Assembly: GCA_000004695.1 (NCBI GenBank) | Contig: CM000155.2 | Span: 640,001-704,000, forward strand | From: Dictyostelium discoideum | Taxonomy: Eukaryota | Length of the DNA stretch: 64,000 nt | Direction of reading: 5' to 3' | Part shown: positions 1 to 64,000 of the stretch, one piece after another | Numbering within the stretch: the stretch's first letter is position 1 | Layout of the letters: every line of letters starts with the position of its first letter | Translations under genes and position numbers: made by a program | The notes under the pieces: model-generated | What the model saw: the letters and a program-made list of their open reading frames with translations, nothing else | Told to the model about the DNA's origin: nothing | Database searches by the model: none

Positions 1-6
1 TATCAA

Positions 7-667
7 ATGATTCAAGATTATTTCGATGATGATGATCAAGTTGCTGCTAACGGTAATGGTAATAAAAAGAATAAAAACCCATTAATGGGTGATGATGGTC
101 AATTATTTAATAATACACTTTATAGAACATCAACTATTAAAGCACAATATCAAAATCAAAGAGTTTGTCCAGATTGTCATATTCAATTGGACAGATTGGG
201 ATTCTTTAAGATGAAAATTTGTTATTACACTGGTAAATATTATTGCCATAATTGTCATTCTGGTCAAAAATCATTAATACCCGCAAGAATACTTTGGCAT
301 TGGGATTTCAAATTATTCCCAGTTTGTGATTCCGCCAAATCCTATATCACTCGTAACTTTTCTCATCCATTTGATATTTTCCAATTTAATCCTGAATCAA
401 TTTCATTATCATCACGTTTAGCTAAAATTTTATCCTTTAGAACTAAACTTCATTTCATTGGTGAATATATAGAAAGTTGTAGAAGTAGAGTAACCTTGGA
501 TTCTTCTTTACCTCATGTTAATGATTATCTTATCTCTGGTAATGTTAATCTTTACTCTCTAATGGATTTAGATAAAATTAATAGTGGTAATTCTTTAGAA
601 TTAATAATTCAAGAGGTAATGGAAAAATATATTAATCATGTTACAAATGATTGTATTGTAAGTATTA

Positions 668-735
<68 letters not shown>

Positions 736-1010
736 TATAAATAATAATTAATAATATTAATTTTTAAATTTTAATTTTTTTTTTTTTTAAAAAGACTTGT
801 AAAGGTAAAGGATTTATTTGTGAATTTTGTGATAATGATGAATTAATATTTTCTTGGATGAGTTTAGATACACAAAATTATTCAAAATGTGATAAATGTT
901 TCACTCTTTCACACAAGAAATGTTATTCAAAAGATTCATGCCCAAAATGTATTCGTATTTCTAGAGTAAAAAGTCATAGAAATACAACTGTGCATCTTCA
1001 ATTAAAGTAA
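7..1010 (+). CDS. DEF8/Rubicon-homology (RH, DUF4206) zinc-finger domain protein, 5-prime partial; exons 7..657 and 795..1010
   Basis: The ORF is open from the window edge. The motif CPDCH...YYCHNCH...ARILWHWDF matches the RH domain of DEF8/Rubicon/PLEKHM1. A GTAAGT donor lies at 658 and the intron (658-794, containing (AT)30) ends in an AAAAG acceptor. Exon 2 is in phase and encodes CKGKGFICEFCDNDELIF...CDKCFTLSHKKC...CPKCIRI, ending at TAA 1008-1010. Confidence 0.75.
671..730. repeat. (AT)30 dinucleotide repeat inside an intron
   Basis: Perfect alternating AT. In the ORF track it falsely extends the ORF as IYIYIY. Confidence 0.95.
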
Positions 1011-1044
1011 TAATAAAAATAAATATCAAAAATAAATTTAAAAT

Positions 1045-1080
<36 letters not shown>

Positions 1081-1119
1081 AGGAAATAATCATAAAATCA
1101 TATGTAGTTGATTTTTTTT

Positions 1120-1173
<54 letters not shown>

Positions 1174-1378
1174 TTTTTATAATATAATTAATTTATTAGT
1201 TTTGGAGTAAAGAGAAATAAGGAAAAAAAAAAGTGGAAAAAAAAAAAAGTTCTGCCCAGCATTTTTTTTTTTTTTTTTTTTTTTCACTTTTTTTTTTTCA
1301 CTTTTTTTTTTTTTTTATACGAAAGAATGTTTTTATTTTTTTTTATTTAAATATTTGTGTAATAACTTAATAAAATAA

Positions 1379-3436
1379 ATGTTTTCTAGATTGTTAAATA
1401 GAGGAAACGGTGGTGTAAATAAAAATATAACATCAGGACTATTATTAAGGAGAACAACAACAACAACAACAAGATTATCATATATTAATAATAGTCCTAC
1501 CTTATCAATTAGATCATTTTGTTCAAAATCAACAACAATAACATCAGATGAAAAGTTAGATTTATCAGGTTATACAACAGATAGAATTAGAAATTTTTCA
1601 ATTATAGCGCATATTGATCATGGTAAAACAACATTAAGTACAAAGTTATTATCATTGACAGGTACATTACCAAAGAGTATATATGGTAGTGGTGAAGATA
1701 GTTTGGTTCAAAAAGAAAAGAGTGAAGAAAGAAGAGAACAATATCTTGATAAATTACAAGTCGAAAAAGAGAGAGGTATAACAGTGAAGGCTCAAACATG
1801 TACAATGAAATATCGTAATAAAGAAGATGGCAAAGATTATCTATTGAATCTTATCGATACACCAGGTCATGTTGATTTTTCCTATGAAGTTAGTAGAAGT
1901 TTAATGGCATGTCAAGGCGCGCTATTGGTGGTTGATGCAGTTCAAGGCGTGCAAGCTCAAACAATGGCAAACTATTATTTAGCCTTGGATTCAGGGTTAG
2001 AAGTTATTCCAGTTATAAATAAAATAGATTTACCAACTGCCGATGTAGAAAGAGTGAAACAAGAATTGAAAGATGCTTTTGGATTTCATCCAGATGATGC
2101 AGTGTTGGTATCGGCTAAAACTGGTGTTGGTATCACTGATATCCTTCCAGCGGTAATCGATCGTATCCCACCACCTCAAGAACCAACTAAATCACCCAAA
2201 GTACCCTTCAAAGCATTGTTATTCGATTCATGGTTCGATAGATTCAGAGGAGTGATTTGTTTAATTAAAGTTGTGGATGGTAAAGTGAAAAAGGGTGATT
2301 CGATAGTATCAGCTGGTAATAAACAAACCTATGAAGTATTCGATGTTGGTATTATGCATCCTGAACAAAGACCAGCTCCTTCACTATTCACAGGTCAAGT
2401 AGGTTATATAACACCAGGTATGAAAACTAGTAAAGAGGCAAGAGTTGGTGATACTTTCTACATGAAAGACTTCCCTGTGGAACCATTACCAGGTTTTCAA
2501 CCTGCCAAACAAATGGTGTTTGCTGGTATTTATCCAGTGGATTCTTTGGATTACACTCAGTTGAGAGAATCATTTGAAAAGTTAATGTTAACCGACTCGA
2601 GTATATCAATGACCAATGAAACTTCAGTTGCATTGGGTATGGGTTTTAGATGTGGTTTCCTTGGCTTACTTCATATGGATGTGGTTTTACAACGTCTAGA
2701 GCAAGAGTATGGTCAAGTGGTTATTGCAACACCACCAACCGTACCATATAGATGTTTATTAACCGATGGTAAGGAGATATTGATTTCAAACCCTGCTGGG
2801 TACCCTTCTGCTGAACATTTATCAAAAACTTTTGAACCAATGGTAACTGGTCATGTTACATTACCAACTGAATATTTTGGTGCTGTCGTTAAACTTTGTA
2901 TGGATAGTAGAGGTATTTTAACCAATCAAGAAACATTGGAAGGTAATCGTACCAGAATCACATTCAATTTCCCTTTGGGTGAAATCGTTACCGATTTCTA
3001 TGACAATCTCAAAAGAATTAGCTCAGGTTATGCTTCTTTGGATTATGAAGACAATGGTTATCAAGAATCTGATGTTGCAAAAGTTAGAGTACTATTAAAT
3101 GGTGAGGAAGTCGATTCCCTATCAGCAATCGTACATAAATCAAATGCTCAAAGATATTCTCGTTCTTTGGTTAAACGTTTAAGAAAAGTTATCGATCGTC
3201 AAATGTTTCAAGTTAATATTCAAGCTATGGTCGGTAGTGATGTTCAAGCTCGTGAAACTATCTCTGCCATGAGAAAAGATGTAACTGCAAAATGTTATGG
3301 TGGTGATATTACTCGTCGTAGAAAGTTATTGGATAAACAAAAAGAAGGTAAAAAGAGAATGAAACAAATGGGTTGTGTTGAACTTAGTCAAGAAGGTTTC
3401 CTTAAACTTATGAAATCAACAAATGATGATGATTAA
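1379..3436 (+). CDS. guf1: Translation factor GUF1 (LepA/EF4 homologue), mitochondrial, single exon
   Basis: A 685 aa ORF. G-domain motifs are AHIDHGKTTL, DTPGH and NKID. LepA-specific C-terminal domain is conserved (AKCYGGDITRRRKLLDKQKEGKKRMK). The Ser/Thr/Arg-rich N-terminal presequence is typical of a mitochondrial import signal. Confidence 0.9.
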   Translation: MFSRLLNRGNGGVNKNITSGLLLRRTTTTTTRLSYINNSPTLSIRSFCSKSTTITSDEKLDLSGYTTDRIRNFSIIAHIDHGKTTLSTKLLSLTGTLPKSIYGSGEDSLVQKEKSEERREQYLDKLQVEKERGITVKAQTCTMKYRNKEDGKDYLLNLIDTPGHVDFSYEVSRSLMACQGALLVVDAVQGVQAQTMANYYLALDSGLEVIPVINKIDLPTADVERVKQELKDAFGFHPDDAVLVSAKTGVGITDILPAVIDRIPPPQEPTKSPKVPFKALLFDSWFDRFRGVICLIKVVDGKVKKGDSIVSAGNKQTYEVFDVGIMHPEQRPAPSLFTGQVGYITPGMKTSKEARVGDTFYMKDFPVEPLPGFQPAKQMVFAGIYPVDSLDYTQLRESFEKLMLTDSSISMTNETSVALGMGFRCGFLGLLHMDVVLQRLEQEYGQVVIATPPTVPYRCLLTDGKEILISNPAGYPSAEHLSKTFEPMVTGHVTLPTEYFGAVVKLCMDSRGILTNQETLEGNRTRITFNFPLGEIVTDFYDNLKRISSGYASLDYEDNGYQESDVAKVRVLLNGEEVDSLSAIVHKSNAQRYSRSLVKRLRKVIDRQMFQVNIQAMVGSDVQARETISAMRKDVTAKCYGGDITRRRKLLDKQKEGKKRMKQMGCVELSQEGFLKLMKSTNDDD

Positions 3437-3918
3437 ATGATTGAAAAATTTAAAAATAAATAAATAAATAAATTATATTACTATTTTTTTTTTTTTTAAA
3501 TTTTTTATTAGAATTTGGTATGGAAAAGATTCTTTTAATCATTTTTTTTTTTAATTTTTTTTGTGCATTAAAATTATTGACTTAAAAATCCATTTTTCTG
3601 AGCTAATTTCTATTTAAAAATTGAAGAGATTAAAAAAAATTAAATTGCCAAAAAGATAATTTGATTATCAAACAAATCAATACCTGGTACGAAATTAAAA
3701 TTGCGGGTGGGAATTTTTTTTTTTTTTAACTTAAAAATAGTTTTTAATTTTTATAGTTTTTATCCTAAAATTTTGATTTCTGAGGTATGTGTATATTAAA
3801 AATTTAAGATATCAAAAAAAAAAAAAAAAAAAAAAAAAAATATTAATAATAAAAATGTATAAATATAAAAACTATTTTTTATTTAGAACAAAGTAATAAA
3901 AAAAAAATAATAATAAAA

Positions 3919-4277
3919 ATGAAATTTTTAATTTCTTTAATTTTAATTTTATCAATCGTATATAATAATTGTAATGCCTTTTCTTTAAACAAAAACTCTA
4001 ATAAAAAAGTATTGGACTATGATATTTGTTTCCCATCTGGTTCAACTGGAATCAATGGATTCAGAACTAATATACTTGGCGTTGGTTATAATTCATTATA
4101 TCCAAATGGTGATGGTGCAATTTCATCATACATTGAAGAAAACCAAATCGATGTTGATTTTGAAAACCAAAGATTATTTGCAAATTACTTTATGAAATTA
4201 GATGGAAATACTGAAAATATCTTTGGAAGTTTTTGGGCATTTTCATCAAATGTAATGTATCTCTCAAATAATTTAAT

Positions 4278-4335
<58 letters not shown>

Positions 4336-4794
4336 TTAATACTAATAAAATCTTTTTATTTTTTTATATTTAATTTAAAATTTATATATAAATTATTATA
4401 GAAAACTGAATATTACTATATAGTTGATAATGATGGTGTTTATAATTGTTATTCATCAGAAATGGATTATGAAATTTCAGCAAATTTCGAATTAGATTAT
4501 GTCTCTGAAAATCAAATCGGTGCAACCCCATGTGAAGTTTATCATTTAAAATCAAATTTATTACAAAATACTACTATTCAAAGTATTATTGTTGACAAAT
4601 CCCAATGTGCATTAACAGCTTCAATTCTTACCATGGTTTCTCCAGCTAGTACAGGAGTTACATTGGTAAACTATTTCAACTATAATCCAAGCTCAAATCC
4701 AATTAATTATGAATTACCGGTAGAATGTGGAAATCCAGTCCCAATTAATCAAGTTATCAGACCAAGATCATTAAACTTATTTAAACAACATTAA
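3919..4794 (+). CDS. Secreted Cys-containing protein (signal peptide), paralogue A; exons 3919..4251 and 4402..4794
   Basis: N-terminal hydrophobic signal MKFLISLILILSIVYNNCNA. A GTAATG donor follows codon N at 4251. The intron contains a poly-A run (the false KKKK stretch in the ORF track). Acceptor ATAG at 4401 joins the 4462 ORF in frame (KTEYYYIVDNDG...). Same exon structure and intron position as the paralogue at 45440..46289. Confidence 0.7.
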
Positions 4795-5329
4795 ATTTAA
4801 TAAGTCAAATAAACTTTTTTATTATTATATATCTTTTATTTTTATATTAGTTTATTCTATTGTTGTTGAATTTCTTTTTTCAAATATAAGTTTTAGATGG
4901 CATATCTACTAAATAATATTATCCATATTGTTTAGTTTTTTATTTATTACCTACTCTTTTTTAAAAAATACAGATAATAATAGGTAATTATTAATTTTAA
5001 AATTATTTTGTTATATGAATTGTATCACATTAATATTTTTTGTTTTATTTATTTTTTGATTTTTTGATTTTTTTTTTTTGATTAAATTTTTTTTTTTTAT
5101 TATTTATTTGTATTAAATTGAGTTAAAAAAAATAATTTAAAATCAAAGTTTCACAAATAATATCTCATAGTTTTATTTTTTATTTTTTTTTTTTTTAGGT
5201 GTATTATGAAACTTTTTCAAATCCATTTTAAATCAAATAACAAAATTTTAAATTAAAAAAACCCTTTAATTTAATTTTAAATAAATGTTTTACACAAAGA
5301 AAAAAAAAAAAATTAATTATTTATTCATT

Positions 5330-6436
5330 TTAAGGTGAAGTTGTAGTAGTGGTAGTGGTAGTTGTAGTCGTTGTAGTGTTATTATTATTATTATTAATTG
5401 AAAGTATAACCTGTGGTTTATAACTAAATAAATAATCAATTATTGATTGTCTTGATTCAGGTGGTGATTGAATTAATTTATAGATAATAAAATGTTGAAA
5501 TAATAATTTTGTTCTAAAGGTTGGTGATAAATTTTGAAGGAGAGCAGCTATCAATTCATTTTTAATGATTGTTGAAGAAGGTGAAGAAGAAGGTAACTGT
5601 TTATGATTATTAATGAAATCAAAGAGCACAGAGGAGATACCAGAGATTAAAGATGTATGAACGTTCATTTGAGATTTATCTAAACGACAACTTTCCAATA
5701 CGTCTTCATGTAAATCAACCAATACTCTACTTGAATTTCTATTTGCAATATCACCTAAAACCGATGGTGGTAAATCTTTGATTACCATTGAGATCTCTTT
5801 TTTAAAATTCTCTGATTCCTTTTGATCATTTTCATTAACGCTAGTAAAACTAATTAAAACTGCGTAAAAACTGATTAAATTCTCTTTTGATTGAATTGAA
5901 TAAACATTTTTAAAATGTTCAATGATAGTGTTTACAATTGAGAATTTAATTTTTTCATTATCAACTTTTGATAGAATACTTTGCATTTCTTTGAATTGTT
6001 TCTCTAATGTATCTGATTCCTCTAATGATAGATTATGAATTATATGACTATATATTAAATCTTCATCAATTTCACCTTCTTCATTTAAATAATCTTTAAT
6101 CTTTTTTTTATAATCTTTTAAACTTATTGTTGGTTTTTGATCTATATTTTTAAATGAATTTAATGATTGTTGTTGTTGTGTTGGAGATTGTGGTTGCTGC
6201 TGTTGTTGAGTTGGTCTTTGTTGTGAAGTTGTTGGATTATTACTATTATTATTGCTATTGCTATTGCTATTATTATTATTATTATTATTATTATTTATAG
6301 TTATAGAATGTTGTGGTTGTTGTTGTTGTTCTTCTTGTCCATCTTGTTGTTCAATTTGATTTTGTAGTTGTCTTGGATAAAAGAAAGATGCAATCCATGT
6401 GTACCATGACATTGACCATTGATATAATCCTTCCAT
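5330..6436 (-). CDS. Hypothetical low-complexity (poly-N/Q/T) protein, 368 aa
   Basis: Long ORF with coding-like composition and Dictyostelium-type homopolymer amino-acid runs. The C-terminal half is non-repetitive (IEHFKNVYSIQSKENLISFYAVLISF...). No recognisable domain. Confidence 0.55.
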   Translation of the reverse strand: MEGLYQWSMSWYTWIASFFYPRQLQNQIEQQDGQEEQQQQPQHSITINNNNNNNNNSNSNSNNNSNNPTTSQQRPTQQQQQPQSPTQQQQSLNSFKNIDQKPTISLKDYKKKIKDYLNEEGEIDEDLIYSHIIHNLSLEESDTLEKQFKEMQSILSKVDNEKIKFSIVNTIIEHFKNVYSIQSKENLISFYAVLISFTSVNENDQKESENFKKEISMVIKDLPPSVLGDIANRNSSRVLVDLHEDVLESCRLDKSQMNVHTSLISGISSVLFDFINNHKQLPSSSPSSTIIKNELIAALLQNLSPTFRTKLLFQHFIIYKLIQSPPESRQSIIDYLFSYKPQVILSINNNNNNTTTTTTTTTTTTTSP

Positions 6437-6776
6437 TTTATTAATATTATTATTTTTACTTTATCACCTATTCAAATAAACCTATTCAAAATTATAATTT
6501 CTTTTTTTTTTAATATTTGTTGTGTGTGGGGTTGGTATATTTTTAAAAAAATGAAAAATTTAAAAAAAAAAATTAAATTAAAAAATAAAAAATAAAAAAT
6601 TATTTTCTTGTTACCAAAAAAAAAAAAAAAAAAAAAAAAATGATTTTTTATTTTTTTTATTTTTTTTTTATTTTTTTATTTTTCTTTATATTTTACTTTT
6701 GATTACCAAAAGTGGATTTTGGATCAAAAACCTGGAAAAAATTTTATTTTACTTTTTTTTTTTTTTTTAAAACTTT

Positions 6777-7968
6777 TCATTCAACTATGAATTGTAAAGT
6801 ATGTTTTGGATCAGCTTGTTTAAAATTTTTGTTTTTTGTTTTTCTTTTTTCAGGTGGTTTCAAAGCATTTTGATTTGCTTTTGGTCTGGAAATTAAATAA
6901 TGACAAATATTATATAAAGTAATTGCATCACCTGGTACATTCGAATTATTTGATAATGATATTAAATTTGTAGAATCATCTTCAATATTACTTTTTAATT
7001 CTTTTCTCTTTGAAGAATCTAAATAAGATTTTATACCACCACCAACATGTTTTACCATCCTTAACCATTGAATTTGTTTTTCGATACTATTTTATTAATA
7101 ATAAAAAAAAAAAAAAAAAAAAAAAATGTTAATATATTATTAATAAAATAAAATGAAATAAAAATTAAATAAATAAATATTTTACCTAGAATAAGTTTCT
7201 TCAGGAGAAATAAACCAATTATCTCTAGTTTTTTTAGAATTAATTGAGGAGATCAATTTCTCTTTAAAGATTTTAAAATATTTTGAAATTTTTTTATTTA
7301 TTCTTTCTTGACCTTCTTTTGAATTATAGTATGTTAATCTCTCCAAATCATTATGTCTTTCATATTTTTTAATTTTATTTGTTGTATATTTATTTATGAA
7401 TAATTTTTGAATTCTTTTAAAATCTGAAATATCAATAAAACTATTTGAATTTACAATATTTTGAAAAATTATAAAATGTAATGCCATTGGTTCTTTTTTA
7501 ATTACTGCATTCACTGAATCGAATAAAACACTATTTCTACTATATAAGGTTGGTATACCATTCTTATATTTTTCATCAATTTTAATTTTAATTGTTAATT
7601 TTCTAGGTGGTAAAATTAATTTTTGTTTCTTTTTATTATTATTATTATTTTCATCATCATTATTGAAATTATTACTTTGAAATTTTTCAAATAAATTTTC
7701 AGAATCACTTGAATCTATATCTGATTCTGAAATTTCTGATGTTGAATCTGAAGAAAGAGTTGGTGATGAAATATTATCAATTTTTCTTTTTTTATCATTA
7801 TTTATATTATTATTATTAATTTCATCAACTTCGTTAATACTATTATTGTTAATATTATTATTGTTATTATTATTATTATTAATATTATTATTAATATTAT
7901 TATCATTATTATTATTATCATCATCTTTATTATTGTTATTAATATTATTAATATTATTATTAATATTT

Positions 7969-8045
<77 letters not shown>

Positions 8046-8267
8046 ATTATTATTATTATTATTATTAAAATTATTATTTAAATTAAATTCTTTAATTAAT
8101 TTTGTTTCCAATTGTGAACTACCACCATATAATATTGCAATTGGGGAATAACAATTATCCACTATTCCTTTATTAAGTAATAGTTTATTATTTTCATTTT
8201 TGATATGAGAACTAATAATAGTATTTTTTAAGATACTACTATTCCTATTTATAATATGTTTAACCAT
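6777..8267 (-). CDS. Hypothetical nuclear-like low-complexity protein, spliced; exons 8267..7186 and 7086..6777
   Basis: The stop of ORF 7182..8267 overlaps a GTAAAA donor (TCTAG|GTAAAAT). A 99 bp AT-rich intron (7087-7185) ends in AATAG. Exon 2 continues in frame (S-IEKQIQWLR-MVKHVGGG...) straight into ORF 6777..7058. Exon 1 has a long poly-N tract plus acidic Ser-rich and KKRK segments. Confidence 0.6.
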
Positions 8268-8715
8268 TGTTTATATTTAGAAATTTTTAAAAGAAGAAAA
8301 AGGAATAAAACAAAAAAAAAAAAAAAGTTAAAATTCATGGTTTAATTTACAAAAAGTAAAAAAAAAAAATAAATAAAAAAAATAAAAAAAAATATAAAAA
8401 TAAAAAAAAATAAAACAAAAAAAACTTCACCCCCTTCCCCCGATTAAGTAAATTAAAACACGAAAAATATGAAAAAAAAACAAAATAAAAAAAAAAAAAA
8501 AAAAAAAAACAAAAAAAAAAAAAAAAATTAATAAAAGAGGGAAATTAAAATGGAAGTATTTTTGATTTAATTAAAAAATAAAAATAAAAATAAATAAAAT
8601 TATTCGTCAAATTAGGTATTCCCTAAATTCTTTTTTTTTTTATTTTATTTTTTATTTTATATTTTTTTTTTTTTTAAATTTAGTAAAATAAAAATTTTTA
8701 CAAGCTAGCTAGTCT

Positions 8716-8765
8716 GGGTTAAGTAAAAAATCTTTTAATTAATTTAAAGATTTTTTACTTAACCC
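8716..8765. repeat. 50 bp near-perfect palindrome (20 bp arms GGGTTAAGTAAAAAATCTTT / AAAGATTTTTTACTTAACCC, 10 bp TAATTAATTT centre)
   Basis: The right arm is the exact reverse complement of the left. Only one central mismatch. It lies about 190 bp beyond the Roco gene stop and about 450 bp upstream of the 8267 gene start. The flank CAAGCTAGCTAG is also palindromic. Confidence 0.85.
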
Positions 8766-8951
8766 AATTGCTGTTCATATGAAGTCTGTTTTTTTTTTAT
8801 TGTTGAATTGGAAATTATTATTTATTTATTTTATTTTTTTAATTTTTAAATTCTAAACAAAAAATAAATAAAAAGAAAAATAAATACCATATTATTATTA
8901 TATTTTTTTTTTTTATATTTTTTTTATTTTATTTTATTTTATTTTTTTTTT

Positions 8952-11900
8952 TTAAACATTAGAAAGTTTTAAACTAAACCAAATAAAAGAATCAAGAGAT
9001 AATCTAAAAATTTGTTGTTTAATTGAATCAGTTCTTTCATAATAAGCTAAAAGGTAATCACCATGAAGTGTTATATTTAAAGCGGCGATTGATGAAGGTG
9101 GAATATCACCAGTACAAACGAATTGATTCCATTCAAAAGTTTCTAAATTTAGGATATGAATTTGATTGAGTAATCTTGCTTTATTGAACCAACCACCAAT
9201 AACAATCAAAGAATTATTCCAAAGTATACTACTATGACCAACCATTGGTAATGGTGGAATACCTTTACATTCGATTTCAACCCAACCATTTTTATTTGTA
9301 GTTGGAACTGTGAATTTAAATCTATGGAAAGAATCTTCAATTGAAGAGATAACAAAAGTTAATGTATCATTGAAAACTGTAACCGATGGACCATCAGGGA
9401 AATCGATTTTATTTTTCAATTCTTTCTTCAAGAGGAATGGTAAATTAATTTCCTTTGGAGCATTCTCACCAATGAATACTTGATAAATCTTTTTAGATTG
9501 GATTTTAATGATTTCACGATCGTCAGGTGTTTGATTTGGTAAAGATTTGAAAGTTTTAATAGCTTCATAAAACATTAAATTCTCTTCATTGAATTCTGAT
9601 TGCATGTGAGTATAAAATGCTTTATAGGTGGTTGACTGTTTATTATTCAATACAACCATTAATTTATCCTCGAATAGCATGCTTGAAAGATTTAATGCAA
9701 ACACTTTTGAATGTGGTTTCGATGAATTATTCCAACCACCGAAATGGATGATTTTATCTTGATAAATGATTGAACCACCAGATGGTAATGGATGGTCAGA
9801 GTAAATGTTATTATCCGACGCTAAACTCTTATAACTATGTTCCTTTGATTCAATCTCTTTCTTTATCGTATAGAGTTGTGATATTATTTTAGATGGTGAT
9901 GGACGATTCAATGGTTCACCTGACCAACAATCTTTAATTAAATCTGCAAATGATGGTAAACAATCTAATGGAATCGATGGACGTTGACCACTAATAACAA
10001 TATTTGAGAATCTATCATGATCTTGGAATGCTATTGATCTAGTTAACAATTCATATAAAATAATACCAAATGAATAGACATCACTATTTTCATGATAATT
10101 TAATTTTTGTAATACTTCTGGTGAATGATATGATTTTGGTGTTGTACTAGTTGGAAATAGTGACGGTAAAAATGATGATTGTGAAAAATCTATAATTTTT
10201 GCATTTACAAATGGTTCAATTTCAAGACCATTGCCACTTGACTGATGGTCATTTGATTTCTCTAAAATTATACCAGAACTTGTTAAATTTGTTAATAGGA
10301 AAGGTGGAGAATGTGAATTTAATTTATCCATTGCACGAGCTATATCCAATGCAATCTTTAATTTAATATTCCATGGAATTTCAGGATGCTTTTGTCTGTC
10401 TTGAATATACTCTGATAGGGTTGTGCTACCTTTACTACCGAATGTCGGATTCTCTGTTATGATTGCGATTGGGTTCATTGAAATACCAATTATCGATAAA
10501 ACATTTGAATGACGGAAATTATATAATGACAATGCTTCATGTCTAAAACTTGATAGAATACGAGCACAATTATTTTGGAAATCTGCGCCCAACAATGGAG
10601 CATTGAATACTTTAATATTTACAAACTGTTTACCATACATTCCCATCATTGATTGTGTTGATGTACCATTTTCATTTTGATTAGAATGATCTGGTAAAAC
10701 TTCAATCTCTCTATAATCAATTTCTTTAATAAAATGACAAATTGAAAATTGATCTAATAATAGTGATCGAATTGGTACCAAAAATGAATCATCTCTATAA
10801 ATTTCAACTTTTCTTTCTTTTTCTTTTTCTTTATCTTTATCTTTTTCTTTTTCTTTTTCTTTTTCTTTATTTTGTTTTGCTAATTCTTTCAAATCTTTTT
10901 TAGATAAACTATTATTATTATCATTATTATTTGATTGAATTAGGTTTTTAGAATCTTTTCTTGAAATCTTTGGATTTGATCTAGATGAAGCAATTGGTGA
11001 ACTTGTATCATTTGAACTATTATTGTTATTTGGTTTATATTGACAATAAATACCTAATTCACCTTTAAATATTTGTGCTTCACATTCTTCCAATTTAAAT
11101 AAATGAGGTGTAACGATTTTCTTTTCAATACAATGACTACATGGTATAAAAGTTTTAAATGATACTTTATACCATTTTGAAACTAAAGATTCGAAAATAC
11201 TATAAACTTGACTTGATAAGGTTGATGGTCTAATAAATCTTATTGTAATTTCAATTGTATTACTATCATGATCAACATTTACTAAAATACGTTCTTCACG
11301 GAATTGTTGTTGTAATGTGTTGTTGGAAGATCCTGATGCTAATGATTGGAGAGTTGTTGCTGATGTTGTTGTTGTTGAGTTTGCTGTTGATGATGATGAT
11401 GATGATGATGTTGTTGACATTGATGCTATCTCTGGTACTAAAATTGCTAAATCCTTCCAACATTTATAAAGATGAGCATGTTGCATTAGTCTACTTAATA
11501 ATCTACCAAATAAACCATTTGGAATTACATCTAATGAGAATCTTCTTGAAAATTGATGAATTTCAGGTGACTCTGGAAAAGCTTCCCAAATACCTGGTAA
11601 ATCAATGATTGGTATCATTGATGAAATATTATTCAAATTTAATGCATTACTTAATGAAGATGATGAAGATGATGAATTTGAACTAATTGAACAATTACCA
11701 TTGATTGATAGTTGTGGTGGTGGTGCTAATAATGATGAAACCAATGCCCAACCAACACGAGCATTAAATGAACTTGAACGACCATTTCTAACTTTTTGAT
11801 TTGATGTAAAACTTGATAAACTACTTGTATTATTTAAATTAACACCAAAATAAGAATTACTGCGATTTGCTTCATGAATACTCATTGATCTTGATCCTGA

Positions 11901-14900
11901 TCTACCACGACCTACATTATTGCCATTGCTATTATTATTATTATTATTATTAACTTCTAATGAATAAATATTAATTGCTAAATCATTACTTTCTAATAAT
12001 GATAAAAATAATGAAAAGAATCTTTCAGGTACATAATATTTTGAATTTGTACCCCAAACATAACGTAAAACTCTATGTGGTAAAATACCAGTGATTGTTG
12101 AATCATGTGATGCATCATTTGCTTCTTCAGCACTAACACTAACATTGAATGGTAAATTTTGAGGATTAAAACAAACCAATGAAGCTATTGCCTTTGCTAT
12201 CCAAATTGGATTCAAAGCAATCATTTCAGTTTTTTGAGGTGTTGAACCTGGTTCCATACGAATGAATTGTTCAAACAATGCAATTGAACCCAATGAATTG
12301 AATAACGATTTCAATTGAGTGAAATGTGGTTCATTATGTAACTCCATTGTACGTGCCATTTGTTGTAGTGTCTTTTTGGTAACCAATGGTGGTGACATTA
12401 AATTTGATTCCTCTTTAAGATAATCCTCTAAAAACATAAAGGAGGCAGGATAGGTTTGTTTTAGTATTGGATTCTTTGCAATCATTTGTTTAATATCTCT
12501 TCTAAGTTTTCTAATTCCATCAGCATCTGATTTCAATGTTGAAACTGCATGAAAAACCAAATTAAGTGTTGGAAATAATTGTTTATATTTTAAAGATAAA
12601 CAATCGAATACTTTATCAACTTGTTTCTTACTATTGGATGAAATCTCATCCAAATGAGTACCAATGATAATGATTGTTGCTTTTTTATCATAATTATTAA
12701 TACCATGTAAATAAGATGTTATCTTTTGTTCATTTGATTTACTTGAACCAAATTTAGATAAATTGAAACAAACTGTATAAATTATATTTGGTACAAAGAA
12801 AACATGACTAATATCATTTTGCATACCTTCAAATTCCCAAAGATGAATTGTAATAGTTTTCTTTTTCTTACCATCTGGACCATCAACATTAATTGGACAT
12901 TGCCAATCTTGAATATCTAAAATATTTGTTTTACTATTACCTGAATTATTTGAATTATTACTGTTTAAATTATTTAATGATGGTAAATTACTTGAAGAAG
13001 ATGAAAAACTTGATTTTGGTAATTTTTTTAAACATTTTATTAAATTTGATTTACCAGTTGATTTATCACCCAACATAATGATTCTAGTACGATAACAAGG
13101 TACGTTGGTTCTCATGGTTTCAGAAAAGAATGAGAAAATACCTTCTTTACCTTTTTGAATATATTTCTCTGGTATATTATCTTTTAATGGTTTATTACCA
13201 GTTAATTCTAATGAATTTAATTTCTTTAAAGCTACAATACCAGGTGGTAAACGTGAGATATTATTATTTGTTAATCTAAGTTCAATGAGTGATTGCATTC
13301 TATGAATTGCAGAACTAATCGATTGTAATTGATTATTATCTAAATAAAGTTTCTTTAAATTTGTTAATAATAAAAGTTGGGGTGGTAATGACTGGATTTG
13401 GTTTCCATTTAAATTGAGTTCAGTCAATGATGTTAATTTTTGGATATCAGAAGTTAAATGAGAAATTTGATTATCTGCCAATGTCAATACTTGTAATTCC
13501 ACTAAATTAATTATACCCTCTGGTATGGAGGTTAAATGATTCTTTCTTAAATCCAGTGACCTTAATTTAGTGGATGTGCATATCTTTGGAATACCATTAT
13601 CGTCCAAATCGTTATTACTAACACGTAACACCTCCAATGTCGGGATTTGAAAGATATCAATTGGTAATTTAGTGAGATAGTTATTTGAAATATTTAAAGT
13701 TTTCAATTTTAACCAAGTATACAATGGTGGTAATACCACCAATCTATTACTACTCAATGTCACATTCTCAAGATTACTTAATCTCGTTCCCAAGAAATCT
13801 GCCATCTCTGATGAAATCTCGGTTAAATTATTCTCTTCTATACAAATGGTTCTCAATGATGTTAATCTTGCAAGATCACCTGGTAATAATTTAAATTTAT
13901 TTCTATTCAAATTTAATTCTTGTAAATCTTTAAGTTGTTTAATTTCGTTTGGTAAACTTTCCAACTCTAATGAAAACATATCCAACTTTTGTGGTATAAT
14001 TCTATTCAATTGTGATATTGATTTAGTTACTGAATTTATATATGCATATATTAATTTACATGTTGAAGGTGACTGAAATGAAAATGTTATAACTGTTTTA
14101 GTATCACTACTACAATAAACTGTAAAATTAGGTAATACTTTTAATGATGATGATAGTGATGTTGACGATATTGATGGTGTTGATGATGACGATGATGATG
14201 CTGATGACGAATTTGATATTGATGATGATGACGATGATGATGATGATTGTGGTGGTGTATATAATACAATTTTTAAAATACTGCTAAATAAAATAGCTAA
14301 ATCAGGTTCACCATGATCAATATTAACCTTTGGTCTCCAAACAATTTGTTTATGAAATAACCATAAATTACCAACTGATGATTGATGTTGACTCTTTTGT
14401 GTTGATGTTAATACCTCTTCAATATAAAGAATTTGAGCATCATCTGTATTCATACGTTCTTCAGGTGATTGGAATAAAATATCAGCTTGTTGAATAAACA
14501 TTGTTACAATATCTTTAATTGTCTTTAAATGTGATTCACTAATCTCTTTACTTTGAGCAATTGTTCCAATAGTTGGTCTTAATATAAATTTATGAAATCT
14601 TTCAACTAATAATTCCAATGTAACATCATTAAAATTTGTATATACCATAATATCTTTTAAATATTTCATTAATCTACATAAAATTGATTTATTTGGATTA
14701 TTCATTTTCCTAATCATTAAATGTAATAAAGTTTCTATAAAAAAATAAAAATAAATTTATTAATATATTATTAATATTATTATTATTAAATTGTTTAATA
14801 TATTGATGATATATTAATATTTACCAGTTTGATAATAATTTAAAAGAGTTTCATAAAATTCAACACTTATAATTGGTTCAGGTAAACGATTAAAAAATTC

Positions 14901-15984
14901 AATTAAAATTTCTGAAACAACATGAACATTACATTTTTTAAGTGATACTTCAATACCTTGATCATATTGATTACAAATATTTTCAACTTCTAATTTAATT
15001 GATTTTTGTGATAAATATTGATGTGGTGATGTATTTGTATTTGTTGTTGTTGTAGTAGTAGGCTGTGGTTGTTGTTGTTGTTGTAGTTGATTTATAATAT
15101 TTGGTGATGAATTACCAGATGAACCAGATGAAGAAGATGATGATAATGATGATGATAAATTTGGAGATGTTGGTACACTAATTGTTGGTATGGTTGTATT
15201 TGCAGCAGTTGAGATTGGACTAATACTTGAGGCTAAATTACTAGTACTTGTATTATAATCACCATAAAACAATCTATTTGTTGATAATGCACTACTTGAT
15301 TCTAAGATTGTAAAGATTGAATTTAAAATTGAGGGTATTTGATTACCACTTTCGTTTGGGTAACGTAATATTACACGTAATGGTATACCGAATATACCTT
15401 CGAATGGTACAACTTGAACACTGTTTAAAGAGTTTGGTGATGTGTGACCACTAATTGTACCACTACCACTTGATATAGAGGAGGAGGTTGATTGCTGGTA
15501 TGGTGATGATGGTGTTTTATATTGTTCTTTACTTTGACTAACTAATTTACTCATTCTCTCTTTTGAAAGACTCATTTTACCTAAAAATTGCATAACTTTT
15601 TCACCGGCACCTGCTTGTTTAACACCTGATGATGACGATGATACACCTGTTGAATTCATTAATGGTGACCTATTTTGACTGCTAACTGCAGATGCTGATG
15701 TTTTCTTATTATGATTACCTCTTGGATAACCCATAGTTGGTGATGATGATAATGGCATTTGTGAATCAGAGTTTAGTCCTGTTAAATGTGGTGGTTGTGG
15801 TGATGTTGATTGAATAATTGGCGATGTAACACCACTTGATTGATTACTACTGCTACCATGAGTATTACTATTATTATTATTATTACCACCATTATCAATA
15901 CCACTACCTGACATTGATAATGAACCACTGGTACCATTTGAAGGTGAATGATTACCATTCATTGGATGTTGTGGTTGTTTATTG

Positions 15985-16015
<31 letters not shown>

Positions 16016-16982
16016 AACCTGCTACTGAATTATGAAAATTACCATGGGTTGAATGTTTATTTAGTGCTGGCATTGTTGGTGAACTTAAATAATTATTATT
16101 ATTATTATTGTTGTTGTTGTTGTTACCATTACGTTGTTGTTGTTGTAATTGTGATAAAATATTTAAAGTTTGAGTTGAAGCTGTACCAGATGGTGAAGTA
16201 CTATTATAGATACCACTACCACTATTGTTTAAAGAGATTGAAGGTGAAACATCACCAGCAGCACTTGTACTACTAATTTTAATTGGTGATAATGGTGGTT
16301 TATTACCACCAGAATTCCTTTTACCATTATTATTTCTAGAGAGTGTTGGTGATGGTGATATAAATAATGGTACCTCTGGTAATGATGAAATTAAATCTTT
16401 TTTTTGCGCTTTAATATTTTCTTTCTCTTCTGTTGTTAATGGTAATTCTTCATTAATTAATGTTGCAAAGGTTTCATTATCTTTATCTTTATCTTGTTTG
16501 TTGTTATTATTAGTTTGTAAATTTGGTGGTGTTGATGTTGGTGATGTTGGTACTGGCGGAATTGGTATATTGCTTGCCAATAATAATGATTTCAATTGTT
16601 GTGCATTAAATGTATTACCACCTGATAATCTAGTACCACTTGGTGATGTTATATATGTTGGTGAGGCTGATATTGTTGGTGATGATGTAGTAGTTGTTGC
16701 AACTGGTGACATTGCAGTTGTAGTTGTTGTTGTTGTTGTTGTTGTTATAATTGTTGGTGGAGGTGGTGATGATGATGTATTTATTGTTTGTGTTGGTAGT
16801 GGTGGTGGTGGTGATAATGTATCATTCTCTAATAAATTTTGTTGTGGTGAGCTTGGTGGAATTGATTTATTATCATCTGCACCATTTACACTATAATTTA
16901 ATGATGCACTACCAATTGATGATGTTATAATAGAATCTGGTGAAACTTGAATGATTTCATCATCATCCAATAAACCTGACAT
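8952..16982 (-). CDS. Roco-family protein: RhoGAP - LRR - Roc GTPase - COR - (pseudo)kinase - Kelch/RGS/Kelch; exons 16982..14825 and 14734..8952
   Basis: The 3-prime ORF has LRRs (LKDLQELNLNRNKFKLLP...) and a Roc P-loop (IIMLGDKSTGKSNLIKCL). The kinase domain has VNIK, DFS, SPE and DVYSFGIILYEL. An RGS domain (FEDKLMVVL...EENLMFYEAIKTF...IYQVFIGENAP) and Kelch repeats (HFGGWNN, VIGGWFN) follow. The 5-prime ORF (14814..16982) has a RhoGAP-like end (CNVHVVSEILIEFFNRLPEPIISVEFY). It terminates at a GTAAAT donor (ACTG|GTAAAT), followed by a 90 bp AT-rich intron (14735-14824) and a TTTTATAG acceptor. Reading continues in frame E-TLLHL-MIRKMNNPNK, the start of ORF 8952..14717. Total about 2640 aa. 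Confidence 0.8.
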
Positions 16983-17504
16983 TTTTTCTTCTTTTTCTTC
17001 TTTTTTTTTCTGATTAATTATTAATTATAAATAAATAAATAAAATAAATAAATAAAATAAATAAATAAATAACCTATAAGTTTAAATAAATATTTATATA
17101 TTAATATATTATATTTATATAATAAAATTATATTATATTATATTATATTGGTTTTTATTATTAAAATATAAAATAAATATTTCTAAAATAAAAAAAAAAC
17201 AAAAAAAAACAACAATAATAATATTAAAAAAGGAGGAATAAATTAATATATAATTTTACAAATTGTGTGTGTGTGTTTAGAATGAATAAATTAACAATCC
17301 AAATAAAAAAGTGTGTAGAAAGGAGATTTTTTTTTTTTTTTTTTTCTAAACAAAAAAAAAAAAAAAATTATTTAGTAATAAATTAATGACAAACAATAAA
17401 TTGTAAGTTATCAATTAATTTAATTACTATTATTATTACTATTATTGTTATTATTATTATAATTAAATAAACATAAAATAAAAAAAGTGTAATTTGTTTT
17501 ATTT

Positions 17505-17551
<47 letters not shown>

Positions 17552-18233
17552 TAAAAATAGTTTTTAAAAAAAAAAAGACATACACTTTAATACTGATGAT
17601 TAACAAAAAATTAAAAAATAAAAATAAAAAAAAAAAAGGAAGGAGGTGTCCGGTTACCTTTTATTATTATTATTTTTTTTTTTTTTTTTTTTTTTTTCCT
17701 TTTTTTCAATTTAATTTGTTTTAAAATATAATATCTTTTGTGAAAGTGGTGTGGATTGATTAATGGTGTGTGATAAAAATAAATTTGAAAAAAAAAAAAA
17801 AGTTTTTTAAATTCACCCCCAAAAATATAAAATAATAATCACAATGTAATTGGGGGTGAAAAAAAAAAATTAAAAAAATAAAATAAAATAAAAATAAAAA
17901 ATAAAGAGATCTAGATTGATTTAAATATAGTTTTAAAAGAAGAAAAAAAGAAAAGAATAGTATTTGTTTTCCTTGTGTCCTTTTTAAACAAATTTCCAAT
18001 ACCTACTTATAAGAATAAATATGAAAGTCTAATTTTGAAAATTTTTGGGGGGAATGTAAATGTACAATAAATAAAATTAATTGAAAATAAATAATAAATT
18101 GAAAAAAAAAAAAAAAAAAAAAAAAAATTTTTGTGAAGGTTTATTTGGGGAAGGATTTTTGTTATTGTTACTGTTATTACTATTATTATTATTATAATTA
18201 ATATTAAGTTAAATTCGGGATTCTAAAAAAATA

Positions 18234-18288
<55 letters not shown>

Positions 18289-18466
18289 TATTTTAATGGA
18301 AAAAAAAGGGGGGCCCCCTGCAAAAAAAGTTGTTTTTTAAAATGAAAAAAAGGGGATGAGGATTATTGGTTTATTAAAAAGGATTTCCCATTGGTTTCAC
18401 ACCGAAAAAATTTTTTTTTTTTTCAACAAACAACAAAATATAATCAAATGATATGAAAAAAAATAT

Positions 18467-18497
<31 letters not shown>

Positions 18498-19590
18498 AAA
18501 AAAAGGTTTTAAAAAAAAAAAAAAAAAAAAAAATCTTTTTTTTTTATAGTTTTTTTTTCCAAACGGTTAAAAATCATTTTTTAAATATTTTTAAATGTTG
18601 TCATTCGATTCAAATCTAAGCAGGCCTTTTTTAAAAAAAAAAAATTTAAAAAAAAAATTAAAAAAAATAAAATAATGAAATGAAAAAAATTAAAAGAAAT
18701 TGAAAAAAAAAATAAAAAAATAAAATAAGATGAACCACAAGATTTGATCAAATCTAACTTTTATTATTATTATTATTATTTTTAAAAATAATAATAATAA
18801 TAAAATAATTAAACAAATAATAAAAAAATAAAAAAAAAAAAAAAAATAAAAAAATAATTATTTCACATTACTGTAGATTTTAAAATTATAATTTACGACA
18901 ATGTAAACAATTCACGTTTTTTTTTTTTTTTTTTTTTTTTTTTCAACACAGCAAATTTGCACATTTTCTAATTTTTTTTTTTCTTTTTAAAATTTTATTA
19001 TGAACTACAACCATTTTTTTTTTTTTTTTATTTTAAAAAAGGGGAATAAAATAACCAAAAAAAAAAAAAAAAGTTAATTATTTTTTAGAAAAAAAAAATA
19101 AAAAGTAAAAAAATATAAAAAAAAATAATAAAAAATAAAAAATAATAATTAAAAATAATTATTACTTACACAGTTATAATAGGCATATTAAATAAGTTTT
19201 AGCCTTAATTTTTTTTTTTTTTATCTTTTATCCATCCCACATTTTAGATTAATTTTATTTGTTTTAATCCTGTAACAATAAATCCAGTGAGGGGAGATGG
19301 GTGAGGGGGTCATGATAGCTTTATTTTCTTAATTTAGAATAAATAAAGATCTATTTTCTATTATTTTTTATTATTTTTTTTTTAATAATTATTTTTTTTT
19401 TTTTTTGTTTTATTATTATTTTCTTTTGGTTTTTTTTTTTTTTCAATTGGTTTTTTTTTTTTTTTTTTTTTTTTTTTCCTAATAATTTTTTATTAAAAGG
19501 GTTAATAAACAAAAAAGGAATTACTTACTAATTATCATATGCATAATATTTTTTCCATTATTTTTGGATTTGGAAAAAAATATTTTTTCC

Positions 19591-19623
<33 letters not shown>

Positions 19624-19717
19624 TTTCACCCCTACCCAAATAAAATAATTTATTCTTTATTATTAATTATTAAAATTTTAAAAAAATAAAAAAAAATTGG
19701 AATTTAAATTTTAAAAG

Positions 19718-20655
19718 ATTATTTAAAAAAGATGTTAATGGTCCATGGTCTTTGCCAATTATTGGTGGTATTTATTTAATTAATGATAATCCAAACAGAG
19801 CATTAACAAAATTATCAAAAAAATATGGTGGAATTTATAAAATTTGGCTTGGTGAATCATTTTCAATGGTAAAAATTATTATAATAATTAAAAATAATAA
19901 TAATTTATTAATTTTAAATATTTTTTAAAAAAGGTTGTTTCAGATCCAGAGATTGTAAATGAAATTTGGGTTAAACAACATGATAATTTTATTAATCGTC
20001 CAAAAAATATTACACATAAAATGTTTTCAAGTAATTATAGGTCACTCAATTTTGGTGATAATCCAAATTGGAAATTTAATAGATCAATGGCTTCAAGTCA
20101 CTTTACAAAAACAAAATTATTATCATCAAAAGTAACATCTGTTGTTGAAAAAAAATTAAATAAATTAATTGAAACAATGGAATATCATTCAATAAATAAA
20201 TTACCAGTAAGTATTTATTATTATATATATAAATAAATAATATTTATTTATAATAATAAAATTTAAATTATAGTTTGATTCATATGTTGGATTTAGTGAG
20301 TATTCATTAAATATAATTTTAAATATGCTTGTTTCAATGGATATTGATGAATGTGAAAATTCAACACAAAATGTAATTTATTCAATTAATGAAATTTTTA
20401 AAATGCTTTCGACAAATAGTCCACAATATAGCTTTCCATATTTAAAATTCTTCTTTAAAAAAGATTTAAATAATTTTAAATTCCATTTAGATAAAATTAA
20501 ATCTTTCATTCATTCAATTTATTTAAAACAATTAGAATCATATGATCCTTCAAATCCAAGAAATATTTTAGATTCATTCATTAGTGATCTCCAATCAAAT
20601 GATATTGATATTTTATTGCAAATTTGTATAGATATAGTGGTTGCAGGAACTGGTA

Positions 20656-20745
<90 letters not shown>

Positions 20746-21121
20746 TATTTTAAATTATCCAATTATACATAAATTAATTAATTAGTTTTTTATTTATTAT
20801 TATTATTTAATATAGATACTGTTGCAAACTTATTACAATGGTTTGTTTTATTTTGTATAAATTATCCAGAAATTCAAGAAAAATTATATAATGAAATTAT
20901 TGAAGTTGTTGGAAAAGATTGCAAGGTTTTAAAATATGAACATATTTCAAAAATGCCTTATTTATATGGATGCTTTAGAGAATCATTAAGAATTCGTCCT
21001 GTCACACCATTATCATTACCTCGTGTCGCAAAGTGTGATACATATATTAAAGATGATATTTTTATTCCAAAGGGTGTAAGTTAATTTTCAATTTCCATTA
21101 TTTATTTATTTTATTTATTAA

Positions 21122-21168
<47 letters not shown>

Positions 21169-21533
21169 CAACAATAATTCAAAATATATTTGGAATGGGA
21201 AATGATGAAAAATATATAAGCGAACCAAATAAATTTAAACCAGAGAGATGGGTTGAATATATTAAAAATAAAAAAGTTAATAAAAATGGAAATGAAAATT
21301 CTGTAAATAAATATTTTAATGATTTAGATAAAATTTCAATCCCATTTGGTGTAGGAAAAAGACAATGTTTGTCACCTGCAATGGCAGAACAAGAATCTTT
21401 ACTTTCAATCGCTACTGTGGTATTAAACTACAAACTAAAATCAAATGGACAAAAAAAATTAAATGAAAAAGAAGTTTATTCAATCACAATTAAGCCACAA
21501 CCTTTTAAATTATTTTTAGAAAAAAGAGTATAG
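19718..21533 (+). CDS. Cytochrome P450, multi-exon; first Met-containing exon unresolved; exons ?..19868, 19934..20206, 20274..20652, 20816..21075 and 21168..21533
   Basis: Conserved P450 blocks are present: N-terminal GPWSLPIIGG, I-helix AGTDTV (spanning the exon C/D junction), ESLRIRP (ExxR), and heme-binding FGVGKRQCLSPAMAE. Donors are ATG|GTAAAA, CCA|GTAAGT, ACTG|GTAATA and GGT|GTAAGT. Acceptors are AAAG, TTATAG, ATATAG and AAAAAG, and all phases are consistent. An in-frame TAA at 19671 with no ATG after it shows that the start exon lies upstream and is not found. Confidence 0.8.
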
Positions 21534-22610
21534 AATAAAATTGATATAAATAGATAAATTAACAGATAAAGATATTGTGCGTTTTAAAAAAAATAAAAAA
21601 ATTTACCCAATTAAAAAAAAAAAAAAAAACGCTCAATTTTTTTTAAGTTTTATATATTTGTTTTAAAATTTTAAAACAAATATATAAAATTTAAAAAAAA
21701 AATTTTTTTATTTATTTATTATCATCTTTGAGTTTGTTAGAAAAAGAGTATAAAATAAATTTATAAACAGATAAAGATATTTAGTTTAAACAATAAGTTT
21801 TTTTTTTAATTGAGCACATTAAAGCTCTTTTTATTATTATTATTATTTTTTTTTTTTTTTTTTTTTTTTTTATTGAATAATATCGAGTTATAGATCACAG
21901 TAAGAGTTTGTTTACGTGTGTTGGGGCTTGGTTATTTGATGCAATTAGATTGGGATCTTTCTTATAAAAGATGGCAAAATACTACAATGGAAGCATAGAT
22001 TTCCATTCGACTCGACTAATTATTAGGGTCAATATCTTTTTTCTTGTACACAAGATCATTTCAAATCTATTTTAATAACACTAAGAATTATTAAAATAGT
22101 TTGAAAGAGAAAATTTTCTAATCGGAAAAATAAACTTGAAATCCTTGAATTAATAAGTGGATGATGATGGTGGTGATGATGGTGGTGATGATGGTGATGG
22201 GGTAGTGTTCTAAATTTAAAGTACTAAATTCATCTTGGGGATATGTTAATGCGGTAAGGCAATACTAAGCAAGAATAAATGTCTTCTAGTTGAATTGAAT
22301 TATTGACAATTCTCATCTAGATGAATGGACATTGATATGGTACTTTTGGATAGAGCACTTAATACTAATTCAAGTTGTAAGTGATTTCTTTTTTTTTTTT
22401 TCTTTTGAAAACCTTCAAAGGATAGAGTCTAATAAAAGTTGAGTTTTCGTGGAATTCTGTGGCGACCAAATAAAACCGCTGGTTGTAGTCTCGTTATAAC
22501 AAAATCAACAGAGGTTTTACCAAATGGATGACGTATAGATATTCTATATTCATGGCGTGTGGTTGAATTATGAGTTGGTTGGGGTTTGTTGCAATTTTTG
22601 AACACACAAG

Positions 22611-22613
<3 letters not shown>

Positions 22614-22701
<88 letters not shown>

Positions 22702-22702
22702 C
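22614..22702. repeat. (TTA)n microsatellite, about 29 units
   Basis: Perfect repeat in intergenic DNA next to a GC-richer island. Confidence 0.9.
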
Positions 22703-23021
22703 ATTAATTATTGAAAGCTTCTTTTAAGATATTGTTTCTTTTTTTTTTTTTTTCTTTTGGTGGAAATTGTTGAATGGCGAAGGATCAATAAAATTATTTT
22801 AATGAAACAAATGATAACATTGTGTGTGAGTGTGTGTAATAGTGATGTGGAATTGAGCAAACAAAGCAAAAACCGAATCTATAATCAAATAGAATTCAAA
22901 TAAAAATGTGACAAATAATGATGATGAAATTGATTGATTTTTTAAATTGAAAAATTAAAACAAAAAGTTTGTGTGTGGATATAAGTATAATAAAAAGTGT
23001 GTTGGTATTGTTTTATACTTG

Positions 23022-23053
<32 letters not shown>

Positions 23054-23459
23054 GAAAAACCAAATTAATTCCAACATAATAAATGTGAGGGTGAGAGAAC
23101 AAAACAAATATAAAATTGAAAAAACACAAAAATATAAAATATAAAATTGGTAATTATACTAGTATATACGTATATGTATAATTATTACTTTGAAGAGCTT
23201 AAACTTATATGGCAGAAAGCAGAAAAATCGATTATCCATTAACCTGTTCTTTCCATTAGAATCAACGTCTACGCAAAGCTTGGATAGGAGAGATTACAAT
23301 CAAGATATTCTAGACTGTAGGGGGTGTTTTGAAAGGTTTTTCCCAATTATACTCTAAAAGGATACTAGTAAACATCTTCTACTGGCTCTGATTGGGATAT
23401 TACAAAGCAGAAAGAATACATTTGATCCATGATGTCAACATCACCGTGTGAACGATGAT

Positions 23460-25912
<2,453 letters not shown>

Positions 25913-26760
25913 TTTATTATGTGTATGTATGACTATGTGTTGTGATATATAATTGTTTTTTTTTTTTTAAAAAAAAAAAAATTGCTACTTTAAAAAATTA
26001 AAATTTGGAATTTTGGAAAAAGGTTTTTTTTTTTTTTTAAAAAAACTTTTAATTTTTTTTTTTTTTTAAATTTTTTTTTTTTTTTTTTTTATGCTATGGA
26101 GTTACTAATTAGGAAATCTATTGTTAGTCAGTTACGAAAAAATAAAAAAAAAAAAAATATTAAGTTAGGAAGTGAATCTGCATTATTTTAAAATTTCAAA
26201 AATAAAAACTGGTAAATCTATCAATTTGCCAAATTTAACAGTAAATAGAAAACAATTTTAAAATTTTAAAATTTTAAAATATTATAATAAAACATACTTT
26301 TTGATTTTTTTTTGATTTTTTTTTTTTTTTTTGATTGATTTTTTTTATTTTTTTTATTTAATATTAAATAAAATATGTAGGGATAAAATAATTTAAAATA
26401 TTATTATAAAATTAATAAATTGTTTTTTTTTTTTTTTCTTTTTCTTATTTTATTTGTGATTAAAAAAAAATAAGAAAAACAGTGGGACTGCTTCAAATAT
26501 TTAAATTTATAAATTTGATTTGAAACAACCCAATCCTACCTTAAAATTGATGAGGATTGGGTTTTATTTTTTGTTTTGTATTATTTAGGTGAAAAGAAAA
26601 TTGGAAAAAAATACTGAATCGTATCAAAAAACTAACAATAAATAGAGAAATCTAAAAAAAAAGTTTTTTTTTTATTTTATTTTTTTTTAACTTTGCACTA
26701 TTATTGGTATTGTTGTTGTTTTGATACTTTTTTTATAGTTTTGTTTTTTTTTTTTTTTTG

Positions 26761-26899
26761 TTTTGTTTTGTTTTGTTTTGTTTTGTTTTGTTTTGTTTTN
26801 NNNNNNNNNNNNNNNNNNNNNNNNNNNNNNNNNNNNNNNNNNNNNNNNNNNNNNNNNNNNNNNNNNNNNNNNNNNNNNNNNNNNNNNNNNNNNNNNNNN
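26761..26899. other. (GTTTT)8 repeat abutting a 100-N assembly gap (26800-26899)
   Basis: A run of exactly 100 N is a conventional unknown-size scaffold gap. The pentanucleotide repeat runs into it. Confidence 0.95.
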
Positions 26900-27320
26900 T
26901 GTCTTGATTATAGATCAAATCTATTAAAGAGAAAAAAAAAGAAAAAGAGTGAAACAGTCTGAAAAATGTTTAAATAAATAATTATAAAAAGATTTACAAT
27001 TTTATATTGGGAGTGTTGCTATTTTTATATTATTTTCACCATCATATCAAAAATGTACTTTTTTTTTTTTTTTTTTTTTTTTTAGGGGGATCCCAACACC
27101 TCTACATGTAAATAAATAAAAAAATAAAAAAAAAAAATAAAAAAAAAAACACACACCCACAACAAGTGTTGTTGTTGGAAATTATAAATTTTATCTGGGG
27201 GGTAAGGGGGGGGGACTTTTTTTTTCTTTTTGAAAGGGAACCGGGGAATGGAAAATATATATATATATTAAAAAATAATAAAAATAAAAATAAAAATAAA
27301 ATTTAAATTAAAAATGTTAG

Positions 27321-27351
<31 letters not shown>

Positions 27352-27773
27352 TAAAAAAAAAAAAAACCCACCAAATTAAAACTTTTTCCAATTTAGGGGA
27401 GGGCCACTAAAAAAAATGGGGTTAATTTAATTTTCTTTTTTGGGTAAAAACACCTTTTTTAAATACCAAAAAATTATTTTTATTTTTTTAAAAATTTTAA
27501 AAAAAAAAACCAATCAAATAAAATAAAAATCAAATAATAAATAATTAATAAATAATAAATAAAAAATTAAATAATAAATAAAAAAAAAAAAAAAAAAAAA
27601 AAGGGAAACACCTTTTTTTTTTTTTAAACATTCTCTTATTTTTTTTCTTATATTTATATTTTTATTTTTATTTTCATAATGGGAATTTTATTTTTTTAAT
27701 TTTATTTTTTAATATCTTTTTTTTTTTTAATCACATTACACATATACAAAAAAAAAAAAAACATTACACACAC

Positions 27774-27881
<108 letters not shown>

Positions 27882-27902
27882 TAAATTGAATATAAAATAA
27901 AA

Positions 27903-28125
27903 ATGGATGATGGGAATGAAAATAATGAAAACGCTCAACATGACGAATATGATGAAGAAGAAATTGAAATACCAATCGATGAAATCATAATTGAAGAGGT
28001 TGACGATGATCACTTATTAGAAGGTGAAGGAGAGTTTCAAATTATAACTCAACCATCAAATAATAATAATAATAGTAATAATAATAATTTCGGGGATATT
28101 TACGTTTCAAATCCAAATACACCAC

Positions 28126-28197
<72 letters not shown>

Positions 28198-31100
28198 GTA
28201 ATAATAGTTTTAACAATAATAAAAAAAATGAAGTTTCAATAGGAATAAGTGAAAATACAAATGAAAATAATAATAAAAATAATAATAATAATAATAACAA
28301 TAATGATGATTATAATGATGGTGCAGATGAAAGAGTTAAAACTGAAGAAGAAATTAAAAAAGAAGCTGAAAATGAATTAAATCAATCAGTACCATTTTTA
28401 TCATTATTTAGATTTGCCGATAATACAGACAAGGTTTTAATGTTTCTCGGTACAATTGCTGCAGTAATAAATGGTGCAGCAATGCCAACAGTCTCTTTGG
28501 TATTTGGTTTAGTAGTTGATGCATTTAAACCAACTCAATTTAATGATGACCCAAATTATGATATTTATGATACTGTAAGAAGTATAAGTTTTTATCTTTT
28601 AATGTTGGGTGGTGGTGTTTTTGTTTTATCATATTTAGAAACGACATTATGGTAATTATTTCTTTTTTTTTAAAAAAAAAAAAAAAAAAAACCAAAAATT
28701 AACTAATCACTTTTTTCCAATTTTTTTTTTCCAATTTTTTATTTTTATTATTTTTAAAATAAAAGGATGATTGCTGGTGAAAGACAAACAAGTAGAATTA
28801 GAAGGGAGTATTTAGAGTCAACATTAAGACAAGAAATTGGTTGGTTTGATACAAATAAAGCAAATGAATTATCATCAAGAATTAATTCGTAAGTTTATTT
28901 TATTTTTTTATTTTTTTTTATAAATTAATATTTTTTAAAAATATTAATTTTTATAAAATTAAAAAATAAATTAGTGATACAGTTTTATTTGAAGAAGCAA
29001 TTGGTGAAAAAGTTGGTAGATTTATTCATTTTTTTTCCACATTTGTTGCTGGTTTTGTAATTGGATTTACTAAAGGTTGGCAATTAACATTGGTAATTAC
29101 ATCAGTATCACCATTATTAGCAATTGGTGGATTTTTTACTGCAAAAATGATGACACAAATGACAAAACTTGGACAAGAAGCATATTCAAGAGCTGGTGGT
29201 GTTGCAGAGGAGAATATTGGGTCCATTAGAACGGTTGCAACATTTTCAGGTGAAAAATTAGCAATTGATAAGTATTCAAATAATTTAAAGGATGCAAGAA
29301 CCGTTGGATATAAGAGATCATTTTTCAATGGATTGGGTTTGGGTTTCGTTCAATTTGTAATATTGGGTACTTATGCATTGGCATTTTGGTATGGTTCAAC
29401 TTTGATTTCAAATAAAGTTACCAATTCAGTATCTGATAGACCATGGACTGGTGGTGATGTTGTATCGGTATTTTTTGCAGTTATTATTGGTGCAACATCC
29501 ATTGGTCAGGCATCACCATGTTTGGCACTATTTGCACAGGGTAGAGGTGCAGCTTATAAAATTTTCCAAGTTATTGATCGTCAATCAAAAGCAAACCCAT
29601 TCTCAACTCGTGGTATTAAACCAGAGACTTTAAGTGGTGAGATTGAATTTAAAGATGTTGGATTCCATTATCCATCAAGACCTGATGTACCAATTTTCAA
29701 TGGATTTAATCTAAAAATTAAACCAGGTCAAACTGTTGGTTTAGTTGGTGATAGTGGTGGTGGTAAATCAACTATAATATCATTGTTGGAACGTTTCTAT
29801 GATCCATGTCAAGGGGAGATCTTATTGGATGGAGAAGATATTAGAAAATTCAATGTCAGAGGGTTACGTCAAAAAATTGGTTTAGTCAATCAAGAGCCTG
29901 TATTATTCGCCACAACCATTAGTGAAAATATTCGTTATGGTAAAGAAGGTGCCACTCAAGATGAAATTGAAGAAGCAGCTAAATTAGCAAATGCCCATAG
30001 TTTTATATCACAATTACCACAGGGTTATAATACTTTGGTAGGTGAGAAAGGTGTCCAAATGTCTGGTGGTCAAAGACAACGTATAGCAATTGCTCGTGCC
30101 GTTATTAAAAATCCAAATATATTACTCTTGGATGAATCAACATCTGCATTGGATGCAGAGTCTACAAAATTAGTACAAGAGGCATTAGATGTTTTAATGA
30201 AAGGTCGTACTACAATTGTAATTGCACATAATTTATCAACCATTAGAAATGCTGATGTTATTATTTACATTAAAAAAGGTGTTGCCGTTGAAAGGGGTAC
30301 TCATGATGAATTGATGGCTAAACAAGGTTTGTACTTTGATTTAGTTGAAAAACAATCTCATCAACAAATGTATAATCTACTTGAAAATGGTACAAGATCA
30401 AGAAGATCAAGTACATTCTCAGCAGAGGTCAATCCATTATTGGATAGTTTCCATGTTTCAAAGAGATCTCTAAGAAAGAATGAATCAGAGTCAAATAAAA
30501 AAGATAAAGAAGATTCAAATAATAAAAAGAAAAAGAAATCAAATAAGAAAAAAGTTGAAGAAGTACCAATGTCACGTGTTGTTAAATATAATAGACCAGA
30601 GTTGGGATTATGGTGTTTTGGTTTCTTGTCAGCTGTTGGAACCGGTGCAGTTTATCCAGGATTTGCAATGGTTTTCACAGAGATGTTAACAATCTTTCAA
30701 AATCCTGATCCAAATTATCTAACGGATCATGCAAATTTCGTGGCATTAATGTTTGTGGCATTAGCAGTTGGTGCAGGTATTAGTAACTTTTTCCAAGGTT
30801 TCCTTTTCTCTGTTATTGGTGAAAAATTAACTTATCGTCTAAGACGTGATTGTTTCGCTGCAATTATGAGACAAGATGTCGGTTGGTTCGATTTACCAGA
30901 AAATTCAACAGGTAAATTAACATCACATCTTGCCACTGATGCAGCATTGGTCCAAGGTATGACTAGTCAAAGATTGGGTATTGTTTTACAAAATATTCTA
31001 ACAATGGTTGGTGGATTGGTTATTGCATTCTATTCGGGTTGGCAATTAACTTTGGTAATTATTGCATGTTTCCCATTGGTTGTTATCACTTCAAAGGTAC

Positions 31101-32401
31101 AAATGCAAATTTTAGCAGGCTTTTCATCAAAAGATGGTTGTGGTCCAGCTGGTCAAGTTGCATCCGAAGCAATATCGGGTATTAGAACAGTTGCATCATT
31201 CACAACCGAGAAACAAGTCGTAGAACTCTATAAGAAACAACAAAAAGGTCCATCATCTGAAGGTATTAAAAAAGCACATATTAGTGGTTTTGCATTTGGT
31301 TTCACTCAATTAATATTGTTTTGTGTTTATTGTTTATCATTTTGGTATGGTGGTAAATTGGTTGGATCTGGTGTTTTTGGTGCAACCGATAAAGAGATCT
31401 CTGATAATTGTACACCACAAACTATACCTTACCTTTGGAAAGATTATGATACTTGTGAACGTGCACAAAATACAATCTATGGTTTCAATTCAATGACTAG
31501 AGTTTTCTTTGCAATTGTTATGTCTGCAATTGGTGTTGGTCAAGCGTCATCATTTGCTCCAGATTTAGCAAAAGCCAAAGCAGCAGCTGTATCAGTTTTT
31601 AAATTATTAGATACTCCATCAAAGATTGACCCAACCACTGAAGATGGTGATAGAATTGATATTGTCGGTGGTGATATTGAATTCAAGAATTTACATTTCT
31701 CTTATCCAACCAGACCTGATAATAGCGTTTTTAGAGGCTTCACTTTAACTTTACAATCTGGTACTACCACTGCATTGGTTGGTGATAGTGGTGGTGGTAA
31801 ATCAACATGTCTATCATTATTACAAAGATTCTATAATCCAGTCGTGGGTGAAATCTTCATCGATGGTCATAATATAAAGAATCTAAATGTTCGTCATCTT
31901 AGACATCTCTTTGGTTTAGTTGGTCAAGAACCAACTCTATTCAGTGGTACAATTGCCGACAATATTCGTTATGGTAAGCATGATGCAACTCAAGAGGAGA
32001 TTGAAGAGGCTTCAAAATTATCAAATTCTCATTCATTCATCATTGATTTACCAAATGGTTATAACACAGAGTTGGGTGAGAAATACACTCAATTATCAGG
32101 TGGTCAAAAACAACGTATAGCAATTGCTCGTGCAATCATTCGTAATCCAAAGATTTTATTATTGGATGAGTCAACCTCTGCATTGGATGCTGATTCAACA
32201 AAATTAGTTCAAGAAGCACTAGAAAATGTTATGAAAGGTCGTACTACTATAGTCATCGCTCATAATTTACTAACAATTCAAAATGCAGATTGCATTGCCT
32301 ATGTTCGTGCTGGTCAAATCATTGAAAGAGGTACTCATGATGAGTTATTAGAAGCTGAAGGTCCTTATTCTCAATTATGGTATAATCAACAACAAAAATA
32401 A
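27903..32401 (+). CDS. ABC transporter B family (MDR/P-glycoprotein-like), full TMD-NBD-TMD-NBD; exons 27903..28651, 28766..28888 and 28975..32401
   Basis: Two NBDs with Walker A GDSGGGKST, signature LSGGQ(R/K)QRIAIARA and Walker B ILLLDESTSALD. TM blocks resemble ABCB1. Introns are TATG|GTAATT...AAAAG (the split W codon is restored) and AATTC|GTAAGT...AATTAG. The N-terminal 160 aa is an acidic, poly-N extension. Confidence 0.9.
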
Positions 32402-32552
32402 TAATAAAAATAAAAAAAAAATAAAAAAAAAAATAAACCAAAATAAATAAATAAAAAATATAAAGTGTTTTTAAAATCTGTATTATTAATTCATTCACAT
32501 AAATATATTTATTGGTGTATTTACAATTATTTTATTATTATTATTATTTGAT

Positions 32553-33128
32553 TTATTGATTTGCAATAGGATTTGCATGAATTGTAACAGATTTTAAAAT
32601 GATTTCATTTAAAGGTAAATCTTTATCATCAACGGGTACTTTTTCCATTAAATCTAAAACTTCAATACCTGCTATTATCTTTCCAAATACTGTATAAACT
32701 TTATTTAAACTTCTATGTTTTCCATATGTTATAAAAAATTGTGACCCATTTGTATCTGGTCCACTATTTGCCATTGATAAAATTCCACGTGTATTATGCT
32801 ATAATTATTATTATTATAATAAAATTTTAATATTTAATTTATAAATATATATAAATGTTGAACTAAAAAAATAAATTATTATAATTACTTTTAAATGTGA
32901 CGGAAATTCATCCTTAAATTGCTTTTTCCAAATACTTTCACCACCTCTACCTGTATTTGTTGGATCACCACCCTGTATCATAAATCCTTTAATGTTTCTA
33001 TGAAATATTGTGTTGTTATAATAGTTTGATGCACATAATGCTAAAAAATTTTCAGATGCTAAAGGAACTGAATCACAAAAAATTTCAACTTTAATATCTC
33101 CTAAACTTGTATGTAAAGTGACTGACAT
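32553..33128 (-). CDS. ppil3: Peptidyl-prolyl cis-trans isomerase-like 3 (cyclophilin PPIL3); exons 33128..32889 and 32798..32553
   Basis: Exon 1 [63 protein letters not shown] matches PPIL3 almost residue for residue. An AAA|GTAATT donor and 90 bp intron end in an ATAG acceptor. Exon 2 reads [27 protein letters not shown]... Confidence 0.85.
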
Positions 33129-33729
33129 TCTAAATATTTATTAATTTGTTTTTTTTTTTTTTTTTTTCTTTATTTCAACAAATGAAAAAACAATAGTGAA
33201 AAAAAAAAAATCAAAGAAAATTTAAAAATGAAATTTTTATTTTTTTTTTTATTTTTTTTTATTTTATTTTATTTTATTTCGCATAAAAGTAATAATTTAA
33301 AAGATTGTGATTGAAAATGACTGGGGGATAAGGGATTATTATAATTTGGTATTTAATTTATAAAAACAAAATATGTTGATCCTATGTTGTCTAATATTTT
33401 TTATTTTTTAGATCTATTTTTATTATTTTTTATTATTTTTTATTATTTTTTATTTTTTATTTTTTTTTTTAAATTTTATCACCATCTGTTTTTTTTTTAA
33501 CCCAAAAACTTTATTTTTAGAATTCAATTATTCGCCATTCATTTTTTGTAATTGAAGGGAATAAATTTTATTAAAAAAAATTGATTTTAATTTATTTATT
33601 TTTTTTTTTTTTTAAAAAAAGACAAATAGGTCAACAGAATATAAAATTTAAATTAAACAGTATTAATAAAAAAAAAAAAAAGTTGGAATAACAATTATAA
33701 TTTTATATTTATTTTATTTTTAATATTTT

Positions 33730-33769
<40 letters not shown>

Positions 33770-33795
33770 AAATTCGAATGATAAGAATATTTTAT

Positions 33796-35024
33796 TCAAT
33801 CAGCAGTTTTCTTTTCCTTGTCCGAAGTAGATAAATTCTTTAAAAGATCAAGCAATTCATCTGCACCATCACTACCATCTCCACCATTATCATCACTTTC
33901 ATCACTTTCATAATAGTTATCTGAATTGATTTCTGGTTTATATTTATCATCCCCAATATAAAATCTTCTATGTTTTCCAGAATCATAAAAAAACACATCG
34001 TCTTTATATGCTGATTTAATCTTTTCTTTATATACAAGAATTAGAGAATGATCATTATCATTCAGATCCATTTCACCATCAGTACAAACCATTCTTAATT
34101 TTTTTGCAATTATTTTGAAATCCTCCAAGATTTCATGTGATTTTTTGAAAACAAATTCCATTGGACTCTCACCATTCTCAATTTTCATTATTCCTGCCTT
34201 CTGTTGATGTTTATATCCCGTATATCTTTGATTGTTAAAAAAAATTCTTTTTTCCAAAGTGTATCCGGCAATAAATGGACTTTCGATAATATTATTCCTT
34301 GTTGGAATATGGTATGATACGTTGGATCATCTTTTTTAGTCTGAGAGATTATCAAATGTACCTTGTCACCCAATCTTTGAACTTTAGAACATGATAAACA
34401 GAAATCACTAATCAAATTAGGAAGACTTGGATCCATAAATGAACTTCTATCATGAGGCATTGACCAATATATTTTTGAATATCTTTCATTTGATTCATGT
34501 ATTTTTGTTGCATCTAATCCAAAAATAACAGTACATTCAGAAATTATTAAAAATTCAATATTTTTAATTGTCAACAAACAGTTATCACATTTTTTAACAT
34601 TATCTTCACAACATCCGTAGGTTGTAACTCCAGTTTTTATAAGTACATCCTTATGAACTTTAAATTTATTGTAAACTGTTTGGGAAATATATAAATCTGA
34701 AGCGGTTATTTTTAAAAATTTCCCATCATTTGTGTGATGATTTTGGTTATGTTTTTCCAATAAAGAAGTTGAAAATGAGAAATTTCCTTCGCCTACAAAT
34801 AAAATTTTATGATGTCTCTCTGCTTTACATTTCGAAAGTGGGGCTCTAGTTTGGAGGAAAAAAAAATAAAAAAAAAAAAAATAAAAATAATTTAAAATGA
34901 TAAATTCAAATTTAAAATAATTTGGAAATTAAATATTTTATTCTAATAATTACTTGGTTTCAGATTTAGACACTCTTTTAGAAATTTCAGATATTTTTTT
35001 TTTATTTGGTTGAGGTGTATACAT
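33796..35024 (-). pseudogene. DUF2431/BMT5-like putative methyltransferase, array copy 1, frameshifted; exon-1-like 35024..34954 and body 34845..33796
   Basis: Same two-exon layout as the intact copy: MYTPQPNKKKISEISKRVSKSETK then GTAATT intron, then APLSKCKAERHHKILFVGEGNFSFS.... The reading frame breaks near 34190-34260 because of a 7 bp deletion relative to copy 2 (CAAGG-A-ATAATATTATCG versus CAAGGCTGTGTATATAATATTATCG). This splits the body into ORFs 34188..34760 and 33796..34257. Confidence 0.6.
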
Positions 35025-35535
35025 TTTCAAATATATATATTTTATTTGATAGGTTGTTTTTTTAAAAAAAAAAAAAAAATTTTAGTTCATTGTTTTTTTT
35101 ATCTTATTTTTTTAAATTTTTTTTTTTTAATTTTTTTTTTTTAATTTTTTTAATTTATTTTATTATTTAAAATTGATTTATCAGGTCAATTTCATATAAA
35201 TTTCATAAAATTCTCAATAAAATTGGTTTGATTTTAAAATTAAAAAAAAAAAATTAAAAAAAAAAAAATTTTTTTAAAAATTTGATAAAAAAAACTTTAA
35301 TCAATAATTTTTATTTTTTTATTTTTTTTTATTTAAAATTGATTTGGGTGGTCTTTCGTATAAAAATAAACTTTAAAAAAAGAATGATCCAAATGTTTTT
35401 GAAATGATTAATTTAAAATAATTTTGAAATTAAATATTACTTGGTATCAGATTTAGACTCTCTTTTAAAAATTTCAATTTTTTTTTTAATTTGGTTGGGG
35501 TATATCTTAAAATATTTTATTTGATAGGTTGTTTG

Positions 35536-35584
<49 letters not shown>

Positions 35585-35931
35585 TTTTCAAAGTTTTTTT
35601 TTATATTATTTTTTAAATTTTTTTTTTTTTTTTATAATTAAAAATTGGTTTGTGTGCCAATTTCATATAATTCTCATAAAATTCTTAATAAAACTAATTT
35701 TTTTAAAACTCTCAATAAAATGGGTTTGTTTAAAATTAAAAAAAAAAAAAATTTTAAAAATAAGATAAAAAAAACTTATATTCATTTAAAATTGATTTGT
35801 TCTGTTAATTATAAAAATCTCATATGAAATTCTAAATAATAAAATAAATATATAAAAAAAAAAGAGTGATCCAGAATTCTACATTAGGAGCATTTGATGA
35901 TACAACTTTCTTTACCAAGGAAGGTTCGCCT

Positions 35932-36032
35932 GAGCCACTTTAGAAATTTGAGATCTGAAAAATTGAGACCACTTTGGGAATTTGAGATTTAAAAAATTGA
36001 GACCACTTTAGAAATTTGAGAATTAAAAAATT
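35932..36032 (+). repeat. 33-34 bp tandem repeat x3 (GAGACCACTTTAGAAATTTGAGATTTAAAAAATT)
   Basis: Three near-identical direct copies seen in sequence, inside the ectopic copy of the 41611..44151 gene tail. Confidence 0.8.
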
Positions 36033-36340
36033 TGAGATTTGAGTATCTAAAAGAAATCAAATTTGAAATTAAATTTACTCTTAATCATATTAAAAAAAAT
36101 TATTAACCAATGATTTTAATAAAATACCAAATGAATTCTCCAAACCAAAAGGGAAAAAAAAAAAAAAAAGTTGGAAATACAATTATAATTTCATTTTAAT
36201 TTTTTTTTTTATTTTTAAATTGAAACTTTTGGTTATGTTTTTTCAAAAATGATGTTGAAAATGAGAAATTTCCTTCACCTACAAATAATATTTTATGATG
36301 TCTCCCTGCTTTAAATTTTCGTAGTGGAGCTCTAATTTAG

Positions 36341-36394
<54 letters not shown>

Positions 36395-36970
36395 TAAAAT
36401 GATAAATTTAAAATAATTTGGAAATTAAATATTTAATTAAATAATTACTTGGTATCAGATTTAGATACTCTTTTTAGAAATTTTAAATATTTTTTTTTTT
36501 ATTTGGTTGAGGTGTATACATTTAAAATATAAATTTTATTTGATAGGTTGGTCAAAAAAAAAAAAAAAAAAAAAAAATTTTTTTTTTTATTTTTTAATCT
36601 TATTTATAGTGATGCCAAAAAGTTTTATTTTGGCTTAAGTTTTTAAAATTGATTTTTATAAATCTCATAAAATTCTCAATAAAATGGTGATTTAAATTTT
36701 TTTTAAATTAAATTTTTTTTTTTATTTTTTTTTTTTAATTTAAATTTTTTTTTTTTTTTTAATATTAATTTTTTTATTTTATTTTTTTTTTTTATTATAA
36801 AGCTCTAAAAATGAAGTTGGTATTTTAATTGATTTAAAAAATTTGAGATTTGAGGCAGTGTATAAAAGAAATCAAGTTTGAAATTAAATTAAAAAATTTA
36901 CTCTTAATCATATTGAAAAAAATTATTAACCAATGATTTTAATAAAATACCCAATGAATTCTCCTATCAG

Positions 36971-37004
<34 letters not shown>

Positions 37005-37352
37005 GAAAATACAATTCCAATTTCATTTTAATTTTTTTTTTTTTTTTATTATTAAATTGAAATGATAAGAATATTTTATTCATACATTAGTTTTCAATTG
37101 TTTTATTTTAAAATTGGTAAATTCTTAAAAAAAAAAAAAAAATAAATTAAAAAATAAAAATAAATTAAAAAATAAATTAAAAATAAAATTTTTTTTTTTT
37201 TTAATTTAAAAAAATAAGATAAAAAAAACTTTGATCAATTTTTTTTTTTTTTTATATTCATTCATTTAAAATTGATTTGTGTGGTAATTCATATAAATCT
37301 CATATAAAATAATTAATATTATATAAATTTAATATATTAAAAAAAAAAAAAA

Positions 37353-37943
37353 ATGAATGATTCAGATGTTTTTAAAATTTTACTAATTGGTGATTCAGCA
37401 GTTGGAAAAACATCGTTATTATTAAGATTTACAGATCCCAATAATTTTCAAGAGACTTCAGTAAATATGACTAGTGTTGATTATAAAAATAAAAATATAA
37501 CTATTGATGGAAGAACATTTAATTTACAAATTTGGGATACAGCAGGACAAGAGAGATTCAGAACAATTACATCATCTTTTTATAGAGGAGCACATGGTGT
37601 TTTAGTATGTTATGATGTCACTGATCAACTTACATATAATAACGTTGGGTTATGGATGCAAGAAATTCAAAGATATGGAGTACTTGGAGTTAGTAGAGTT
37701 TTAGTTGGAAACAAATGTGATCTCGAAGATAGAAAATTGGTTAACGCTTCAATTGCCCAAGAATACGCTGATATTCTCGGTATTCCATTCATTGAAACTT
37801 CTGCTACAACTGGTGTTAATGTAGAAGAGGCTTTCATGGCAATGGCAGATGAAATTTATAGAAATCATATAGGTGGCTCAAAACCTTCTGTTGTAAAACC
37901 AGTATGTGGAAGTCCTCCCCGCACGAAAAAAAATATTTGCTAA
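37353..37943 (+). CDS. Rab-family small GTPase, single exon
   Basis: GDSAVGKT (G1), WDTAGQE (G3), GNKCD (G4), ETSAT (G5). Rab-family motifs RFRTIT and YRGAHG are present. It lies inside the tandem array, 35 bp downstream of one copy of the ATTGATTTG... motif. Confidence 0.85.
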
Positions 37944-38056
37944 TTTTAAAGAAGAGTGGATAGAAGAAGGAGGGTTTTTGCCAATTATTTTAAAGTTTCA
38001 TATAATTGCAACATCAAAAAATAAATAAAAAAATATAAAATGTAAAATTTAAATGG

Positions 38057-38097
<41 letters not shown>

Positions 38098-38304
38098 AAA
38101 CTTTTTTTAGTTTTTTTAATCAATTCCTTATTTCTATTTAGTTTATTAATAGTTCTTTTTTTTTATTTTCATAATTATCTTATTTTTTTATTTTTTTTTA
38201 TTTAAAATATAGAACATATTTATATTTCAATAAATATGTTATATATGTTTCTTATTTTTATTAAATTGAAAAGATAAGAATATTTGATCCAAACAAAATT
38301 TTTC

Positions 38305-39554
38305 TTATAATTGTCTATTTTTGTCTGAAGTGGATAAATTCTTAAAATTATTGAAAAATGATTCATCTTCACTATCATCATGATTATCACCATGATCATC
38401 ATGATCATCATAATAGTCATCTGAGCCAAACTCTGGTTCATAATCATCATCTCCAATATAATAACGTCTATAGCCTTCTTTTTCATAATACCTTAATTTC
38501 TTATATGATGATTGAATCTTGGTTTCATATTTATTACTTATAACTTTATCATTTCCTTGAAGATCTATTTCCCCAACAGTTCTTAATTTTAAAGCAACAT
38601 TTTTGTATTTTTCTAAAACTTTTCCAGATTTTTTGAAAACAAATTCCATTCGATGTTTTCCATTCTCAACTTGGTCTGTTCCTTCTGTCTGTTGATGTTT
38701 ATATCCCTTATATCTTTGATCGTCAAAATAATATCTTTTTTCCAAAGTGTATCCAGCAATAAATGGGCTTTCGATAATATTATATACACAGCCTTGTTGG
38801 AATTCGGTATGATAGGTTTTTTTTCGATGTATCAAATTTTGAGAGATTATCAAATGTACCTTGTCACCCAATTTTTGTACTTGAGAACATGATAAACAGA
38901 AATCACTTATCAAATTAGGGAGACTTGGTGTTGAATATTTAGTTCTATCATGAGGCATTGACCAATATATTTTTGAATATTTTTCGGTTGATTCATGTAT
39001 TTTTTTTGCATCTAATCCAAAAATTACTTGGCAATCGAATTTTATTAAATAATTAATATTTTCAATTGTTAACAAACAGTTTTCACATTTTTTATCAGCT
39101 TTTGGTCCACAAAAATCTTCAGGACATTGGTATTTTTCAACTCCAGTTTCTTTAAGTACATATCCACAATCTTCGAATACTTTAAAAACAGTTTCACATA
39201 CAAATAAATCTGAAGCGGTTATTTTTAAAAGATTATTATCATTTGTGTGAAATTTTTGGTTATGTTTTTTCAATAAAGATGTTGAAAATGAGAAATTTCC
39301 TTCACCTACAAATAAAATTTTATGATGTCTCTCTTCTTTACATTTTGATAGTGGAGCTCTAATTTAGAAATAAAAAAAAAAAAAAAATAAAAAAAAAAAT
39401 AAAAAAAAAAAAAAAAAAAAAATAAATTTTTAATAATTAATTTTTAATAATTTGGAAATTAAATGTTTTAATTAAATAATTACTTTGTATCAGATTTAGA
39501 CACTCTATTAGAAATTTCAGATATTTTTTTTTTATTTGGTTGAGGTGTTAACAT
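38305..39554 (-). CDS. DUF2431/BMT5-like putative methyltransferase, intact array copy; exons 39554..39484 and 39358..38305
   Basis: Exon 1 MLTPQPNKKKISEISNRVSKSDTK ends in an ACAAA|GTAATT donor. A 125 bp intron ends in an AAATTAG acceptor. Exon 2 begins (K)APLSKCKEERHHKILFVGEGNFSFSTSLL, the hallmark N-terminus of the BMT5/DUF2431 family, and continues through KIYWSMPHDR and GDKVHLIISQ into an acidic YYDDHDDHGD tail. The ORF is uninterrupted. Confidence 0.65.
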
Positions 39555-40075
39555 TTTCAAATATATAAATATTTTATATGATAGGTTGATGAAAAAAAAA
39601 AATTTTTTTTAAAATAAGATAAAAAAACTTAAGGGTTCTAAAATAAAAAAAAAAAGCCAATAATTTTTTTTTTTTAATTTAATTTTATTCCAAATTGATT
39701 TGTCTGGCTAATTTCATCTAAATCTCATTTTGTTTTTATTAAAATTTCATTAAATTTTAAATAAAAAAAAAAAAATTAAAAAAAATAAGATCTAACCTTC
39801 GCGTTTTTTTTGAGGTTGCTTTTTTAAAATTTTGAATTTTTTTTTTTTTTTTTTCTTTTAAAATTTATCATATCATTACCATTTAAAACTTCAAATAATG
39901 ATTTGCACTTTGGGACCCACTATAATTTGTTCAAATAATTGTTTTGTTTCGAAAAAAAAAAAAATAAAAAAAAAAAAGGTTGGAAATACAATTATAATTT
40001 TATTTTATTTTAATTTTAATTTTTTTTAATTTTTTTTGCTTTTTTTATTAAATTGAAATGATATGAATCTTTGAT

Positions 40076-41051
40076 TCAGAGAGCAGTTTTCTTATAATTG
40101 TCTACTATTGTCTGAAGTGGATAAACTCTTAAAACTATTGAGAGATGATTCATATTCACTATATCAGAGTTGAATTGTGGTTGATAATCATCATCTCCAA
40201 TATAATAACGTCTAATGCCCTCTATATCAAAATACAATAAGTTATATGATGACTGAATCATGATTTTATATTCATTAATTCTATCTTCGTCATCTCCTAG
40301 AAGATCTATTATAAAAAATCTTCTAAATTTTGATGCAACATTTTTGTAATTTTCTAAAATTATACCAGATTTTTTGAAAACAAATTCCATTAGACCTACA
40401 CTATCAACTGTCATTGTTCCTTGTGTATTTTGATGTTTATATCCCTCATATCTATTATTCTTAAAATGAATTCTTTTTTCCAAAGTGTACCCAGCCTTCA
40501 ATAATATTGTAAACAATGCCTTGTTGGGATTGGGTATGAATGGCTGAATAATCATCTTTATAAACTTGAGCGATTATAAAATGTACCTTGTCACCCAATT
40601 TTTGTGCTTCAGAACATGATAAACAGAGATCACCAATCAAATGAGGAAGAGTTCCTTTTTTAAATGAACTATTAGGCATTGACCAATATTTTTGAATATT
40701 TTTCATTTGATTCATGTATTTTTCTTGCATCTAATCCAAAAATAACTTTGCATTGAGAATTTATTAAAAATTTAATATTTTCAATTGTCAACAAACAGTT
40801 TTCACTTTTATTATCATCTTTTGTTCCACAATATTCCTTAATACATTTGAAGATTTTAACTCCAGTTTCTTTAAGTACATCTCCACAATCTTTGAATTCA
40901 TTAAAAACAGTTTCACACACATAAATCTGAAGCGGTTATTTTTAAAAATTGATTATCATTTGTATAAAGATGTTGAAAATGAGAAATTTCCTTCACCAAC
41001 AAATAATATTTTATGATGTCTCTGCTTTACATTTTGGAATTTGATTTTTAA

Positions 41052-41087
<36 letters not shown>

Positions 41088-41216
41088 ATTTAAAATGGTT
41101 AATCTAAAATAATTTGGAAATTAAATATATTAATTAAATAACTACTTTGTATCAGATTTATAGACTGTTTTAGAAATTTCTGTTATAATTTCTATATCTG
41201 GTTGAGGTGTATTCAT
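40076..41216 (-). pseudogene. DUF2431/BMT5-like array copy 3, multiply frameshifted and internally deleted
   Basis: Homologous to copy 2 but split over ORFs 40672..40920, 40461..40730 and 40076..40555. The region after FSFSTSL is deleted. The exon-1-like segment at 41216..41146 reads MNTPQPDIEIITEISKTVYKSDTK. Confidence 0.6.
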
Positions 41217-41610
41217 TTTCAAATATATATTTTATTTGATTGGAATTTATTAAATTATAAAGTAAAAAATTTAAAAAAAAAAACTTTTAACAATAGTTAT
41301 TTTTTTTTTTTTTTAAAATTTAATTTTTTTAAAATAAATTTATTTTAATAATTCTCAGATTTGTGAGAAAAAAAAATAAAATAAAAAAATAAAAATAAAT
41401 TCTAAAAATAATTATCAAATGTTTTATTTTTATTTTTTTATTTTTATTTTTTTTTTCTCATAATCTGAGAAAAAAGATTTTTTCCCCACCCGATTTATCA
41501 ATTAAATCAAAATATTTTAATAATTGATTAATGGGGGAAAAAAAAAATAAAAAAAAAAAAAAAATTTTATTTATTTAATTTTTTTAAACTTTTTTTATTT
41601 TTTTTTTTTT

Positions 41611-44151
41611 TTAGAATCTGTTTTTAACACCACTTAAAAAATAATCATAAATTATAGAATCATTATTATCCTTAAAATATTGATTACAAAGCTCTACAAA
41701 TAAAGTTGGTCTTTTAATTGATTCAAAAAATTTGAGATTTGTGGCAGTGTCTAAAGAAATCAAATTTGAATATGATACTGAAATTAACTCTTCAGCATAT
41801 TTAAATAATAAATTATTAACCAATGATTTTAATAAATCACCAAATGAATTCTTGAAACTACCACATGAACAATTCCTTCCAAAAATAAATTCAAATGAGA
41901 ATATATTTGGTAATAAATAATTTCTAATTTGATAAGAAATTGAATTATTATTATTATTATTATTAAGAGTGACAGGAGGTGTTTGAATATTTGAATATTG
42001 TTTATTACAATCATAAAATCTACTATAAGGGATAGTAGTTTCGTGTGGAAATGATAGTATATATTTTGTAAACTTTGGAGATCTAATATGAAGAAAATAA
42101 AATGTTTCATATAATCCAGGTTCACTGAACCAACTTGGGTAACCAGTATTTCCATTATTAATATATTGGTGTACTGATTCCATCATTTCAATTGTAAAAC
42201 CTTTATGTTGAATTAATTTTCTATAAAGATGTTGAATCATTATGTTAATACCATTACTAAAAGGCACATATTCTTTAAATCTATCATAAAATGATTTTAT
42301 TAGAGTGATCATTGCAGTAATATCGGTAGCAACTTTACCATCACCATTACCATTATTACTATCATCATCACCATAATGATATATTATACGATTAGCTCCA
42401 TATCCATGTTTGAAAATGATTGCTTTAGTATTAATTGAAGGATTATAAGATTCAACTAAATCATCGAATATATTTGAATCAAATTTAACCTTTTTACAAC
42501 AATTATTTAATAAAAATTGTAATTGAATTAAATCCAATTTAAAAATTGAATTTACAATAATTTCTTGAATCTCTTTAATTTTGAAATTCTCTTCAATTTT
42601 AAATTCTAAAAATGCTGCTTCTGTTGCTGATGATGATGATGATTGTGATGATTTATAATATCGAACTAATTGATTATAAAATCTTTTTAAATTTTCATTT
42701 GTAAAACTTTTAAATTTTGATTGATTTAAATAATTTAATAATTTAATAATTTGTTTAATTGGAGTATTTGGTAAAATGAAATCATCATCATCATTATCAT
42801 TATCATTATCATTAGATTGAAAGTCTAAAACTTTAATATTTAATGAATCTATAATTTTCAAATTATTTAAATCACATTGTTGGATTGATTTCTTGAATAG
42901 GTATCTAAATATATACTCTTTTGATTGTTGCTCTACTTGTATTGAATTCTCTTTGCCTTTTAAATAAAATGATTGAATTGATTTAAAAGAATTTAATTGA
43001 CCTGTTACTTCTTTACTATCATTATTATTATTATTATTATTATTACTATTATTATTATTAAAATTATATGCATATTGAATTATTTGAAAATCAGTAAAAA
43101 CAATAGAATGATCATTTAATAATACTGATAAAATAACTTTATTTTCAAATGAAATTAACCAATTTATAATTAATTTATCAGATATTATTAATGAATAAGA
43201 TTGTTGTTTTTCTAAATTTTGATTATTATTATTATTTTTAATATATTTTAAAATTGGAAACATATGAAATTTCTTTAAATTCATTTTCTTTTTATATTCA
43301 TTATAAAAATTAATTATAAATGGTATTGAAATTGATGGTTTACTTAATTTAATATATCTTAAAAATGAAATTAAATAAGATTCATCAGAACCATCATTTT
43401 TATCTTTAAATTCATCTTTATTATCTTTGAATGCATTTAAATAATGATCACCATAATAAAATTCATCAAGTTCATCTTTACATTGATGAAATTCATCAAT
43501 TGATTCATTATATTTTAAAATGTAATCTTTATATAATTCTATTTGTTTTGTTTCAATAATTATAAATTTTTGTAATTTTTTTAATTTATATTTTTCAATA
43601 TCACAACTACTACCACTACTACCACTTTTACTACCACTACTACTACCACTACTACCACTACTATTGCTACTGATTTTTTTAATTTTATTATTAATTTTAT
43701 CTAATTTTGAATCAAGTGGTTTAATTGGTTTATTTAAAACATGGATTAAATTTGTTCTATGTGTAAATAATAATTCATCAAATGATTGATTAATTGTTAA
43801 ATTAAATGGTTTAGTGACGAAAAGACGATTTGTAAAGATTGATAAATCATAGATTTTATTTAATAAATTATAATTTTCAAAATCATATATTTTTCCAAAT
43901 GAAAAACTATTTTTTTCATCATTACATTTTGAATCGTATAAACCACTATTAAATAAGAAAAATTCTAATAATTGTTCTCTACTTTCTTCTCTATTCTTTA
44001 AAATTAATGATATTAATGTTTTATTTCCAATAAATGGTTCAACTTTTTCAATTTTACCATATTGTTGAATTTGAATTTTTATAAATTCTTTTATAAATTC
44101 GATACTTGAATATTTTAAAACATATTGTAAATTTGATGGTAAAACTTTCAT
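41611..44151 (-). CDS. Hypothetical large Asn-rich protein, 846 aa
   Basis: Long uninterrupted ORF with coding-type composition. No domain recognised. Its last ~190 bp of coding sequence has diverged non-coding copies at 35880-36135 and 36788-36975. In frame upstream of the ATG, the (AAT)n repeat reads as poly-N back to a stop at 44371, with no ATG. Confidence 0.55.
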   Translation of the reverse strand: MKVLPSNLQYVLKYSSIEFIKEFIKIQIQQYGKIEKVEPFIGNKTLISLILKNREESREQLLEFFLFNSGLYDSKCNDEKNSFSFGKIYDFENYNLLNKIYDLSIFTNRLFVTKPFNLTINQSFDELLFTHRTNLIHVLNKPIKPLDSKLDKINNKIKKISSNSSGSSGSSSGSKSGSSGSSCDIEKYKLKKLQKFIIIETKQIELYKDYILKYNESIDEFHQCKDELDEFYYGDHYLNAFKDNKDEFKDKNDGSDESYLISFLRYIKLSKPSISIPFIINFYNEYKKKMNLKKFHMFPILKYIKNNNNNQNLEKQQSYSLIISDKLIINWLISFENKVILSVLLNDHSIVFTDFQIIQYAYNFNNNNSNNNNNNNNDSKEVTGQLNSFKSIQSFYLKGKENSIQVEQQSKEYIFRYLFKKSIQQCDLNNLKIIDSLNIKVLDFQSNDNDNDNDDDDFILPNTPIKQIIKLLNYLNQSKFKSFTNENLKRFYNQLVRYYKSSQSSSSSATEAAFLEFKIEENFKIKEIQEIIVNSIFKLDLIQLQFLLNNCCKKVKFDSNIFDDLVESYNPSINTKAIIFKHGYGANRIIYHYGDDDSNNGNGDGKVATDITAMITLIKSFYDRFKEYVPFSNGINIMIQHLYRKLIQHKGFTIEMMESVHQYINNGNTGYPSWFSEPGLYETFYFLHIRSPKFTKYILSFPHETTIPYSRFYDCNKQYSNIQTPPVTLNNNNNNNSISYQIRNYLLPNIFSFEFIFGRNCSCGSFKNSFGDLLKSLVNNLLFKYAEELISVSYSNLISLDTATNLKFFESIKRPTLFVELCNQYFKDNNDSIIYDYFLSGVKNRF

Positions 44152-44249
44152 TGAATAAGGCTCACTTATTAATAATTTAAAAATTTTAATTCTATTTGAT
44201 TTAATTGATAATTTAATTAAATCAAAATCAGTAAATAATTTTTTTTCAA

Positions 44250-44737
<488 letters not shown>

Positions 44738-45439
44738 CTTTTTTTTTTTTTTAGATTTAATATTTATTATTTATATAATTCTTGTGTGAAAAAAAAAAAA
44801 AAAAAAAAAAAATGAAAAAAAAAAAAAAAAAATTTGAAAAAAAAAAAAAATTGAAAAAAAAATGAAAAAGATTTAAAAAAAATGAAAAAAAATCAAAAAA
44901 TCAAAAAAAAAAAAAAATTCAAAATCTTGCTTTTGATTGGTTGCTTTCATAAATTCGAATTTTTGGGACATAACGTTTCATAAATAAGAAATTACCAAAA
45001 AAAAAAAAAAAAAAAAAAAAACCGTACCTTTTTATACCCAAAAATATTTTCAAAAATATTATTGTTTTTTTTAAAAAAAAAAATAAATAAATAATTAAAA
45101 AAAAAATCTTGTTTCCTTGGGAAATTAATTAATTTTTATTCTCGTTTTTTTTATTTTTTCAAAAATTCAAGTACCAATGAATATAATAAAAAAAAAAAAT
45201 CTTGTTTCCTTGGGAATTTTTTTTTTTTATTTTAATTTTTTTTTTTTTTTAATCCTGGTTGAAAATATTCTGATATTAAAAAAAATATAAATTCCTGCAT
45301 GTATTTTTTTTTTTTATTCTGTTCCAAAATTAACACATTTATATTCATAATAAATAAAAATAAAAAAAATAAATAAATGAGGGAATAAAAAATAAAAAAA
45401 ATTAATAAATCCCTAATAAAATAATTTAAAAAAAAAAAA

Positions 45440-45838
45440 ATGAAACTATTAATTTCATTAATATTAATTTTAACAATTTCATTTATTAATAATTGTAATT
45501 CTATTTTAGTAACTGAAAATGAATTTTACCAAAAAAAAAAGGAATCAAATAAAAATATTTGTTTCCCAAATGGTGATCCTAATATCAATGGTTTTAATAC
45601 AATAGTAAGAGGTGTTAGTTATAATTCAAATTATCCATCACCAAATGGTTTTGGTGAAAATCAAAATTCATATTATACAGAAAACCCGATGGATGTTGAT
45701 TTCTTAAACCAAAGATTCTCAGTTGATTTCTCTCTTCAATCAGAAACTGGAAGTGTTTTTGGTAAATTTTTGGCATTCACTCAAAATGTAAGTTTGTTTT
45801 ATTAATATTAATAATAATAATAATTTTCATAATATGGT

Positions 45839-45890
<52 letters not shown>

Positions 45891-46289
45891 CATTAGAAAA
45901 CTGAATATTATATTATTAGCAGAGGAGAAATAGGTAATGCAACTTGTTATATATCTAAAATGGATTACGAAATTAAATCATTATTAAAGTTATCATTTGC
46001 ATCAGATACTACACTTGGTCAAGTACCATGTGAATTTTATTCTATTGATTCCCCACTAAAACAAAATGATACATTTGAATTGGTTTTTGTTGACAAAAAT
46101 CATTGTTCATTGATGGCCTCAATTTCAACAATTGAAGCTTTAAACGAAGGTGAATCAATGGCAATTTATATGAATTATGTGCCATACTCAAAACCAGATT
46201 TCTATCAATTACCAACTGAATGTGAAAATCCAACTCCGATTGATCAAATTTTCAGACCAAAATTATTAAATCTATTCGCTAAATACTAA
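45440..46289 (+). CDS. Secreted Cys-containing protein, paralogue B; exons 45440..45787 and 45897..46289
   Basis: Signal peptide MKLLISLILILTISFINNCNS. Donor AAT|GTAAGT is at the same codon (FTQN/FSSN) as in paralogue A. The intron has a poly-T run. Exon 2 KTEYYIISRGE... runs to a TAA stop. The conserved blocks are shared with 3919..4794: ICFP.G...INGF and NQ.D.DF.NQR. Confidence 0.7.
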
Positions 46290-46425
46290 ATATATAAATA
46301 TATATATATAATATATATATATTTATTATTTATATATATTTAGTATTTATCATTTATTTACTTTATATTTTAAATATAATAATAAAACCATATAGGATGA
46401 ATTATTTATTTATTTTTTTATTTAT

Positions 46426-47098
46426 TTATTTTCTTTTCTTTTTATTTACAGGTTGAGGAGTATCATTAAAGTTATATTCTTCTAAATAGTCCATATCTGG
46501 TTTAATACCAAAACTTGTATCGAAATCACTTGGACGAATATTATATTTTGAATCACAAAATTGTCTTAAAGATGATATGTTATCAGTGTATCTATTAACG
46601 GCAGCGATTGCAATTTTAATATCTCTCTTTTTATCATCAATTAATGATGAATCTGCATATAACAATAATTCTTCTTTAAAACTTTTATTATCATCTTTTA
46701 ATGTTTGTAATTTTTCTAAATTTTTTGTTCTTGTTTCCTAAATATTTATTATTATTATTTTTGGTTAATATAAATTAATTTATTATTATTAATTTATTAT
46801 CTAAACAATACATACAGATTCAACTCTTTCACTTTTTAATTGTTCAATTTTTTTAGTTTCTGATTGTATCCTTTCTTTTGTTTCAGATAATAATTTAGTT
46901 TGTTCAATTATTTTATCTTTTTTTGAATCAAATTCAAAACTTGGGAATGACCAATAAAAATTTGATGATCCCATTTTATCTGTATTTACAACACCATCAT
47001 CTATTAACATTTGTAATGTTTCTTTACATTGAACTTGTGCTAATAAAAAGTAAAAAATAAAATATAAGTTAAATATAAATTTATAAATAACAATAATG

Positions 47099-47134
<36 letters not shown>

Positions 47135-47387
47135 TTACTCATTCCTGTATACTTTGAAGCTTCTGATTCTACATCTTTACTTGAATATATTGTTGACTAA
47201 TTATTTATTAAATTATAATTAGTATATATATATATATATATTTATTTTTGTTGTTATAGTATATAGATTTCTCTCTCTCCTCTCTTTGATTGCTAATGTT
47301 AATGAGCATACATACATTAGAGTGGAAGAATTCTTTTAATTTTTCTTTTTTTTCTTCTGGTGACATACCCTTTCTTCTTGTTGCCAT
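46426..47387 (-). CDS. mnd1: Meiotic nuclear division protein 1 (MND1, partner of HOP2); exons 47387..47316, 47196..47139, 47039..46816 and 46737..46426
   Basis: Exon 1 MATRRKGMSPEEKKEKLKEFFHSN ends in a |GTATGT donor. Exon 2 is STIYSSKDVESEASKYTGM with a |GTAATA donor. Exon 3 reads QVQCKETLQMLIDDGVVNTDKMGSSNFYWSFPS... (matching human [30 protein letters not shown]) and ends at TCT|GTATGT. Exon 4 reads ...AIAAVNRYTDNISSLRQF...DTSFGIKPDMDYLE (matching AANRWTDNIFAIKSW...DRTFGIPEDFDY). All phases are consistent and the product is 221 aa. Confidence 0.8.
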
Positions 47388-47884
47388 CTTTATTTATTAT
47401 TTATATATTACAATATTATTTTATTTTTTAAATTTATCTATTTACAATTTGTTTTAAAAGTATAATTCAAAAAAAAAAAAAAATAAAATAAAATAATTTT
47501 CATTTTTTTTTTTTTTTTAATTTTCCTTTTTTTCACTTTTTTCAAAGAAAAAAAATAATTCCCCAAAAAAAAAAAAAAAAAGTAAGTGGTGTTATCGATA
47601 ACAATTAAATAACTCCAACCATATGATTTGTTTTTTTTTTTTTTTTTTTCTGATATATGAAATAAAAAATGAAAAATCAATAATCCTCAAACAAAAATAA
47701 AAAAAAAATAAAAAAAATGGTTTTTTAAAGTTTTATTTATTTCTTTTTATTAAACTTTAAGATGAAATTTTGTATACTATAAAAGAAATAATCATTAAAA
47801 TATTTTTAAAAAATCTCCTTTTTCATAAAACCATGAATCCCAAAAGAGAAATCAACAGATTTGCTAACTAATTTTTGTTTCCTG

Positions 47885-47915
<31 letters not shown>

Positions 47916-48163
47916 TTTTTTTTTTTTTGAAATTTTACAATTCTAATTATTTCCCGCCAAAATTTTTTAAAAATTTTTATAATTTTTTTTTGACAAAAAA
48001 AAAAAAAAAAAAAAAAAAAATCATTTTATTTTTATTTTGTTATTTATATGAATCTTTATGTAAATATAGGTTTTTTTTTTTTTTTTTTTCCCCTTTTAAA
48101 AAATTCATATTGAAAAGGGTATAGTTAAACAAAATAAAACAAAATAAAACAAAATAACCAAAT

Positions 48164-48409
48164 ATGGGTATATCAATTTTAAAAATTCAAAATTTTAAAT
48201 CATATAAAGGTAATCCCCTTATTGGTCCATTCAAGGATTTTTCATGTGTAATTGGTCCCAATGGTAGGGGAAAATCAAATATTATGGATGCTATCATCTT
48301 TGTATTAGGCCATAACTCTTCTCAAATTAGAAGTACAAAATTAAATGAATTAGTTAATACACATATTGTAACAGATAAAAGTAATTTTTTTTTTTTTTAT
48401 TTTTCTTAT

Positions 48410-48476
<67 letters not shown>

Positions 48477-51230
48477 GTAATAATAATAATAATATTAACC
48501 ATATATATATATATTTTTTTTATTTATAAAAATTTAATAATAATAAAAATAATAATAATATTAACCTTATAAGATAATAATGAAGGTGGTGATAATTCGA
48601 CTTATGTTGCAATTAATTTTAATCATCAAGGTAACAATTATAGATTTTCAAGAAAAATTATTGGTAATGGATCACAATATTTTTTTGAACAAACTCAAGT
48701 TTCAGCAGAACAATATCAAAAACATTTAAAAGATATTGGTATTGATATTGGTACAAAGAATTTCTTTGTATTTCAAGGTGATGTTGAGAGTATAGCTACA
48801 CAAAATCCAAAGCAAATTTCAGCATTTATTGATGATATCTCTGGTAGTAGAGCATTGAAATTTGAGTATGATAGATTATTGGGTGAAAAGTCTAAATGTG
48901 AAGATGACGTTTTCGCATCATACGCTAAAAGAAAAACGATAGCATTCGAGAAGGAGCAATACAAGGAGCAGTGGACCGAGGTGAAAGAGTACCAATCCAT
49001 GCAGGACCGAGTGGACTCTTTGAAAACTGATCAACAATTAGCTAAACTTTATCAAACCACCAAAGAGATGAGAAAGGAGCAAAAACTATTAGACGAAAGT
49101 AAACAACAAATCCAATCTATCCAATCGGATGAAATGAAGCCATTGGAACAACAATACACACAGACTAGTAAGAACCAGGCGTCATTGCATAAAGAGGTGG
49201 TGCAATTGGAGGATGATATCTCGAGGTTGATAAAGGGCAAGAAGAAGAAAGGCTCCGATCAGTATTCTGCCGAAGAGGAAATTAAGTATATTTCAGAGAA
49301 AATCAAGAAAACCAAATTAATCCTATCAAAAGCTGAAAACAGTCGTAGTAAACAAATACAAGAGATTGATCAACTTCGTAATGAATTAAATGAGTTTACT
49401 GAACAATTGGAGAATCTAGATGACGAAAAGGAGGTGGCAGAAACTGGGCTATCAATAAAGATGGACCATCAACAAATTGAAGAATACAATCAATTGAAAT
49501 TGCAATCAGGTAAGGAAACCTCTGGTTTAAAGATTAAATATGACCAACTATCGAGAGAGCACAAAATTGAACAGGACCAACACCAACAACTCACCTATAG
49601 ATTGGAGGAGTTTGAAACTATGAAAAAGAAATTCCAAGAATCTAAAGAGAAATTTCAAAATCAAAAAGATATTGAACAATCGAATTTCCAAGATTTAGAA
49701 CAGAAATTAAAAGAGTCAGAGAAAGAACTCGTACAATGTACCACTAGATTCAATGAGACACAACAACGTCAACAAAATTTAAATAATGATTTAGAGCGTA
49801 TTCAATATAGTCTTTCCGATTTGAAATCATTGAAATCTGAAAGTCAACGTGATAGACAATTCAATCAAACCGTTGAAACTTTGAAAAGTATTTTCCCAGG
49901 TGTTAAAGGTAAACTAATGGATTTATGCGAACCTTCACAACGTAAATATGCAACCGCATTGACTCTAACAATGGGCAAACTAATGGATGCCATCATCGTT
50001 GACACTGAAGAGACTCTAATTGGTTGTGTACGTTATTTAAAGGAGCAATTACTTGGTGTTGCAACATTTATAAGTTTAGATCGTTTACAAATGGTTAAAC
50101 CAATTAATCAACAGTTACGTCAAATTAGTGGTGGTGGTGGTGGTAGTACAGCTAAATTATTATTCGATTGTTTAAAGATTCAAAAAGGTATAGAAGATGC
50201 TGTATTGTATGCATTGGGTAATACAGTGGTTTGTGAAAGTTTAGCAGAGGCAAAGTTATTGGCATTTGGTGGTAAAGATCGTGTAAAGGTTATAACTATA
50301 CAAGGTATTAGAATCACAAAATCAGGTTTAATGAGTGGTGGTGGTTTATCATCAATTAAATCCAAATCATCACAATGGGATACTAAACGTGTTGAAGAAT
50401 TAAAGAAACAAAGAGACACCATATTGGCAGAACTATCCGATGTAATCCAATTGAATGAGATTTTCAATCAACGCCAACAATTGACAAGTCAAGTACATCA
50501 ATTGAAATCGGATTATTCATTATCAAAGAGTAAAATTGAGTTACTCAATGATAGATTGAAAAAGAATCAACAAGAATTGGAAACCAATGAAAAGGTAATC
50601 AATGAAACAATCATTCCCGAGTTATCGGAATTGAATGAAACATTGGCAAAACGTAAAACTCAATTAGATCAACTACAAAGTGAAATCAATTCAATAGAGG
50701 AGAGATATTTCAGTGGATTCTCAAAGAAATTTGGTGTTGACAATATCAGAGAGTATGAAGATAACAGGTTGGCTAAAATTCAAGAAAACATTCAAAAGAG
50801 ATTATCATTAACTGAATCGATCTCTGTGATTCAATCACGTTTAGACTATGAACAGGGTAGAGAGATTGATAATGAAATTAAACAACTCTCTGAAGAATTG
50901 AATGCAAATGAAAAGATATTAGATCAAGAATTGGAACATAAGAAAGAGAATGATGAAAAAGAGAAACAATTCAAAGAGAATCTATCCGATCTACAAAAAC
51001 AACATACTGAAAAGAAATCACAATTAGATAAAATGAATATAACCATTAAAGATTTGAAAAAACAATTATCAACTTTTAATAATCAAATCACTGATATTGA
51101 AAAATTAAGTAATCGTCATGATTTTAATATTACAAAACTTCGTGGTGTTTATCATCAAATTTTAATTGAAACTAGAAATGAAGATATTCGTTTACCAATT
51201 TTACAATTTAAAGGTAAAGAAATTGATCAA

Positions 51231-51292
<62 letters not shown>

Positions 51293-52478
51293 TAAATCTG
51301 AAGGTGAAACTGAAGATAATAATAAAAAACAAAAAAATAAAGATAGTGAAGCTGAAGTTGATGAAAGTGCTGTAAGTGAAGGTGAAAATGTTAAAAAACC
51401 AAAGAAACCAACAATTAAAAAGAAAAAATCATCAATAAAAAGAAAAAGAGAAACAAATAAAGGTGATCAAGAAGATAATCAAGAAGAAGATGAAGAAGAT
51501 GAAGATGATATATTTAATGAATCAGATGTTGAAGAAAATGAAAAACCAAATATTTTACAAGATATAATTAAAGATATAACACAAGCAATGGTACAAGATG
51601 ATATTTTAGATATTTATGAAGATGAAGCATCAATTAAATTCAATTATTCGTCATTGAAAAAACGTGTATTTGTTGATCAAAAAACTTATGAAGAATATCT
51701 TAGAAAGTTAACAATCGATATTGAAACCATTGGTAAAGAGATGAAAAGAGTTATGCCAAATTATAAAGCCTATGAGCATTTGGTTGATGTTAGTGATAAA
51801 TTGAAAAAAGTTAGAAAAGAGTTAAACCAAGCTAGAGACAATGCAAAAACAAAGATAGACTCATTCAATCGTGTTAGAGACCAAAGAAAACAATTGTTTT
51901 TAAGAGCGTTCAAGAGGATTGCAAAGAATCTCACTTCAATCTATTCAGAGTTGACAAGAGAGTTGGAACCACCTTATCATAGGGGTTCGGCTCATTTGGC
52001 TTTGGAAGACACTGAAAATCCTTTCAACTCTGGTGTAAGGTTCACTGTTATCCCACCAAATAAAAGATTCCAAGAGATGGATCAATTGAGTGGTGGTGAG
52101 AAATCAGTGGCTGCTTTGGCTTTCCTTTTCTCAACTCATGGCTTGAAATCAACTCCATTTATGATTCTCGATGAAATAGATGCCGCCTTCGATAGTGTAA
52201 ACGTTTTGAAATTGGTGCGTTATGTTAGACATAAAGCAAGTAAAGATCTTCAATTCTTGGTAATCTCTTTGAAAGAACAATTCTTTGTCCACTCTGATCT
52301 TTTAGTTGGTGTTTGTAGAGAACCAGATTCACAATCAAAATCTTTCCATTTACTTTTAGAAGAATTCCCTGAATCTGATGAAGCAAAGAAAGCTTTAATC
52401 TCAAAAGGTGACGATGAAACTGAAACTGATGGTAAAACTTCTGCAACTTCTGGTAGTAGTGAAAGTGAAAATGACTAA
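48164..52478 (+). CDS. smc1: Structural maintenance of chromosomes protein 1 (cohesin SMC1); exons 48164..48380 and 48574..52478
   Basis: N-terminus LKIQNFKSYKG...VIGPNGRGKSNIMDAIIFVLG. Donor AAAA|GTAATT and a 193 bp intron containing (AAT)n are followed by an ATAAG acceptor. Exon 2 reads NNNEGGDNSTYVAINF...NFFVFQGDVESIATQNPK. The hinge reads GKLMDLCEPSQRKYATALTLTMGKLMDAIIVDTEETLIGCVRYLKEQ, and the C-terminus reads LSGGEKSVAALAFLFS...FMILDEIDAAFD, which is SMC1-type. Confidence 0.9.
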
Positions 52479-52837
52479 ATAATACACTATAAAAAAAATA
52501 AAAATTAAAAATTAAAATAATAAATATTTTAAAATTAAAATCAATTTATATATAAATTGATAAAAGAAATAAAAAAAAAAAAAATACTAATTATGTTTTA
52601 CTAGATTTTTATTCAAATTTTTGCTAATCAGACTTGGAATTGGAAAATATTTAAAAAATTCAATTTTATTCTATTTTTCTTATATTTATAAATTATTAAA
52701 CCAAAAAAAAAAAAAAACCCATTTTATTTTTGAAATATAATTTTATTTAATTATAATTTAATTTGTTTTGAAATATTTCTTAGGTTTTATTTGAAAAATT
52801 TAGGGGGAATGATATGGTCATCTATTTTCGTAATGTC

Positions 52838-52978
52838 ATAGTGCATAGATAAATCTTTCCTTTCTCTGACACCAGATAAATATTGATCATTTTTATATCC
52901 CTTTTGATATGATAGTATTGATATGAACGTTAACTTTTCTAAATGATATAGTGCATAGATAAATCTTTCCTTTCTCTA
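52838..52978 (+). repeat. Direct repeat of about 31 bp (ATAGTGCATAGATAAATCTTTCCTTTCTCT) spaced 110 bp apart
   Basis: Two identical non-AT-homopolymer copies at 52838-52868 and 52948-52978 in the SMC1 3-prime flank. Confidence 0.8.
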
Positions 52979-53934
52979 CCATTAGATTGGTTTAGGATAC
53001 ATATCACATAACTACATTTTCTTTAAAAGTAACCATTTATAAAAAGAATTCTTTTTTCTATATTTTTAAAAAATAAAATTAGATAATTTATTTTTTATTT
53101 TGTTATTATTTTTAATTCTCTCTTTTACCTTTTTTTCTCTTTTTTAATTCTATCCTTAATCTTTTAATTTTTTTGTTTTTGAAATAATACTATTTCATTT
53201 TATTTGATTTAATTCTTTAGTTTGGAATGAAAAAAAAAAAAAAAAAAAAAAAGATCAATTTATACTCGAATAATTTTTTATTGTTTCCGATTTAAAACTA
53301 TTTAGATTTGACCTAAAAAGGAATTTTTACTTTTTTTTTTTTTCCTTTTTTTTAATCAACCAAAAATTCTAAATTGGTAATTATTAGATAAACAAATAGG
53401 GAAATATTTATTATTTTATTATTTTAGTATTTTTATTCTCCCCATGAACCATCTATCCATCAACATTTTAAAATTTCCACTCACAAGTATTCAAACAAAA
53501 AAAAAAATAAATAAAAAATAAAAAAATAAAAAATAAAAAAATAAACAAAAAAAAAATAAAAAAATGAAATAAATTTTATGGATGTAATAATAATTATAGA
53601 TTTGTTTTTCTTTTACCTTTTTTTTTTTTTTGTTTTGTTTTATTTTATTTTTTTAATTTTGAAATATATTGAAATAAATAATTGGAAATGATTAAGATTT
53701 TATGATAATTATGAAAATAAAAAAAAAAACTAAAAAACAAAATGTGAATATATCTCTTTGTACATTTTTTATATTTTATTTCATTATTTATTATAGGTTG
53801 TAGGATTCTTATTATTATTATTATTATTAATATTATTATTATTATTACATTTTATTTTAGTTTTGTTTTTTTTTTTTTTTTTTTATATAATTATTTATTA
53901 TTTATTATTTAAAATTTATTTTTGATTATTATTA

Positions 53935-54660
53935 TTAAAAACTTGAAATTGGTTGATAATCACCTTTATTATAACCAAAATGAACTTGTTTACAGAAACA
54001 ACGAATTGAAATTAAAACTAAAATTAAAAGTAAAGATAATAAAGCAAATGAGAATAAAACAGAGATTGCAATTGCAGCACCAGGTGAATATCTTGGAATT
54101 GGTACAATCGAAACCTTTGAAGAGTTTGAAGTGGATACCCAACATGGGAATGTAGCATTTGTAATGTACGCATTGAAATCGTAAGCTTCTTCCCAATTAC
54201 CTTGAACATAAAGGGTATCGGTATTTGTAAAAGTTGAGTTTATATGATAATTGAATGTTACAGATGTATTATAGCATTGATAAGTTGATGAGGAGGTTGT
54301 CGTACATTCATTTGTAGGTTCAGTCGAGTTTTTATGAGCTAATGGTGTATCACCATTATCATATTCATAAGGGAATGTTCTACCATGGTCATAGAAATAG
54401 TAGGGAAATTCAACTTGATTGGTATATTCTGAACATGTTTCATTCGAACAGTATGCTGATATAGTTGGTTTCTCCACCAATGATGCACTAATCTTTAACC
54501 ATCCATCTTTATACTCTACTGATGGTACAAATATTGCTGCTGTTATAACAGCTCCAGCTATAAATGTTATTAAAAAAAATATAGTATTAATTCCAATACA
54601 ACAATTTGAACAACTATGTCTTTTATGATGATGATGATGATGATGATAATTATGTCCCAT
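53935..54660 (-). CDS. Hypothetical membrane glycoprotein: His7 run, N-terminal TM, Cys/Thr/Asn-rich ectodomain, C-terminal TM
   Basis: A 241 aa ORF with two hydrophobic helices (FFLITFIAGAVITAAIFV and AAIAISVLFSFALLSLLLILVLI) flanking a region with many N-x-T/S sites. No homology recognised. Confidence 0.5.
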   Translation of the reverse strand: MGHNYHHHHHHHKRHSCSNCCIGINTIFFLITFIAGAVITAAIFVPSVEYKDGWLKISASLVEKPTISAYCSNETCSEYTNQVEFPYYFYDHGRTFPYEYDNGDTPLAHKNSTEPTNECTTTSSSTYQCYNTSVTFNYHINSTFTNTDTLYVQGNWEEAYDFNAYITNATFPCWVSTSNSSKVSIVPIPRYSPGAAIAISVLFSFALLSLLLILVLISIRCFCKQVHFGYNKGDYQPISSF

Positions 54661-55137
54661 TATTTATTTAATTTTATATATATATTTAATTTTTATATAT
54701 TTTATAATTTATAAATATAATAATTAATTTTTTTTTTTTTTTTTTTTTATTTTTTTCTTTTTTTTTTTAAAACTATTAAATTATTTTTATTATTTTTATT
54801 TTTATTATTTTTATTTATTTATTTATTTATTTAAAAAAAACACAAATGAGTGGATATCGAAGCGAAAGGTATAAAAAAAAAAAAATTGAAACACCTCCTT
54901 TTATAAAAAAAAAAAAAAAAATAAAAAATAAAAAAACAAAAAAAAAAAAAATAAAAAAAAAAAAAAATTAAAAAAATTAAAAAAATAAAAAAAAAAAATC
55001 TTAAAATTTCGCATAATTGTGAAATGTTTGTTTAATGCTCACTGAGAAAAAATCTTTTCGATTTCCGACCTAAATTTTTATTTTTTATTTTTTATTTTTT
55101 TATTTTTTTTCTATTTTTAAATTTTTAAAATTTTAAA

Positions 55138-56312
55138 TTATTCCAAGATTGGAGAATCTAATAAACCAAAACCAGCAGCAACACCAACTTCATCAGAATT
55201 TGCAGTTTTTGTACGAAGTAAAATACCAGCTTGTTTATTTAAAACTATATCATCATCACCATTTGAAATGAAAACACTATAAATACCCAATTCATATAGA
55301 CCTTCAATCTCTAATAATTGACGATCACGAACTACATGGGTTTTGAATGATTTTGACATGATTTTATCCATCAAGATATAAGATGATAGTTCCTCAGAGG
55401 ACATTGATTTCAAAGCTATGGCAACTTGATCATTGTAAATATTATTACCACCACCCTCTCTTTGTGGCTTCATTACGTAGTTTTGAGGTGACTCTATTGC
55501 TTCCTTCACTACTGACATATCGATATCCTCTTTTGAAAGACTGTATAAACCTGTGAATGATCTCTTCACTCTTTGCAAGGATTCCTTGTCGTTATTGATG
55601 AATTTTTCAAGTACACCAGGTTGTGCTAAAACCTGTTGTATCTTTTTAACACCAACTAAATGATGTGCAATGGTTGGACATTTAATTGCCAACGATCTTT
55701 CAATCAATAGTCTTGCTTTCCATTCATCACCACCGCTACTCGTGTAATCGTTTGGTGTATAGCCAGCCCTATAATATGCGACTGATATCTCCATCCCATC
55801 AACGATTAACACAGATCCGTTCTCTTCATCCAATTTAGCACATTGATTGATCTCTTTCATTGTACGTCTAATTAATTTTATACTATGATTTGACCAAAGT
55901 TGAAATTCCAAACCTTTTTGATCATAAATATTTCTTTCACCCTCTTGAATGATCATCAACACCACTGAACTCTTCTCTTTATTATATAATTTATGTGCCA
56001 ATGCAATTGAATCACTAATCTCTTTATCTGATTGATTGGTTGGATGATTCAATAGGTCGTATCCATTATCATTAAGATCATTTCTACCAATTAAATATTT
56101 ATGTAAATTGAATACTCTATTTGATACAACTGCTAATGATGATGAAATTGTATTCAATTCAACTTGATAAATTCTTTCTTCTTCTCCTTCTATCTTATTA
56201 TGAAACATATAATCTGATCTAAATATACCTAATGATATCTTTTGTTTAATACCTTCTTTAACAACTTTTCTTTGAATATTTAATAACATTTGTGTAAAAT
56301 CATCAAATACAC

Positions 56313-56343
<31 letters not shown>

Positions 56344-56660
56344 ATAGATTAGTAAATAGATTATTTATTTATTTATTTATTTATTAATTATTAAATTTAT
56401 TACTCTTTTAAAGTATTTTGAAGGAAATCATAATCTTTACTAATATTATGAACTAATAAATTATAATCTTCTGCTAATTTACATGCTTCATTAAATAATT
56501 TTTTATTCATTTTTGATGGATATAATGAAAATGGTACATGAGTAACATTTACAACATTATTTTTTGCTTCTTCTTCTGTTGGTTTTTTAATCATAATTAA
56601 TCCATTTGCAAATGCCCAATCAATACCTTGTTCTTTTAAATCATTTAATTTTTCTTCCAT
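55138..56660 (-). CDS. gshB: Glutathione synthetase (eukaryotic GSS); exons 56660..56404 and 56311..55138
   Basis: Exon 1 MEEKLNDLKEQGIDWAFANGLIM...LQNTLK-D ends in a GA|GTAATA donor. A 92 bp (TAAA)n-rich intron ends in an ATTTAG acceptor. Exon 2 VFDDFTQMLLNIQRKVVKEGIKQKISLGIFRSDYMF...KPQREGGGNNIY...GVAAGFG carries the eukaryotic GSH synthetase signatures. ORF 56400..56756 begins earlier, at MLYKSK...KKKKKKKKEKKK, which reads through a poly-A tract; I take MEEK (56660) as the start. Confidence 0.85.
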
Positions 56661-57439
56661 TTTCTTTTTTTCTTTTTTTTTTTTTTTTTTTTTTTTATTT
56701 ATTTTGATACATAAATAATATACAAATAAATAGGGAATTTTACTTTTATATAACAAAAAAAAAAAAATAATAATAAAATTGGAAAAAAAAAAAAAAAAAA
56801 TGAAAAATATAAAAAAAAAAAAATGGAAATTAAAAAAATAAAAAAATAAAAAAATAAAAAATATTAAAAAAAAAAAAAAAAATCTGGAAGGGGGGATGCG
56901 TGAATTATATGTTCATCTTTTAAAGGATTTTGGGGATTATTTTAATTATTAAAATTAAACATTTTTTTTTTTTTTTTTTTTTTATAATTCAAATACAAAA
57001 TAAAATTATTTTTAATATTTCCAACTTAAAAAAAAGAAGAAAAAGATTTTATTTTTTTTTTTTTTTTTTTCAAAGCTTTATAAAAAATTTTTTCAAATAA
57101 AAAAAAAATTAATAATCTAGATTTTTTTTTTTTTTTTTAACATTGATGACGTTAATAGATTTAATTCTAGGGGTTTATTATCAAAAACTTTTATATAAAA
57201 TGAAATTTCTGAAGCTTCCTCAAAGTATTTTTTTTTTTCATATTTTCGAACTAAAAAAAAAAAACCTAAATATTTAGGCCATTTATAATTAATTTATTTT
57301 CCTTTTTTTTTTTTAGATTTTTTTATCTTTTTTTTTTTTTTTTTTGAATTAAAAATTATAATCAGTCCAAATTATAATAATAAAAATAATAGTAATAATA
57401 ATAACATTAATAATAAATTAATATTTTCAAAAATATAAA

Positions 57440-58900
57440 ATGGAGAAACTTAATGAACCACTCTTAGGAGGATCAGATCCAAAAAGACAACATCCATTAT
57501 TAAATTCTGCAATTCTCGGAGCTGCAATGTTTTTCATTTTATTATTAAATTATGTAAGTTTTTATTTATTTTATTTTTTTTTATTATTATTTCTTTTTTT
57601 TAAAAAAAAAAAAAACTAATTTTAATTTATTATGTTTTTATCTTTTTTATTTTTTTTTTTTTTTATTATTTCTTTTTTTAATAAAAAAAAAATTCAAAAT
57701 AATAATAATATCAATGATAATGTTTAAAAAAAAAAAAAAAAGTATAACCAATATTATATATCAAATATTCAAGCATTTTTTATAAATTCTCTTTCTTTTG
57801 TTGCTATATTAATATCATCTTTATTAATTACAAAACTCCGTGAAAAAATTTCAATTTTAATTTCAACTTTAATCCTTTTCTTTATATTTATAATTAATGT
57901 TAATTTACCCTCCATTTCAGTTATTTCATATATAATTCAACCATTTGCAAATAATTTATTATGGATTGCAGCAGGTACTTATATTATGACAATTTCAGAT
58001 AAATGCAACATTGGTCAAAACTTTGGTTTGGTAAATAATAATATTATTTAAATTTTTAAAAATTATTATTTTTATTATTAACACACACTTTTATTTTTAT
58101 TTTTTAAGTTTTTCTTTGTAACATCATTTTTAAATGGATTATTTTCAGTATCAACAACAAATTTTTATAATATTTCTCAATTCATTTATATTGTATTTAT
58201 GGCGATAGCAGTGGTTTTAATTTTATTATTAAAGAATCCATGTTGTGAACAAAATGAAAATATTACAGTTGCTGGATCTGATCCTCATTCATTTTTAAAT
58301 GCAATTGCATATCCAATGAGTCTTTGGTCCGATAAGAAATTTTTATATTTAGTCCCTGCCATTGCCCTTTTAGGAATTGTCTCTTTATTATTTCCAATTG
58401 GTTTGTTGGCCACAACATTAAATCCCTTTGCATACACTCAGAATGTAAGTGGAGCATTTTATTTCTTGGGTGCTGTAGCCTCACTTTTTTTTGGTTTCCT
58501 ATTCGACAGATTTGAAAAGAAATATTTATTATATGCAATTGCTACCTTTGGTGCAATTGGCGCAGCTTTGAATATCGGTTTTTCAAATACAACATGTTGT
58601 ACACAAGGTCAAGTAAATTTGGCTTATGCTTCCCTTATATTTAACACAATCGCTCAATATGGTCTTAAAGTTTTGGTTTTTTCACTTTTAGGTTCGATTT
58701 ATCTTGATTGTAGATCATTATCTGCAAATGTTTGCTACCAATTATTATCAACTTCTGCCTTTTTAATTGTTTATTTAATTTTCTATTATGTATCTTTTAC
58801 TGCATGTTTCTACATTTACTTTTTAATTTTAATCCTAGCATGTATTGGAATTTTCAAATTTTTATCTTCAAATGATGATCAAGAACAACTAATTGTTTAG
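57440..58900 (+). CDS. MFSD11/UNC93-like MFS membrane protein, tandem paralogue 1; exons 57440..57553, 57743..58030 and 58109..58900
   Basis: Exon 1 MEKLNEPLLGGSDPKRQHPLLNSAILGAAMFFILLLNY ends in a |GTAAGT donor. Exon 2 includes LWIAAGTYIMTISDKCNIGQNFGL (compare MFSD11 LWTAQGNCLTINSDEHSIGRNSGIF) and ends at |GTAAAT. Exon 3 FFFVTSFLNG... runs to the stop and has multiple TM helices. Confidence 0.75.
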
Positions 58901-58922
58901 ATTAAATATAAATTAAATAAAA

Positions 58923-58955
<33 letters not shown>

Positions 58956-59834
58956 ATCATATAAATATATATTTATTTATTTTTTAATTCAATCATTTTT
59001 TTCAAGAATCTTAAAAGTAAAAAAGATAATTATACAATCTTAATATTATAAAAAAAATAATGAAACTTCATTAAAAATAAATAATTAAACGAAATTTCAT
59101 TAAAAAGAAAATAAAAAAACGGAATTTCATTAAATAAATAATCAAACAAATAAATAAGTTTAAAAAACACTTAATTCCTTTATTTTATATTATTTTATTG
59201 AAGATTTTCAATATCACAGAATCAACAACCCTCACCAAATACAAACACAATAACCAGTAGAACAACTCAAACATCACTACAGGTATAAACACAAGAACAA
59301 CAAACATACCCAACAACACAATCAAAATAAAAAAAATAAAAAAAATAAAAAAAAAAAAAATTTTTGGAATAAAAAAAAATTAAAAAAAAAATGAAAAAAA
59401 AAAAAAAAAAAAAAAAAAAACCGAGAATTTTTTTTTTTCTTAAATTAACATATGTTTTATTTAATAGAAATTTTATCTTCCAAAAACAAATATTAAAATC
59501 TCTAATTCACTACTTTAAAAATTTCCAAGGGATTATACAAACCCATTTTCATTACCAAAAAAAAATAAAAAAATGAAAATAAAAAAAAACTTGTGATTTA
59601 AAGAATTTTTTCTATTTTTATTTATTTTCATTTTTTCGAGTAGAAATGTGAAATTACGGCTCTGGTGGGTTTGTCATCTTTTTTTTTTTTACTTTTAATT
59701 TTTATTTTCACCTTATTTTTTTTCTTTTTTTTTTTTTCTTATTTTTTTTTCTTAATTTTTTTTCAGCTAAAAATTATAATCAGTCCAATTTATAATAATA
59801 AATTAAATTATTTAATATTATCAAAAAATATATA

Positions 59835-61287
59835 ATGGAGAAACTTAATGAACCACTCTTAGGAGGATCAAATCCAAAGAGACAAAATCCATTTTTAAAT
59901 TCTGCAATTCTCGGAGCTGCAATGTTTTTCATTTTATTATTAGAATATGTAAGTTTTTCTTTTTTTTTTTTTTTTTTTTTTATATATTTCTTTTTTTTTT
60001 TTAAAAAAAAAAAAACTAATTTTTTTTTTTTTTGCATTTCTTTTTATTATAAAAATAATAATTATATCAATGATGATGTTAAAAAAAAAAAAAAAAAAGG
60101 TTAATAAATATTTTATAACAAATATTCAAGCATTTTTTATAAGTTCTCTTTCTTTTGTTGCTATATTAATGTCATCTTTATTAATTTCAAAACTCCGTGA
60201 AAAGATTTCAATTTTAATTTCAACTTTTATCTTTTTAATTGTATTTATATTTAATTTTAATTTCCCCTCAATTTCAATTATTTCATATATAATTCTACCA
60301 TTTGCAAGTAATTTATTATGGATTGCAGCAGGCACTTATATTATGACAATTTCAGATAAATGCAACATTGGTCAAAACTTTGGTTTGGTAAATAAATAAT
60401 AATATTATTTAAATATTTAATTTATTTAAATTTTTATTATTATAATTATTAAGACATCTTTTTTTTTAATTTTTTTATTTTAGTTTTTCTTTGTGCCATC
60501 ATTTTTAAATGGAATACTTTCAGTATCAAATTTAAATATTTATAATAATGATTCTAAAGTCTACCAATTAATTTATTTTTTATTTATGGTGATAGCAGTG
60601 GTTTTAATTTTATTATTAAAGAAATCATGTTGTGAACAAAATGAAAATATTACAGTCTCTGGAACCGATCCTCAATCGCTTTTTAATGCGATTGCATATC
60701 CAATGGGTATTTGGGCCGATAAGAAATTTTTATATTTAGCTCCTGCCATTGCCCTTTTAGGAATTGTCTCTACACTATTCCCATTTGGTTTCTTAACTAC
60801 AACAATTAGCGAATTTGATTTCTCTCAAATTATATTTGGAGGAATTAATTTCTTGGGTGCTGTAGTCTCACTTTTGTTTGGTTTCCTATTCGACAGATTT
60901 GAAAAGAAATATTTATTATATGCAATCGCTACCGTTGGTGTAATTGGTGCAGCTTTGAATATCGGTTATGCCCATACAACATGTTGTACACAGGGTCAAG
61001 TAAATTTGGCCTATGCTTCCCTTATATTTAACACAATCACTCAATATGGTCTTAAAGTTTTGGTTTTTTCACTTTTAGGTTCAATTTATCTTGATTGTAG
61101 ATCATTATCTGCAAATGTTTGCTACCAATTATTATCAACATTAGCCTTTTTAATTATTGATTTGTTTTTCTCTTATGTCTCTTCTGTCGCATGTTTCTAC
61201 ATTTACTTTTTAATTTTAATCCTAGCATGTATTGGAATTTTCAAATTTTTATCTTCAAATGATGATCAGGAACAACAATTAGTTTAG
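59835..61287 (+). CDS. MFSD11/UNC93-like MFS membrane protein, tandem paralogue 2; exons 59835..59948, 60100..60387 and 60484..61287
   Basis: Same three-exon structure, with introns at identical codons. It is about 85% identical to paralogue 1 at the protein level, including the near-identical C-terminal third (GFLFDRFEKKYLLYAIAT...ACIGIFKFLSSNDDQEQ). Confidence 0.75.
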
Positions 61288-61502
61288 ATAAACTATAAAT
61301 TAAAAAAAAATTAAATTATTTAAAAAAAAAAAAAAAAAAAACTTTGTTGATAATTTTTAAAAAAAGGTGTTTTGGTTTGATAAAAAAAAAAATTAATTTT
61401 TCACAAATTTATATATTATTTCTTTATTAAAATCATGTAATACTATTTTTTCAATAATCTTAAAAAAAAAATAAAAGATCATTTTGCAATCTTGAAAAGA
61501 AA

Positions 61503-61549
<47 letters not shown>

Positions 61550-61849
61550 TTAATTTTAAAGTCATATTATAATTATTTAATAATTAATTTTATTCTAGAA
61601 ACAAATTATTAAAAAATTAAAAGAAAGATTTTTAGACATTCAGTATTGGTAAATAAATTTTTAACTTGATTTAGGTCAGGTAAAAAAGTCATAAAATTAA
61701 AATATATGGGGTTTAGAAAAAAAGGTACAGTTTTTACCCCATTCAAATAATTATTAAAAATGAATAAGTTAACGTAAATGTAAAATGTTTGAATCTCATG
61801 AAAACAATCTTTTTTTATTTATGGTTATTTAATAAAATGAAGAGTTTTA

Positions 61850-61898
<49 letters not shown>

Positions 61899-61990
61899 GT
61901 ATAAAAAAAAAAATTATAATAAAATCATATATTCTTTTCATTACATAATATCTAAAATTTAAATAATTTTTAATTAATTGATTAAAAAAA

Positions 61991-62857
61991 ATGAAAGTAA
62001 TTACATATTTAATTTATTTTATTGCAAGTATTTTTTTAGTTGTTGTTGTTGGTGCAACAACAACCGCAACTACTACTCCTGCTACACCAAAAAATTCAAT
62101 ATCAGAATCTTACTTCGCCATAAGAACTGATGTAAGAAAGTGTTCAAGTTGCGGTGGTTTCTTTTTACGTGAAATTGGTTCATCAAATAAAACTGAAATT
62201 TATGTAAAATCATTGAATCAAGTATCTGAAACTGTCAAAGAATCACAATACAAATTTGCTCCAAATTTCAATGTAGTTGTAAAAGGTCAAATCACTAATG
62301 ACAATACCATAGTAGTTTCACAAATATTTAGACTTTTACCAAAGATCAATAGTACAATTAATATTGATTTAGAAATTGATAATTTCTATACAACAATTAA
62401 TCCAAATGGTAATGAAAATACTACAACAATTGAAATTAAAAAATTAAACTCAAATAAACCATCAATGAAAGTTAAATCAATTAAAAATAGTAATGATGAT
62501 ATATTTTTCATTCCAACTGATTGGTTATCATATAAAGTTAATTCTGCTCAATCAGTATATACAATTACTAAAAGTAAAAATTCAAAAACAACAACAACTA
62601 TTGATTACATGTTTATTAGTTTACCAGATCCAAAATTTTCTCCAAAAGTTTTAATTCCTGTTATTTGTAAAAATGAAACTGTTCCAACCTATACTAGTAG
62701 TGCTGCACGTTGTTTGATATTCTCTGGTTGTGTCCATCCAGGTCCATGCCCATTCATGATTCCAGTTTGTCCAGATGGTTATACAAAGAGTTCTTATCCA
62801 ATTAAACCAAATGCTTGTCCACACTACTCTTGTCTTCCTTCCTTTTTATCTCAATGA
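61991..62857 (+). CDS. Secreted Thr/Cys-rich protein (signal peptide, Cys-Pro-rich C-terminus)
   Basis: A 288 aa ORF with N-terminal MKVITYLIYFIASIFLVVVVGA, then a T-rich linker, then a Cys-rich tail (CLIFSGCVHPGPCPFMIPVCPDGY...CPHYSC). Confidence 0.5.
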   Translation: MKVITYLIYFIASIFLVVVVGATTTATTTPATPKNSISESYFAIRTDVRKCSSCGGFFLREIGSSNKTEIYVKSLNQVSETVKESQYKFAPNFNVVVKGQITNDNTIVVSQIFRLLPKINSTINIDLEIDNFYTTINPNGNENTTTIEIKKLNSNKPSMKVKSIKNSNDDIFFIPTDWLSYKVNSAQSVYTITKSKNSKTTTTIDYMFISLPDPKFSPKVLIPVICKNETVPTYTSSAARCLIFSGCVHPGPCPFMIPVCPDGYTKSSYPIKPNACPHYSCLPSFLSQ

Positions 62858-63145
62858 GAATTAAATTATTTCGTTTCTATTATTGAATAAATAGAAATAA
62901 AATAAAAATAAAAATAAAAATAAAATAATATATTTTAATTTTATTTTTCAAAAACTAATTTAAGAAACCTTTAATTTTTTTTTATTATTTATTTATAATT
63001 TTATAAATAATAATAAATAATTTCCCTTATATTTCTAGTCTTAATTCTAAACTTTCAAATTGTTTTTTAAATATGGAAATATTTTTTTTTTTTGCCAATT
63101 TCTTATCACTCTAAAAACATGTTTTAATAATAATAATTAATAAAA

Positions 63146-63430
63146 GGTTGTTCTGGAAGTAATAATACAGAATCATTCTCAACTCGTGAATGTAGAGATG
63201 GACTTGTTGCAACATGTGTAGAAGAAATGGATACTATTCCAACAAATACAATGGTTACAATTACAACAGATGGTAAATGTCAAGATGACCAAAATTGGAA
63301 GAATCATATTATAGTTTTAAATTATGTTGATATAGATGAGTGTCTATCAAATCATGGCAACACATACATATCCTATTCATGTAATTCCACCGAACCAGTT
63401 TATTATGTTTATGAAAATGAAAATTGTTAG
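63146..63430 (+). CDS. Cys-rich ORF fragment: possible extra exon, separate small gene, or pseudogene
   Basis: Open frame GCSGSNNTESFSTRECRDGLVATCVEE-MDTIPTN...CLSNHGNTYISYSCNSTEPVYYVYENENC follows an AAAAG at 63145. There is no in-frame ATG before M 63227. A further open frame (GGWTGYVYVDSKPCTLENPIFTYCQ) follows 1 nt out of phase, suggesting a frameshift. Confidence 0.25.
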   Translation, partial: GCSGSNNTESFSTRECRDGLVATCVEEMDTIPTNTMVTITTDGKCQDDQNWKNHIIVLNYVDIDECLSNHGNTYISYSCNSTEPVYYVYENENC

Positions 63431-63559
63431 GTGGATGGACAGGTTATGTTTATGTTGATTCAAAACCTTGTACACTTGAAAATCCAATATTCACATATTG
63501 TCAATAATATCAAAAAAAAAAAAAAAAATCTATAAATTTAAATATATAAATAAAAATTT

Positions 63560-63606
<47 letters not shown>

Positions 63607-63715
63607 TCATTACATTAAAAAACACATTCGGACAAATTAAAAAAAAAAAAACAAAAATAAAAAATAAAAAATAAAAAGTTGGTTTCCGAGCTTTTAAAAT
63701 ATACTTTCAAAAATA

Positions 63716-63761
<46 letters not shown>

Positions 63762-63801
63762 CGTGTTACTAAAACCAAAATAATATTATTATATTATTCA
63801 T

Positions 63802-64000
63802 TTAATATGTAAAAAAAAAAAATGAGGCTTCTGATAAACAGTTTTTGCAACTTTCTTTTAATATTAAATTTTGGGCAATAGGACAAACTTCTTTAATAAT
63901 CTTTGTAAATGAAATTATATTTTTATTTGGAATAGTTAAATAAATGTTGATTGGAGAATGTTGTGAGGGATAACCATATAAAACACCATCTTTATCAGCA
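63802..64000 (-). CDS. 3-prime end of an unidentified gene running off the window (partial)
   Basis: Open frame ...GYPSQHSPINIYLTIPNKNIISFTKIIKEVCPIAQNLILKESCKNCLSEAS ends with FFFFTY* read from a poly-T run, so the true end may lie in an intron. Confidence 0.3.
   Translation of the reverse strand, partial: ADKDGVLYGYPSQHSPINIYLTIPNKNIISFTKIIKEVCPIAQNLILKESCKNCLSEASFFFFTY

Follow-up and report, generated by a model that had tools for sequence, protein, structure and literature searches.

The window, a stretch of 64,000 nucleotides from Dictyostelium discoideum, carries on its minus strand two long open reading frames, one of 722 aa at 14814..16982 and one of 1921 aa at 8952..14717; all features described below lie on this strand, and no tRNA genes were found within the 64-kb window. 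In a sequence of 23% G+C, open reading frames of 722 and 1921 codons are far beyond chance. We assign them, with a probability of about 95%, to the two exons of the annotated gene roco10, from which a 90-nt spliceosomal intron is removed to yield a single Roco-family protein of 2646 aa. As evidenced by protein comparison, the joined translation is identical over 2646/2646 residues to XP_630003.1 / EAL61591.1 / UniProt Q6XHA6, the D. discoideum AX4 protein that UniProt names "Probable inactive serine/threonine-protein kinase roco10". The splice model is correct and not new, being annotated already, and the gene, its single intron, the protein and its mixture of domains have stood in the genome annotation and in the Roco literature for some twenty years. 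The present analysis establishes the gene model, the order of the domains and, for every domain, which signature residues are kept or lost.

Exon 1 (14825..16982) starts with the ATG at 16982 and encodes aa 1-719 and the first base of codon 720, and exon 2 (8952..14734) supplies the last two bases of that codon and aa 721-2646, with the stop codon at 8952-8954. The first exon, with a phase-1 end, measures 2158 nt and the second 5783 nt, which together make a multiple of three; the computed translation of the joined frame contains a single stop, the terminal one. The only intron (14735..14824; 90 nt, phase 1, 94.4% A+T) has the ends GTAAAT...TTTTATAG, with a T-rich tract preceding a TATAG acceptor, and its donor GT and acceptor AG are located at 14824-14823 and 14736-14735, respectively. 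With the splice sites marked by slashes, the minus-strand junction reads CAA ACT G/GTAAATATTAA...TTTTTTTATAG/AA ACT TTA TTA CAT TTA ATG ATT AGG AAA ATG. The TAA stop of the upstream frame (14816-14814) is found inside the intron, 8 nt past the donor. A preliminary description of this DNA had read the two frames as one Roco gene of about 2640 aa, with the upstream stop coinciding with a GTAAAT donor and a 90 bp AT-rich intron restoring the frame. All of this is borne out by the full identity to the curated two-exon roco10: no exon boundary differs from the proposal, and the length estimate came near enough to the computed 2646 aa. The value of this outcome is one of calibration, in that splice-site reasoning from the raw sequence arrived at exactly the curated model.

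Comparative and protein-domain evidence, together with the existing annotation, argues that the splice holds. The Pfam RhoGAP match at aa 663-772 crosses the junction at aa 719/720, and in an alignment of six dictyostelid orthologs the junction peptide LNYYQT/ETLLHLMIRK is invariant. In D. purpureum an intron of 78 nt interrupts the same codon in the same phase, and in Tieghemostelium lacteum the junction is free of an intron, with CAA ACA GAG ACA (QTET) contiguous. Two separate genes, a 722-aa frame ending at the TAA at 14814 and a 1921-aa Roco frame starting from the ATG at 14717, would be in keeping with the facts that each frame is open on its own and that the downstream one starts with ATG. 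Such an arrangement would, however, split a single RhoGAP domain in two and leave a gap of only 96 nt from stop to ATG, with no space for a terminator and a promoter. It is also at odds with the invariance of the junction peptide in six species and its uninterrupted state in T. lacteum, with the conservation as coding sequence of TLLHL, the five in-frame residues before the downstream ATG, and with the curated annotation that joins both frames, and we consider it next to impossible. Very unlikely, too, is a retention of the intron that would produce, besides the full-length mRNA, a truncated 722-aa isoform ending in ...YYQTGKY and a stop, in which the low-complexity N-terminus is followed by a RhoGAP-like domain cut to two thirds. 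Retention of short A+T-rich introns does occur at times, and here an in-frame stop would follow immediately if the intron were kept, but a RhoGAP-like fold shortened in this way would probably lack stability, and there is no evidence for a 722-aa product.

The spliced roco10 gene is also well delimited. G+C amounts to 28-36% in both exons and to 10-16% in the intron and immediately outside 8952 and 16982, with a decrease from 34% to 10% just upstream of exon 1, and the limits 8952 and 16982 fit because G+C drops there. In the alignment the N-terminus MSGLLDDDEIIQ is common to the orthologs, and the C-terminus WFSLKLSNV aligns with theirs. A missing 5' exon was considered and rejected, as MSxLLDD is the start of the ortholog proteins too and G+C falls off sharply beyond 16982 on the upstream side. 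Likewise, a second, in-frame intron at aa about 992 was rejected, as the alignment shows no insertion in the D. discoideum protein at that point; at this position, the start of the leucine-rich repeats, D. purpureum and T. lacteum do have an intron, but D. discoideum has none. The orthologs, among them those of D. purpureum (annotated as 'roco10, ROCO family protein') and T. lacteum (annotated as 'Kelch repeat-containing protein'), have the same domain order and are 56-66% identical to the D. discoideum protein. They share with it an LTN/DFS pseudokinase, the lack of an arginine finger and an RGS domain within the Kelch region, but their low-complexity insertions are of other length or absent.

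From the N-terminus, the order of domains is a low-complexity region, a RhoGAP-like domain, a possible PH-like segment, leucine-rich repeats (LRR), Roc, COR, a pseudokinase, one Kelch blade, RGS and two further Kelch blades. A Pfam search of the joined protein found every domain of the preliminary description in the order given there, including the RGS domain inserted among Kelch repeats, with one blade before and two after it, but the inactivity of the kinase, the missing arginine finger and the lone Kelch blade ahead of RGS had been overlooked. The RhoGAP-like domain with which the upstream exon was said to end is indeed located there and does carry the large low-complexity insertion ascribed to it (aa 576-655), but it straddles the intron rather than ending with the exon. 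Roco10 does combine modules in the way that had been singled out as remarkable, but in the literature this combination dates back to the description of the Roco family.

The N-terminal low-complexity region (aa 1-525, 15408..16982) is rich in Ser, Thr, Asn and Pro and poorly conserved in the ortholog alignment except for a MQFLGKMSLSKERMSKLV motif at aa 464-481, and a Pfam search of the N-terminal 529 aa yielded no match. The RhoGAP-like domain that follows (aa 527-808, 14469..15404) is supported by Pfam and PDB profile matches and is split by the low-complexity insertion (15018..15257) and, in the DNA, by the intron. PF00620 scores 44.6 bits at aa 663-772 against a cutoff of 24.5, and a profile of the domain retrieved 22 RhoGAP-type chains from the PDB at E < 0.01, with OCRL-1 as the best match (E = 2e-11). 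Among solved structures, the RhoGAP-like domain of OCRL-1 / INPP5B (PDB 2qv2, 3qis) is thus the closest to that of Roco10. No arginine finger of the GIFR-type loop is present: the D. discoideum segment reads STNRLFYGD (aa 567-575), and those of the orthologs read LFY, LYY, LFS, IFM and LFS, with Y, S or M at the finger position and no conserved Arg at or beside it, in a register taken from the RalBP1 alignment, which is a partial profile alignment, together with inspection of motifs. As judged from these alignments, the domain appears to be devoid of the catalytic arginine in every ortholog. The RhoGAP-like domain of OCRL, itself inactive, lacks the catalytic arginine as well. Its context, however, is an inositol 5-phosphatase-ASH-RhoGAP-like arrangement and not a Roco protein, and in Roco10 the finger loop is followed by a low-complexity insertion of 80 residues.

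A conserved, possibly PH-like segment (aa 815-965, 13998..14450) separates the RhoGAP-like domain from the LRR, and its D. discoideum version contains an inserted poly-Ser run. In Pfam, PH_TFIIH gave weak matches in 6/6 orthologs, all below the cutoffs (best E = 4.6e-4), and PH_22 and PH_FAN gave sub-cutoff matches in single members. A profile of aa 815-972 had no match among PDB sequences even at E = 10, and an AF2 model of aa 522-972 from the six-sequence alignment was unusable, with a mean pLDDT of 36.

The core of the protein is that of a Roco kinase, in which LRR precede Roc, Roc is directly followed by COR, and a TKL-type kinase domain follows COR. The LRR (aa about 970-1235, 13188..13985) were recognized in Pfam as LRR_8 (86.4 bits, aa about 1000-1230), LRR_14 (66.5) and LRR_4 (65.3). 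The Roc GTPase domain (aa about 1265-1475, 12468..13100) is supported by Pfam and PDB matches, the Pfam score of 25.1 bits (E = 2.2e-5) being slightly under the cutoff of 27. Its signature motifs are largely kept, with the P-loop GDKSTGKS at 1275-1282, followed by a low-complexity insertion, G3 as WEFEG at 1352-1356 and G4 as GTHLD at 1411-1415. The Roc-COR stretch aa 1312-1580 aligns contiguously with that of LRRK2, its best PDB match (E = 1e-11), so that WDFAG and GTHLD of LRRK2 are matched to G3 and G4 of Roco10. Note that G3 is ExxG and not DxxG in all six orthologs; given this exchange, the GTPase behaviour of the Roc domain may be atypical. COR (11028..12449) consists of COR-A (aa 1482-1644; 24.4 bits in Pfam, under the cutoff of 35.3) and COR-B (aa 1863-1954; 39.5 bits, cutoff 27) and contains low-complexity insertions. 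The LRR-Roc-COR-kinase core is common to Roco10, human LRRK2/LRRK1 and D. discoideum Roco4, all with a C-terminal region of the beta-propeller type, but Roco10 possesses an extra N-terminal RhoGAP-like domain and its kinase is without catalytic residues.

The pseudokinase (aa about 2060-2345, 9858..10715) was matched by Pfam PK_Tyr_Ser-Thr with 86.1 bits at aa 2113-2340, and Roco4 (4f1m, 4yzm) is its best structural match. HRDLRSPN of Roco4 aligns with LTNLTSSG of Roco10 (aa 2200-2207), so that HRD has become LTN, and DFG has become DFS (aa 2235-2237); the VAIK lysine K2094 and the alpha-C glutamate E2119 are present. These signature residues (LTN, DFS, K2094 and E2119) are invariant in the ortholog alignment, and both the HRD Asp and the catalytic-loop Asn of an active kinase are replaced in the six orthologs. 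The DFS motif corresponds to the residue change of the LRRK2 G2019S and Roco4 G1179S mutations, and the best-scoring Roco4 chain, 4f1m, also reads DFS in the alignment. Roco10 has been described as catalytically inert, and as the one inert Roco kinase of the kinome (PMC1420674). That the kinase and the RhoGAP-like domain are nevertheless active in a non-canonical way, for example through other residues in the kinase or through an arginine provided in trans or from another site such as R570, seems unlikely to us. The retention of K2094, E2119 and D2235 in all orthologs would allow for it, as would the precedent of some former pseudokinases that proved active (PMC1420674), and D. discoideum does have an Arg, R570, three residues ahead of the finger. 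At this site, however, four of the five orthologs carry K, K, Q or H, and the HRD Asp and the Asn that would bind Mg are replaced in all six.

The C-terminal region starts with a first Kelch blade (aa about 2370-2405, 9678..9785) with an IIHFGGW motif, for which Pfam gave only a Kelch_3 match of E = 0.021 and which forms three beta-strands in the AF2 model. The RGS domain (aa 2418-2526, 9315..9641) follows, with 44.9 bits for PF00615 against a cutoff of 23.9, and two further blades (aa 2531-2643, 8964..9302) extend to the C-terminus; these were matched by Kelch_KLHDC2_KLHL20_DRC7 (PF24681; 65.3 bits, cutoff 50), and their AF2 strands have pLDDT values of 70-90. The closest PDB matches of RGS are the R4-type proteins RGS18, RGS8, RGS2 and RGS4, whose fold signature, SEFxEENL and APKEINL, is kept in Roco10. 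Its G-alpha contact segments SEFNEENL and KEINLP, the latter with N2483 as the equivalent of N128 in RGS4, are invariant in the orthologs and align with SEFSEENI and KEVNLD of RGS18. In contrast to these R4 proteins, the RGS domain of Roco10 is not free-standing. The AF2 model of the Kelch region (pLDDT 63.5) contains 12 strands that form three blades, and it places RGS inside the first of these, between strands 3 and 4. Kelch propellers were the top matches in Foldseek, with alignments to the 6-bladed KLHDC2 and LZTR1 that span both sides of RGS, at a TM-score of only about 0.43. A Kelch propeller usually has six blades, and with the three that appear to be present a Roco10 chain alone could close no propeller. 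Where LRRK2, LRRK1 and Roco4 have a complete 7-bladed WD40 propeller, that of Roco10 is of the Kelch type, apparently with three blades and an RGS insert.

Two independent roco10 insertion mutants showed lower motility in the growth phase (PMC8386026), and the main text of a SILAC study of the cytoskeleton names Roco7 and Roco9, with Roco10 absent (PMC3971484). No biochemistry of Roco10 was found in the literature searched.

With respect to function, Roc-COR would probably serve as a dimerisation unit and, given the intact P-loop and the LRRK2-like THLD in G4, as a GTP-dependent switch, in line with the rest of the family. The loss of the catalytic Asp and the catalytic-loop Asn would exclude an ordinary phosphotransfer output of the kinase domain, which is probably a conformational or scaffolding element. 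Without an arginine finger, the RhoGAP-like domain would be likelier to bind GTPases of the Rac/Rho family than to inactivate them, as for the OCRL domain. RGS is the one module that likely retains GAP activity, predicted to be directed towards a heterotrimeric G-alpha subunit because the R4-type contact residues are kept. Taken together, we infer that Roco10 is most likely a GTP-regulated scaffold through which the cytoskeleton is linked to G-alpha signalling and to GTPases of the Rho family. Since dimerisation of Roco proteins occurs via COR, there is an outside chance that in a Roco10 dimer the two three-blade halves combine into one six-bladed inter-subunit Kelch propeller bearing two RGS domains, whose dimerisation-dependent activity on G-alpha would, given a dead kinase and a RhoGAP-like domain lacking its finger, be the sole enzymatic output. 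Neither such an inter-subunit Kelch propeller nor a Roco protein with RGS as its only output was found described in the literature searched. For the use of Dictyostelium Roco proteins as models of LRRK2, the OCRL-like RhoGAP domain with its apparent lack of a finger may be of interest, and so may a three-blade Kelch region split by RGS for the modelling of LRRK2, both as small contributions drawn from sequence.

The two long minus-strand ORFs at 14814..16982 (722 aa) and 8952..14717 (1921 aa), which the preliminary description had joined over a 90 bp AT-rich intron into one Roco gene, together make up roco10. Exon 1 (16982..14825, 2158 nt) ends on the first base of a codon, and exon 2 (14734..8952, 5783 nt) brings the remaining two, so that G+AA forms Glu720. 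The inter-ORF minus-strand sequence reads ...CAA ACT G^GTAAATATTAATAT...TTTATTTTTTTATAG^AA ACT TTA TTA CAT TTA ATG ATT AGG AAA ATG... (^, splice position), with the donor GT at 14824-14823 and the acceptor AG at 14736-14735. The intron (14735..14824, minus strand) spans 90 nt at 94.4% A+T; Dictyostelium GT-AG introns are as a norm short and very A+T-rich. The TAA of the upstream ORF, which had been placed at the donor, lies 8 nt into the intron (14816-14814), and a minor isoform that retains the intron and ends in ...YYQTGKY may occur. The spliced frame is open for 2646 aa, close to the estimated 2640, with the terminal stop as its only one. A search with this joined protein returned a 2646-aa match at 100% identity and 100% coverage, named "Probable inactive serine/threonine-protein kinase roco10" in UniRef (XP_630003.1, EAL61591.1, UniRef100_Q6XHA6), and a string comparison found no differences; Q6XHA6 is also the accession given for roco10 in a review table (PMC7888446). 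The proposed splice thus matches the curated gene model exactly: roco10 is a gene already known, and its preliminary description was correct in both observation and interpretation.

A Pfam search of the joined protein reproduced the anticipated order of RhoGAP (aa 663-772, 44.6 bits, cutoff 24.5), LRR (aa about 1000-1230; LRR_8, LRR_14 and LRR_4 at 86, 66 and 65 bits), Roc (aa 1315-1415, 25.1 bits, cutoff 27), COR-A (aa 1482-1644, 24.4 bits, cutoff 35.3), COR-B (aa 1863-1954, 39.5 bits, cutoff 27), kinase (aa 2113-2341, 86 bits), Kelch_3 (aa 2384-2408, E = 0.021), RGS (aa 2418-2525, 44.9 bits, cutoff 23.9) and KLHDC2-type Kelch (aa 2531-2643, 65.3 bits, cutoff 50). The upstream exon had been thought to end in a RhoGAP-like domain with a low-complexity insertion. 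The insertion is there, some 80 residues at aa 576-655 in three of the six species, but the domain match runs past the end of the exon, as the junction at aa 719/720 falls inside it.

Two separate genes, the alternative to a single spliced roco10, would therefore cut the RhoGAP domain in two, and the gap from stop to ATG is merely 96 nt. The junction is moreover conserved: in an alignment of D. discoideum roco10 with five dictyostelid orthologs, including those of D. purpureum and Tieghemostelium lacteum, the peptide LPEPII.(V/I)EFYET.LNYYQT^ETLLHLMIR is invariant and crosses the junction without insertion. At the D. purpureum locus a 78-nt intron splits the same codon in the same phase (ACA G^GTAAGT...TTTAAAG^AA), whereas T. 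lacteum has no intron at this point and encodes QTET contiguously as CAA ACA GAG ACA; comparative data can hardly support a splice more strongly. The two-gene reading is effectively excluded. Conserved peptides also back both ends of the one gene, MSxLLDDD at the N-terminus and WFxLKL at the C-terminus. Note that one ortholog's EukProt model (P0004) extends about 220 aa beyond the conserved C-terminus with a CAP-domain (PF00188) match, probably a gene-model fusion with the gene downstream.

At the LRR start, D. purpureum and T. lacteum have a further intron in common, some 60-70 nt long (L001, the D. purpureum locus, about 4682-4742; L002, that of T. lacteum, 4389-4458). The equivalent site in D. 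discoideum, near residue 992 (aa 991-993, window about 13917-13925), lacks it, as the protein aligns there uninterrupted. Together with the missing RhoGAP intron of T. lacteum, this shows that introns have been gained or lost within one orthologous gene.

The G+C content, 23% over the window, is 28-36% in both exons and drops to 10-16% just beyond 8952 and 16982. Upstream of roco10, G+C stays at 10-22% over about 4.8 kb (17000-21800), an unusual length, and no ORF there reaches 150 aa; short plus-strand ORFs at 20325-20753 and 21195-21533, the second with the heme-binding signature PFGVGKRQCLSPAMAE, resemble pieces of a cytochrome P450 gene, either multi-exon or a pseudogene. Further on, a small minus-strand ORF with an RWP-RK-type motif, KLGISESMLCKRFKECTRRKWPYR (23993-24253), adjoins a poly-Gln-rich ORF of 532 aa (24314-25912) on the same strand, which probably makes them exons of a single gene.

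The kinase carries LTNLTSSG (aa 2200-2207) where an alignment to D. discoideum Roco4 kinase structures places HRDLRSPN, and DFS (aa 2235-2237, window 10182-10190, minus) in place of DFG, while the lysine of VAIK (K2094) and the glutamate of alpha-C (E2119) are retained; all four features are invariant across the six orthologs. We take DFS to be equivalent to G2019S, the Parkinson's mutation of LRRK2, in which Gly is likewise replaced by Ser. The top-scoring PDB match, 4f1m, is a Roco4 chain with DFS, and it scores best because Roco10 has DFS naturally. The residue losses agree with the kinome paper, where roco10 alone among the Roco kinases is marked as catalytically inert (PMC1420674).

From about aa 527 (PFEGIFGIPLRVIL...IPSILNSIF...LSTNRLFYGD) the RhoGAP-like domain runs up to the insertion, and it picks up again at about aa 656. 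The best solved match of its six-sequence profile is the RhoGAP-like domain of OCRL-1, a domain without catalytic activity (2qv2, 3qis; E = 2e-11), ahead of p190, ARHGAP12, DLC1 and p50RhoGAP. In a register set by alignment to RalBP1, where both FGIPL and the segment following the finger loop align, D. discoideum has LF-Y at the position of the catalytic arginine (GI[FY]R) and the five orthologs have Y, Y, S, M and S; the six-ortholog alignment holds no conserved arginine next to it. Judged from these residues, we conclude that the domain is probably a pseudo-GAP. Either the kinase or the GAP-like domain could still be active by a non-canonical route, but this is unsupported.

The Roc domain has the P-loop GDKSTGKS and the G4 motif GTHLD, the latter as in LRRK2, whereas G3 is WEFEG where LRRK2 has WDFAG, a D-to-E change invariant among the orthologs. 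The RGS domain is closest to R4-type RGS18, RGS8, RGS2 and RGS4, and SEFNEENL and APKEINL are conserved; the Asn of APKEINL is presumably the equivalent of RGS4 N128.

That the RGS domain is inserted among Kelch repeats was borne out by an AF2 model of aa 2350-2646 (six-sequence input, mean pLDDT 63.5, pTM 0.55), in which three strands forming one incomplete blade are followed by the six RGS helices, a strand that would complete this first blade, and two four-stranded blades (pLDDT 70-94). Foldseek against the PDB returned the Kelch propellers KLHDC2 and LZTR1 (probability 1.0, though with a low TM-score of about 0.43). On this moderate-confidence model the Kelch region (aa 2370-2643, window 8964-9785, minus) seems to have three blades only, with RGS within the first. 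Three blades cannot close a propeller in a single chain, which raises the question whether one forms across a dimer.

Two conserved segments lie outside these domains. The motif MQFLGKMSLSKERMSKLV (aa 464-481, window 15591-15644, minus) stays almost unchanged across the six orthologs within an otherwise unconserved, low-complexity N-terminus; its region has no Pfam match, and a role as a short linear binding motif or as an amphipathic helix is conceivable. The segment that links the RhoGAP-like domain to the LRR (aa 815-965, window 13998-14450, minus; GNLWLFHKQIVWRPKVN...LPNFTVYCSSDTKTVITF) is strongly conserved, with below-cutoff PH_TFIIH matches in six of six orthologs (best E = 4.6e-4) and below-cutoff PH_22 and PH_FAN matches in single ones. 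No sequence match was found in the PDB, and the AF2 model containing the segment was unusable (pLDDT 36). A PH-like domain without above-cutoff Pfam coverage is plausible here. Only this possible domain, the apparently OCRL-like, finger-less RhoGAP domain and the predicted three-blade Kelch region split by RGS are mildly new.

In the literature examined, we found no study of Roco10 biochemistry. As in other Roco proteins, Roc-COR would act as a GTP-dependent dimeric switch (PMC6337361). The dead kinase may serve a structural role, the finger-less RhoGAP-like domain would bind Rho/Rac-family GTPases and not inactivate them, and RGS would be the module likeliest to retain enzymatic activity, as a G-alpha GAP. 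Two independent roco10 insertion mutants were less motile than wild type when assayed during growth phase (PMC8386026), in keeping with a part in relaying G-protein and Rho signals to the cytoskeleton.

Follow-up and report, generated by a model that had tools for sequence, protein, structure and literature searches.

The roco10 locus of Dictyostelium discoideum raises the question of whether the kinase-like domain of its product can still carry out phosphotransfer and, if it cannot, what such a domain may contribute to a large multidomain Roco protein. A preliminary description of the locus predicted a Roco pseudokinase lacking the catalytic Asp. We placed the kinase motifs by profile, pairwise and multiple alignment, predicted the fold of the domain, and compared it and its neighbouring domains with orthologues and with known systems. 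Positions below are those of the window, the whole 64,000-nucleotide stretch of D. discoideum DNA that was analysed.

Structure of the roco10 gene and domain organization of Roco10

The gene (DDB0201665; UniProt Q6XHA6) was delimited from its open reading frames, a splice junction read from the sequence and an exact protein match.

8952–16982, minus strand: roco10 gene
16982–14825, minus strand: exon 1
14824–14735, minus strand: intron, gt..ag
14734–8952, minus strand: exon 2, stop codon included

The spliced product of 2646 amino acids is identical to XP_630003.1/UniRef100_Q6XHA6 of D. discoideum AX4, for which the UniProt title is "Probable inactive serine/threonine-protein kinase roco10". 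Pfam searches of the spliced protein gave the domain order RhoGAP–LRR–Roc–COR–kinase–RGS–Kelch. Roco10 belongs to the Roco family by its Roc domain and adjoining C-terminal COR region, and to the LRRK/Dictyostelium Roco subgroup by its leucine-rich repeats N-terminal of Roc and its TKL-type kinase domain C-terminal of COR.

14565–15392, minus strand: RhoGAP-like domain (Pfam RhoGAP, 44.6 bits on the spliced protein)
13179–13985, minus strand: leucine-rich repeats (Pfam LRR_8, 86–93 bits; LRR_4; LRR_14)
12525–13094, minus strand: Roc domain, residues 1267–1456 (phmmer to LRRK2 Roc; Pfam Roc, 25–26 bits)
11031–12452, minus strand: COR region, comprising COR-A, a low-complexity linker and COR-B (Pfam)
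9858–10721, minus strand: kinase-fold domain, predicted pseudokinase, residues 2058–2345 (Pfam PK_Tyr_Ser-Thr, 86 bits; Pkinase, 58 bits)
9732–9791, minus strand: extra Kelch-like blade upstream of the RGS domain
9312–9626, minus strand: RGS domain amid Kelch-type repeats (Pfam RGS, 45 bits)
8955–9299, minus strand: C-terminal Kelch repeats (Pfam Kelch_KLHDC2_KLHL20_DRC7, 65–66 bits; Kelch_1; Kelch_6)

COR-B scored 39.5–40.9 bits (cut-off 27), and COR-A, found in the expected position, 24.4–26.6 bits, under its cut-off of 35.3.

Active-site motifs of the kinase domain

The motif register was set by HMMER/phmmer and by a 12-sequence MAFFT alignment containing Roco4 and other TKL kinases, and the two were concordant. 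The Pfam kinase models align to Roco10 only over profile positions 43–263, and phmmer against the Roco4 kinase (4f0f/4f1m; E ~2e-23) pairs SHSPPFLLTNLTSSGIIL with NQNPPIVHRDLRSPNIFL.

10659–10694, minus strand: PDHSNQNENGTS, enlarged glycine-poor β1–β2 loop at the GxGxxG position (MAFFT, AlphaFold)
10626–10646, minus strand: MGMYGKQ, a β2-turn-β3 hairpin (AlphaFold secondary structure, MAFFT)
10611–10613, minus strand: β3 Lys2094 (VNIK), kept (invariant MAFFT column K50; β3 strand in the model)
10536–10538, minus strand: αC Glu2119 (FRHEAL), kept (invariant MAFFT column E75)
10272–10298, minus strand: catalytic-loop equivalent LLTNLTSSG (phmmer and MAFFT alignments)
10287–10295, minus strand: LTN in place of HRD (alignment to Roco4 and 10 other kinases)
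10287–10289, minus strand: Asn2202 at the position of the catalytic-base Asp, PKA Asp166 (alignment)
10272–10274, minus strand: Gly2207 at the position of the Mg-binding catalytic-loop Asn, Asn171 (alignment)
10182–10190, minus strand: DFS replacing DFG, the metal-binding Asp2235 kept and the Gly lost (alignment)
10116–10124, minus strand: SPE, kept (alignment)

A kinase domain is classed as a pseudokinase by sequence if at least one of the VAIK Lys, the HRD Asp and the DFG Asp is missing (PMC4718504, PMC1420674). Compared with an active eukaryotic protein kinase, Roco10 has the β3 Lys, the αC Glu and the DFG Asp (column D191, invariant in the MAFFT alignment), whereas the HRD Asp, Asn171 and the GxGxxG loop are all absent; with its fold kept and its HRD Asp missing, it falls under this definition. 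The His and Arg of HRD are also gone (LTN/ITN), and the catalytic Asp is kept in 63 of 66 Roc-plus-kinase relatives. Since no Asp occupies the catalytic-base position in the HMMER, pairwise or MAFFT alignments, the domain is a predicted pseudokinase, as had been proposed from the replacement of HRD by LTN. The alignments likewise bear out the earlier assignments of a Gly at the catalytic-loop Asn and of a retained VAIK Lys, αC Glu, DF(S) and (S)PE. The motif itself had been placed slightly off, with the interval given for it (10300–10420) encoding LSEYIQ...KLNSHSPP and ending 5–13 nt short of the LTN codons.

Predicted fold and the glycine-rich loop

The AlphaFold model of the kinase domain (pLDDT 81.6, pTM 0.82) shows the canonical pattern of β1–β5, αC and C-lobe, and Foldseek matches it best to the Roco4 kinase (4f1m). 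The predicted structure thus keeps the complete bilobal kinase fold; the model carries no information on ligand binding. Strands β1, β2 and β3 are placed at model residues 19–22, 35–42 and 45–52, which, together with the MAFFT alignment, rules out MGMYGKQ as the glycine-rich loop and makes it the hairpin between β2 and β3. The preliminary description was right that the glycine-rich loop is degenerate but had read it from MGMYGKQ, whereas the segment at this position is the glycine-poor PDHSNQNENGTS, which falls below pLDDT 50 at model residues 27–32 and is not conserved among orthologues.

Conservation of the pseudokinase configuration

The orthologue set comprised three proteins, from D. discoideum, Heterostelium album and one metagenome contig (L002). 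The Asn at the catalytic base, the β3 Lys, the αC Glu, DxS and the Roc motif WEFEG are invariant across all three, so that the dictyostelid comparison suggested earlier, made here with H. album and the metagenomic sequence, finds both the catalytic-base Asn and WEFEG unchanged. T-N-L of the catalytic-loop equivalent is likewise preserved in all three, and the two other orthologues have DLS and DFS at the DFG position. The Asn171 position varies. The canonical Asn occurs in H. album and a Ser in the metagenomic orthologue, and D. discoideum alone among the three has Gly.

The kinase domains of D. discoideum and H. album share 67.5% identity (75% in the C-lobe), compared with 55–59% for Roc, RGS and Kelch, 75% for COR-A and 78% for the leucine-rich repeats. 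Identity of the kinase domain to the two orthologues is 67–71%, with long invariant stretches. Few domains of Roco10 are as well conserved as the pseudokinase, and this pattern of sequence identity points to purifying selection on it. Chance, an assembly artefact, a sequencing error or a pseudogene were excluded as sources of the variant motifs by the exact match to the reference protein, the intact open reading frame and the conservation; the motifs are not artefactual, because they match the reference exactly and recur in two orthologues.

The initial homologue search returned the H. album protein alone and missed D. discoideum Roco10 itself, so the absence of D. purpureum and Cavenderia orthologues from its output is uninformative. 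A profile search with the two orthologues gave no match at E<=1e-20, a query with the H. album LRR–Roc–COR region gave output dominated by generic LRR proteins, and a search of 1.84 billion representatives gave no additional cluster above 32% identity. Of two metagenome matches, L002 is a genuine orthologue, and L003, an unrelated kinase with 29% identity, was left out.

The Roc GTPase-like domain

The Roc domain, which scores just under the 27-bit Pfam cut-off, was aligned to LRRK2 and to more than 60 other Roc domains.

13047–13070, minus strand: P-loop GDKSTGKS (alignment)
12930–12989, minus strand: 20-aa Asn/Ser-rich insert, specific to D. discoideum (three-way alignment)
12927–12929, minus strand: switch I Thr1322 (alignment)
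12822–12839, minus strand: G3/switch II WEFEGM (phmmer to LRRK2 Roc)
12834–12836, minus strand: Glu1353 replacing the Asp of G3 DxxG (phmmer)
12648–12659, minus strand: G4 THLD (alignment)

The Ras-like G1, G2 Thr and G4 elements are all present, and G3 departs from the canonical DxxG and catalytic Gln, reading ExxG followed by Met1357. phmmer against LRRK2 Roc (2zej; E ~1e-9) pairs hlWEFEGmq with nvWDFAGRe, in agreement with the switch II reading of WEFEG given previously; this alignment spans switch I and G3–G5, with the P-loop appearing only as a weak separate segment. DxxG is found in 59 of 66 tabulated Roc domains and ExxG in two, and the residue after the motif is Gln in 55 of 62 and another residue in seven. 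The three orthologues have Met, Leu and Met at this position. Since the P-loop, switch I Thr and G4 are kept, Roc of Roco10 has probably retained guanine nucleotide binding. Given the ExxG and the replacement of the following Gln by Met, changes in its handling of Mg2+ and in its intrinsic rate of hydrolysis are probable.

The RhoGAP-like domain

The intron and a low-complexity insert of some 80 amino acids both interrupt this domain.

15264–15266, minus strand: Tyr573 at the arginine-finger position (phmmer to p50RhoGAP, LFY vs IFR)

The arginine finger of catalytic RhoGAP domains (GIFR in p50RhoGAP) is absent from D. discoideum Roco10, in a register taken from alignments to p50RhoGAP and ARHGAP11A that are both weak (E ~1e-3). 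The H. album orthologue has Arg at the same position (LFR); the family as a whole has therefore not lost the finger. The best solved match is the RhoGAP-like domain of OCRL1 (PDB 2QV2/3QIS), which aligns to the C-terminal two-thirds of the Roco10 domain (E 3e-9). The OCRL1 domain is catalytically inactive and has no arginine finger. OCRL1 and D. discoideum Roco10 (Tyr573) are alike in this absence, but H. album Roco10 has the Arg.

Comparison with known systems and published work

The predicted inactivity of Roco10 is already known. The 2006 kinome analysis of Goldberg et al. stated that roco10 "appears catalytically inert", suggested scaffolding or regulatory roles, and recorded in Table S2 "LTNLTSSG ... 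lacks G52, D166 and N171" together with "partial kd" (PMC1420674). The pseudokinase finding is therefore sound but not new, having been published in 2006 and being present in the database name. What the present work adds is the orthologue conservation, the changes at the Roc G3 motif and its Gln, and the RhoGAP finger observation, all of which were absent from the sources consulted. No biochemical assay of Roco10 kinase activity or of ATP or GTP binding was found in the literature searched. Insertion mutants of roco10 showed reduced movement in a pilot screen that did not resolve individual domains (PMC8386026).

The closest relative by both sequence and structure is Roco4, which, like human LRRK2 and LRRK1, has the LRR–Roc–COR–kinase core in common with Roco10. 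Roco4 and the LRRKs are active kinases with HRD, N, DFG and GxGxxG, whereas Roco10 has LTN, G and DFS and no glycine loop; the Roc G3 is ExxG-M in Roco10 and DxxG-Q/R in Roco4 and the LRRKs, with Arg following DxxG in human LRRK2 (WDFAGR); and the accessory domains are RhoGAP-like, RGS and Kelch in Roco10, in contrast to WD40 and ARM/ANK in Roco4 and LRRK2.

The active site also resembles those of HER3/ErbB3 and the JAK JH2 domains, in which Asp166 is also replaced by Asn while the β3 Lys, the DFG Asp and the fold are intact. HER3 and JAK JH2 bind nucleotide despite this Asn and act allosterically or as scaffolds in larger signalling assemblies (PMC4718504). They belong to the TK group, however, whereas Roco10 belongs to the Roco branch of TKL; they keep most of the glycine loop and Asn171, whereas Roco10 has no glycine loop and the D. 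discoideum protein also lacks Asn171; and their nucleotide binding has been demonstrated, whereas that of Roco10 is putative. For the Roc domain, G3E GTPases (UreG, HypB, MeaB, CobW/COG0523) likewise have Glu in the Walker B/G3 motif, which is compatible with GTP hydrolysis (PMC2770081). Because these enzymes work with Glu, ExxG alone is no argument for a dead or special GTPase; they are of the SIMIBI class and unrelated to the Ras-like Roc, the likeness being one of a single residue and not a family assignment.

Alternative explanations

We consider it probable that the kinase-like domain of Roco10 is a conserved, non-catalytic pseudokinase that serves as a conformational or scaffold module and may bind nucleotide. 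A low-activity or atypical kinase, capable of slow phosphotransfer such as a regulatory autophosphorylation, would be in keeping with the retention of Lys2094, Glu2119 and Asp2235 in all three orthologues, with a catalytic-base Asn that is itself invariant and shows no drift, with the nucleotide binding of HER3 and JAK2 JH2, and with the weak activity that has been argued for other domains having Asn at the Asp166 position. We regard this as unlikely in view of how much else of the active site has gone: GxGxxG is replaced by a longer, glycine-poor and non-conserved loop, HRD has lost its His and Arg as well, two of the three orthologues have Gly or Ser in place of the Mg-binding Asn, the DFG Gly is lost, and the kinome analysis rated the domain as inactive (PMC1420674). 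Far less probable again is a decaying, functionless remnant arising from neutral drift, a strain-specific mutation or a sequencing error. It is true that every other ROCO family member in the 2006 kinome tree has a shorter branch than Roco10 (1.15; PMC1420674), and that the Pfam kinase models match Roco10 only from position 43 onward, but the reading frame is intact and identical to the reference, the fold is confidently predicted, and the domain exceeds Roc, RGS and Kelch in identity; by these comparisons the conservation data already contradict the remnant reading.

The same question arises for the Roc domain, which, if also a pseudoenzyme that fails to bind Mg-GTP or is locked in the GTP state, would make Roco10 a constitutive scaffold with no switch. 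The rarity of ExxG and of a non-Gln residue after it, the persistence of both G3 changes in the orthologues and the Pfam score under the gathering threshold are consistent with this. We nevertheless find it doubtful, since the P-loop GxxxxGKS, switch I Thr, G4 THxD and the G3 Gly are intact and conserved, G3E-family GTPases hydrolyse GTP with Glu (PMC2770081), human LRRK2 itself departs from Gln after DxxG, and one Roco relative (P0067) pairs ExxG with a normal HRD kinase.

Proposed role of the domain and significance

Taking the conserved pseudokinase as the preferred reading, the kinase domain of Roco10 would not support efficient phosphotransfer, and the β3 Lys, αC Glu and DFG Asp, which serve to hold ATP and are retained, may still permit nucleotide binding. 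The domain could then act as a conformational or docking module coupled to the neighbouring Roc–COR unit and position the RhoGAP-like, RGS and Kelch modules, so that Roco10 would act by regulating the actin cytoskeleton and cell motility and not by phosphorylating substrates. A more speculative extension, which we put forward tentatively, is that Roco10 of D. discoideum is "enzyme-silent", combining the pseudokinase with an altered Roc and a fingerless RhoGAP and acting in motility through nucleotide-dependent conformation and scaffolding alone.

The genome annotation is unchanged by these results, as UniProt and the 2006 kinome have for two decades recorded the gene together with its architecture and the prediction of inactivity. 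Of the eleven Roco proteins in D. discoideum, Roco10 is the only pseudokinase, and its "dead" kinase configuration is conserved between distant dictyostelids. Together with the motility phenotype and the non-canonical Roc and RhoGAP-like domains, this suggests that Roco10 may offer a simple system in which to examine how a Roco/LRRK scaffold operates without phosphotransfer. If the "enzyme-silent" proposal were correct, Roco10 would offer a natural model, amenable to genetics, for the debated functions of LRRK2 that do not depend on its kinase.

Organization of the roco10 gene

The Roco kinase sequence lies in a two-exon gene on the minus strand.

8952..14717, minus strand: main ORF (5.8 kb, 1921 aa), containing the interval 10300..10420 of the preliminary description
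14814..16982, minus strand: second, upstream ORF (722 aa), terminating within the RhoGAP domain
5330..6436 (minus), 7182..8267 (minus) and 3919..4794 (plus): flanking ORFs downstream of roco10 (110-368 aa)

A 90-nt AT-rich gap with a gt donor and an ag acceptor, read from the sequence, separates the two roco10 ORFs, and splicing of 16982..14825 to 14734..8952 gives an in-frame protein of 2646 aa. By exact-sequence look-up in a public collection, this protein is XP_630003.1 / EAL61591.1 / UniRef100_Q6XHA6, "Probable inactive serine/threonine-protein kinase roco10" of Dictyostelium discoideum AX4. The RGS domain (9312..9626, minus strand) is flanked by a Kelch-like blade, PLPSGGSIIYQDKIIHFGGW (9732..9791), and by the C-terminal Kelch repeats, and looks as if it were inserted into the Kelch propeller; the arrangement is kept in both orthologues described below.

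Table. Pfam domains of Roco10, with identity between D. discoideum and Heterostelium album
RhoGAP: residues 663-772, the start of the domain lying further upstream
LRR: between RhoGAP and Roc; 78%
Roc: residues 1315-1415 (25 bits, slightly below cut-off); 55.5%
COR-A and COR-B: between Roc and kinase; COR-A 75%
Kinase: residues 2113-2341; 67.5% (C-lobe 75%)
RGS: residues 2418-2525; 57%
Kelch repeats: C-terminal; 59%

The kinase domain

In a phmmer search of all PDB sequences, the Roco10 kinase matches the Roco4 kinase of D. discoideum best (E about 2e-23). Roco10 SHSPPFLLTNLTSSGIIL pairs with Roco4 NQNPPIVHRDLRSPNIFL, and IIDFSQS with VADFGLS; the same register was reproduced by MAFFT for the Roco10 kinase with ten other TKL kinases and one Roco kinase (12 sequences).

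10287..10295, minus strand: LTN, the HRD equivalent, with Asn2202 at the catalytic-base position

Both alignments bear out the reading from sequence alone that LTN replaces HRD, with Asn at the catalytic-base position, and that Gly (Gly2207) occupies the position of the conserved catalytic-loop Asn; DFS stands in place of DFG. The interval to which these motifs had been assigned, 10300..10420, was misplaced: it encodes LSEYIQ...SHSPP and stops a few bases short of LTN. The residues described as retained are indeed present, in columns invariant across the whole MAFFT alignment, namely β3 Lys2094 (VNIK), αC Glu2119, the DFG Asp2235 and the P-E of (S)PE, together with the αF Asp and the late Arg. 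An AlphaFold model from the 12-sequence alignment was confident (pLDDT 81.6, pTM 0.82) and had Roco4 kinase structures as its top structural matches, which indicates that the fold is intact. The glycine-rich loop is degenerate, as described, but MGMYGKQ is not that loop, since model and alignment agree in placing it in the β2-turn-β3 hairpin; the GxGxxG counterpart is PDHSNQNENGTS, longer than normal, with one Gly and modelled at low confidence.

Conservation among orthologues and in the family

The sole close relative found in protein searches is P0001, a deposited protein of H. album PN500 (54-58% identity). The H. album orthologue (L001 6266..13447, on GL290985.1) is annotated as two genes, coding for 1036 aa and 1056 aa, the latter of which begins at an internal Met in Roc and loses part of Roc/COR to splicing. 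A continuous ORF of 1417 aa (L001:9194..13447) at this locus indicates that the deposited models are wrong (split and mis-spliced), so the lack of Roc G1-G3 in the deposited protein is a model error, and both LRR and Roc belong to the true orthologue. A metagenome scan gave a third, near-complete orthologue with LTN, DFS and WEFEGM, ORF 7..4773 of contig Ga0256900_1000869 (L002), 73% identical over the kinase-to-C-terminus query and presumably derived from an unsampled dictyostelid.

Table. Motifs in D. discoideum, H. album and L002, in that order
HRD equivalent: LTN; ITN; LTN
Catalytic-loop Asn: G; N; S
DFG equivalent: DFS; DLS; DFS
Roc G3: WEFEG; WEFEG; WEFEG
Residue after Roc G3: M; L; M

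In three-way alignments, all three sequences share the catalytic-loop T-N-L, the β3 Lys and the αC Glu, Asn thus occupying the catalytic-base position in H. album and L002 as well, and the Gly-loop segment varies with no conservation. The domain-by-domain identities place the pseudokinase among the most constrained parts of Roco10. Such constraint rules out a remnant in decay and points to a non-catalytic function for which the fold and specific pocket residues are needed.

When 1.84 billion representatives were searched exhaustively by HMMER with a Roc-COR-kinase query, no match beyond the two orthologues was closer than 32% identity. Among the best 150 matches, the catalytic Asp is kept in 63 of 66 Roc-plus-kinase proteins and DxxG in 59 of 66 aligned Roc domains; ExxG occurs in two, Roco10 and P0067 (GVWEFSGQE), the kinase of which has a normal HRD. 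Gln follows DxxG in 55 of 62, the residue being Met in Roco10. By these counts, both the lost catalytic Asp and ExxG are rare in the family. Two other Roc-plus-kinase proteins, P0079 and P0112, lack the catalytic Asp (HSA, HKS), and P0065 has an NxxG Roc domain; such losses arose independently elsewhere among Roco proteins.

The Roc domain

The Roc domain pairs with that of human LRRK2 (phmmer against PDB, E about 1e-9).

Table. Roc motifs of Roco10 and LRRK2 in the phmmer alignment
P-loop: rtriimlGdkstGKS; RMKLMIVGNTGSGKT
Switch I: sKTnilDIqDW; sATVGIDVKDW
G3: hlWEFEGmq; nvWDFAGRe
G4: iiiGTHLDe; ilvGTHLDv

This alignment confirms the ExxG proposed for G3 (Glu1353); the other guanine-nucleotide motifs are all present.

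12822..12824, minus strand: Met1357, the residue after the G3 Gly (Gln-to-Met)
12930..12989, minus strand: 20-aa Asn/Ser-rich insert, NLPSLNNLNSNNSNNSGNSK, between the P-loop helix and switch I

The Gln-to-Met/Leu change is a second conserved switch II departure, absent from the preliminary description. The insert is found only in D. discoideum among the three sequences compared and resembles the low-complexity expansions typical of Dictyostelium, here within a folded domain. A Walker-B Glu is the defining feature of the P-loop GTPases of the G3E family (UreG, HypB, MeaB, COG0523), and these enzymes hydrolyse GTP (PMC2770081), so Glu in this motif is not disabling in itself. LRRK2 carries Arg after DxxG. 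On these grounds, a fully dead Roc is only a minority possibility.

The RhoGAP-like domain

14565..15392, minus strand: RhoGAP-like domain
15264..15266, minus strand: Tyr573, arginine-finger position
about 14979..15254, minus strand: Ser/Gln/Thr-rich low-complexity insert (~80 aa), directly after the finger motif

Roco10 STNRLFYGDYNT pairs with p50RhoGAP TTEGIFRRSANT, and the R-to-A mutant entry 2NGR has GIFARSANT at the same position; these weak phmmer alignments (E about 1e-3) suggest that Tyr573 takes the arginine-finger position, with LFY in Roco10 against IFR/LFR of p50RhoGAP and ARHGAP11A. In the H. album orthologue an Arg remains at this position (LFREPEN). In D. discoideum, two further conserved residues, the Lys and Arg of the LKxFLReLPEP helix, are altered as well (LIEFFNRLPEP). 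The Pfam match covers profile positions 28-145 only; besides the insert, the intron (14735..14824) interrupts the domain a second time. For the rest of the domain the best PDB match is the OCRL1 RhoGAP-like domain (E 3e-9), which is catalytically inactive. The D. discoideum domain may be a non-catalytic GAP-like module.

Discussion

The Roco10 kinase has an intact fold, lacks the catalytic base, and retains conserved ATP-anchoring residues, which supports its description as a pseudokinase. The feature was known and annotated before, and its finding here is an independent, correct rediscovery of a 2006 annotation: the protein listed by Goldberg et al. (PMC1420674) starts MSGLLDDDEIIQVSPDS, identical to exon 1, their alignment figure places the motifs in the same register against Roco4-11, and the UniProt name bears the same prediction. 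No mention of the Roc ExxG was found in the literature covered, van Egmond & van Haastert 2010 lying outside it. What is new is modest: the three-orthologue conservation, the Roc Gln-to-Met, the Tyr in the RhoGAP-like domain and the correction to the register of the Gly loop.

Among kinases predicted to be inactive in this way, Goldberg et al. regarded scaffolding and regulatory functions as likely (PMC1420674). The kinase-like domain would be inefficient at substrate phosphorylation and could act as a conformational or docking module within the Roc-COR-kinase core, perhaps with nucleotide as a stabiliser. In mechanism, its nearest precedents are HER3 and the JAK JH2 domains, which share Asn at Asp166 with Roco10, bind nucleotide and act allosterically (PMC4718504). 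Unlike these, Roco10 no longer has the Gly loop, and the D. discoideum protein lacks Asn171 as well, which makes canonical Mg-ATP binding less certain.

Growth-phase motility was reduced in two independent REMI insertion strains of roco10, which had been chosen from a cytoskeleton proteomics list (PMC8386026). This phenotype is in keeping with the presence of RhoGAP-like, RGS and Kelch modules, which point to regulation of small GTPases, heterotrimeric G proteins and actin. If the Tyr573 finding holds, three enzyme-like modules of D. discoideum Roco10 would carry non-canonical catalytic residues.

Follow-up and report, generated by a model that had tools for sequence, protein, structure and literature searches.

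A tandem array of BMT5-like methyltransferase genes on chromosome 6 of Dictyostelium discoideum, probably evolving by birth and death

Organization of the array

The window analysed here, a 64-kb stretch of chromosome 6 of D. discoideum AX4, carries between 33.6 and 41.3 kb, on the minus strand, an array of BMT5-like (PF10354) genes, three of full length and three reduced to truncated relics, which is broken up by a plus-strand Rab gene (37353-37943). Self-comparison of the sequence recovered the repeated units claimed by the first-pass annotation, and all the main elements that it had placed in this interval were found there, on the minus strand. A tblastn search of the 64-kb window detected no further methyltransferase copies. 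In AX4, the array thus amounts to one intact gene (copy 2), two dead full-length copies (copies 1 and 3) and three stumps (relics A, B and C), where two to three partial units had been counted initially. The features of the region are:

33682..33703, minus strand: 3' element downstream of copy 1 (GTTGGAATAACAATTATAATTT on the plus strand), 2 mismatches
33796..35024, minus strand: copy 1, full-length pseudogene with one uncompensated frameshift relative to the intact orthologue
35382..35405, plus strand: 5'-terminal Rab coding sequence surviving as a relic, joined to relic A
35405..35505, minus strand: relic A, 5' part of the intron and degenerate exon 1, ATG lost
36025..36145, minus strand: 3' coding-end fragment of the 846-aa neighbour gene, 80.7% identity to 41725-41858
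36170..36521, minus strand: relic B, internally deleted copy (3' element, 3' UTR stub, start of exon 2, intron, exon 1)
36791..36962, minus strand: second 3' coding-end fragment of the 846-aa neighbour gene, 84% identity to 41680-41852
37002..37130, minus strand: relic C, 3' element and the terminal ~15 codons, with the stop region, of a copy otherwise lost
37353..37943, plus strand: Rab-family GTPase gene inside the array, convergent with copy 2 (PF00071 Ras, E=6e-55)
38305..39554, minus strand: copy 2, the only intact gene of the AX4 array (DDB_G0291740, 374 aa)
39979..40000, minus strand: 3' element downstream of copy 3, exact match
40076..41216, minus strand: copy 3, heavily damaged hybrid pseudogene, with the same lesions and hybrid structure in an independent assembly
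41611..44151, minus strand: 846-aa ORF of the upstream neighbour gene, from which both dispersed 3'-end fragments derive

The intact gene and its product

Copy 2 is composed of a 71-bp exon 1 (39554-39484), an intron (39483-39359, GTAATT...AG) and exon 2 (39358-38305). Its open 374-aa product is 100% identical to DDB_G0291740 and matches the PF10354 BMT5-like profile with E=9.8e-16 and 58.9 bits (cut-off 24.7), in agreement with the DUF2431/BMT5 assignment made from the DNA alone; the claim that only this copy keeps an open frame is likewise correct, copies 1 and 3 being frameshifted. The GTAATT donor proposed as common to all copies is present in copy 2 but not in copy 3, which has a GTAGTT donor and a different exon 1 peptide (MNTPQPDIEIITEISKTVYKSDTK). 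The structure model of copy 2 displays a predicted class I methyltransferase fold, whose nearest folds are those of tRNA and rRNA methyltransferases. All Dictyostelium copies read SMPH where nearly all relatives have N(F/C)PH, a replacement that may or may not preserve catalysis. We infer that the intact copy still methylates some substrate; by analogy with yeast Bmt5, one might guess at an RNA base, in a subfamily that is not the canonical rRNA enzyme.

Two dead full-length copies

Copy 1 consists of exon 1 (35024-34954), an intron (34953-34846) and exon 2 (34845-33796), with its ATG at 35024, rather than near 35035 as initially placed, and its stop at 33796. The 7-bp deletion already recognized in the first-pass annotation lies between 34297 and 34296; it is the sole uncompensated frameshift relative to an intact 362-aa orthologue at locus L001 and removes conserved codons (QQG[KV]YNII) relative to every intact relative. 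The N-terminal part is annotated in AX4 as DDB_G0291770 (242 aa), and the predicted structure of this truncated product (sequence P0008) misses the last strands of the methyltransferase fold. The C-terminal part probably corresponds to DDB_G0291736 (98 aa), judging from its length (the residual ORF from MVCTDG), its match to copy 2 residues 284-372 and its location on the same chromosome.

Copy 3 has accumulated nine deletions (2, 26, 2, 2, 6, 11, 3, 3 and 40 bp) and no insertion; six of them shift the frame and three are in-frame, so that its description as riddled with frameshifts was accurate. Several are situated at AG/TA/AT/TAG repeats or at short stretches of microhomology. The splice acceptor of its intron has also been lost by mutation (AG to AA), and the final ORF is annotated as DDB_G0291742 (159 aa). 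The AX4 annotation therefore lists pieces of pseudogenes as distinct genes. This split annotation had gone unnoticed in the first pass, as had the neighbour-gene relics, the near-neutral evolution of the intact copies and the bacterial affinity described below.

Assembly GCA_054883475.1 is an independent one, probably obtained from AX2-214 with Nanopore and Illumina reads (PMC12745789). The coding parts of copies 1 and 3 are identical throughout in this assembly and in the window, the differences being confined to a few SNPs and to homopolymer runs in introns or between genes; the frame of copy 1 is not restored, and its designation as a pseudogene survives. These shared lesions exclude an assembly error but, NC4 being the common ancestor of AX2 and AX4, need not be species-wide. 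It has to be considered whether copy 1 could still work, its frameshift being due to a sequencing error, spliced out with an intron that escaped recognition or bypassed in translation, since the lesion is single, the conserved motifs are all intact on either side of it and one annotation pipeline produced a 341-aa model in the sister assembly. However, the same deletion recurs in the Nanopore and Illumina assembly and is located outside any homopolymer, the conserved codons are lost, so that no GT...AG intron can bring them back, and the truncated product is predicted to be devoid of the final strands of the fold. A working copy 1 is thus extremely improbable, and already largely refuted. Copy 1 is a recently disabled gene and copy 3 a long-dead hybrid.

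Relics of the array and of its neighbours

The 3' element (GTTGGAAATACAATTATAATTT) occurs four times in the window, against 0.03 expected by chance, as befits the conserved element initially described, but it is absent downstream of copy 2. In the region of relic A (35360-35505), identity to exon 1 and the intron of copies 1-3 reaches 70-75%. The Rab relic fused to it matches Rab positions 37355-37378 at 21 of 24 bases (0 expected by chance) and is preceded by a stretch resembling the Rab upstream region (35236-35364, matching 37157-37297). Relic B retains a 3' element (36170-36191) and the first ~110 bp of exon 2, ~1 kb of which is missing, as well as an exon 1 with an ATG at 36521 and one extra A in its poly-A run. 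Its segment 36221-36521 is 88% identical to copy 2 (39248-39554), and tblastn detected in it the match RAPLRKFKAGRHHKILFVGEGNFSFSTSFLKKH. The 3' element of relic C carries three mismatches, and positions 37026-37079 are 89% identical to 33742-33795; this relic adjoins the Rab gene at loci L001 and L004 too.

The two fragments of the 846-aa gene are situated upstream of relics A and B, just as the whole gene is upstream of copy 3. No Pfam domain was found in the 846-aa ORF. The 200 bp preceding the Rab gene and the sequences upstream of the methyltransferase copies are homologous and share a motif. The position of the 846-aa gene fragments, together with the Rab relic fused to relic A, indicates that the duplication unit was longer than the gene.

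Variation between strains and hybrid copies

In four other Dictyostelium assemblies compared with the AX4 window, the locus harbours two to four full-length copies per genome, and different copies are broken by different lesions. Four are present at L001, three of which give full-length ORFs in the AX4 gene structure, while the gene model of the fourth (g1) needs an extra intron at a 1-bp deletion. The three full-length copies of L004 all appear damaged, by differing lesions (-86/-10; two 1-bp deletions; -424), of which the single-base deletions of gB may result from Nanopore errors. At L002, there are two copies and the Rab gene is absent. The birth-and-death signature and local instability proposed from AX4 alone are now directly visible in this comparison. 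The statement that such a cluster is uncommon in this compact genome was nevertheless overstated, tandem duplicates being reportedly common in D. discoideum according to the 2005 genome paper.

AX4 copy 3 is a hybrid of two ancestral paralogues, with a breakpoint between 40657 and 40606. Both this copy and L004 gA resemble L001 g1 in the 5' flank and the first ~500-600 bp, and L001 g2 thereafter; the informative flank sites side with g1 in 76 of 92 cases for AX4 copy 3 and 83 of 86 for L004 gA. The two breakpoints differ, a sequence pattern which indicates recurrent unequal crossing-over between neighbouring paralogues, although a single event, subsequently obscured by gene conversion, could also account for both hybrids.

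Selection on the protein

Pairwise NG86 comparisons of four intact sequences, which yield rough estimates in a genome of ~22% GC, gave dN/dS values of 0.78-1.11 between intact copies (0.48-0.90 for the catalytic core), versus 0.02 for the flanking ABC transporter gene and 0.14 for the Rab gene by the same method. dS is similar for intact copies and flanking genes (0.09-0.13). For the Cys-rich insert and the C-terminal part, the ratio equals or exceeds 1. The 846-aa neighbour also evolves rapidly (0.9-1.3 between strains). From these ratios, selection on the protein appears weak and the intact copies seem to evolve almost neutrally; copy 2 itself could already be functionally dead, the overall dN/dS of 0.8-1.1 being compatible with this.

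The high ratios outside the more constrained core could alternatively reflect diversifying selection, in an arms-race locus tied to bacterial symbionts or pathogens, where copy-number change and fast evolution would be adaptive and pseudogenes a by-product. Several copies still keep ORFs of ~370 codons open despite their AT-rich sequence, the adjoining 846-aa gene has a dN/dS of ~1-1.3 as well, and the bacterial relatives (see below) resemble secreted effectors (LRR and Sel1 fusions, plasmid location, several paralogues per genome). Moreover, Chlamydiae are common in wild D. discoideum (PMC8518690; 10.1101/2024.11.01.621453). However, relaxed constraint would itself produce a pairwise dN/dS of ~1 and many independent disabling lesions, and all three L004 copies appear damaged, which makes diversifying selection unlikely.

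Affinity with proteins of amoeba endosymbionts

Outside Dictyostelium, the best matches have 34-40% identity (E down to 5e-34) and sit in bacterial contigs encoding DnaA, DnaB, GidA, MraZ or a MobA/TraI relaxase. Scanning GTDB genomes, we detected the subfamily in Parachlamydiaceae, Rhabdochlamydiaceae, Neptunochlamydia and related MAGs; named bacterial members come from a Parachlamydiaceae bacterium and Ca. Odyssella thessalonicensis. A bacteria-only profile scores the Dictyostelium proteins at 162-198 bits (residues 28 to 331) and canonical eukaryotic members at 80-89 bits. The homology to the bacterial proteins begins four residues past the intron. Among named eukaryotic matches, the subfamily is limited to the D. 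discoideum clade, and protein-database searches did not find it in other dictyostelids. In a neighbour-joining tree, in which the exact sister group of Dictyostelium is weakly supported, the Dictyostelium sequences branch inside the bacterial group: a bacteria-only group appears in only 3.5% of bootstrap replicates, and 86% exclude Neptunochlamydia from the Dictyostelium-containing clade. The nearest relatives thus appear to be in Chlamydiae and other amoeba endosymbionts, not in eukaryotes, which suggests, with moderate support, a horizontal transfer of uncertain direction. As the closest relatives are proteins of bacteria living inside amoebae, the family may have come from an amoeba-dwelling intracellular bacterium; a reverse transfer, from amoeba to bacteria, would also be compatible with these data.

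Such a reverse traffic is central to the alternative of an old, vertically inherited eukaryotic BMT5 paralogue, similar proteins having been taken by endosymbionts from amoeba hosts and none having entered Dictyostelium. PF10354 is mainly eukaryotic, eukaryote-like genes are known in amoeba endosymbionts, and the base composition is entirely that of the host. The Dictyostelium branch is also long, with a nearest sampled bacterial protein only ~40% identical, and the neighbour-joining tree places fungal Bmt5-type proteins as the closest outgroup to the subfamily as a whole. This history nonetheless seems doubtful, given the restricted distribution among named eukaryotic matches, the bacterial spread over several chlamydial families, PVC MAGs and an alphaproteobacterium, the nesting of Dictyostelium within, rather than beside, the bacterial sequences in 96% of replicates, and the confinement of the shared region to one exon, just past the sole intron.

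A birth-and-death model

We consider it highly probable that this locus is a tandem family of PF10354 class I SAM-dependent methyltransferases evolving by birth and death, an already known kind of gene cluster. This reading draws on the observed architecture, lesions, hybrid copies, strain differences, near-neutral substitution and methyltransferase fold and family, with recombination as the putative mechanism. Birth would occur by tandem duplication of segments that reach past the gene and include 3'-terminal sequence of the upstream 846-aa gene or 5'-terminal sequence of the Rab gene. Loss would follow two routes, unequal homologous recombination between adjacent paralogues, producing hybrid genes, and small deletions at short repeats or microhomologies. 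Because selection on the protein would be weak, copies would drift to pseudogenes independently in each strain. The family was probably acquired by the D. discoideum lineage through horizontal transfer, its 5' exon and intron being added afterwards, a scenario separate from, and less certain than, the explanation of the array itself.

Comparison with known systems

The founding member of PF10354 is yeast Bmt5 (YIL096C), the 25S rRNA U2634 N3-methyltransferase (PMC3950682). The Dictyostelium protein shares with it the Pfam family, above threshold, a predicted Rossmann-like class I SAM methyltransferase fold, the conserved glycine-rich loop (VGEGNFSF), an acidic residue following strand 2 and, following strand 4, a motif that contains PH. 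The match is distant (58.9 bits in two stretches), and the Dictyostelium protein differs by a Cys-rich insert that separates strands 2 and 3, an acidic-tailed C-terminal extension of ~100 residues, and WSMPH in place of FNFPH. Bmt5 is a single conserved nucleolar enzyme, whereas the Dictyostelium family is multi-copy, fast-evolving and partly pseudogenised. UniProt names the copy 2 product 25S rRNA (uridine-N(3))-methyltransferase, which implies a housekeeping rRNA m3U enzyme orthologous to Bmt5. The PF10354 match, the predicted fold closest to tRNA and rRNA methyltransferases and the existence of a characterised yeast member (PMC3950682) fit this name, but a housekeeping enzyme would not be expected to evolve almost neutrally, to vary in copy number and perhaps to lack any intact copy in one strain, the endosymbiont subfamily profile performs far better than the general family model (198 vs 59 bits) and the N(F/C)PH motif has lost its N. 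Such orthology is therefore very unlikely. The other well-populated eukaryotic branch, animal FDXACB1 (ferredoxin-fold anticodon-binding domain-containing protein 1), has the same Pfam domain and the VGEGNFSF and F-x-F-PH motifs, but it bears a C-terminal FDX-ACB domain (PF03147), has neither Cys insert nor acidic tail, and is placed away from the Dictyostelium clade in the neighbour-joining tree.

The endosymbiont proteins, annotated as Rossmann-like fold-containing or class I SAM-dependent methyltransferases (for example MGK5594149.1 from the Parachlamydiaceae bacterium, WP_010303915.1 from Ca. Odyssella thessalonicensis, and loci L007-L020), have 30-45% identity to the Dictyostelium proteins over the whole domain. 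Both share the C-x-G-x-H-K-x-R-L-F-V-G-E-G-N-F-S start, the CxxC...CxxC insert, the HW(N/S)CPHD, FYQGYVYNI and RYPGYxH motifs and an acidic-tailed C-terminal extension (acidic and Ser-rich, of SSDY type, in bacteria; Asp/Tyr-rich in Dictyostelium). Unlike the Dictyostelium copies, the bacterial genes have no intron and no 24-residue exon 1 peptide, and some are fused to LRR or Sel1 repeats or located on a conjugative element; the Dictyostelium copies have S for N in the PH motif and a long branch.

As a locus, the array recalls the Dictyostelium tgrB/tgrC allorecognition locus, described as a hypermutable hotspot that contains gene fragments, both duplicated and partial (PMC12745789). In both, the gene complement varies among close strains, sequences evolve fast, and duplicates coexist with partial fragments of their own and neighbour genes. 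The tgr locus, by far the larger of the two, is on another chromosome and involves a different family of genes; function has been demonstrated for the tgr genes, which also show evidence of diversifying selection, whereas the methyltransferase array fits relaxed constraint at least as well.

Structure of the array in AX4

All methyltransferase-like units of the window lie on the minus strand, with a base composition like that of the host (the G+C content of the window is about 22%). They comprise three full-length copies and three relics, a Rab gene is embedded among them, and a large open reading frame adjoins the array upstream.

Features of the array and its immediate surroundings (window coordinates)
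35024 (start) to 33796 (end), minus strand: copy 1, full-length, frameshifted
about 35405-35505, minus strand: relic A, part of the intron and exon 1 without its ATG
36170-36521, minus strand: relic B, 3' element, first ~110 bp of exon 2, intron and exon 1, about 1 kb in between being missing
37002-37130, minus strand: relic C, 3' element and last codons
37353-37943, plus strand: Rab gene, convergent with copy 2
39554-39484 (exon 1, 71 bp), 39483-39359 (intron, beginning GTAATT) and 39358-38305 (exon 2), minus strand: copy 2, intact, 374 aa
41216-40076, minus strand: copy 3, with deletions of 2, 26, 2, 2, 6, 11, 3, 3 and 40 bp and no insertions
41611-44151, minus strand: gene encoding an 846-aa protein

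The first-pass annotation, made from the sequence alone, had described most of this array, and its account largely holds: the open frame assigned to copy 2 (38305-39554) encodes a 374-aa product that matches the predicted DUF2431 domain, the 7-bp deletion proposed for copy 1 is real, copy 3, said to carry many frameshifts and an internal deletion, shows nine deletions and a lost splice acceptor, and the partial units correspond to relics A, B and C. The position of the copy 1 ATG had to be corrected, and a Rab gene within the array had to be added. The architecture thought to be common to all units applies to copy 2, including its GTAATT intron, but not fully to copy 3, whose donor is GTAGTT and whose exon 1 peptide is different. 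Four occurrences of a 22-nt 3' element were counted, where 0.03 would be expected, and tblastn detected no further copies in the window. A permissive self-BLASTN was dominated by A/T-rich low-complexity matches and was replaced by a filter requiring at least nine matched G/C positions.

The product of copy 2 is 100% identical to DDB_G0291740 of D. discoideum AX4 (chromosome 6). In copy 1, the tblastn frame changes once, near residue 215, and alignment with the intact orthologue of another strain places one uncompensated 7-bp deletion between 34297 and 34296; the remaining apparent shifts are paired alignment artefacts within divergent stretches. Rescue of copy 1 by an intron or a programmed frameshift was rejected because the lesion deletes conserved codons. 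In copy 3, the intron acceptor AG is changed to AA. All nine length changes that distinguish it from its intact orthologue are deletions, alongside about 54 substitutions, a pattern indicative of either a strong bias towards deletion or frequent indels in this AT-rich sequence. The small lesions often fall at AG, TA, AT or TAG repeats or at short microhomologies, and their positions are consistent with replication slippage.

Lesions in an independent assembly and reference annotation

We compared the window with assembly GCA_054883475.1 (locus L003), which we infer probably derives from strain AX2-214, whose genome was assembled from Nanopore and Illumina reads (PMC12745789). The two loci are colinear across 16 kb with 99.3% identity. 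Base by base, positions 33600-41650 contain 16 differences, all in homopolymer runs or in intergenic or intronic sequence, and none within the coding parts of copies 1 or 3. An assembly error, raised in the first-pass annotation as a possible source of the copy 1 indel, is thus excluded, since L003 carries identical coding sequences for copies 1 and 3, including the 7-bp deletion. This agreement is not proof of fixation in the species, because AX2 and AX4 both derive from NC4.

The array genes are already present in the reference annotation, although mis-split and probably misnamed. DDB_G0291770 (242 aa) corresponds to copy 1 from the N-terminus to the deletion, past which it continues in the wrong frame. 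DDB_G0291736 (98 aa) is very probably the residual C-terminal ORF of the same copy, an assignment based on protein length, chromosome and alignment with residues 284-372 of copy 2. The last ORF of copy 3 (40076-40555) is annotated as DDB_G0291742 (159 aa). Three annotated genes are therefore pieces of two pseudogenes, and the reference annotation can be corrected accordingly. The UniProt name "25S rRNA (uridine-N(3))-methyltransferase" is probably misleading for the family.

Variation of the array among strains

The syntenic locus was found in four more assemblies, always with the same neighbours: SMC, Mnd1, an ependymin-like gene and the 846-aa gene flank it on one side, cyclophilin and an ABC transporter on the opposite side. 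The number of full-length copies ranges from two to four, and their lesions differ.

Full-length copies at the syntenic loci
AX4 and L003: three copies
L001 (GCA_054859355.1): four copies, g1 to g4 (365, 373, 379 and 362 aa), the Rab gene lying between g3 and g4
L004 (GCA_054859385.1): three copies, gA to gC; lesions are 86- and 10-bp deletions, two single-base deletions and a 424-bp deletion
L002 ("D. cf. discoideum"): two copies, no Rab gene; one copy with a 7-bp deletion at a site other than that of AX4 copy 1

Three of the four L001 copies are full-length ORFs under the AX4 gene structure, and the gene model of g1 requires an additional intron where 1 bp is lost near codon 310. The two single-base deletions of L004, which affect copy gB, may be read errors. 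By best match, AX4 copy 1 is orthologous to L001 g4 and L004 gC, copy 2 to g3 and gB, and copy 3 to g2 and gA. Different members have therefore been disabled by different lesions in different lineages. The head-to-tail paralogues retain their intron and flanks, some are disabled relative to intact relatives, copy number and the set of intact copies vary among genomes, and hybrid copies are present (see below). The earlier proposal of birth-and-death evolution in an unstable region is thus borne out by the strain differences in copies, lesions and hybrids, and the finding as a whole holds and now has fuller documentation. Loci that combine a tandem family with unprocessed pseudogenes, hybrids and strain-specific copy number are of a well-known type.

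Hybrid copies and extent of the duplicated units

Sites that separate L001 g1 from g2 were used as informative sites. In the 380 bp upstream of the ATG of AX4 copy 3, 76 of 92 such sites are g1-like; the following ~500-600 bp are mostly g1-like with some g2-like patches, and from gene position ~600 to the 3' flank nearly all sites are g2-like. This distribution shows copy 3 to be a hybrid of g1- and g2-type paralogues. The L004 copy gA has the same pattern in a sharper form (83 of 86 upstream sites g1-like), with a different switch point: between g2 positions 510 and 580 in L004, and between 590 and 641 in AX4 (window 40657-40606). On the simplest reading, unequal crossing-over between adjacent paralogues would have removed one unit and left a hybrid, either twice, or once with subsequent alteration by conversion.

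The duplicated units extended beyond the methyltransferase gene. Pieces of the 846-aa gene, from its 3' coding end, are present at 36025-36145 and 36791-36962 (81-84% identity to 41680-41858), upstream of relics A and B, just as the intact gene lies upstream of copy 3. A 24-nt relic of the start-codon region of the Rab gene (35382-35405; 21/24 matches, 0 expected by chance) is fused to relic A, and the 200 bp upstream of the Rab gene share homology with the sequence preceding the methyltransferase copies. In L002, a fragment resembling the 3' end of the 846-aa gene comes after the first copy, and the gene model of this copy (7419-9036, protein P0007) ends in an exon derived from that fragment (...ESYNISINIKAIIFKIKYGHNFLMYHYGDD...); the piece of the neighbouring gene therefore travels with the unit in L002 too.

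Two shorter repeats were also observed. A motif of ~60 nt (AAAATTGATTTGTGTGG.AATTTCATATAAATCTCATAAAATTCTCAATAAAAT) is found at 35168-35230, 35641-35700, 36645-36690, 37265-37310 and 39700-39760, that is, 130-170 bp upstream of methyltransferase start codons and ~85 bp upstream of the Rab start codon; it could be a promoter element or simply have been duplicated along with the rest of the unit. At 35930-36030, adjoining the first fragment of the 846-aa gene, a ~33-bp unit (GAGACCACTTTAGAAATTTGAGAT...AAAAAATT) is repeated about three times in tandem. This unit resembles the AAAAAATTTGAGATTTG stretch of the 846-aa gene (41735-41750), and a related piece, CACTTTGGGA, is located upstream of copy 2 (39910-39925).

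Selection on the array and its neighbours

All dN/dS values were obtained with one Nei-Gojobori procedure.

dN/dS for array genes and neighbours
ABC transporter, AX4 versus L001: 0.02 (dS 0.088)
Rab gene, AX4 versus L001: 0.14 (dS 0.129)
Copy 2 versus L001 g3: 0.78 (dS 0.13)
Copy 3 versus L001 g2: 0.40 (dS 0.106)
Copy 1 versus L001 g4: 0.87 (dS 0.183)
Intact copies, all pairs, whole gene: 0.79-1.11
Intact copies, all pairs, catalytic core: 0.48-0.90
Intact copies, all pairs, Cys-rich insert: 0.60-2.58
Intact copies, all pairs, C-terminal third: 0.85-1.20

Among intact copies dN/dS is near 1, and constraint on the family is thus weak at best; relaxed selection and a mixture of purifying and diversifying selection are not separable with four intact sequences. 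The 846-aa gene evolves as fast as the methyltransferase copies (dN/dS 0.9-1.3 between strains); its product abounds in Asn/Ser runs, and no Pfam domain was detected in it. The Rab gene encodes a Rab-family GTPase (PF00071, E=6e-55) and is under purifying selection. It is found in four assemblies and is missing from the syntenic L002 locus. Its product ends in ...KKNIC, not in two cysteines.

Protein family and predicted fold

The product of copy 2 matches PF10354 (BMT5-like, formerly DUF2431) in two stretches, with 58.9 bits against a cut-off of 24.7 (E=9.8e-16), and the same precomputed label is attached to the retrieved proteins P0001-P0008. Its AlphaFold2 model (mean pLDDT 71.6, 80-94 in the core blocks) has alternating strands and helices with disordered ends, and the predicted fold is that of a class I Rossmann-like SAM-dependent methyltransferase. 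Foldseek returned 628 PDB matches at E<=0.001; the top matches listed are all class I methyltransferases (TrmN, Trm11, TrmB, 16S m1A1408 methyltransferases and NNMT) with at most 12% identity, so that the structure gives no substrate information. No solved structure of the family turned up when the PDB was searched by sequence, and NCBIfam contains no model for it.

The glycine-rich SAM-binding loop ILFVGEGNFSFS and the acidic residue of KITASD, after strand 2, are invariant in all Dictyostelium copies, repaired pseudogenes included. The N(F/C)PH motif after strand 4, present in nearly all relatives (FNFPH in fungal and animal proteins, HWNCPH in bacterial ones), reads YWSMPH in all Dictyostelium copies, with Asn changed to Ser and Phe/Cys to Met.

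Relatives in bacteria and possible origin of the family

An exhaustive HMMER search of 1.84 billion representative sequences gave 255 matches. After Dictyostelium, the best are metagenomic proteins (E 5e-34 to 1e-24, 34-40% identity) that align in one piece over residues ~17-283, and all three that were traced to contigs are bacterial. The contexts on bacterial contigs include DnaA, MraZ, RsmH, PBP and MurE in one case, GidA and DnaB in another, and a conjugative element, with MobA/TraI, TraD and AbiJ nearby, in a Logan contig (SRR20729862, 8001-9005; locus L006). A scan of GTDB with one genome per species identified 14 loci of this subfamily, in Parachlamydiaceae, Rhabdochlamydiaceae, Neptunochlamydia, other Chlamydiae and "Verrucomicrobia" MAGs, and the named members of the cluster belong to a Parachlamydiaceae bacterium and to Ca. 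Odyssella thessalonicensis, which lives as an endosymbiont in Acanthamoeba. Some bacterial members are fused to LRR or Sel1 repeats (P0014 and P0073). Two subfamily paralogues were observed in a single genome (L011 and L012) and in one sample (P0010 and P0017). The conjugative location, the LRR/Sel1 fusions and the paralogue pairs form a pattern typical of effectors secreted by amoeba-associated bacteria. In a scan of viral contigs the one match, a weak one, was a distant relative on a 37-kb contig (IMGVR_UViG_3300033066_002000, 3001-3654; 27% identity over residues 8-269). A profile search of a word-indexed protein database returned almost only the input sequences.

Several traits distinguish this subfamily from canonical fungal and animal PF10354 proteins: a Cys/His motif directly before strand 1, a CxxC...CxxC insert, the sequence HW(N/S)CPHD, and a C-terminal extension with an acidic tail. 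A profile of 305 positions built solely from bacterial members scored 162-198 bits with six Dictyostelium proteins and 80-89 bits with canonical eukaryotic members. It aligned with copy 2 in one stretch (residues 28-331, profile positions 10-278), a protein that reaches only 58.9 bits under the general Pfam model. The region shared with bacteria starts four residues past the only intron, and exon 1 is without bacterial counterpart.

We built a tree by a simple method (neighbour-joining, 240 columns, 200 bootstraps) with 11 outgroups, ten canonical eukaryotic proteins from animals, fungi and protists and one unrelated bacterial DUF2431 protein. The Dictyostelium proteins are monophyletic (100%) and group with the endosymbiont subfamily (78%), to the exclusion of canonical eukaryotic PF10354 proteins, on a long Dictyostelium branch. 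Dictyostelium is nested within this subfamily: the node that places Neptunochlamydia outside the group containing Dictyostelium has 86% support, and a bacteria-only group was recovered in only 3.5% of replicates. Contamination, which would also account for bacterial-like genes, was rejected: the genes contain a spliceosomal intron, have a host-like base composition and are flanked by the host ABC transporter, cyclophilin, Rab and SMC genes in five assemblies.

Protein-database searches detected the subfamily in no eukaryotes other than D. discoideum and "D. cf. discoideum", and a scan of JGI metagenomes with Dictyostelium-specific peptides gave no matches; absence from other dictyostelids is to be read as the result of protein searches and this one metagenome scan only. 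Chlamydiae, among them Rhabdochlamydiaceae, are frequent in wild isolates of D. discoideum (PMC8518690; 10.1101/2024.11.01.621453; PMC12745789). We take these results as moderate evidence that the D. discoideum lineage received the gene from a bacterium living inside cells and that the gene then gained its 5' exon and intron, a reading weakened by the long Dictyostelium branch, the simple tree method and the low identity to the sampled donors. More tentatively, and with the odds slightly against the scenario in all its parts, an endosymbiont, chlamydial or other, could have passed an effector-like methyltransferase gene to an ancestor of the D. discoideum clade, where a 5' exon, an intron and a promoter were added from the host and the gene was amplified in tandem; it would now be either in the process of being lost or changing rapidly in conflict with those symbionts in which the family persists. 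We found no paper mentioning these genes under their four DDB identifiers or linking DUF2431 with Chlamydiae, and the literature on DUF2431 itself yielded nothing pertinent.

Discussion

As a gene cluster with pseudogenes, the array is ordinary biology, and what merits further study is its possible origin in bacteria. The proteins closest to the family, from Chlamydiae and other endosymbionts of amoebae, are effector-like and uncharacterised, and D. discoideum naturally hosts such bacteria. If the transfer is true, it would be a recent and still dynamic one from bacterium to amoeba, and the host, a natural carrier of Chlamydiae, is genetically tractable; if it is confirmed, the lone intact AX4 gene would be an easy knock-out target for the role of the subfamily in host-symbiont biology.

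Yeast Bmt5, a nucleolar enzyme encoded by a single conserved gene and the sole characterised member of the Pfam family, makes m3U2634 in 25S rRNA (PMC3950682). Copy 2 belongs to the same Pfam family. Indirect evidence argues against its being a Bmt5 orthologue: copy number varies in the family, dN/dS is close to 1, and the bacterial subfamily is the better fit. As a locus, the array offers a compact, fully resolved example of tandem-family turnover in Dictyostelium, with units that carry pieces of neighbouring genes, recurrent unequal crossovers that would have produced the hybrids, and decay by deletion only in a long-dead copy. A far larger locus of this known kind in Dictyostelium is tgrB/C (PMC12745789).

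Follow-up and report, generated by a model that had tools for sequence, protein, structure and literature searches.

A non-coding motif of about 60 bp recurs among BMT5-like genes in the 64,000-nt stretch of Dictyostelium discoideum DNA that we analysed (hereafter, the window), and one of its copies stands just upstream of a Rab gene. This raises the question of whether the motif is a promoter module, a small dispersed element or simply duplicated flanking DNA. The answer that we favour is that it forms part of a module representing ancestral 5'-flanking, putatively promoter-region, sequence of the BMT5-like family, and this explanation, taken as a whole with local duplication and capture by a Rab gene, is probably correct.

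An nhmmer profile built from seven copies retrieved exactly seven matches in the 64-kb window, all on the forward strand and within positions 35166–39745 (Table 1), with E-values from 1e-12 to 2e-6, as compared with E=0.76 for the best match that was not a copy. The copies occupy a single 4.6-kb stretch, and no match was found in the remaining 59 kb. Leave-one-out profiles recovered every withheld copy (E from 1e-8 to 6e-3), all non-copy matches having E-values of at least 0.34; therefore, the detection of the seven copies by the profile is not circular. The 24-mer CTCATAAAATTCTCAATAAAATGG, with up to three mismatches allowed, occurred twice in the window and was absent from 100 shuffles. The sub-strings AAATTGATTTG and TCTCATAAAAT by themselves showed no enrichment over shuffles, and significance attaches only to the full-length motif, not to its short sub-strings. 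These searches bear out the claim of a preliminary description of this DNA that a ~60 bp motif recurs at least seven times, and place the copies within a few bases of the coordinates given there.

Table 1 Coordinates in the window of the motif copies, K boxes and associated genes.
Feature	Positions	Strand	Remarks
BMT5-like G1 (DDB_G0291770)	33796..35024	-	frameshifted; annotated as truncated 242-aa protein
K box facing BMT5-like G1	35090..35110	-	2 mismatches; inverted relative to A1
Motif A1	35166..35224	+	nhmmer E=1.5e-12; leave-one-out E=1.3e-8
K box upstream of B1	35277..35297	+	2 mismatches
Motif B1	35332..35366	+	3' half missing; followed by RabG1 5' stub; nhmmer E=1.9e-6; leave-one-out E=6e-3
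RabG1 5' stub 1	35382..35405	+	GAATGATCCAAATGTTTTTGAAAT versus GAATGATTCAGATGTTTTTAAAAT in the live gene, 21/24 identical
K box upstream of A2	35592..35612	-	3 mismatches; inverted
Motif A2	35639..35694	+	nhmmer E=1.3e-12; upstream of BMT5-like exon-1 fragment f2
K box upstream of B2	35757..35777	+	exact
Motif B2	35785..35840	+	followed by RabG1 5' stub 2; nhmmer E=1.1e-9
RabG1 5' stub 2	35864..35875	+	GAGTGATCCAGA, 12/12 identical to spliced RabG2-type start (AT)GAGTGATCCAGA
K box of A3	about 36590-36607	-	inverted
Motif A3	36642..36686	+	14-nt internal deletion; nhmmer E=1.6e-6
K box upstream of B3	37211..37231	+	AAAATAAGATAAAAAAAACTT
Poly-T before B3	37239..37253	+	15 nt; Rab sense strand
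Motif B3	37265..37320	+	ends 32 nt before RabG1 ATG; nhmmer E=5e-10
RabG1 (Q54E92)	37353..37943	+	single exon, 196 aa; exact match to XP_629970 / RABG1_DICDI
BMT5-like G3 (DDB_G0291740, PF10354)	38305..39554	-	two exons, intact
K box between G3 exon 1 and A4	39611..39631	+	3 mismatches
Motif A4	39689..39745	+	nhmmer E=4e-11

The motif forms the sequence-complex core of a non-coding module of 140–170 bp, which comprises, in this order, a K box (AAAATAAGATAAAAAAAAC), frequently a CCAAT-like box (YCAATAA), a poly-T tract, the 60-nt motif and a poly-A tract. Of 13 copies compared, 11 have a poly-T tract (8 nt or longer) whose end lies 0–27 nt ahead of the motif, and in 12 the poly-A tract begins 39–96 nt past the motif start. 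The 3' half of the motif is made of two to four 11-nt units similar to TCTCATAAAAT (3.2 tandem units in A1; TRF period 11, 35188–35221), and A2 carries an additional internal 27-nt duplication that extends to ~35737 (TRF period 27, 35677–35735). The K box is found on the forward strand, 28–78 nt upstream of the motif, in B1, B2, B3 and A4, and for these four copies the earlier remark that the motif is preceded by AAAATAAGATAAAAAAAACTT holds; it fails for A1, A2 and A3, where the box is inverted, on the reverse strand. K box orientation differs between G1-type and G3-type units, a point that tells against promoter function. Next to A1, the inverted box is followed on its own strand by a 16-nt poly-T (35079–35064) toward G1. 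At B3, the A-rich part of the K box, GATAAAAAAAA, precedes the poly-T end by about 27–37 nt, and 3' of the K box of A4 come GCCAATAA (39656–39663) and then a poly-T tract (39664–39675). The A and B copies are spaced by 147–166 bp, the module having been duplicated internally. Dictyostelium intergenic DNA commonly contains complex islands between homopolymers, so the poly-T/poly-A frame may be generic.

With respect to the BMT5-like genes, the position of the module is fixed, 120–200 nt upstream of the exon 1 start codon and directed away from the gene, and the placement in the 5' flank of exon 1 noted previously holds. A1 is located 142–200 nt upstream of the G1 ATG (35024, reverse strand) and points away from G1, A3 lies 121–165 nt upstream of the ATG (36521) of the BMT5-like fragment f3, and A4 lies 135–191 nt upstream of the ATG (39554) of the intact G3. 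The BMT5-like family is small, fast-evolving, methyltransferase-like and restricted to the D. discoideum species complex. Four intact genes are present in the divergent D. discoideum strain L007; in the AX4 type two genes look intact, one copy is badly decayed and two more are fragments. The ATG of fragment f2 has been destroyed (35497–35507), f3 is internally deleted (its ortholog in L007 is an intact gene), and a 3' remnant at 36998–37130 is what is left of the BMT5-like gene belonging to the module that precedes RabG1. The motif was unrecognisable at BMT5-like G4, at two L007 genes and at G1 of D. cf. discoideum L002, so not every member of the family needs it. The locus resembles tandem arrays of genes produced by unequal crossing-over, in which promoters are co-duplicated and pseudogene debris is left, with units that carry a gene and its flank, truncations, chimeric junctions and copy-number differences between strains. 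It differs from them in that the 5' end of an unrelated gene (the Rab stubs) has been drawn into the repeat unit and in that the module itself has been duplicated internally into A and B copies.

The order of events can be read across related genomes. L001, a 99%-identical strain, has all of A1, B1, A2 and B2, whereas only three motif copies exist in L007 (at the Rab gene, a G3-like and a G1-like gene) and only two in L002, so A1, B1, A2 and B2 are additions of the AX4 lineage. The intact BMT5-like gene (ATG 14958) and RabG1 (ATG 14095) of L007 are divergent and 863 bp apart; in the window, the divergent partner of RabG1 is the internally deleted f3, and in units 1 and 2 the Rab side is a stub. 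In D. cf. discoideum ACTFIZ (L008), the most distant of the lineages sampled, the syntenic locus contains two BMT5-like genes and neither RabG1 nor a Rab stub. There, a K box, a poly-T tract and a diverged motif are found about 100–230 nt upstream of both BMT5-like ATGs, within otherwise unalignable intergenic DNA. Throughout L001, L002, L007 and L008, copies occurred only at syntenic sites upstream of BMT5-like genes or RabG1, and the motif profile had no match at the RabG2-type loci L003–L006 (three genomes, about 85 kb). The presence of the module in L008, where this locus lacks RabG1, and its absence from the RabG2-type loci therefore point to the BMT5-like 5' flank as its source. Judging from these comparisons, the module belongs to that flank and was multiplied by local duplication, RabG1 having gained one copy.

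That copy stands before a newly arrived, intron-less gene. RabG1 lacks introns and its junctions are exactly fused where RabG2-type genes have them (3 in L005/L006, 4 in L003), the precise loss of all parental introns that characterizes processed retrogenes. In stub 1, the exon 1/2 junction is already fused, and the stub directly abuts a BMT5-like intron 1 fragment. Homology between RabG1 and RabG2-type genes takes in, besides the coding sequence, some 25 nt before the ATG (22 of the 24 nt just before it match between RabG1 and RabG2) and about 250 nt of 3' flank, including a poly-A run also present at the parent locus; a parental segment of roughly 250 bp is missing from the RabG1 locus. Between the remnant of the upstream gene and the start codon of RabG1, B3 is the sole complex sequence. 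The preliminary description had correctly located a copy upstream of the Rab ATG (37353), although 35 nt away from it instead of the 32 nt found here. Duplicated or retroposed genes can reportedly acquire promoters from the upstream or bidirectional promoter of a neighbour, a subject said to have been reviewed by Kaessmann, Vinckenbosch and Long in 2009. The likeness is that RabG1, without introns, is head-to-head with the 5' flank of another family, and its parental promoter is not detectable. However, the 3' homology of RabG1 continues for 250 nt, beyond two poly-A tracts of the parent locus, which makes retroposition only possible, and the donor promoter, of putative activity, belongs here to a decayed gene copy.

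The motif might alternatively be a functionless hitch-hiker that owes its visibility only to the recency of the duplications and to its complex sequence, which, in contrast to the surrounding homopolymers, escapes replication slippage. We regard this as unlikely, even though several observations agree with it. Between paralogous units, motif identity (0.67–0.76) follows coding identity (0.73–0.77), and in the L002 stretch upstream of RabG1 that includes B3, 7 of 71 positions differ, a divergence no lower than that of third codon positions, with two of the changes in the TTGATTTG core, which is lost. In addition to the BMT5-like genes without a motif, five of the seven window copies adjoin dead gene fragments: A1, B1, A2 and B2 are strain-specific duplicates joined to such fragments and A3 is upstream of an internally deleted gene. 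For these five, the earlier proviso that the motif may be just part of the duplicated unit largely applies. However, a diverged module has been kept at the same place upstream of both L008 genes amid unalignable DNA, and in three of the four comparisons made, the A4 and B3 orthologs show less change than the third-codon or coding baseline. A4 is identical at 57 of 58 positions in L002 (coding identity 0.86) and at 54 of 58 in L007, and the ~80 nt from ~37258 (just before B3) toward the RabG1 ATG are identical in L007, where the Rab third-codon identity is 0.924. The K box upstream of B3 and CTTTGATCAAT are identical in three lineages. Overall, these comparisons lend modest and mixed support to sequence constraint on the module.

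The inverted K boxes recall a MITE-like non-autonomous mobile element, the motif being the body of a roughly 180–205 bp unit with K-box/homopolymer arms. A1 lies between 59-nt arms (35090–35148 and 35236–35294) that are 80% complementary, and A2 between 37-nt arms (35595–35631 and 35738–35774) that are 95% complementary, both with inverted K boxes. However, these arms are mainly poly-T against poly-A and trivially complementary, the arrangement occurs only in the two AX4-specific units, the other copies having one K box, and inspection revealed no matching short direct repeats, as target-site duplications, at 35090/35297 or 35592/35777. Mobility appears highly improbable, since the 64-kb window has no copies beyond the array, none were found at the other Dictyostelium loci examined, including the RabG2-type ones, and other genomes have them at orthologous positions only; the idea of a small dispersed element is likewise unsupported by these searches. 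It is also very unlikely that each poly-T/75–105 nt/poly-A unit is an independent short transcription unit of a small non-coding RNA family, functioning at the RNA level, despite the fit of this frame to the start and end grammar of Dictyostelium transcription (PMC3371697). A 7-bp hairpin changes on both sides from AAATTGA...TCAATTT in A1 to AAATTGG...CCAATTT in A2, but it is broken in B1, B3, A4 and one L008 copy (L008_Ga), and four of six folds were no more stable than shuffles. Rfam 15 covariance models had no match at E<=1 in 33000–42000, and RNAalifold on 11 motif copies gave 0 consensus pairs. Upstream of the motif copies there is no element similar to DUSE, the upstream element of Dictyostelium ncRNA promoters. 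Finally, the motif could have arrived with RabG1 from the RabG2 promoter and been gained secondarily by the BMT5-like genes. On visual inspection, TTGATGGTTGTG...GTGTGCATATAAAT upstream of RabG2 looks similar to TTGATTTGTGTGG..TTCATATAAAT, and the match just before the two Rab ATGs is close. Nevertheless, in addition to the lack of profile matches at the RabG2-type loci of three genomes, the region upstream of RabG2, when aligned to the motif copies by Smith-Waterman, scored within the AT-rich background (98 of 521 controls scored equally high), and the module is present in L008, where the locus is devoid of RabG1 and Rab stubs. This origin is disfavoured by the sequence comparisons, to the point of seeming scarcely credible.

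The module as 5'-flanking sequence of BMT5-like genes invites comparison with Dictyostelium promoters, where a TATA box, TATAAA(A/T)(A/T), is placed at about -29, the end of a poly-T tract precedes the transcription start by about 2 bp and a poly-A tract follows the end of the transcript (Chang et al. 2012, PMC3371697, in which Kimmel and Firtel 1983 is cited for the core-promoter layout). The module resembles such a pol II core promoter in its sense-strand poly-T just before the motif and poly-A after it, in its A-rich GATAAAAAAAA box, placed about 30–37 nt ahead of the poly-T end, and, upstream of G1, in a K box/poly-T pair that faces the BMT5-like gene. It differs in its K box, a one-mismatch variant and not the canonical TATA sequence, and in the motif, a specific, family-restricted 60-nt sequence that a grammar of generic A/T tracts does not explain. 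By analogy, the K box and poly-T look like a core promoter and the motif like a leader or upstream element. The proposal of a shared or bidirectional promoter module is partly supported, being consistent with the anatomy, namely the fixed 5'-flank placement, B3 as the sole complex sequence before RabG1 and the K box/poly-T layout described in PMC3371697; promoter activity, start sites and any transcription factor involved are what we infer from that layout.

We propose that the module, with no mobility of its own, was multiplied by rounds of tandem duplication, truncation and rearrangement of BMT5-like genes together with their flanks, and that RabG1, an intron-less paralogue of the intron-containing RabG2, landed directly downstream of one module. 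There, the K box and poly-T may act as a TATA-like core promoter firing rightwards, and the RabG1 transcript is predicted, from the poly-T 3' end, to start near 37255, so that its 5' leader would contain the motif. RabG1 initiation might instead use the TATAAAT and TATAAAAT boxes within B3, which no poly-T follows. At copies associated only with BMT5-like genes, the module would be the upstream promoter region of the gene, and any divergent transcript from it would be short and stop at the poly-A tract. A piece of roughly 480 bp (BMT5 intron 1, exon 1, the A module, the B module and the first 12–24 nt of RabG1) would later have been duplicated twice in the AX4-type lineage, yielding the dead copies A1/B1 and A2/B2. 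More tentatively, and less probably than not, the module could be a self-contained divergent promoter cassette of the BMT5-like genes that normally yields only a short upstream antisense transcript, in which case the arrival of RabG1 just past the poly-A would have turned that transcript into an mRNA leader.

If it were such a cassette, the locus would document a datable, strain-polymorphic promoter capture through which a social amoeba gained a new Rab paralogue. In other respects the locus is unremarkable, a tandem array in decay with duplicated flanking DNA. The module is probably an ordinary lineage-specific cis-regulatory relic, with the putative Rab promoter capture as a modest point of interest. 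The AT-rich intergenic DNA of Dictyostelium makes specific elements difficult to find, and this locus provides a testable candidate cis-element for the lineage-restricted BMT5-like family. If the proposed mechanism holds, it would also be a compact natural experiment in promoter gain by a newly arrived gene copy, in which the donor module, the recipient RabG1, the parental RabG2 locus and a sibling lineage never given RabG1 can be compared at once, among strains whose copy numbers vary.

The recurrence of a ~60-nt non-coding motif around the Rab gene, claimed in the preliminary description, was borne out by profile searches. The seven copies (A1, B1, A2, B2, A3, B3 and A4), aligned with MAFFT, have the common consensus TTTAAAATTGATTTG.{2}TGG.{2}AATTTCATATAAATCTCATAAAATTCTCAATAAAAT, and an nhmmer profile built from them matched exactly seven sites in the 64-kb window, all on the + strand (E-values from 1e-12 to 2e-6), the eighth-ranked match having an E-value of 0.76. 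The copy coordinates first reported proved right to a few bases. Since a profile built from its own seven copies is circular, we reran the search leaving out each copy in turn. All seven omitted copies were recovered (E-values from 1e-8 to 6e-3; 0.34 for the best other window position), which confirmed the observation. Allowing at most one mismatch, neither AAATTGATTTG (17 found versus 24 expected) nor TCTCATAAAAT (7 versus 10) was over-represented in the window, and no short generally used site emerged from this sub-motif enrichment test; significance rests with the full motif only and not with short strings. A metagenome-wide scan with AAATTGRTTTNNNNGNYNAATTTCAT produced 53 matches in contigs of 26–56% GC, which we rejected as chance because none extended past the pattern (scores of 10–18 bits). 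We also compared the motif with the sites of known Dictyostelium factors, namely STATa (TTGAATTGA), the GBF G-box/CAE and CArG, and dropped all of them because none agrees consistently with the motif's conserved positions (AAATTGATTT, CTGG and AAATCTCAT).

The motif sits at the core of a longer module, whose anatomy was derived from thirteen copies, seven in the window and six in related genomes. A companion box (K box, AAAATAAGATAAAAAAAACTT) is often followed by YCAATAA, then by a poly-T tract, the motif and a poly-A tract. The K box is found in + orientation 28–78 nt before B1, B2, B3 and A4, and inverted before A1, A2 and A3. The poly-T tract ends 0–27 nt before the motif in 11 of the 13 copies, the poly-A tract starts 39–96 nt after the motif start in 12 of them, and the 3' half of the motif consists of two to four tandem 11-nt units identified with TRF. 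Relative to the BMT5-like genes (Pfam PF10354), the module is always oriented away from the gene, at 120–200 nt upstream of the ATG.

The BMT5-like family members surround the Rab gene in a window with 16–35% G+C and long homopolymers. Two of them, G1 (with two overlapping ORFs in different frames, 33796–34760) and G4 (with three ORFs, 40076–40920), look like decaying pseudogenes, despite the annotation of G1 as a protein. G4 lacks the motif; the stretch upstream of it (41352–41471) contains an inverted repeat of 44 nt, TTCTCAGATTTGTGAGAAAAAA... / ...TTTTTTCTCATAATCTGAGAA, which has a 32-nt spacer between its arms and is followed by CCCCACCCGATTTATCAATTAAATC. The same structure occurs upstream of the G4-orthologous gene in L007, a more divergent D. 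discoideum strain.

BMT5-like genes and fragments around the Rab gene.
Feature	Position	Strand	State
G1, DDB_G0291770	33796-35024	-	frameshifted; annotated as a truncated 242-aa protein
f2, exon-1 fragment	near 35440-35507	-	ATG destroyed
f3, fragment	36225-36521	-	internally deleted
G3, DDB_G0291740	38305-39554	-	intact, 374 aa
G4	40076-41216	-	multiply frameshifted copy

Array structure (window 33650–41300) varies among strains and sibling species, the AX4-type strains carrying two BMT5-like fragments in addition to frameshifted copies. Another D. discoideum strain, 99% identical, has all seven motif copies. L007, with a neighbouring ABC transporter gene 95.5% identical, possesses four intact BMT5-like genes and RabG1 and only three motif sites, located before RabG1, the G3 orthologue and a G1-like gene; its G1-to-Rab spacer measures 863 bp, compared with 2.3 kb in the window. 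At the site before the G1-like gene (14750–14812), rearrangement has turned the motif's 3' half into two near-perfect palindromes lying next to each other, AATTTTATGAGATTTTATAAAATCTCATAAAATT and TTGAGAATTTTATGAGATTTTATAAAATTCTCAA. In the D. cf. discoideum locus L002, whose RabG1 is 92% identical, one motif copy precedes RabG1 and a second precedes the G3 orthologue, and unrelated genes are inserted between G1 and RabG1 (7008–9248). In a further D. cf. discoideum lineage, L008 (ABC gene 89.7% identical), the syntenic locus contains two BMT5-like genes and lacks RabG1. Both genes are nevertheless preceded by a K box, a 26-nt poly-T, a diverged motif (E ~1e-3) and a poly-A at the usual place, so the module predates RabG1 at this locus. 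We conclude from these comparisons that the module is part of the 5' flank of the BMT5-like genes and that A1, B1, A2 and B2 are recent additions of the AX4 lineage. Orthologous BMT5-like coding DNA is only 77–89% identical, versus 90–95% in the neighbouring ABC transporter. A word-based protein search retrieved only eight BMT5-like homologues with E<1e-10, and the family seems confined to the D. discoideum species complex; a protein search with DDB_G0291744, aimed at the syntenic locus of more distantly related species, retrieved nothing but the query.

The single-exon ORF at 37353–37943 is an exact match to D. discoideum RabG1 (Q54E92, XP_629970), whose closest relatives are the RabG2-type genes located between Med20 and a DUF218 gene. 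As stand-ins for the AX4 RabG2 locus, we used those of sibling species (D. citrinum and both D. cf. discoideum lineages), comparing window 37353–38176 with L005 10001–11768, L006 and L003. RabG2-type genes have 3–4 introns, the first one after nucleotide 11, and all their exon junctions are exactly fused in RabG1. DNA homology covers the coding sequence (~90%), ~25 nt before the ATG (22/24 identical) and ~250 nt of 3' flank; RabG1 lacks a ~250-bp segment of the parental 3' flank (ACCAAACC repeats). RabG1 is an intron-less copy that could have arisen by retroposition of a long transcript or by DNA duplication followed by intron loss; its 39-nt poly-A (38057–38095) has a counterpart at the parent locus and is therefore not a retroposition tail. 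A derivation of the motif from the RabG2 promoter was rejected: the profile had no match at the RabG2-type loci of the sibling species, and the upstream resemblance visible by eye falls within the AT-rich background, its score being equalled or surpassed in 98 of 521 control windows. The motif was therefore not brought by RabG1. The 3' remnant of a BMT5-like gene (36998–37130) directly precedes RabG1's K box, suggesting that the module next to RabG1 is an upstream module left orphaned when its array member was deleted.

Array units 1 and 2 each have two tandem modules, A then B, 147–166 bp apart, and a stub of the RabG1 5' end after the B copy. Stub 1 (35382–35405) is identical to the live gene at 21 of 24 positions and fused directly to a BMT5-like intron-1 fragment; stub 2 (35864–35875) matches the spliced RabG2-type start at 12/12. 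The tandem modules, the stubs and the stub/intron-1 junction together indicate that a ~480-bp piece, extending from BMT5 intron 1 across exon 1 and both modules, A and B, as far as the first RabG1 codons, was duplicated twice. Both stubs keep a RabG2-like proline codon (GAT CCA) where the live RabG1 of AX4, L007 and L002 has serine (GAT TCA); either the stubs derive from an earlier form of RabG1, despite their absence from L007 and L002, or the change arose by convergence or gene conversion. Just past stub 2, a 34-nt unit, TGAGACCACTTTAGAAATTTGAGATTTAAAAAAT, is tandemly repeated 3.1 times (35931–36037). A segment of ~130–170 bp occurs twice within the array (36020–36145 and 36791–36962) and matches, at 77–82%, L007 7429–7607, L002 13555–13733 and L008 6705–6883, which adjoin the DDB_G0291744 orthologue at the array's far end. 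This likeness indicates that end-of-array sequence was probably transferred into the interior.

The sequence comparisons provide modest and mixed evidence for constraint on the motif, and pure neutrality is a serious rival explanation for most copies. Among paralogous units, the motif has diverged as much as the coding DNA (identity 0.67–0.76 versus 0.73–0.77); the orthologous A4 copies are 0.91–0.98 identical versus 0.84–0.89 for coding sequence. Upstream of RabG1, the window and L007 share ~80 identical nt (third-codon identity 0.924), the L002 copy shows 7 differences in 71 positions, two of them in the TTGATTTG core (third-codon identity 0.878), and the K box and CTTTGATCAAT are invariant in all three lineages. 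A structured non-coding RNA was rejected: Rfam gave no match at E≤1, eleven copies had no consensus base pair, fold energies were mostly shuffle-like (z-scores mostly near 0), and the window has no tRNAs as possible marks of retroelement targets. In a small hairpin, A1 and A2 differ by one two-sided change; the hairpin is broken in most other copies. The alternative of a MITE-like element is suggested only by the inverted arms of K box and homopolymer that flank A1 and A2; such arms are confined to these two copies, and target duplications are lacking. The DNA examined (the 64-kb window and the related loci compared) contained no dispersed copies, which leaves the dispersed-element proposal of the preliminary description unsupported.

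The promoter reading follows from the layout of the module. Chang et al. (PMC3371697) described three features across the D. discoideum genome: on the sense strand, poly-T tracts stop ~2 bp short of transcription starts and poly-A tracts begin just past transcript ends, and TATAAA(A/T)(A/T) boxes lie ~29 bp upstream of the starts. By this grammar, the poly-T at 37239–37253 predicts a RabG1 start near 37255; the GATAAAAAAAA of the K box, ~27–37 nt upstream, would occupy the expected place of the TATA element, and the motif would form the first part of a ~100-nt RabG1 leader. G1 is faced by the same K box/poly-T pair on the other strand (35110–35064). Alternatively, RabG1 might use the canonical TATAAAT/TATAAAAT boxes inside B3, the copy preceding it. 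Modules associated only with BMT5-like genes would yield at most a short divergent transcript from their poly-T/motif/poly-A layout. The literature offered nothing usable on RabG1, the gene identifiers or transcription-start tables. The earlier idea of a shared or bidirectional promoter module is plausible and better framed as a module of the BMT5-like 5' flank, one copy of which RabG1 has probably captured, its promoter activity being deduced from layout. The locus is a lineage-specific case of a familiar kind, promoter DNA duplicated along with its genes in a tandem array that is decaying, together with the probable capture of a promoter by a new gene copy, RabG1.

Follow-up and report, generated by a model that had tools for sequence, protein, structure and literature searches.

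Probable duplication-derived relics of the 3' coding part of DDB_G0291744 within a young BMT5-like/RabG1 array of Dictyostelium discoideum

Introduction

Duplication-derived (non-processed) pseudogene fragments, also called gene relics, occur at the edges of tandem segmental duplications, for example in yeast genomes. Two short stretches beside the gene DDB_G0291744 of Dictyostelium discoideum AX4, here called copy A and copy B, are like such relics in several respects. A truncated coding piece appears to have been copied at the DNA level beside a duplicated neighbour, small indels, frameshifts and stops have accumulated in it, some lineages have lost it, and an intact parent lies nearby. They differ from the described kind in that the fragments are very short (~125–175 nt) and lack both the terminus of the gene and its stop codon, and in that the primary copy lies 4.8 kb from the parent, beyond an inserted RabG1 gene. 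Copy A is joined to a minisatellite that is like other products of slippage expansion in having 3.1 head-to-tail 34-bp copies with 87% identity at the edge of neutral DNA. It differs from them in its chimeric unit, made of 13 nt of gene relic and 21 nt from elsewhere, and in having the same copy number in both of the close strains compared.

Within the genus, expanding Dictyostelium families such as those of the tgr loci include many truncated homologs and pseudogenes, vary in copy number between lineages and are driven by duplication; new long-read assemblies of wild isolates are described in the same paper (PMC12745789). The locus studied here shares the genus with the tgr loci, and the assemblies compared below are probably of the same new long-read set. 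However, it is not among the loci described there, and its fragment comes from a bystander single-copy gene that flanks an array, not from an expanding family. A literature search for the DDB_G identifiers returned no paper mentioning these genes. The window referred to below is the whole stretch of AX4 DNA that was analysed (64 kb), and all AX4 coordinates are positions within it.

Results

Parent gene and native core

DDB_G0291744 (Q54E89; 41611–44151, minus strand), the parent gene, was assigned by exact-sequence look-up to D. discoideum AX4 chromosome 6 (3.6 Mb). Its 846-aa model is a hypothetical protein, for which Pfam gave no family above threshold. A 1-nt difference in the length of a T-run at ~44366–44372 suggests that this AX4 model may be cut short by an error in the reference. 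The part of the CDS that corresponds to the ectopic copies, the native core, lies at 41683–41858 on the minus strand and encodes residues ~765–823 (GSFKNSFGDLLKSLVNNLLFKYAEELISVSYSNLISLDTATNLKFFESIKRPTLFVELCN), as indicated by translation, tblastn and nhmmer (E 4.6e-47). The native segment translates to ...KYAEELISVSYSNLISLDTATNLKFFESIKRPTLFVELC, also given as ...FGDLLKSLVNNLLFKYAEELISVSYSNLISLDTATNLKFFESIKRPTLFVELC.... The original prediction had described it as the C-terminal coding end of the gene; the encoded peptide agrees with that description, but 24 further codons follow, and the segment is therefore not the extreme C-terminus.

A core profile run on the 64-kb window matched only three sites, namely the native core, copy A and copy B. 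When the core was sought in the window and in seven 20-kb loci, every match fell either at the native site or within the array described below. Orthologous native cores were present in the four related assemblies L001–L004 and in L008 (D. dimigraforme).

A word-indexed search with the full-length DDB_G0291744 protein returned the query alone, as low-complexity words swamped the candidates. An exhaustive HMMER search recovered two distant Dictyostelium paralogs, P0005 and P0006. These paralogs (830–1311 aa) align across residues 755–818 with 28% identity, and the aligned region is in the interior of the proteins. The D. dimigraforme orthologue is located 880 bp from a cyclophilin gene, through which the locus was reached, and its last 199 residues align end to end with 50% identity. 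The syntenic D. dimigraforme locus contains no BMT5-like unit and no RabG1. Because the paralogs and this array-free orthologue conserve the region as protein, we take the coding state of the core to be ancestral and the direction of copying to be from gene to fragment.

Two ectopic copies of the core

Copy B (36791–36966, minus strand) is a decayed, non-coding relic of the core detected by blastn, Smith-Waterman and tblastn. Copy A (36016–36141, minus strand; 36015–36141 by nhmmer), detected by blastn and Smith-Waterman, is a shorter relic that is left-truncated by ~45 nt relative to B and contains four in-frame stops. In stringent blastn searches, B matched native ~41680–41858 with 84% identity (E 6e-47) and A matched native 41725–41858 with 81% identity (E 2e-28), so that the nucleotide homology to part of the parent CDS is significant for both copies (E 1e-28 to 1e-47). 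The identity between A and B was 82% with gaps included (blastn) and ~94% (94.4%) when only mismatches were counted.

The Smith-Waterman scores against the native core were 76 for A and 116 for B. A null set of 2854 random 256-nt windows of the AT-rich window gave a mean of 18.4 and a maximum of 31, and dinucleotide shuffles placed the two copies at z = 18.4 (A) and 29.5 (B), with a null maximum overall of 31–35. Both copies thus score far above AT-rich, low-complexity background, and the condition named as refuting the original prediction, an identity no better than that background, does not hold.

The reading frame of copy B is broken in tblastn alignments, which place ENSLGILLKSLVNN-FFQY in frame −2 and LYTASNLKFFKSIKIPTSFLELYNKKKK in frame −1 with a stop at the end, and copy A is interrupted by its four stops. 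Each copy spans fewer than 60 of the 846 parent codons, and the parent protein is not encodable by either. The original prediction of ectopic, non-coding copies of the 3' coding part that have lost the frame was thus borne out in both of its elements, the homology and the frame-broken state.

The extent of copy A had been overstated. In a three-way alignment, B follows native 41680–41858, and A can be aligned only from ~36016 to 36141. Base-by-base alignment with native 41690–41880 had been proposed for 35880–36135 and 36788–36975; it is found over 36791–36966 (B) and 36016–36141 (A), but not over 35880–36015. Because 35862–35935 shows no significant similarity to the gene (p = 0.35), and because the adjoining 34-bp repeat unit shares only a 13-mer with it, the length of copy A is put at ~125 nt and not ~255 nt.

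Minisatellite and orphan stretch

The left edge of copy A is straddled by a minisatellite at 35931–36037 with a 34-bp unit (TGAGACCACTTTAGAAATTTGAGATTTAAAAAAT) in 3.1 copies (TRF score 163, 87% matches), which corresponds to the 34-bp triplication already noticed in one of the copies. The unit and the native gene have only the 13-mer AAATTTGAGATTT in common (p ~0.02). The minisatellite is identical in a second D. discoideum strain (L001), with no change in copy number between these two close strains.

To the left of the minisatellite is an orphan stretch (35862–35930) that is richer in G+C, has no detectable homolog and had wrongly been counted as part of copy A. Smith-Waterman comparisons of the orphan with the gene, the array and the D. 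cf. discoideum locus gave p = 0.17–0.99 against shuffles. Two candidate sources, the 5' part of RabG1 and a 180-bp orphan found in L003 and L004, were rejected, as neither gave a match.

Structure of the BMT5-like/RabG1 array

Self-comparison of the window revealed a degenerate array of minus-strand units composed of a 3' "tail" motif, a BMT5-like gene and an upstream region, with a gene-end relic and then poly(A) in two of the units. Unit a (33669–36146) comprises BMT5 copy 1, an internally doubled upstream region, the orphan, the minisatellite and copy A. In unit b (36147–36975), a truncated tail is fused directly to a BMT5 5' coding stub with its upstream region (36221–36605), and copy B follows. 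In unit c (36975–37350), a tail is combined with a 55-nt 3' stub, and the distal-upstream-like sequence that follows abuts the RabG1 start codon. RabG1 (Q54E92; 37353–37943, plus strand), identified by Pfam and exact-sequence look-up, is intronless and lies inside the array, between units c and d. Unit d (38248–39977) carries the intact BMT5 copy 2 without a relic, and unit e (39978–41610), with BMT5 copy 3, abuts the parent gene.

Pfam PF10354 (BMT5-like methyltransferase) domains were found in the minus-strand ORFs 34188–34760 and 38305–39273. BMT5-like copy 1, the alpha copy (33796–34850, minus strand), contains one frame change, with tblastn matches in frames −3 then −2 and a PF10354 match. 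Copy 2 (38305–39273, minus strand) has an intact ORF (PF10354, E 9e-10), and its unit gave no core match. Copy 3 (40076–40984, minus strand) has at least four frame changes, its five tblastn HSPs being in frames −1/−2/−3/−1/−3, and is likely a pseudogene. Two of the three AX4 BMT5 copies are thus frameshifted.

Units a and b meet at a junction that can be read in the sequence. A poly(A) run and the first ~62 nt of the BMT5 3'-flank tail (GTTGGAAATACAATT...TTAAATTGAAA; tail profile E 5.7e-13) occupy 36147–36218 and end at the tandem-duplication junction (...aaattgaaa / c / ttttggttatg...). Beyond it, 36221–36605 (minus strand) was identified by self-match as a BMT5-like 5' coding stub (...HHKILFVGEGNFSFS...) with proximal upstream sequence and no gene body; it is 88% identical to 39248–39602 and 83% identical to 34741–35109. 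The poly(A), tail and ~55-nt 3' coding stub of unit c (36975–37130, minus strand) are 74% identical to 39952–40134 (tail profile E 8e-17). The distal-upstream-like sequence that abuts the RabG1 ATG extends over 37157–37350, and its part at 37157–37297 is 77% identical to 35236–35364.

By self-match and a neighbour-joining (NJ) tree, 34739–36218 is the left copy of a tandem duplication of the AX4 lineage. It holds copy A and has since grown by an internal ~0.5-kb doubling (34858–35297 ~ 35362–35777), the orphan and the minisatellite. The right copy (36219–37062, ~0.84 kb) holds copy B and is colinear with L003 8720–9690.

A MAFFT alignment had hinted that the tail motif (GTTGGAAATACAATT...ATTAAATTGAAATGATAAGAA), which both copies share, might continue the homology to the gene at 41908–41990. 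This was rejected, as the tail profile misses the gene. Because the profile instead matches the 3' flanking sequence of all BMT5 units, those of D. cf. discoideum among them, the tail is assigned to the BMT5 flank. Searches for a third relic gave nothing significant at the right end of the copy 2 unit (39786–39951; p ~0.5 against the gene) or to the left of BMT5 copy 1 (33560–33668).

The window has a G+C content of 16–35%, in a genome of 78% A+T, and contains many weak self-matches of up to ~60 bits. Elsewhere in it, Pfam identified an ABC transporter (29090–32401) and an SMC protein (48855–52478). No Rfam match at the gathering threshold and no tRNA was found in the whole window, and the region 35500–37400 gave no Rfam match at E ≤ 1.

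Comparison of related lineages

RabG1 variants served to retrieve the related loci, among which L002 represents D. cf. discoideum. The RabG1-based search for the syntenic locus of the citrinum clade led to a RabG2-like paralog locus. Conserved genes gave the lineage tree ((AX4, L001), (L003, L004)), L002.

The L001 locus is 99.1% identical to and colinear with that of AX4, and it carries both relics as in AX4 except for one SNP in B and a change in poly(A) length. L003 has one ectopic core (9419–9571), which is colinear with copy B, followed by the tail, RabG1 and BMT5 copy 2; this relic is eroded by 5–7-nt deletions, and its left flank reads A26-G-T8. In L004, the sister of L003, no ectopic core was found, and the poly(A) leads straight into the tail. 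L002 has the native core only, and where AX4 has 35050–37100 it carries 3 kb of sequence that is unrelated. Both L003 and L004 contain a single copy of the segment that is tandem-duplicated in AX4. AX4 has a run rich in T to the left of the core, where L003 and L004 have a 180-bp orphan with poly(A). The number of BMT5 units to the right of RabG1 is one in D. cf. discoideum, two in AX4, two in L003 and three in L004. The array, which is absent from D. dimigraforme, is thus best described as unstable, very young and variable in copy number.

In a seven-sequence alignment, A, B and the L003 copy grouped together. All three have a common 3-bp deletion and 1-bp insertion relative to the gene, and at five sites all three carry the same non-native state. 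The identities were 94.4% between A and B, 87.4% between B and the L003 copy, and 90.9% between A and the L003 copy, compared with 80–89% between ectopic and native sequences and 90.5% between the native cores of AX4 and L003. A four-sequence alignment contained eight sites at which native AX4 agrees with native D. cf. discoideum against A and B, and zero conflicting quartet sites. Copies A and B are accordingly grouped as sisters, A being placed as a secondary, AX4-lineage copy within the B lineage. The shared indels and sites, the identities and the distribution of the relics together imply one primary copy made before the AX4–L003/L004 split, followed by the A/B doubling in the AX4 lineage and by loss in L004.

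In the NJ tree, the stub and upstream region of unit b grouped with the single alpha-unit upstream region of L003 and of L004. The alpha and beta BMT5 bodies are 75–78% identical. Between AX4 and L003, the divergence of the B orthologues was 12.6%, against 9.5% for the coding core (~120 sites, a small sample). Together with the absence of relics from L004 and L002 and the erosion in L003, this divergence, which is drawn from ~120 sites, indicates that the relics evolve without constraint.

Discussion

Proposed origin of the relics

We consider it probable, at roughly three chances in four, that A and B are non-functional remnants (pseudogene fragments) that derive from the 3' coding part of DDB_G0291744 and arose by partial duplication, tandem doubling in the AX4 lineage and decay. 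The comparisons show that the region of residues ~765–823 was copied at the DNA level into the neighbouring BMT5-like array, in a single event that preceded the separation of the AX4 lineage from that of L003 and L004. The relic has the upstream region of the alpha BMT5 unit on one side and the tail (3' flank) of the following unit on the other. A ~0.84-kb segment consisting of the BMT5 5' stub, the upstream region, the relic, poly(A) and the first 62 nt of the tail was later duplicated in tandem in the AX4 lineage and gave A and B; the truncated tail fused to the 5' stub at ~36218/36221 is the junction expected of such an event. The left copy afterwards lost ~45 nt of relic, gained the 34-bp minisatellite and the orphan insert, and doubled part of its upstream region. 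Both relics gathered frameshifts, stops and flanking homopolymer runs; the relic is missing in L004, and the L003 copy has been worn by small deletions. Lack of function is inferred from this decay and from the lineage-specific loss.

The primary event itself may have been a tandem duplication of a BMT5 unit whose right breakpoint, near 41860, fell within the CDS. A poly(A) stretch links the right edge of the relic, at ~native 41858–41868, to a BMT5 tail and 3' stub, and a breakpoint inside the CDS would create just this junction of relic and tail. The stop-proximal 72 nt and the spacer would later have decayed or been deleted. Against this origin, no copy in AX4 or L003 retains the terminal 72 nt of the CDS, the stop codon or a recognisable downstream spacer, and neither the copy 2 unit nor the copy 3 unit next to the gene has a relic. 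The identity of the relic to the gene (83–89%) also exceeds that between the alpha and beta BMT5 bodies (75–78%), and for this reason a common origin of the relic and the BMT5 units would require fast BMT5 decay or later gene conversion.

The original prediction held that the duplicated unit spanned the gene boundary. The succession of core, poly(A) and tail, as expected from a tandem duplication ending in the CDS, is the one hint in that direction, and no copy keeps the last 72 nt, the stop or the spacer. The colinearity of the upstream region to the left of B is not evidence of co-duplication with the gene end, because this region groups with the alpha unit's own upstream region in L003 and L004. 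The proposal that the relics provide an internal molecular clock holds for relative order only, and they are no independent clock for the BMT5 copies: A and B are not independent, ~120–137 sites are comparable, the units are mosaics whose segments show conflicting affinities, and units have been gained and lost. The order given by the relics is primary copy, AX4/L003 split, A/B doubling. In the comparison of divergences with the BMT5-like copies, which had also been proposed, the relic–gene identity of 83–89% against the alpha–beta identity of 75–78% makes the relic look younger than the alpha/beta split.

Alternative explanations

That apparent youth, together with the upstream sequence beside copy B, which belongs to the alpha unit's own lineage, would also suit a different primary event. 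An isolated gene piece of ~190–250 bp may have been captured as break-repair filler or by template switching in the spacer between the alpha unit and RabG1, with only the A/B step being tandem. The absence of the stop codon, the terminal 72 nt and the spacer beside the core in AX4 and L003 fits this explanation, as does the lineage-dependent sequence to the left of the core (T-rich run in AX4; 180-bp orphan and poly(A) in L003/L004). However, the right edge of the relic passes through poly(A) into a BMT5 tail and 3' stub, exactly as at a tandem-duplication junction, and loss of flanks is expected where AT-rich spacer quickly decays to homopolymers, as it does here. We regard capture as unlikely, though deserving of some weight. 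The missing terminal 72 nt of the CDS, and likewise the missing 3' UTR, would be required in a retrocopy and speak against the copies being processed (retro)pseudogenes, made from DDB_G0291744 mRNA and truncated at the 5' end as LINE-mediated retroposition would leave them. Homopolymer runs do flank both copies, and the neighbouring RabG1 looks like a retrogene, so that retroposition may have occurred at this locus; but such runs are ubiquitous in the window, and the mRNA poly(A) of a minus-strand gene would appear neither on the plus strand nor beside the 5' truncation, which is where the A-runs are found. In flanks of homopolymer or low-complexity sequence, short direct repeats would also say little about target-site duplication. 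The left flank in L003 (A26-G-T8) is not a poly(T) tail either. Retroposition is disfavoured as a very improbable origin.

Retention for a function, for example as a BMT5-like regulatory element or as an antisense or small-RNA template against DDB_G0291744, would account for a core that is still 83–89% identical to the gene while nearby spacer is unalignable. The copies are also identical or nearly so in the second D. discoideum strain (one SNP in B), but that strain is 99.1% identical to AX4 overall, which makes its identity uninformative on constraint. Moreover, the relic is absent in L004 and D. cf. discoideum and eroded in L003 by 5–7-nt deletions, the B orthologues have diverged more than the coding core (12.6% against 9.5%) and by an amount in the neutral range, Rfam gave no match, and the sole intact BMT5 copy (copy 2) has no relic; a retained function is accordingly held to be quite improbable. 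More specifically, and very doubtfully, the relics, possibly with the chimeric 34-bp repeat, might be transcribed from BMT5-unit promoters into antisense or small RNAs that modulate DDB_G0291744; if this were true, the locus would be a young, lineage-specific regulatory circuit made from duplication debris. In a fast-evolving gene without a Pfam domain, the core could conceivably have been an ancestral non-coding part of the repeat unit into one copy of which the gene frame was extended. This reversed direction is refuted, and left with hardly any probability, by the paralogs, whose 830–1311 aa align through the same residues in their interior, and by D. dimigraforme, which lacks the array and yet has an orthologue encoding the C-terminal 199 residues at 50% identity; the ectopic copies also share derived, frame-breaking indels. 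Chance resemblance, for which the low G+C of the window and its many weak self-matches to ~60 bits might be cited, is refuted by the Smith-Waterman comparison with random windows and shuffles (76 and 116 against a null maximum of 31–35, z = 18–30; blastn E 1e-28 to 1e-47). The segment is not a simple repeat, and its peptide relics are recognisable, so that the probability of chance is practically nil.

Implications

As judged from the comparisons above, the favoured reading, relics left by partial duplication and decay, places A and B among duplication-derived pseudogene fragments, here with a small slippage-generated minisatellite; both are of a well-known kind and unannotated at this locus. 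As debris of a fast-evolving hypothetical gene, the relics themselves are of little importance. For annotation, they would best be masked or flagged as pseudogene fragments, lest they be taken for exons. As markers, together with the four related assemblies, they have a modest value in that they date two steps in the growth of a very young BMT5-like/RabG1 array. They also show how fast neutral DNA erodes to homopolymers in a genome of 78% A+T: within one species complex, the flanks of a coding fragment have gone, a minisatellite has arisen beside it, and one lineage has deleted it.

Copy number and decay of the BMT5-like/RabG1 array

The interval holding the BMT5-like methyltransferase units and RabG1 (33110-41610) spans approximately 8.5 kb in AX4, and its copy number varies among lineages. 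To the right of RabG1, one BMT5 unit was found in D. cf. discoideum, two each in AX4 and the related lineage L003, and three in L004, another related lineage. The whole interval was missing from the syntenic locus of D. dimigraforme, where 880 bp separates DDB_G0291744 from the cyclophilin gene. Relative to the intact copy 2, BMT5-like copy 1 (33796-34850, minus strand) carries one frame change and copy 3 (40076-40984, minus strand) at least four. Copy 3, at least, is probably a pseudogene, even though gene-calling programs model it as a gene.

The spacer between RabG1 and the alpha BMT5 unit, which is the unit of copy 1, holds three distinct orphan inserts across three lineages: a 69-nt insert in AX4 (35862-35930), an insert of approximately 180 nt in L003 (L003 9175-9375) that is also present in L004, and, in D. 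cf. discoideum, one of approximately 3 kb that contains small ORFs (L002 6775-9763). No homolog was detected for any of the three.

Other duplications were observed in the window. A further tandem duplication, of approximately 2.1 kb, lies outside the array (56997-59072 versus 59371-61483, 78% identity). The two halves of an ABC transporter gene (29468-30387 and 31502-32416) share 67% DNA identity, reflecting the internal duplication that full-size ABC transporters usually have.

Gene model of DDB_G0291744

The counterpart of the hypothetical protein gene DDB_G0291744 (41611..44151, minus strand) in a second D. discoideum strain, L001, is a single 1041-aa ORF (L001 14241-17366), and that in D. 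cf. discoideum encodes 1048 aa. In the T-run at 44366-44372, AX4 has one T more than L001, and this extra T divides the ORF into the annotated 846-aa DDB_G0291744 and an upstream 124-aa ORF (44363..44737). The AX4 model is probably truncated at the N-terminus, through either a reference error or a strain-specific frameshift.

Origin of RabG1

RabG1 (37353..37943, plus strand) has no introns. The most closely related paralog locus is RabG2-like, and its neighbours are Med20 and DUF218 (L005-L007, 10001-11526). In D. cf. discoideum and D. citrinum this locus contains at least two introns, which are exactly absent from RabG1. A run of 44 A residues lies approximately 115 nt past the RabG1 stop codon (region 37353-38100), and RabG1 was not found at the D. 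dimigraforme syntenic site. Given its intronless structure, the exact absence of the paralog introns, the A-run, and the lack of RabG1 at the D. dimigraforme site, RabG1 looks like a young retrogene that inserted within the BMT5-like array.
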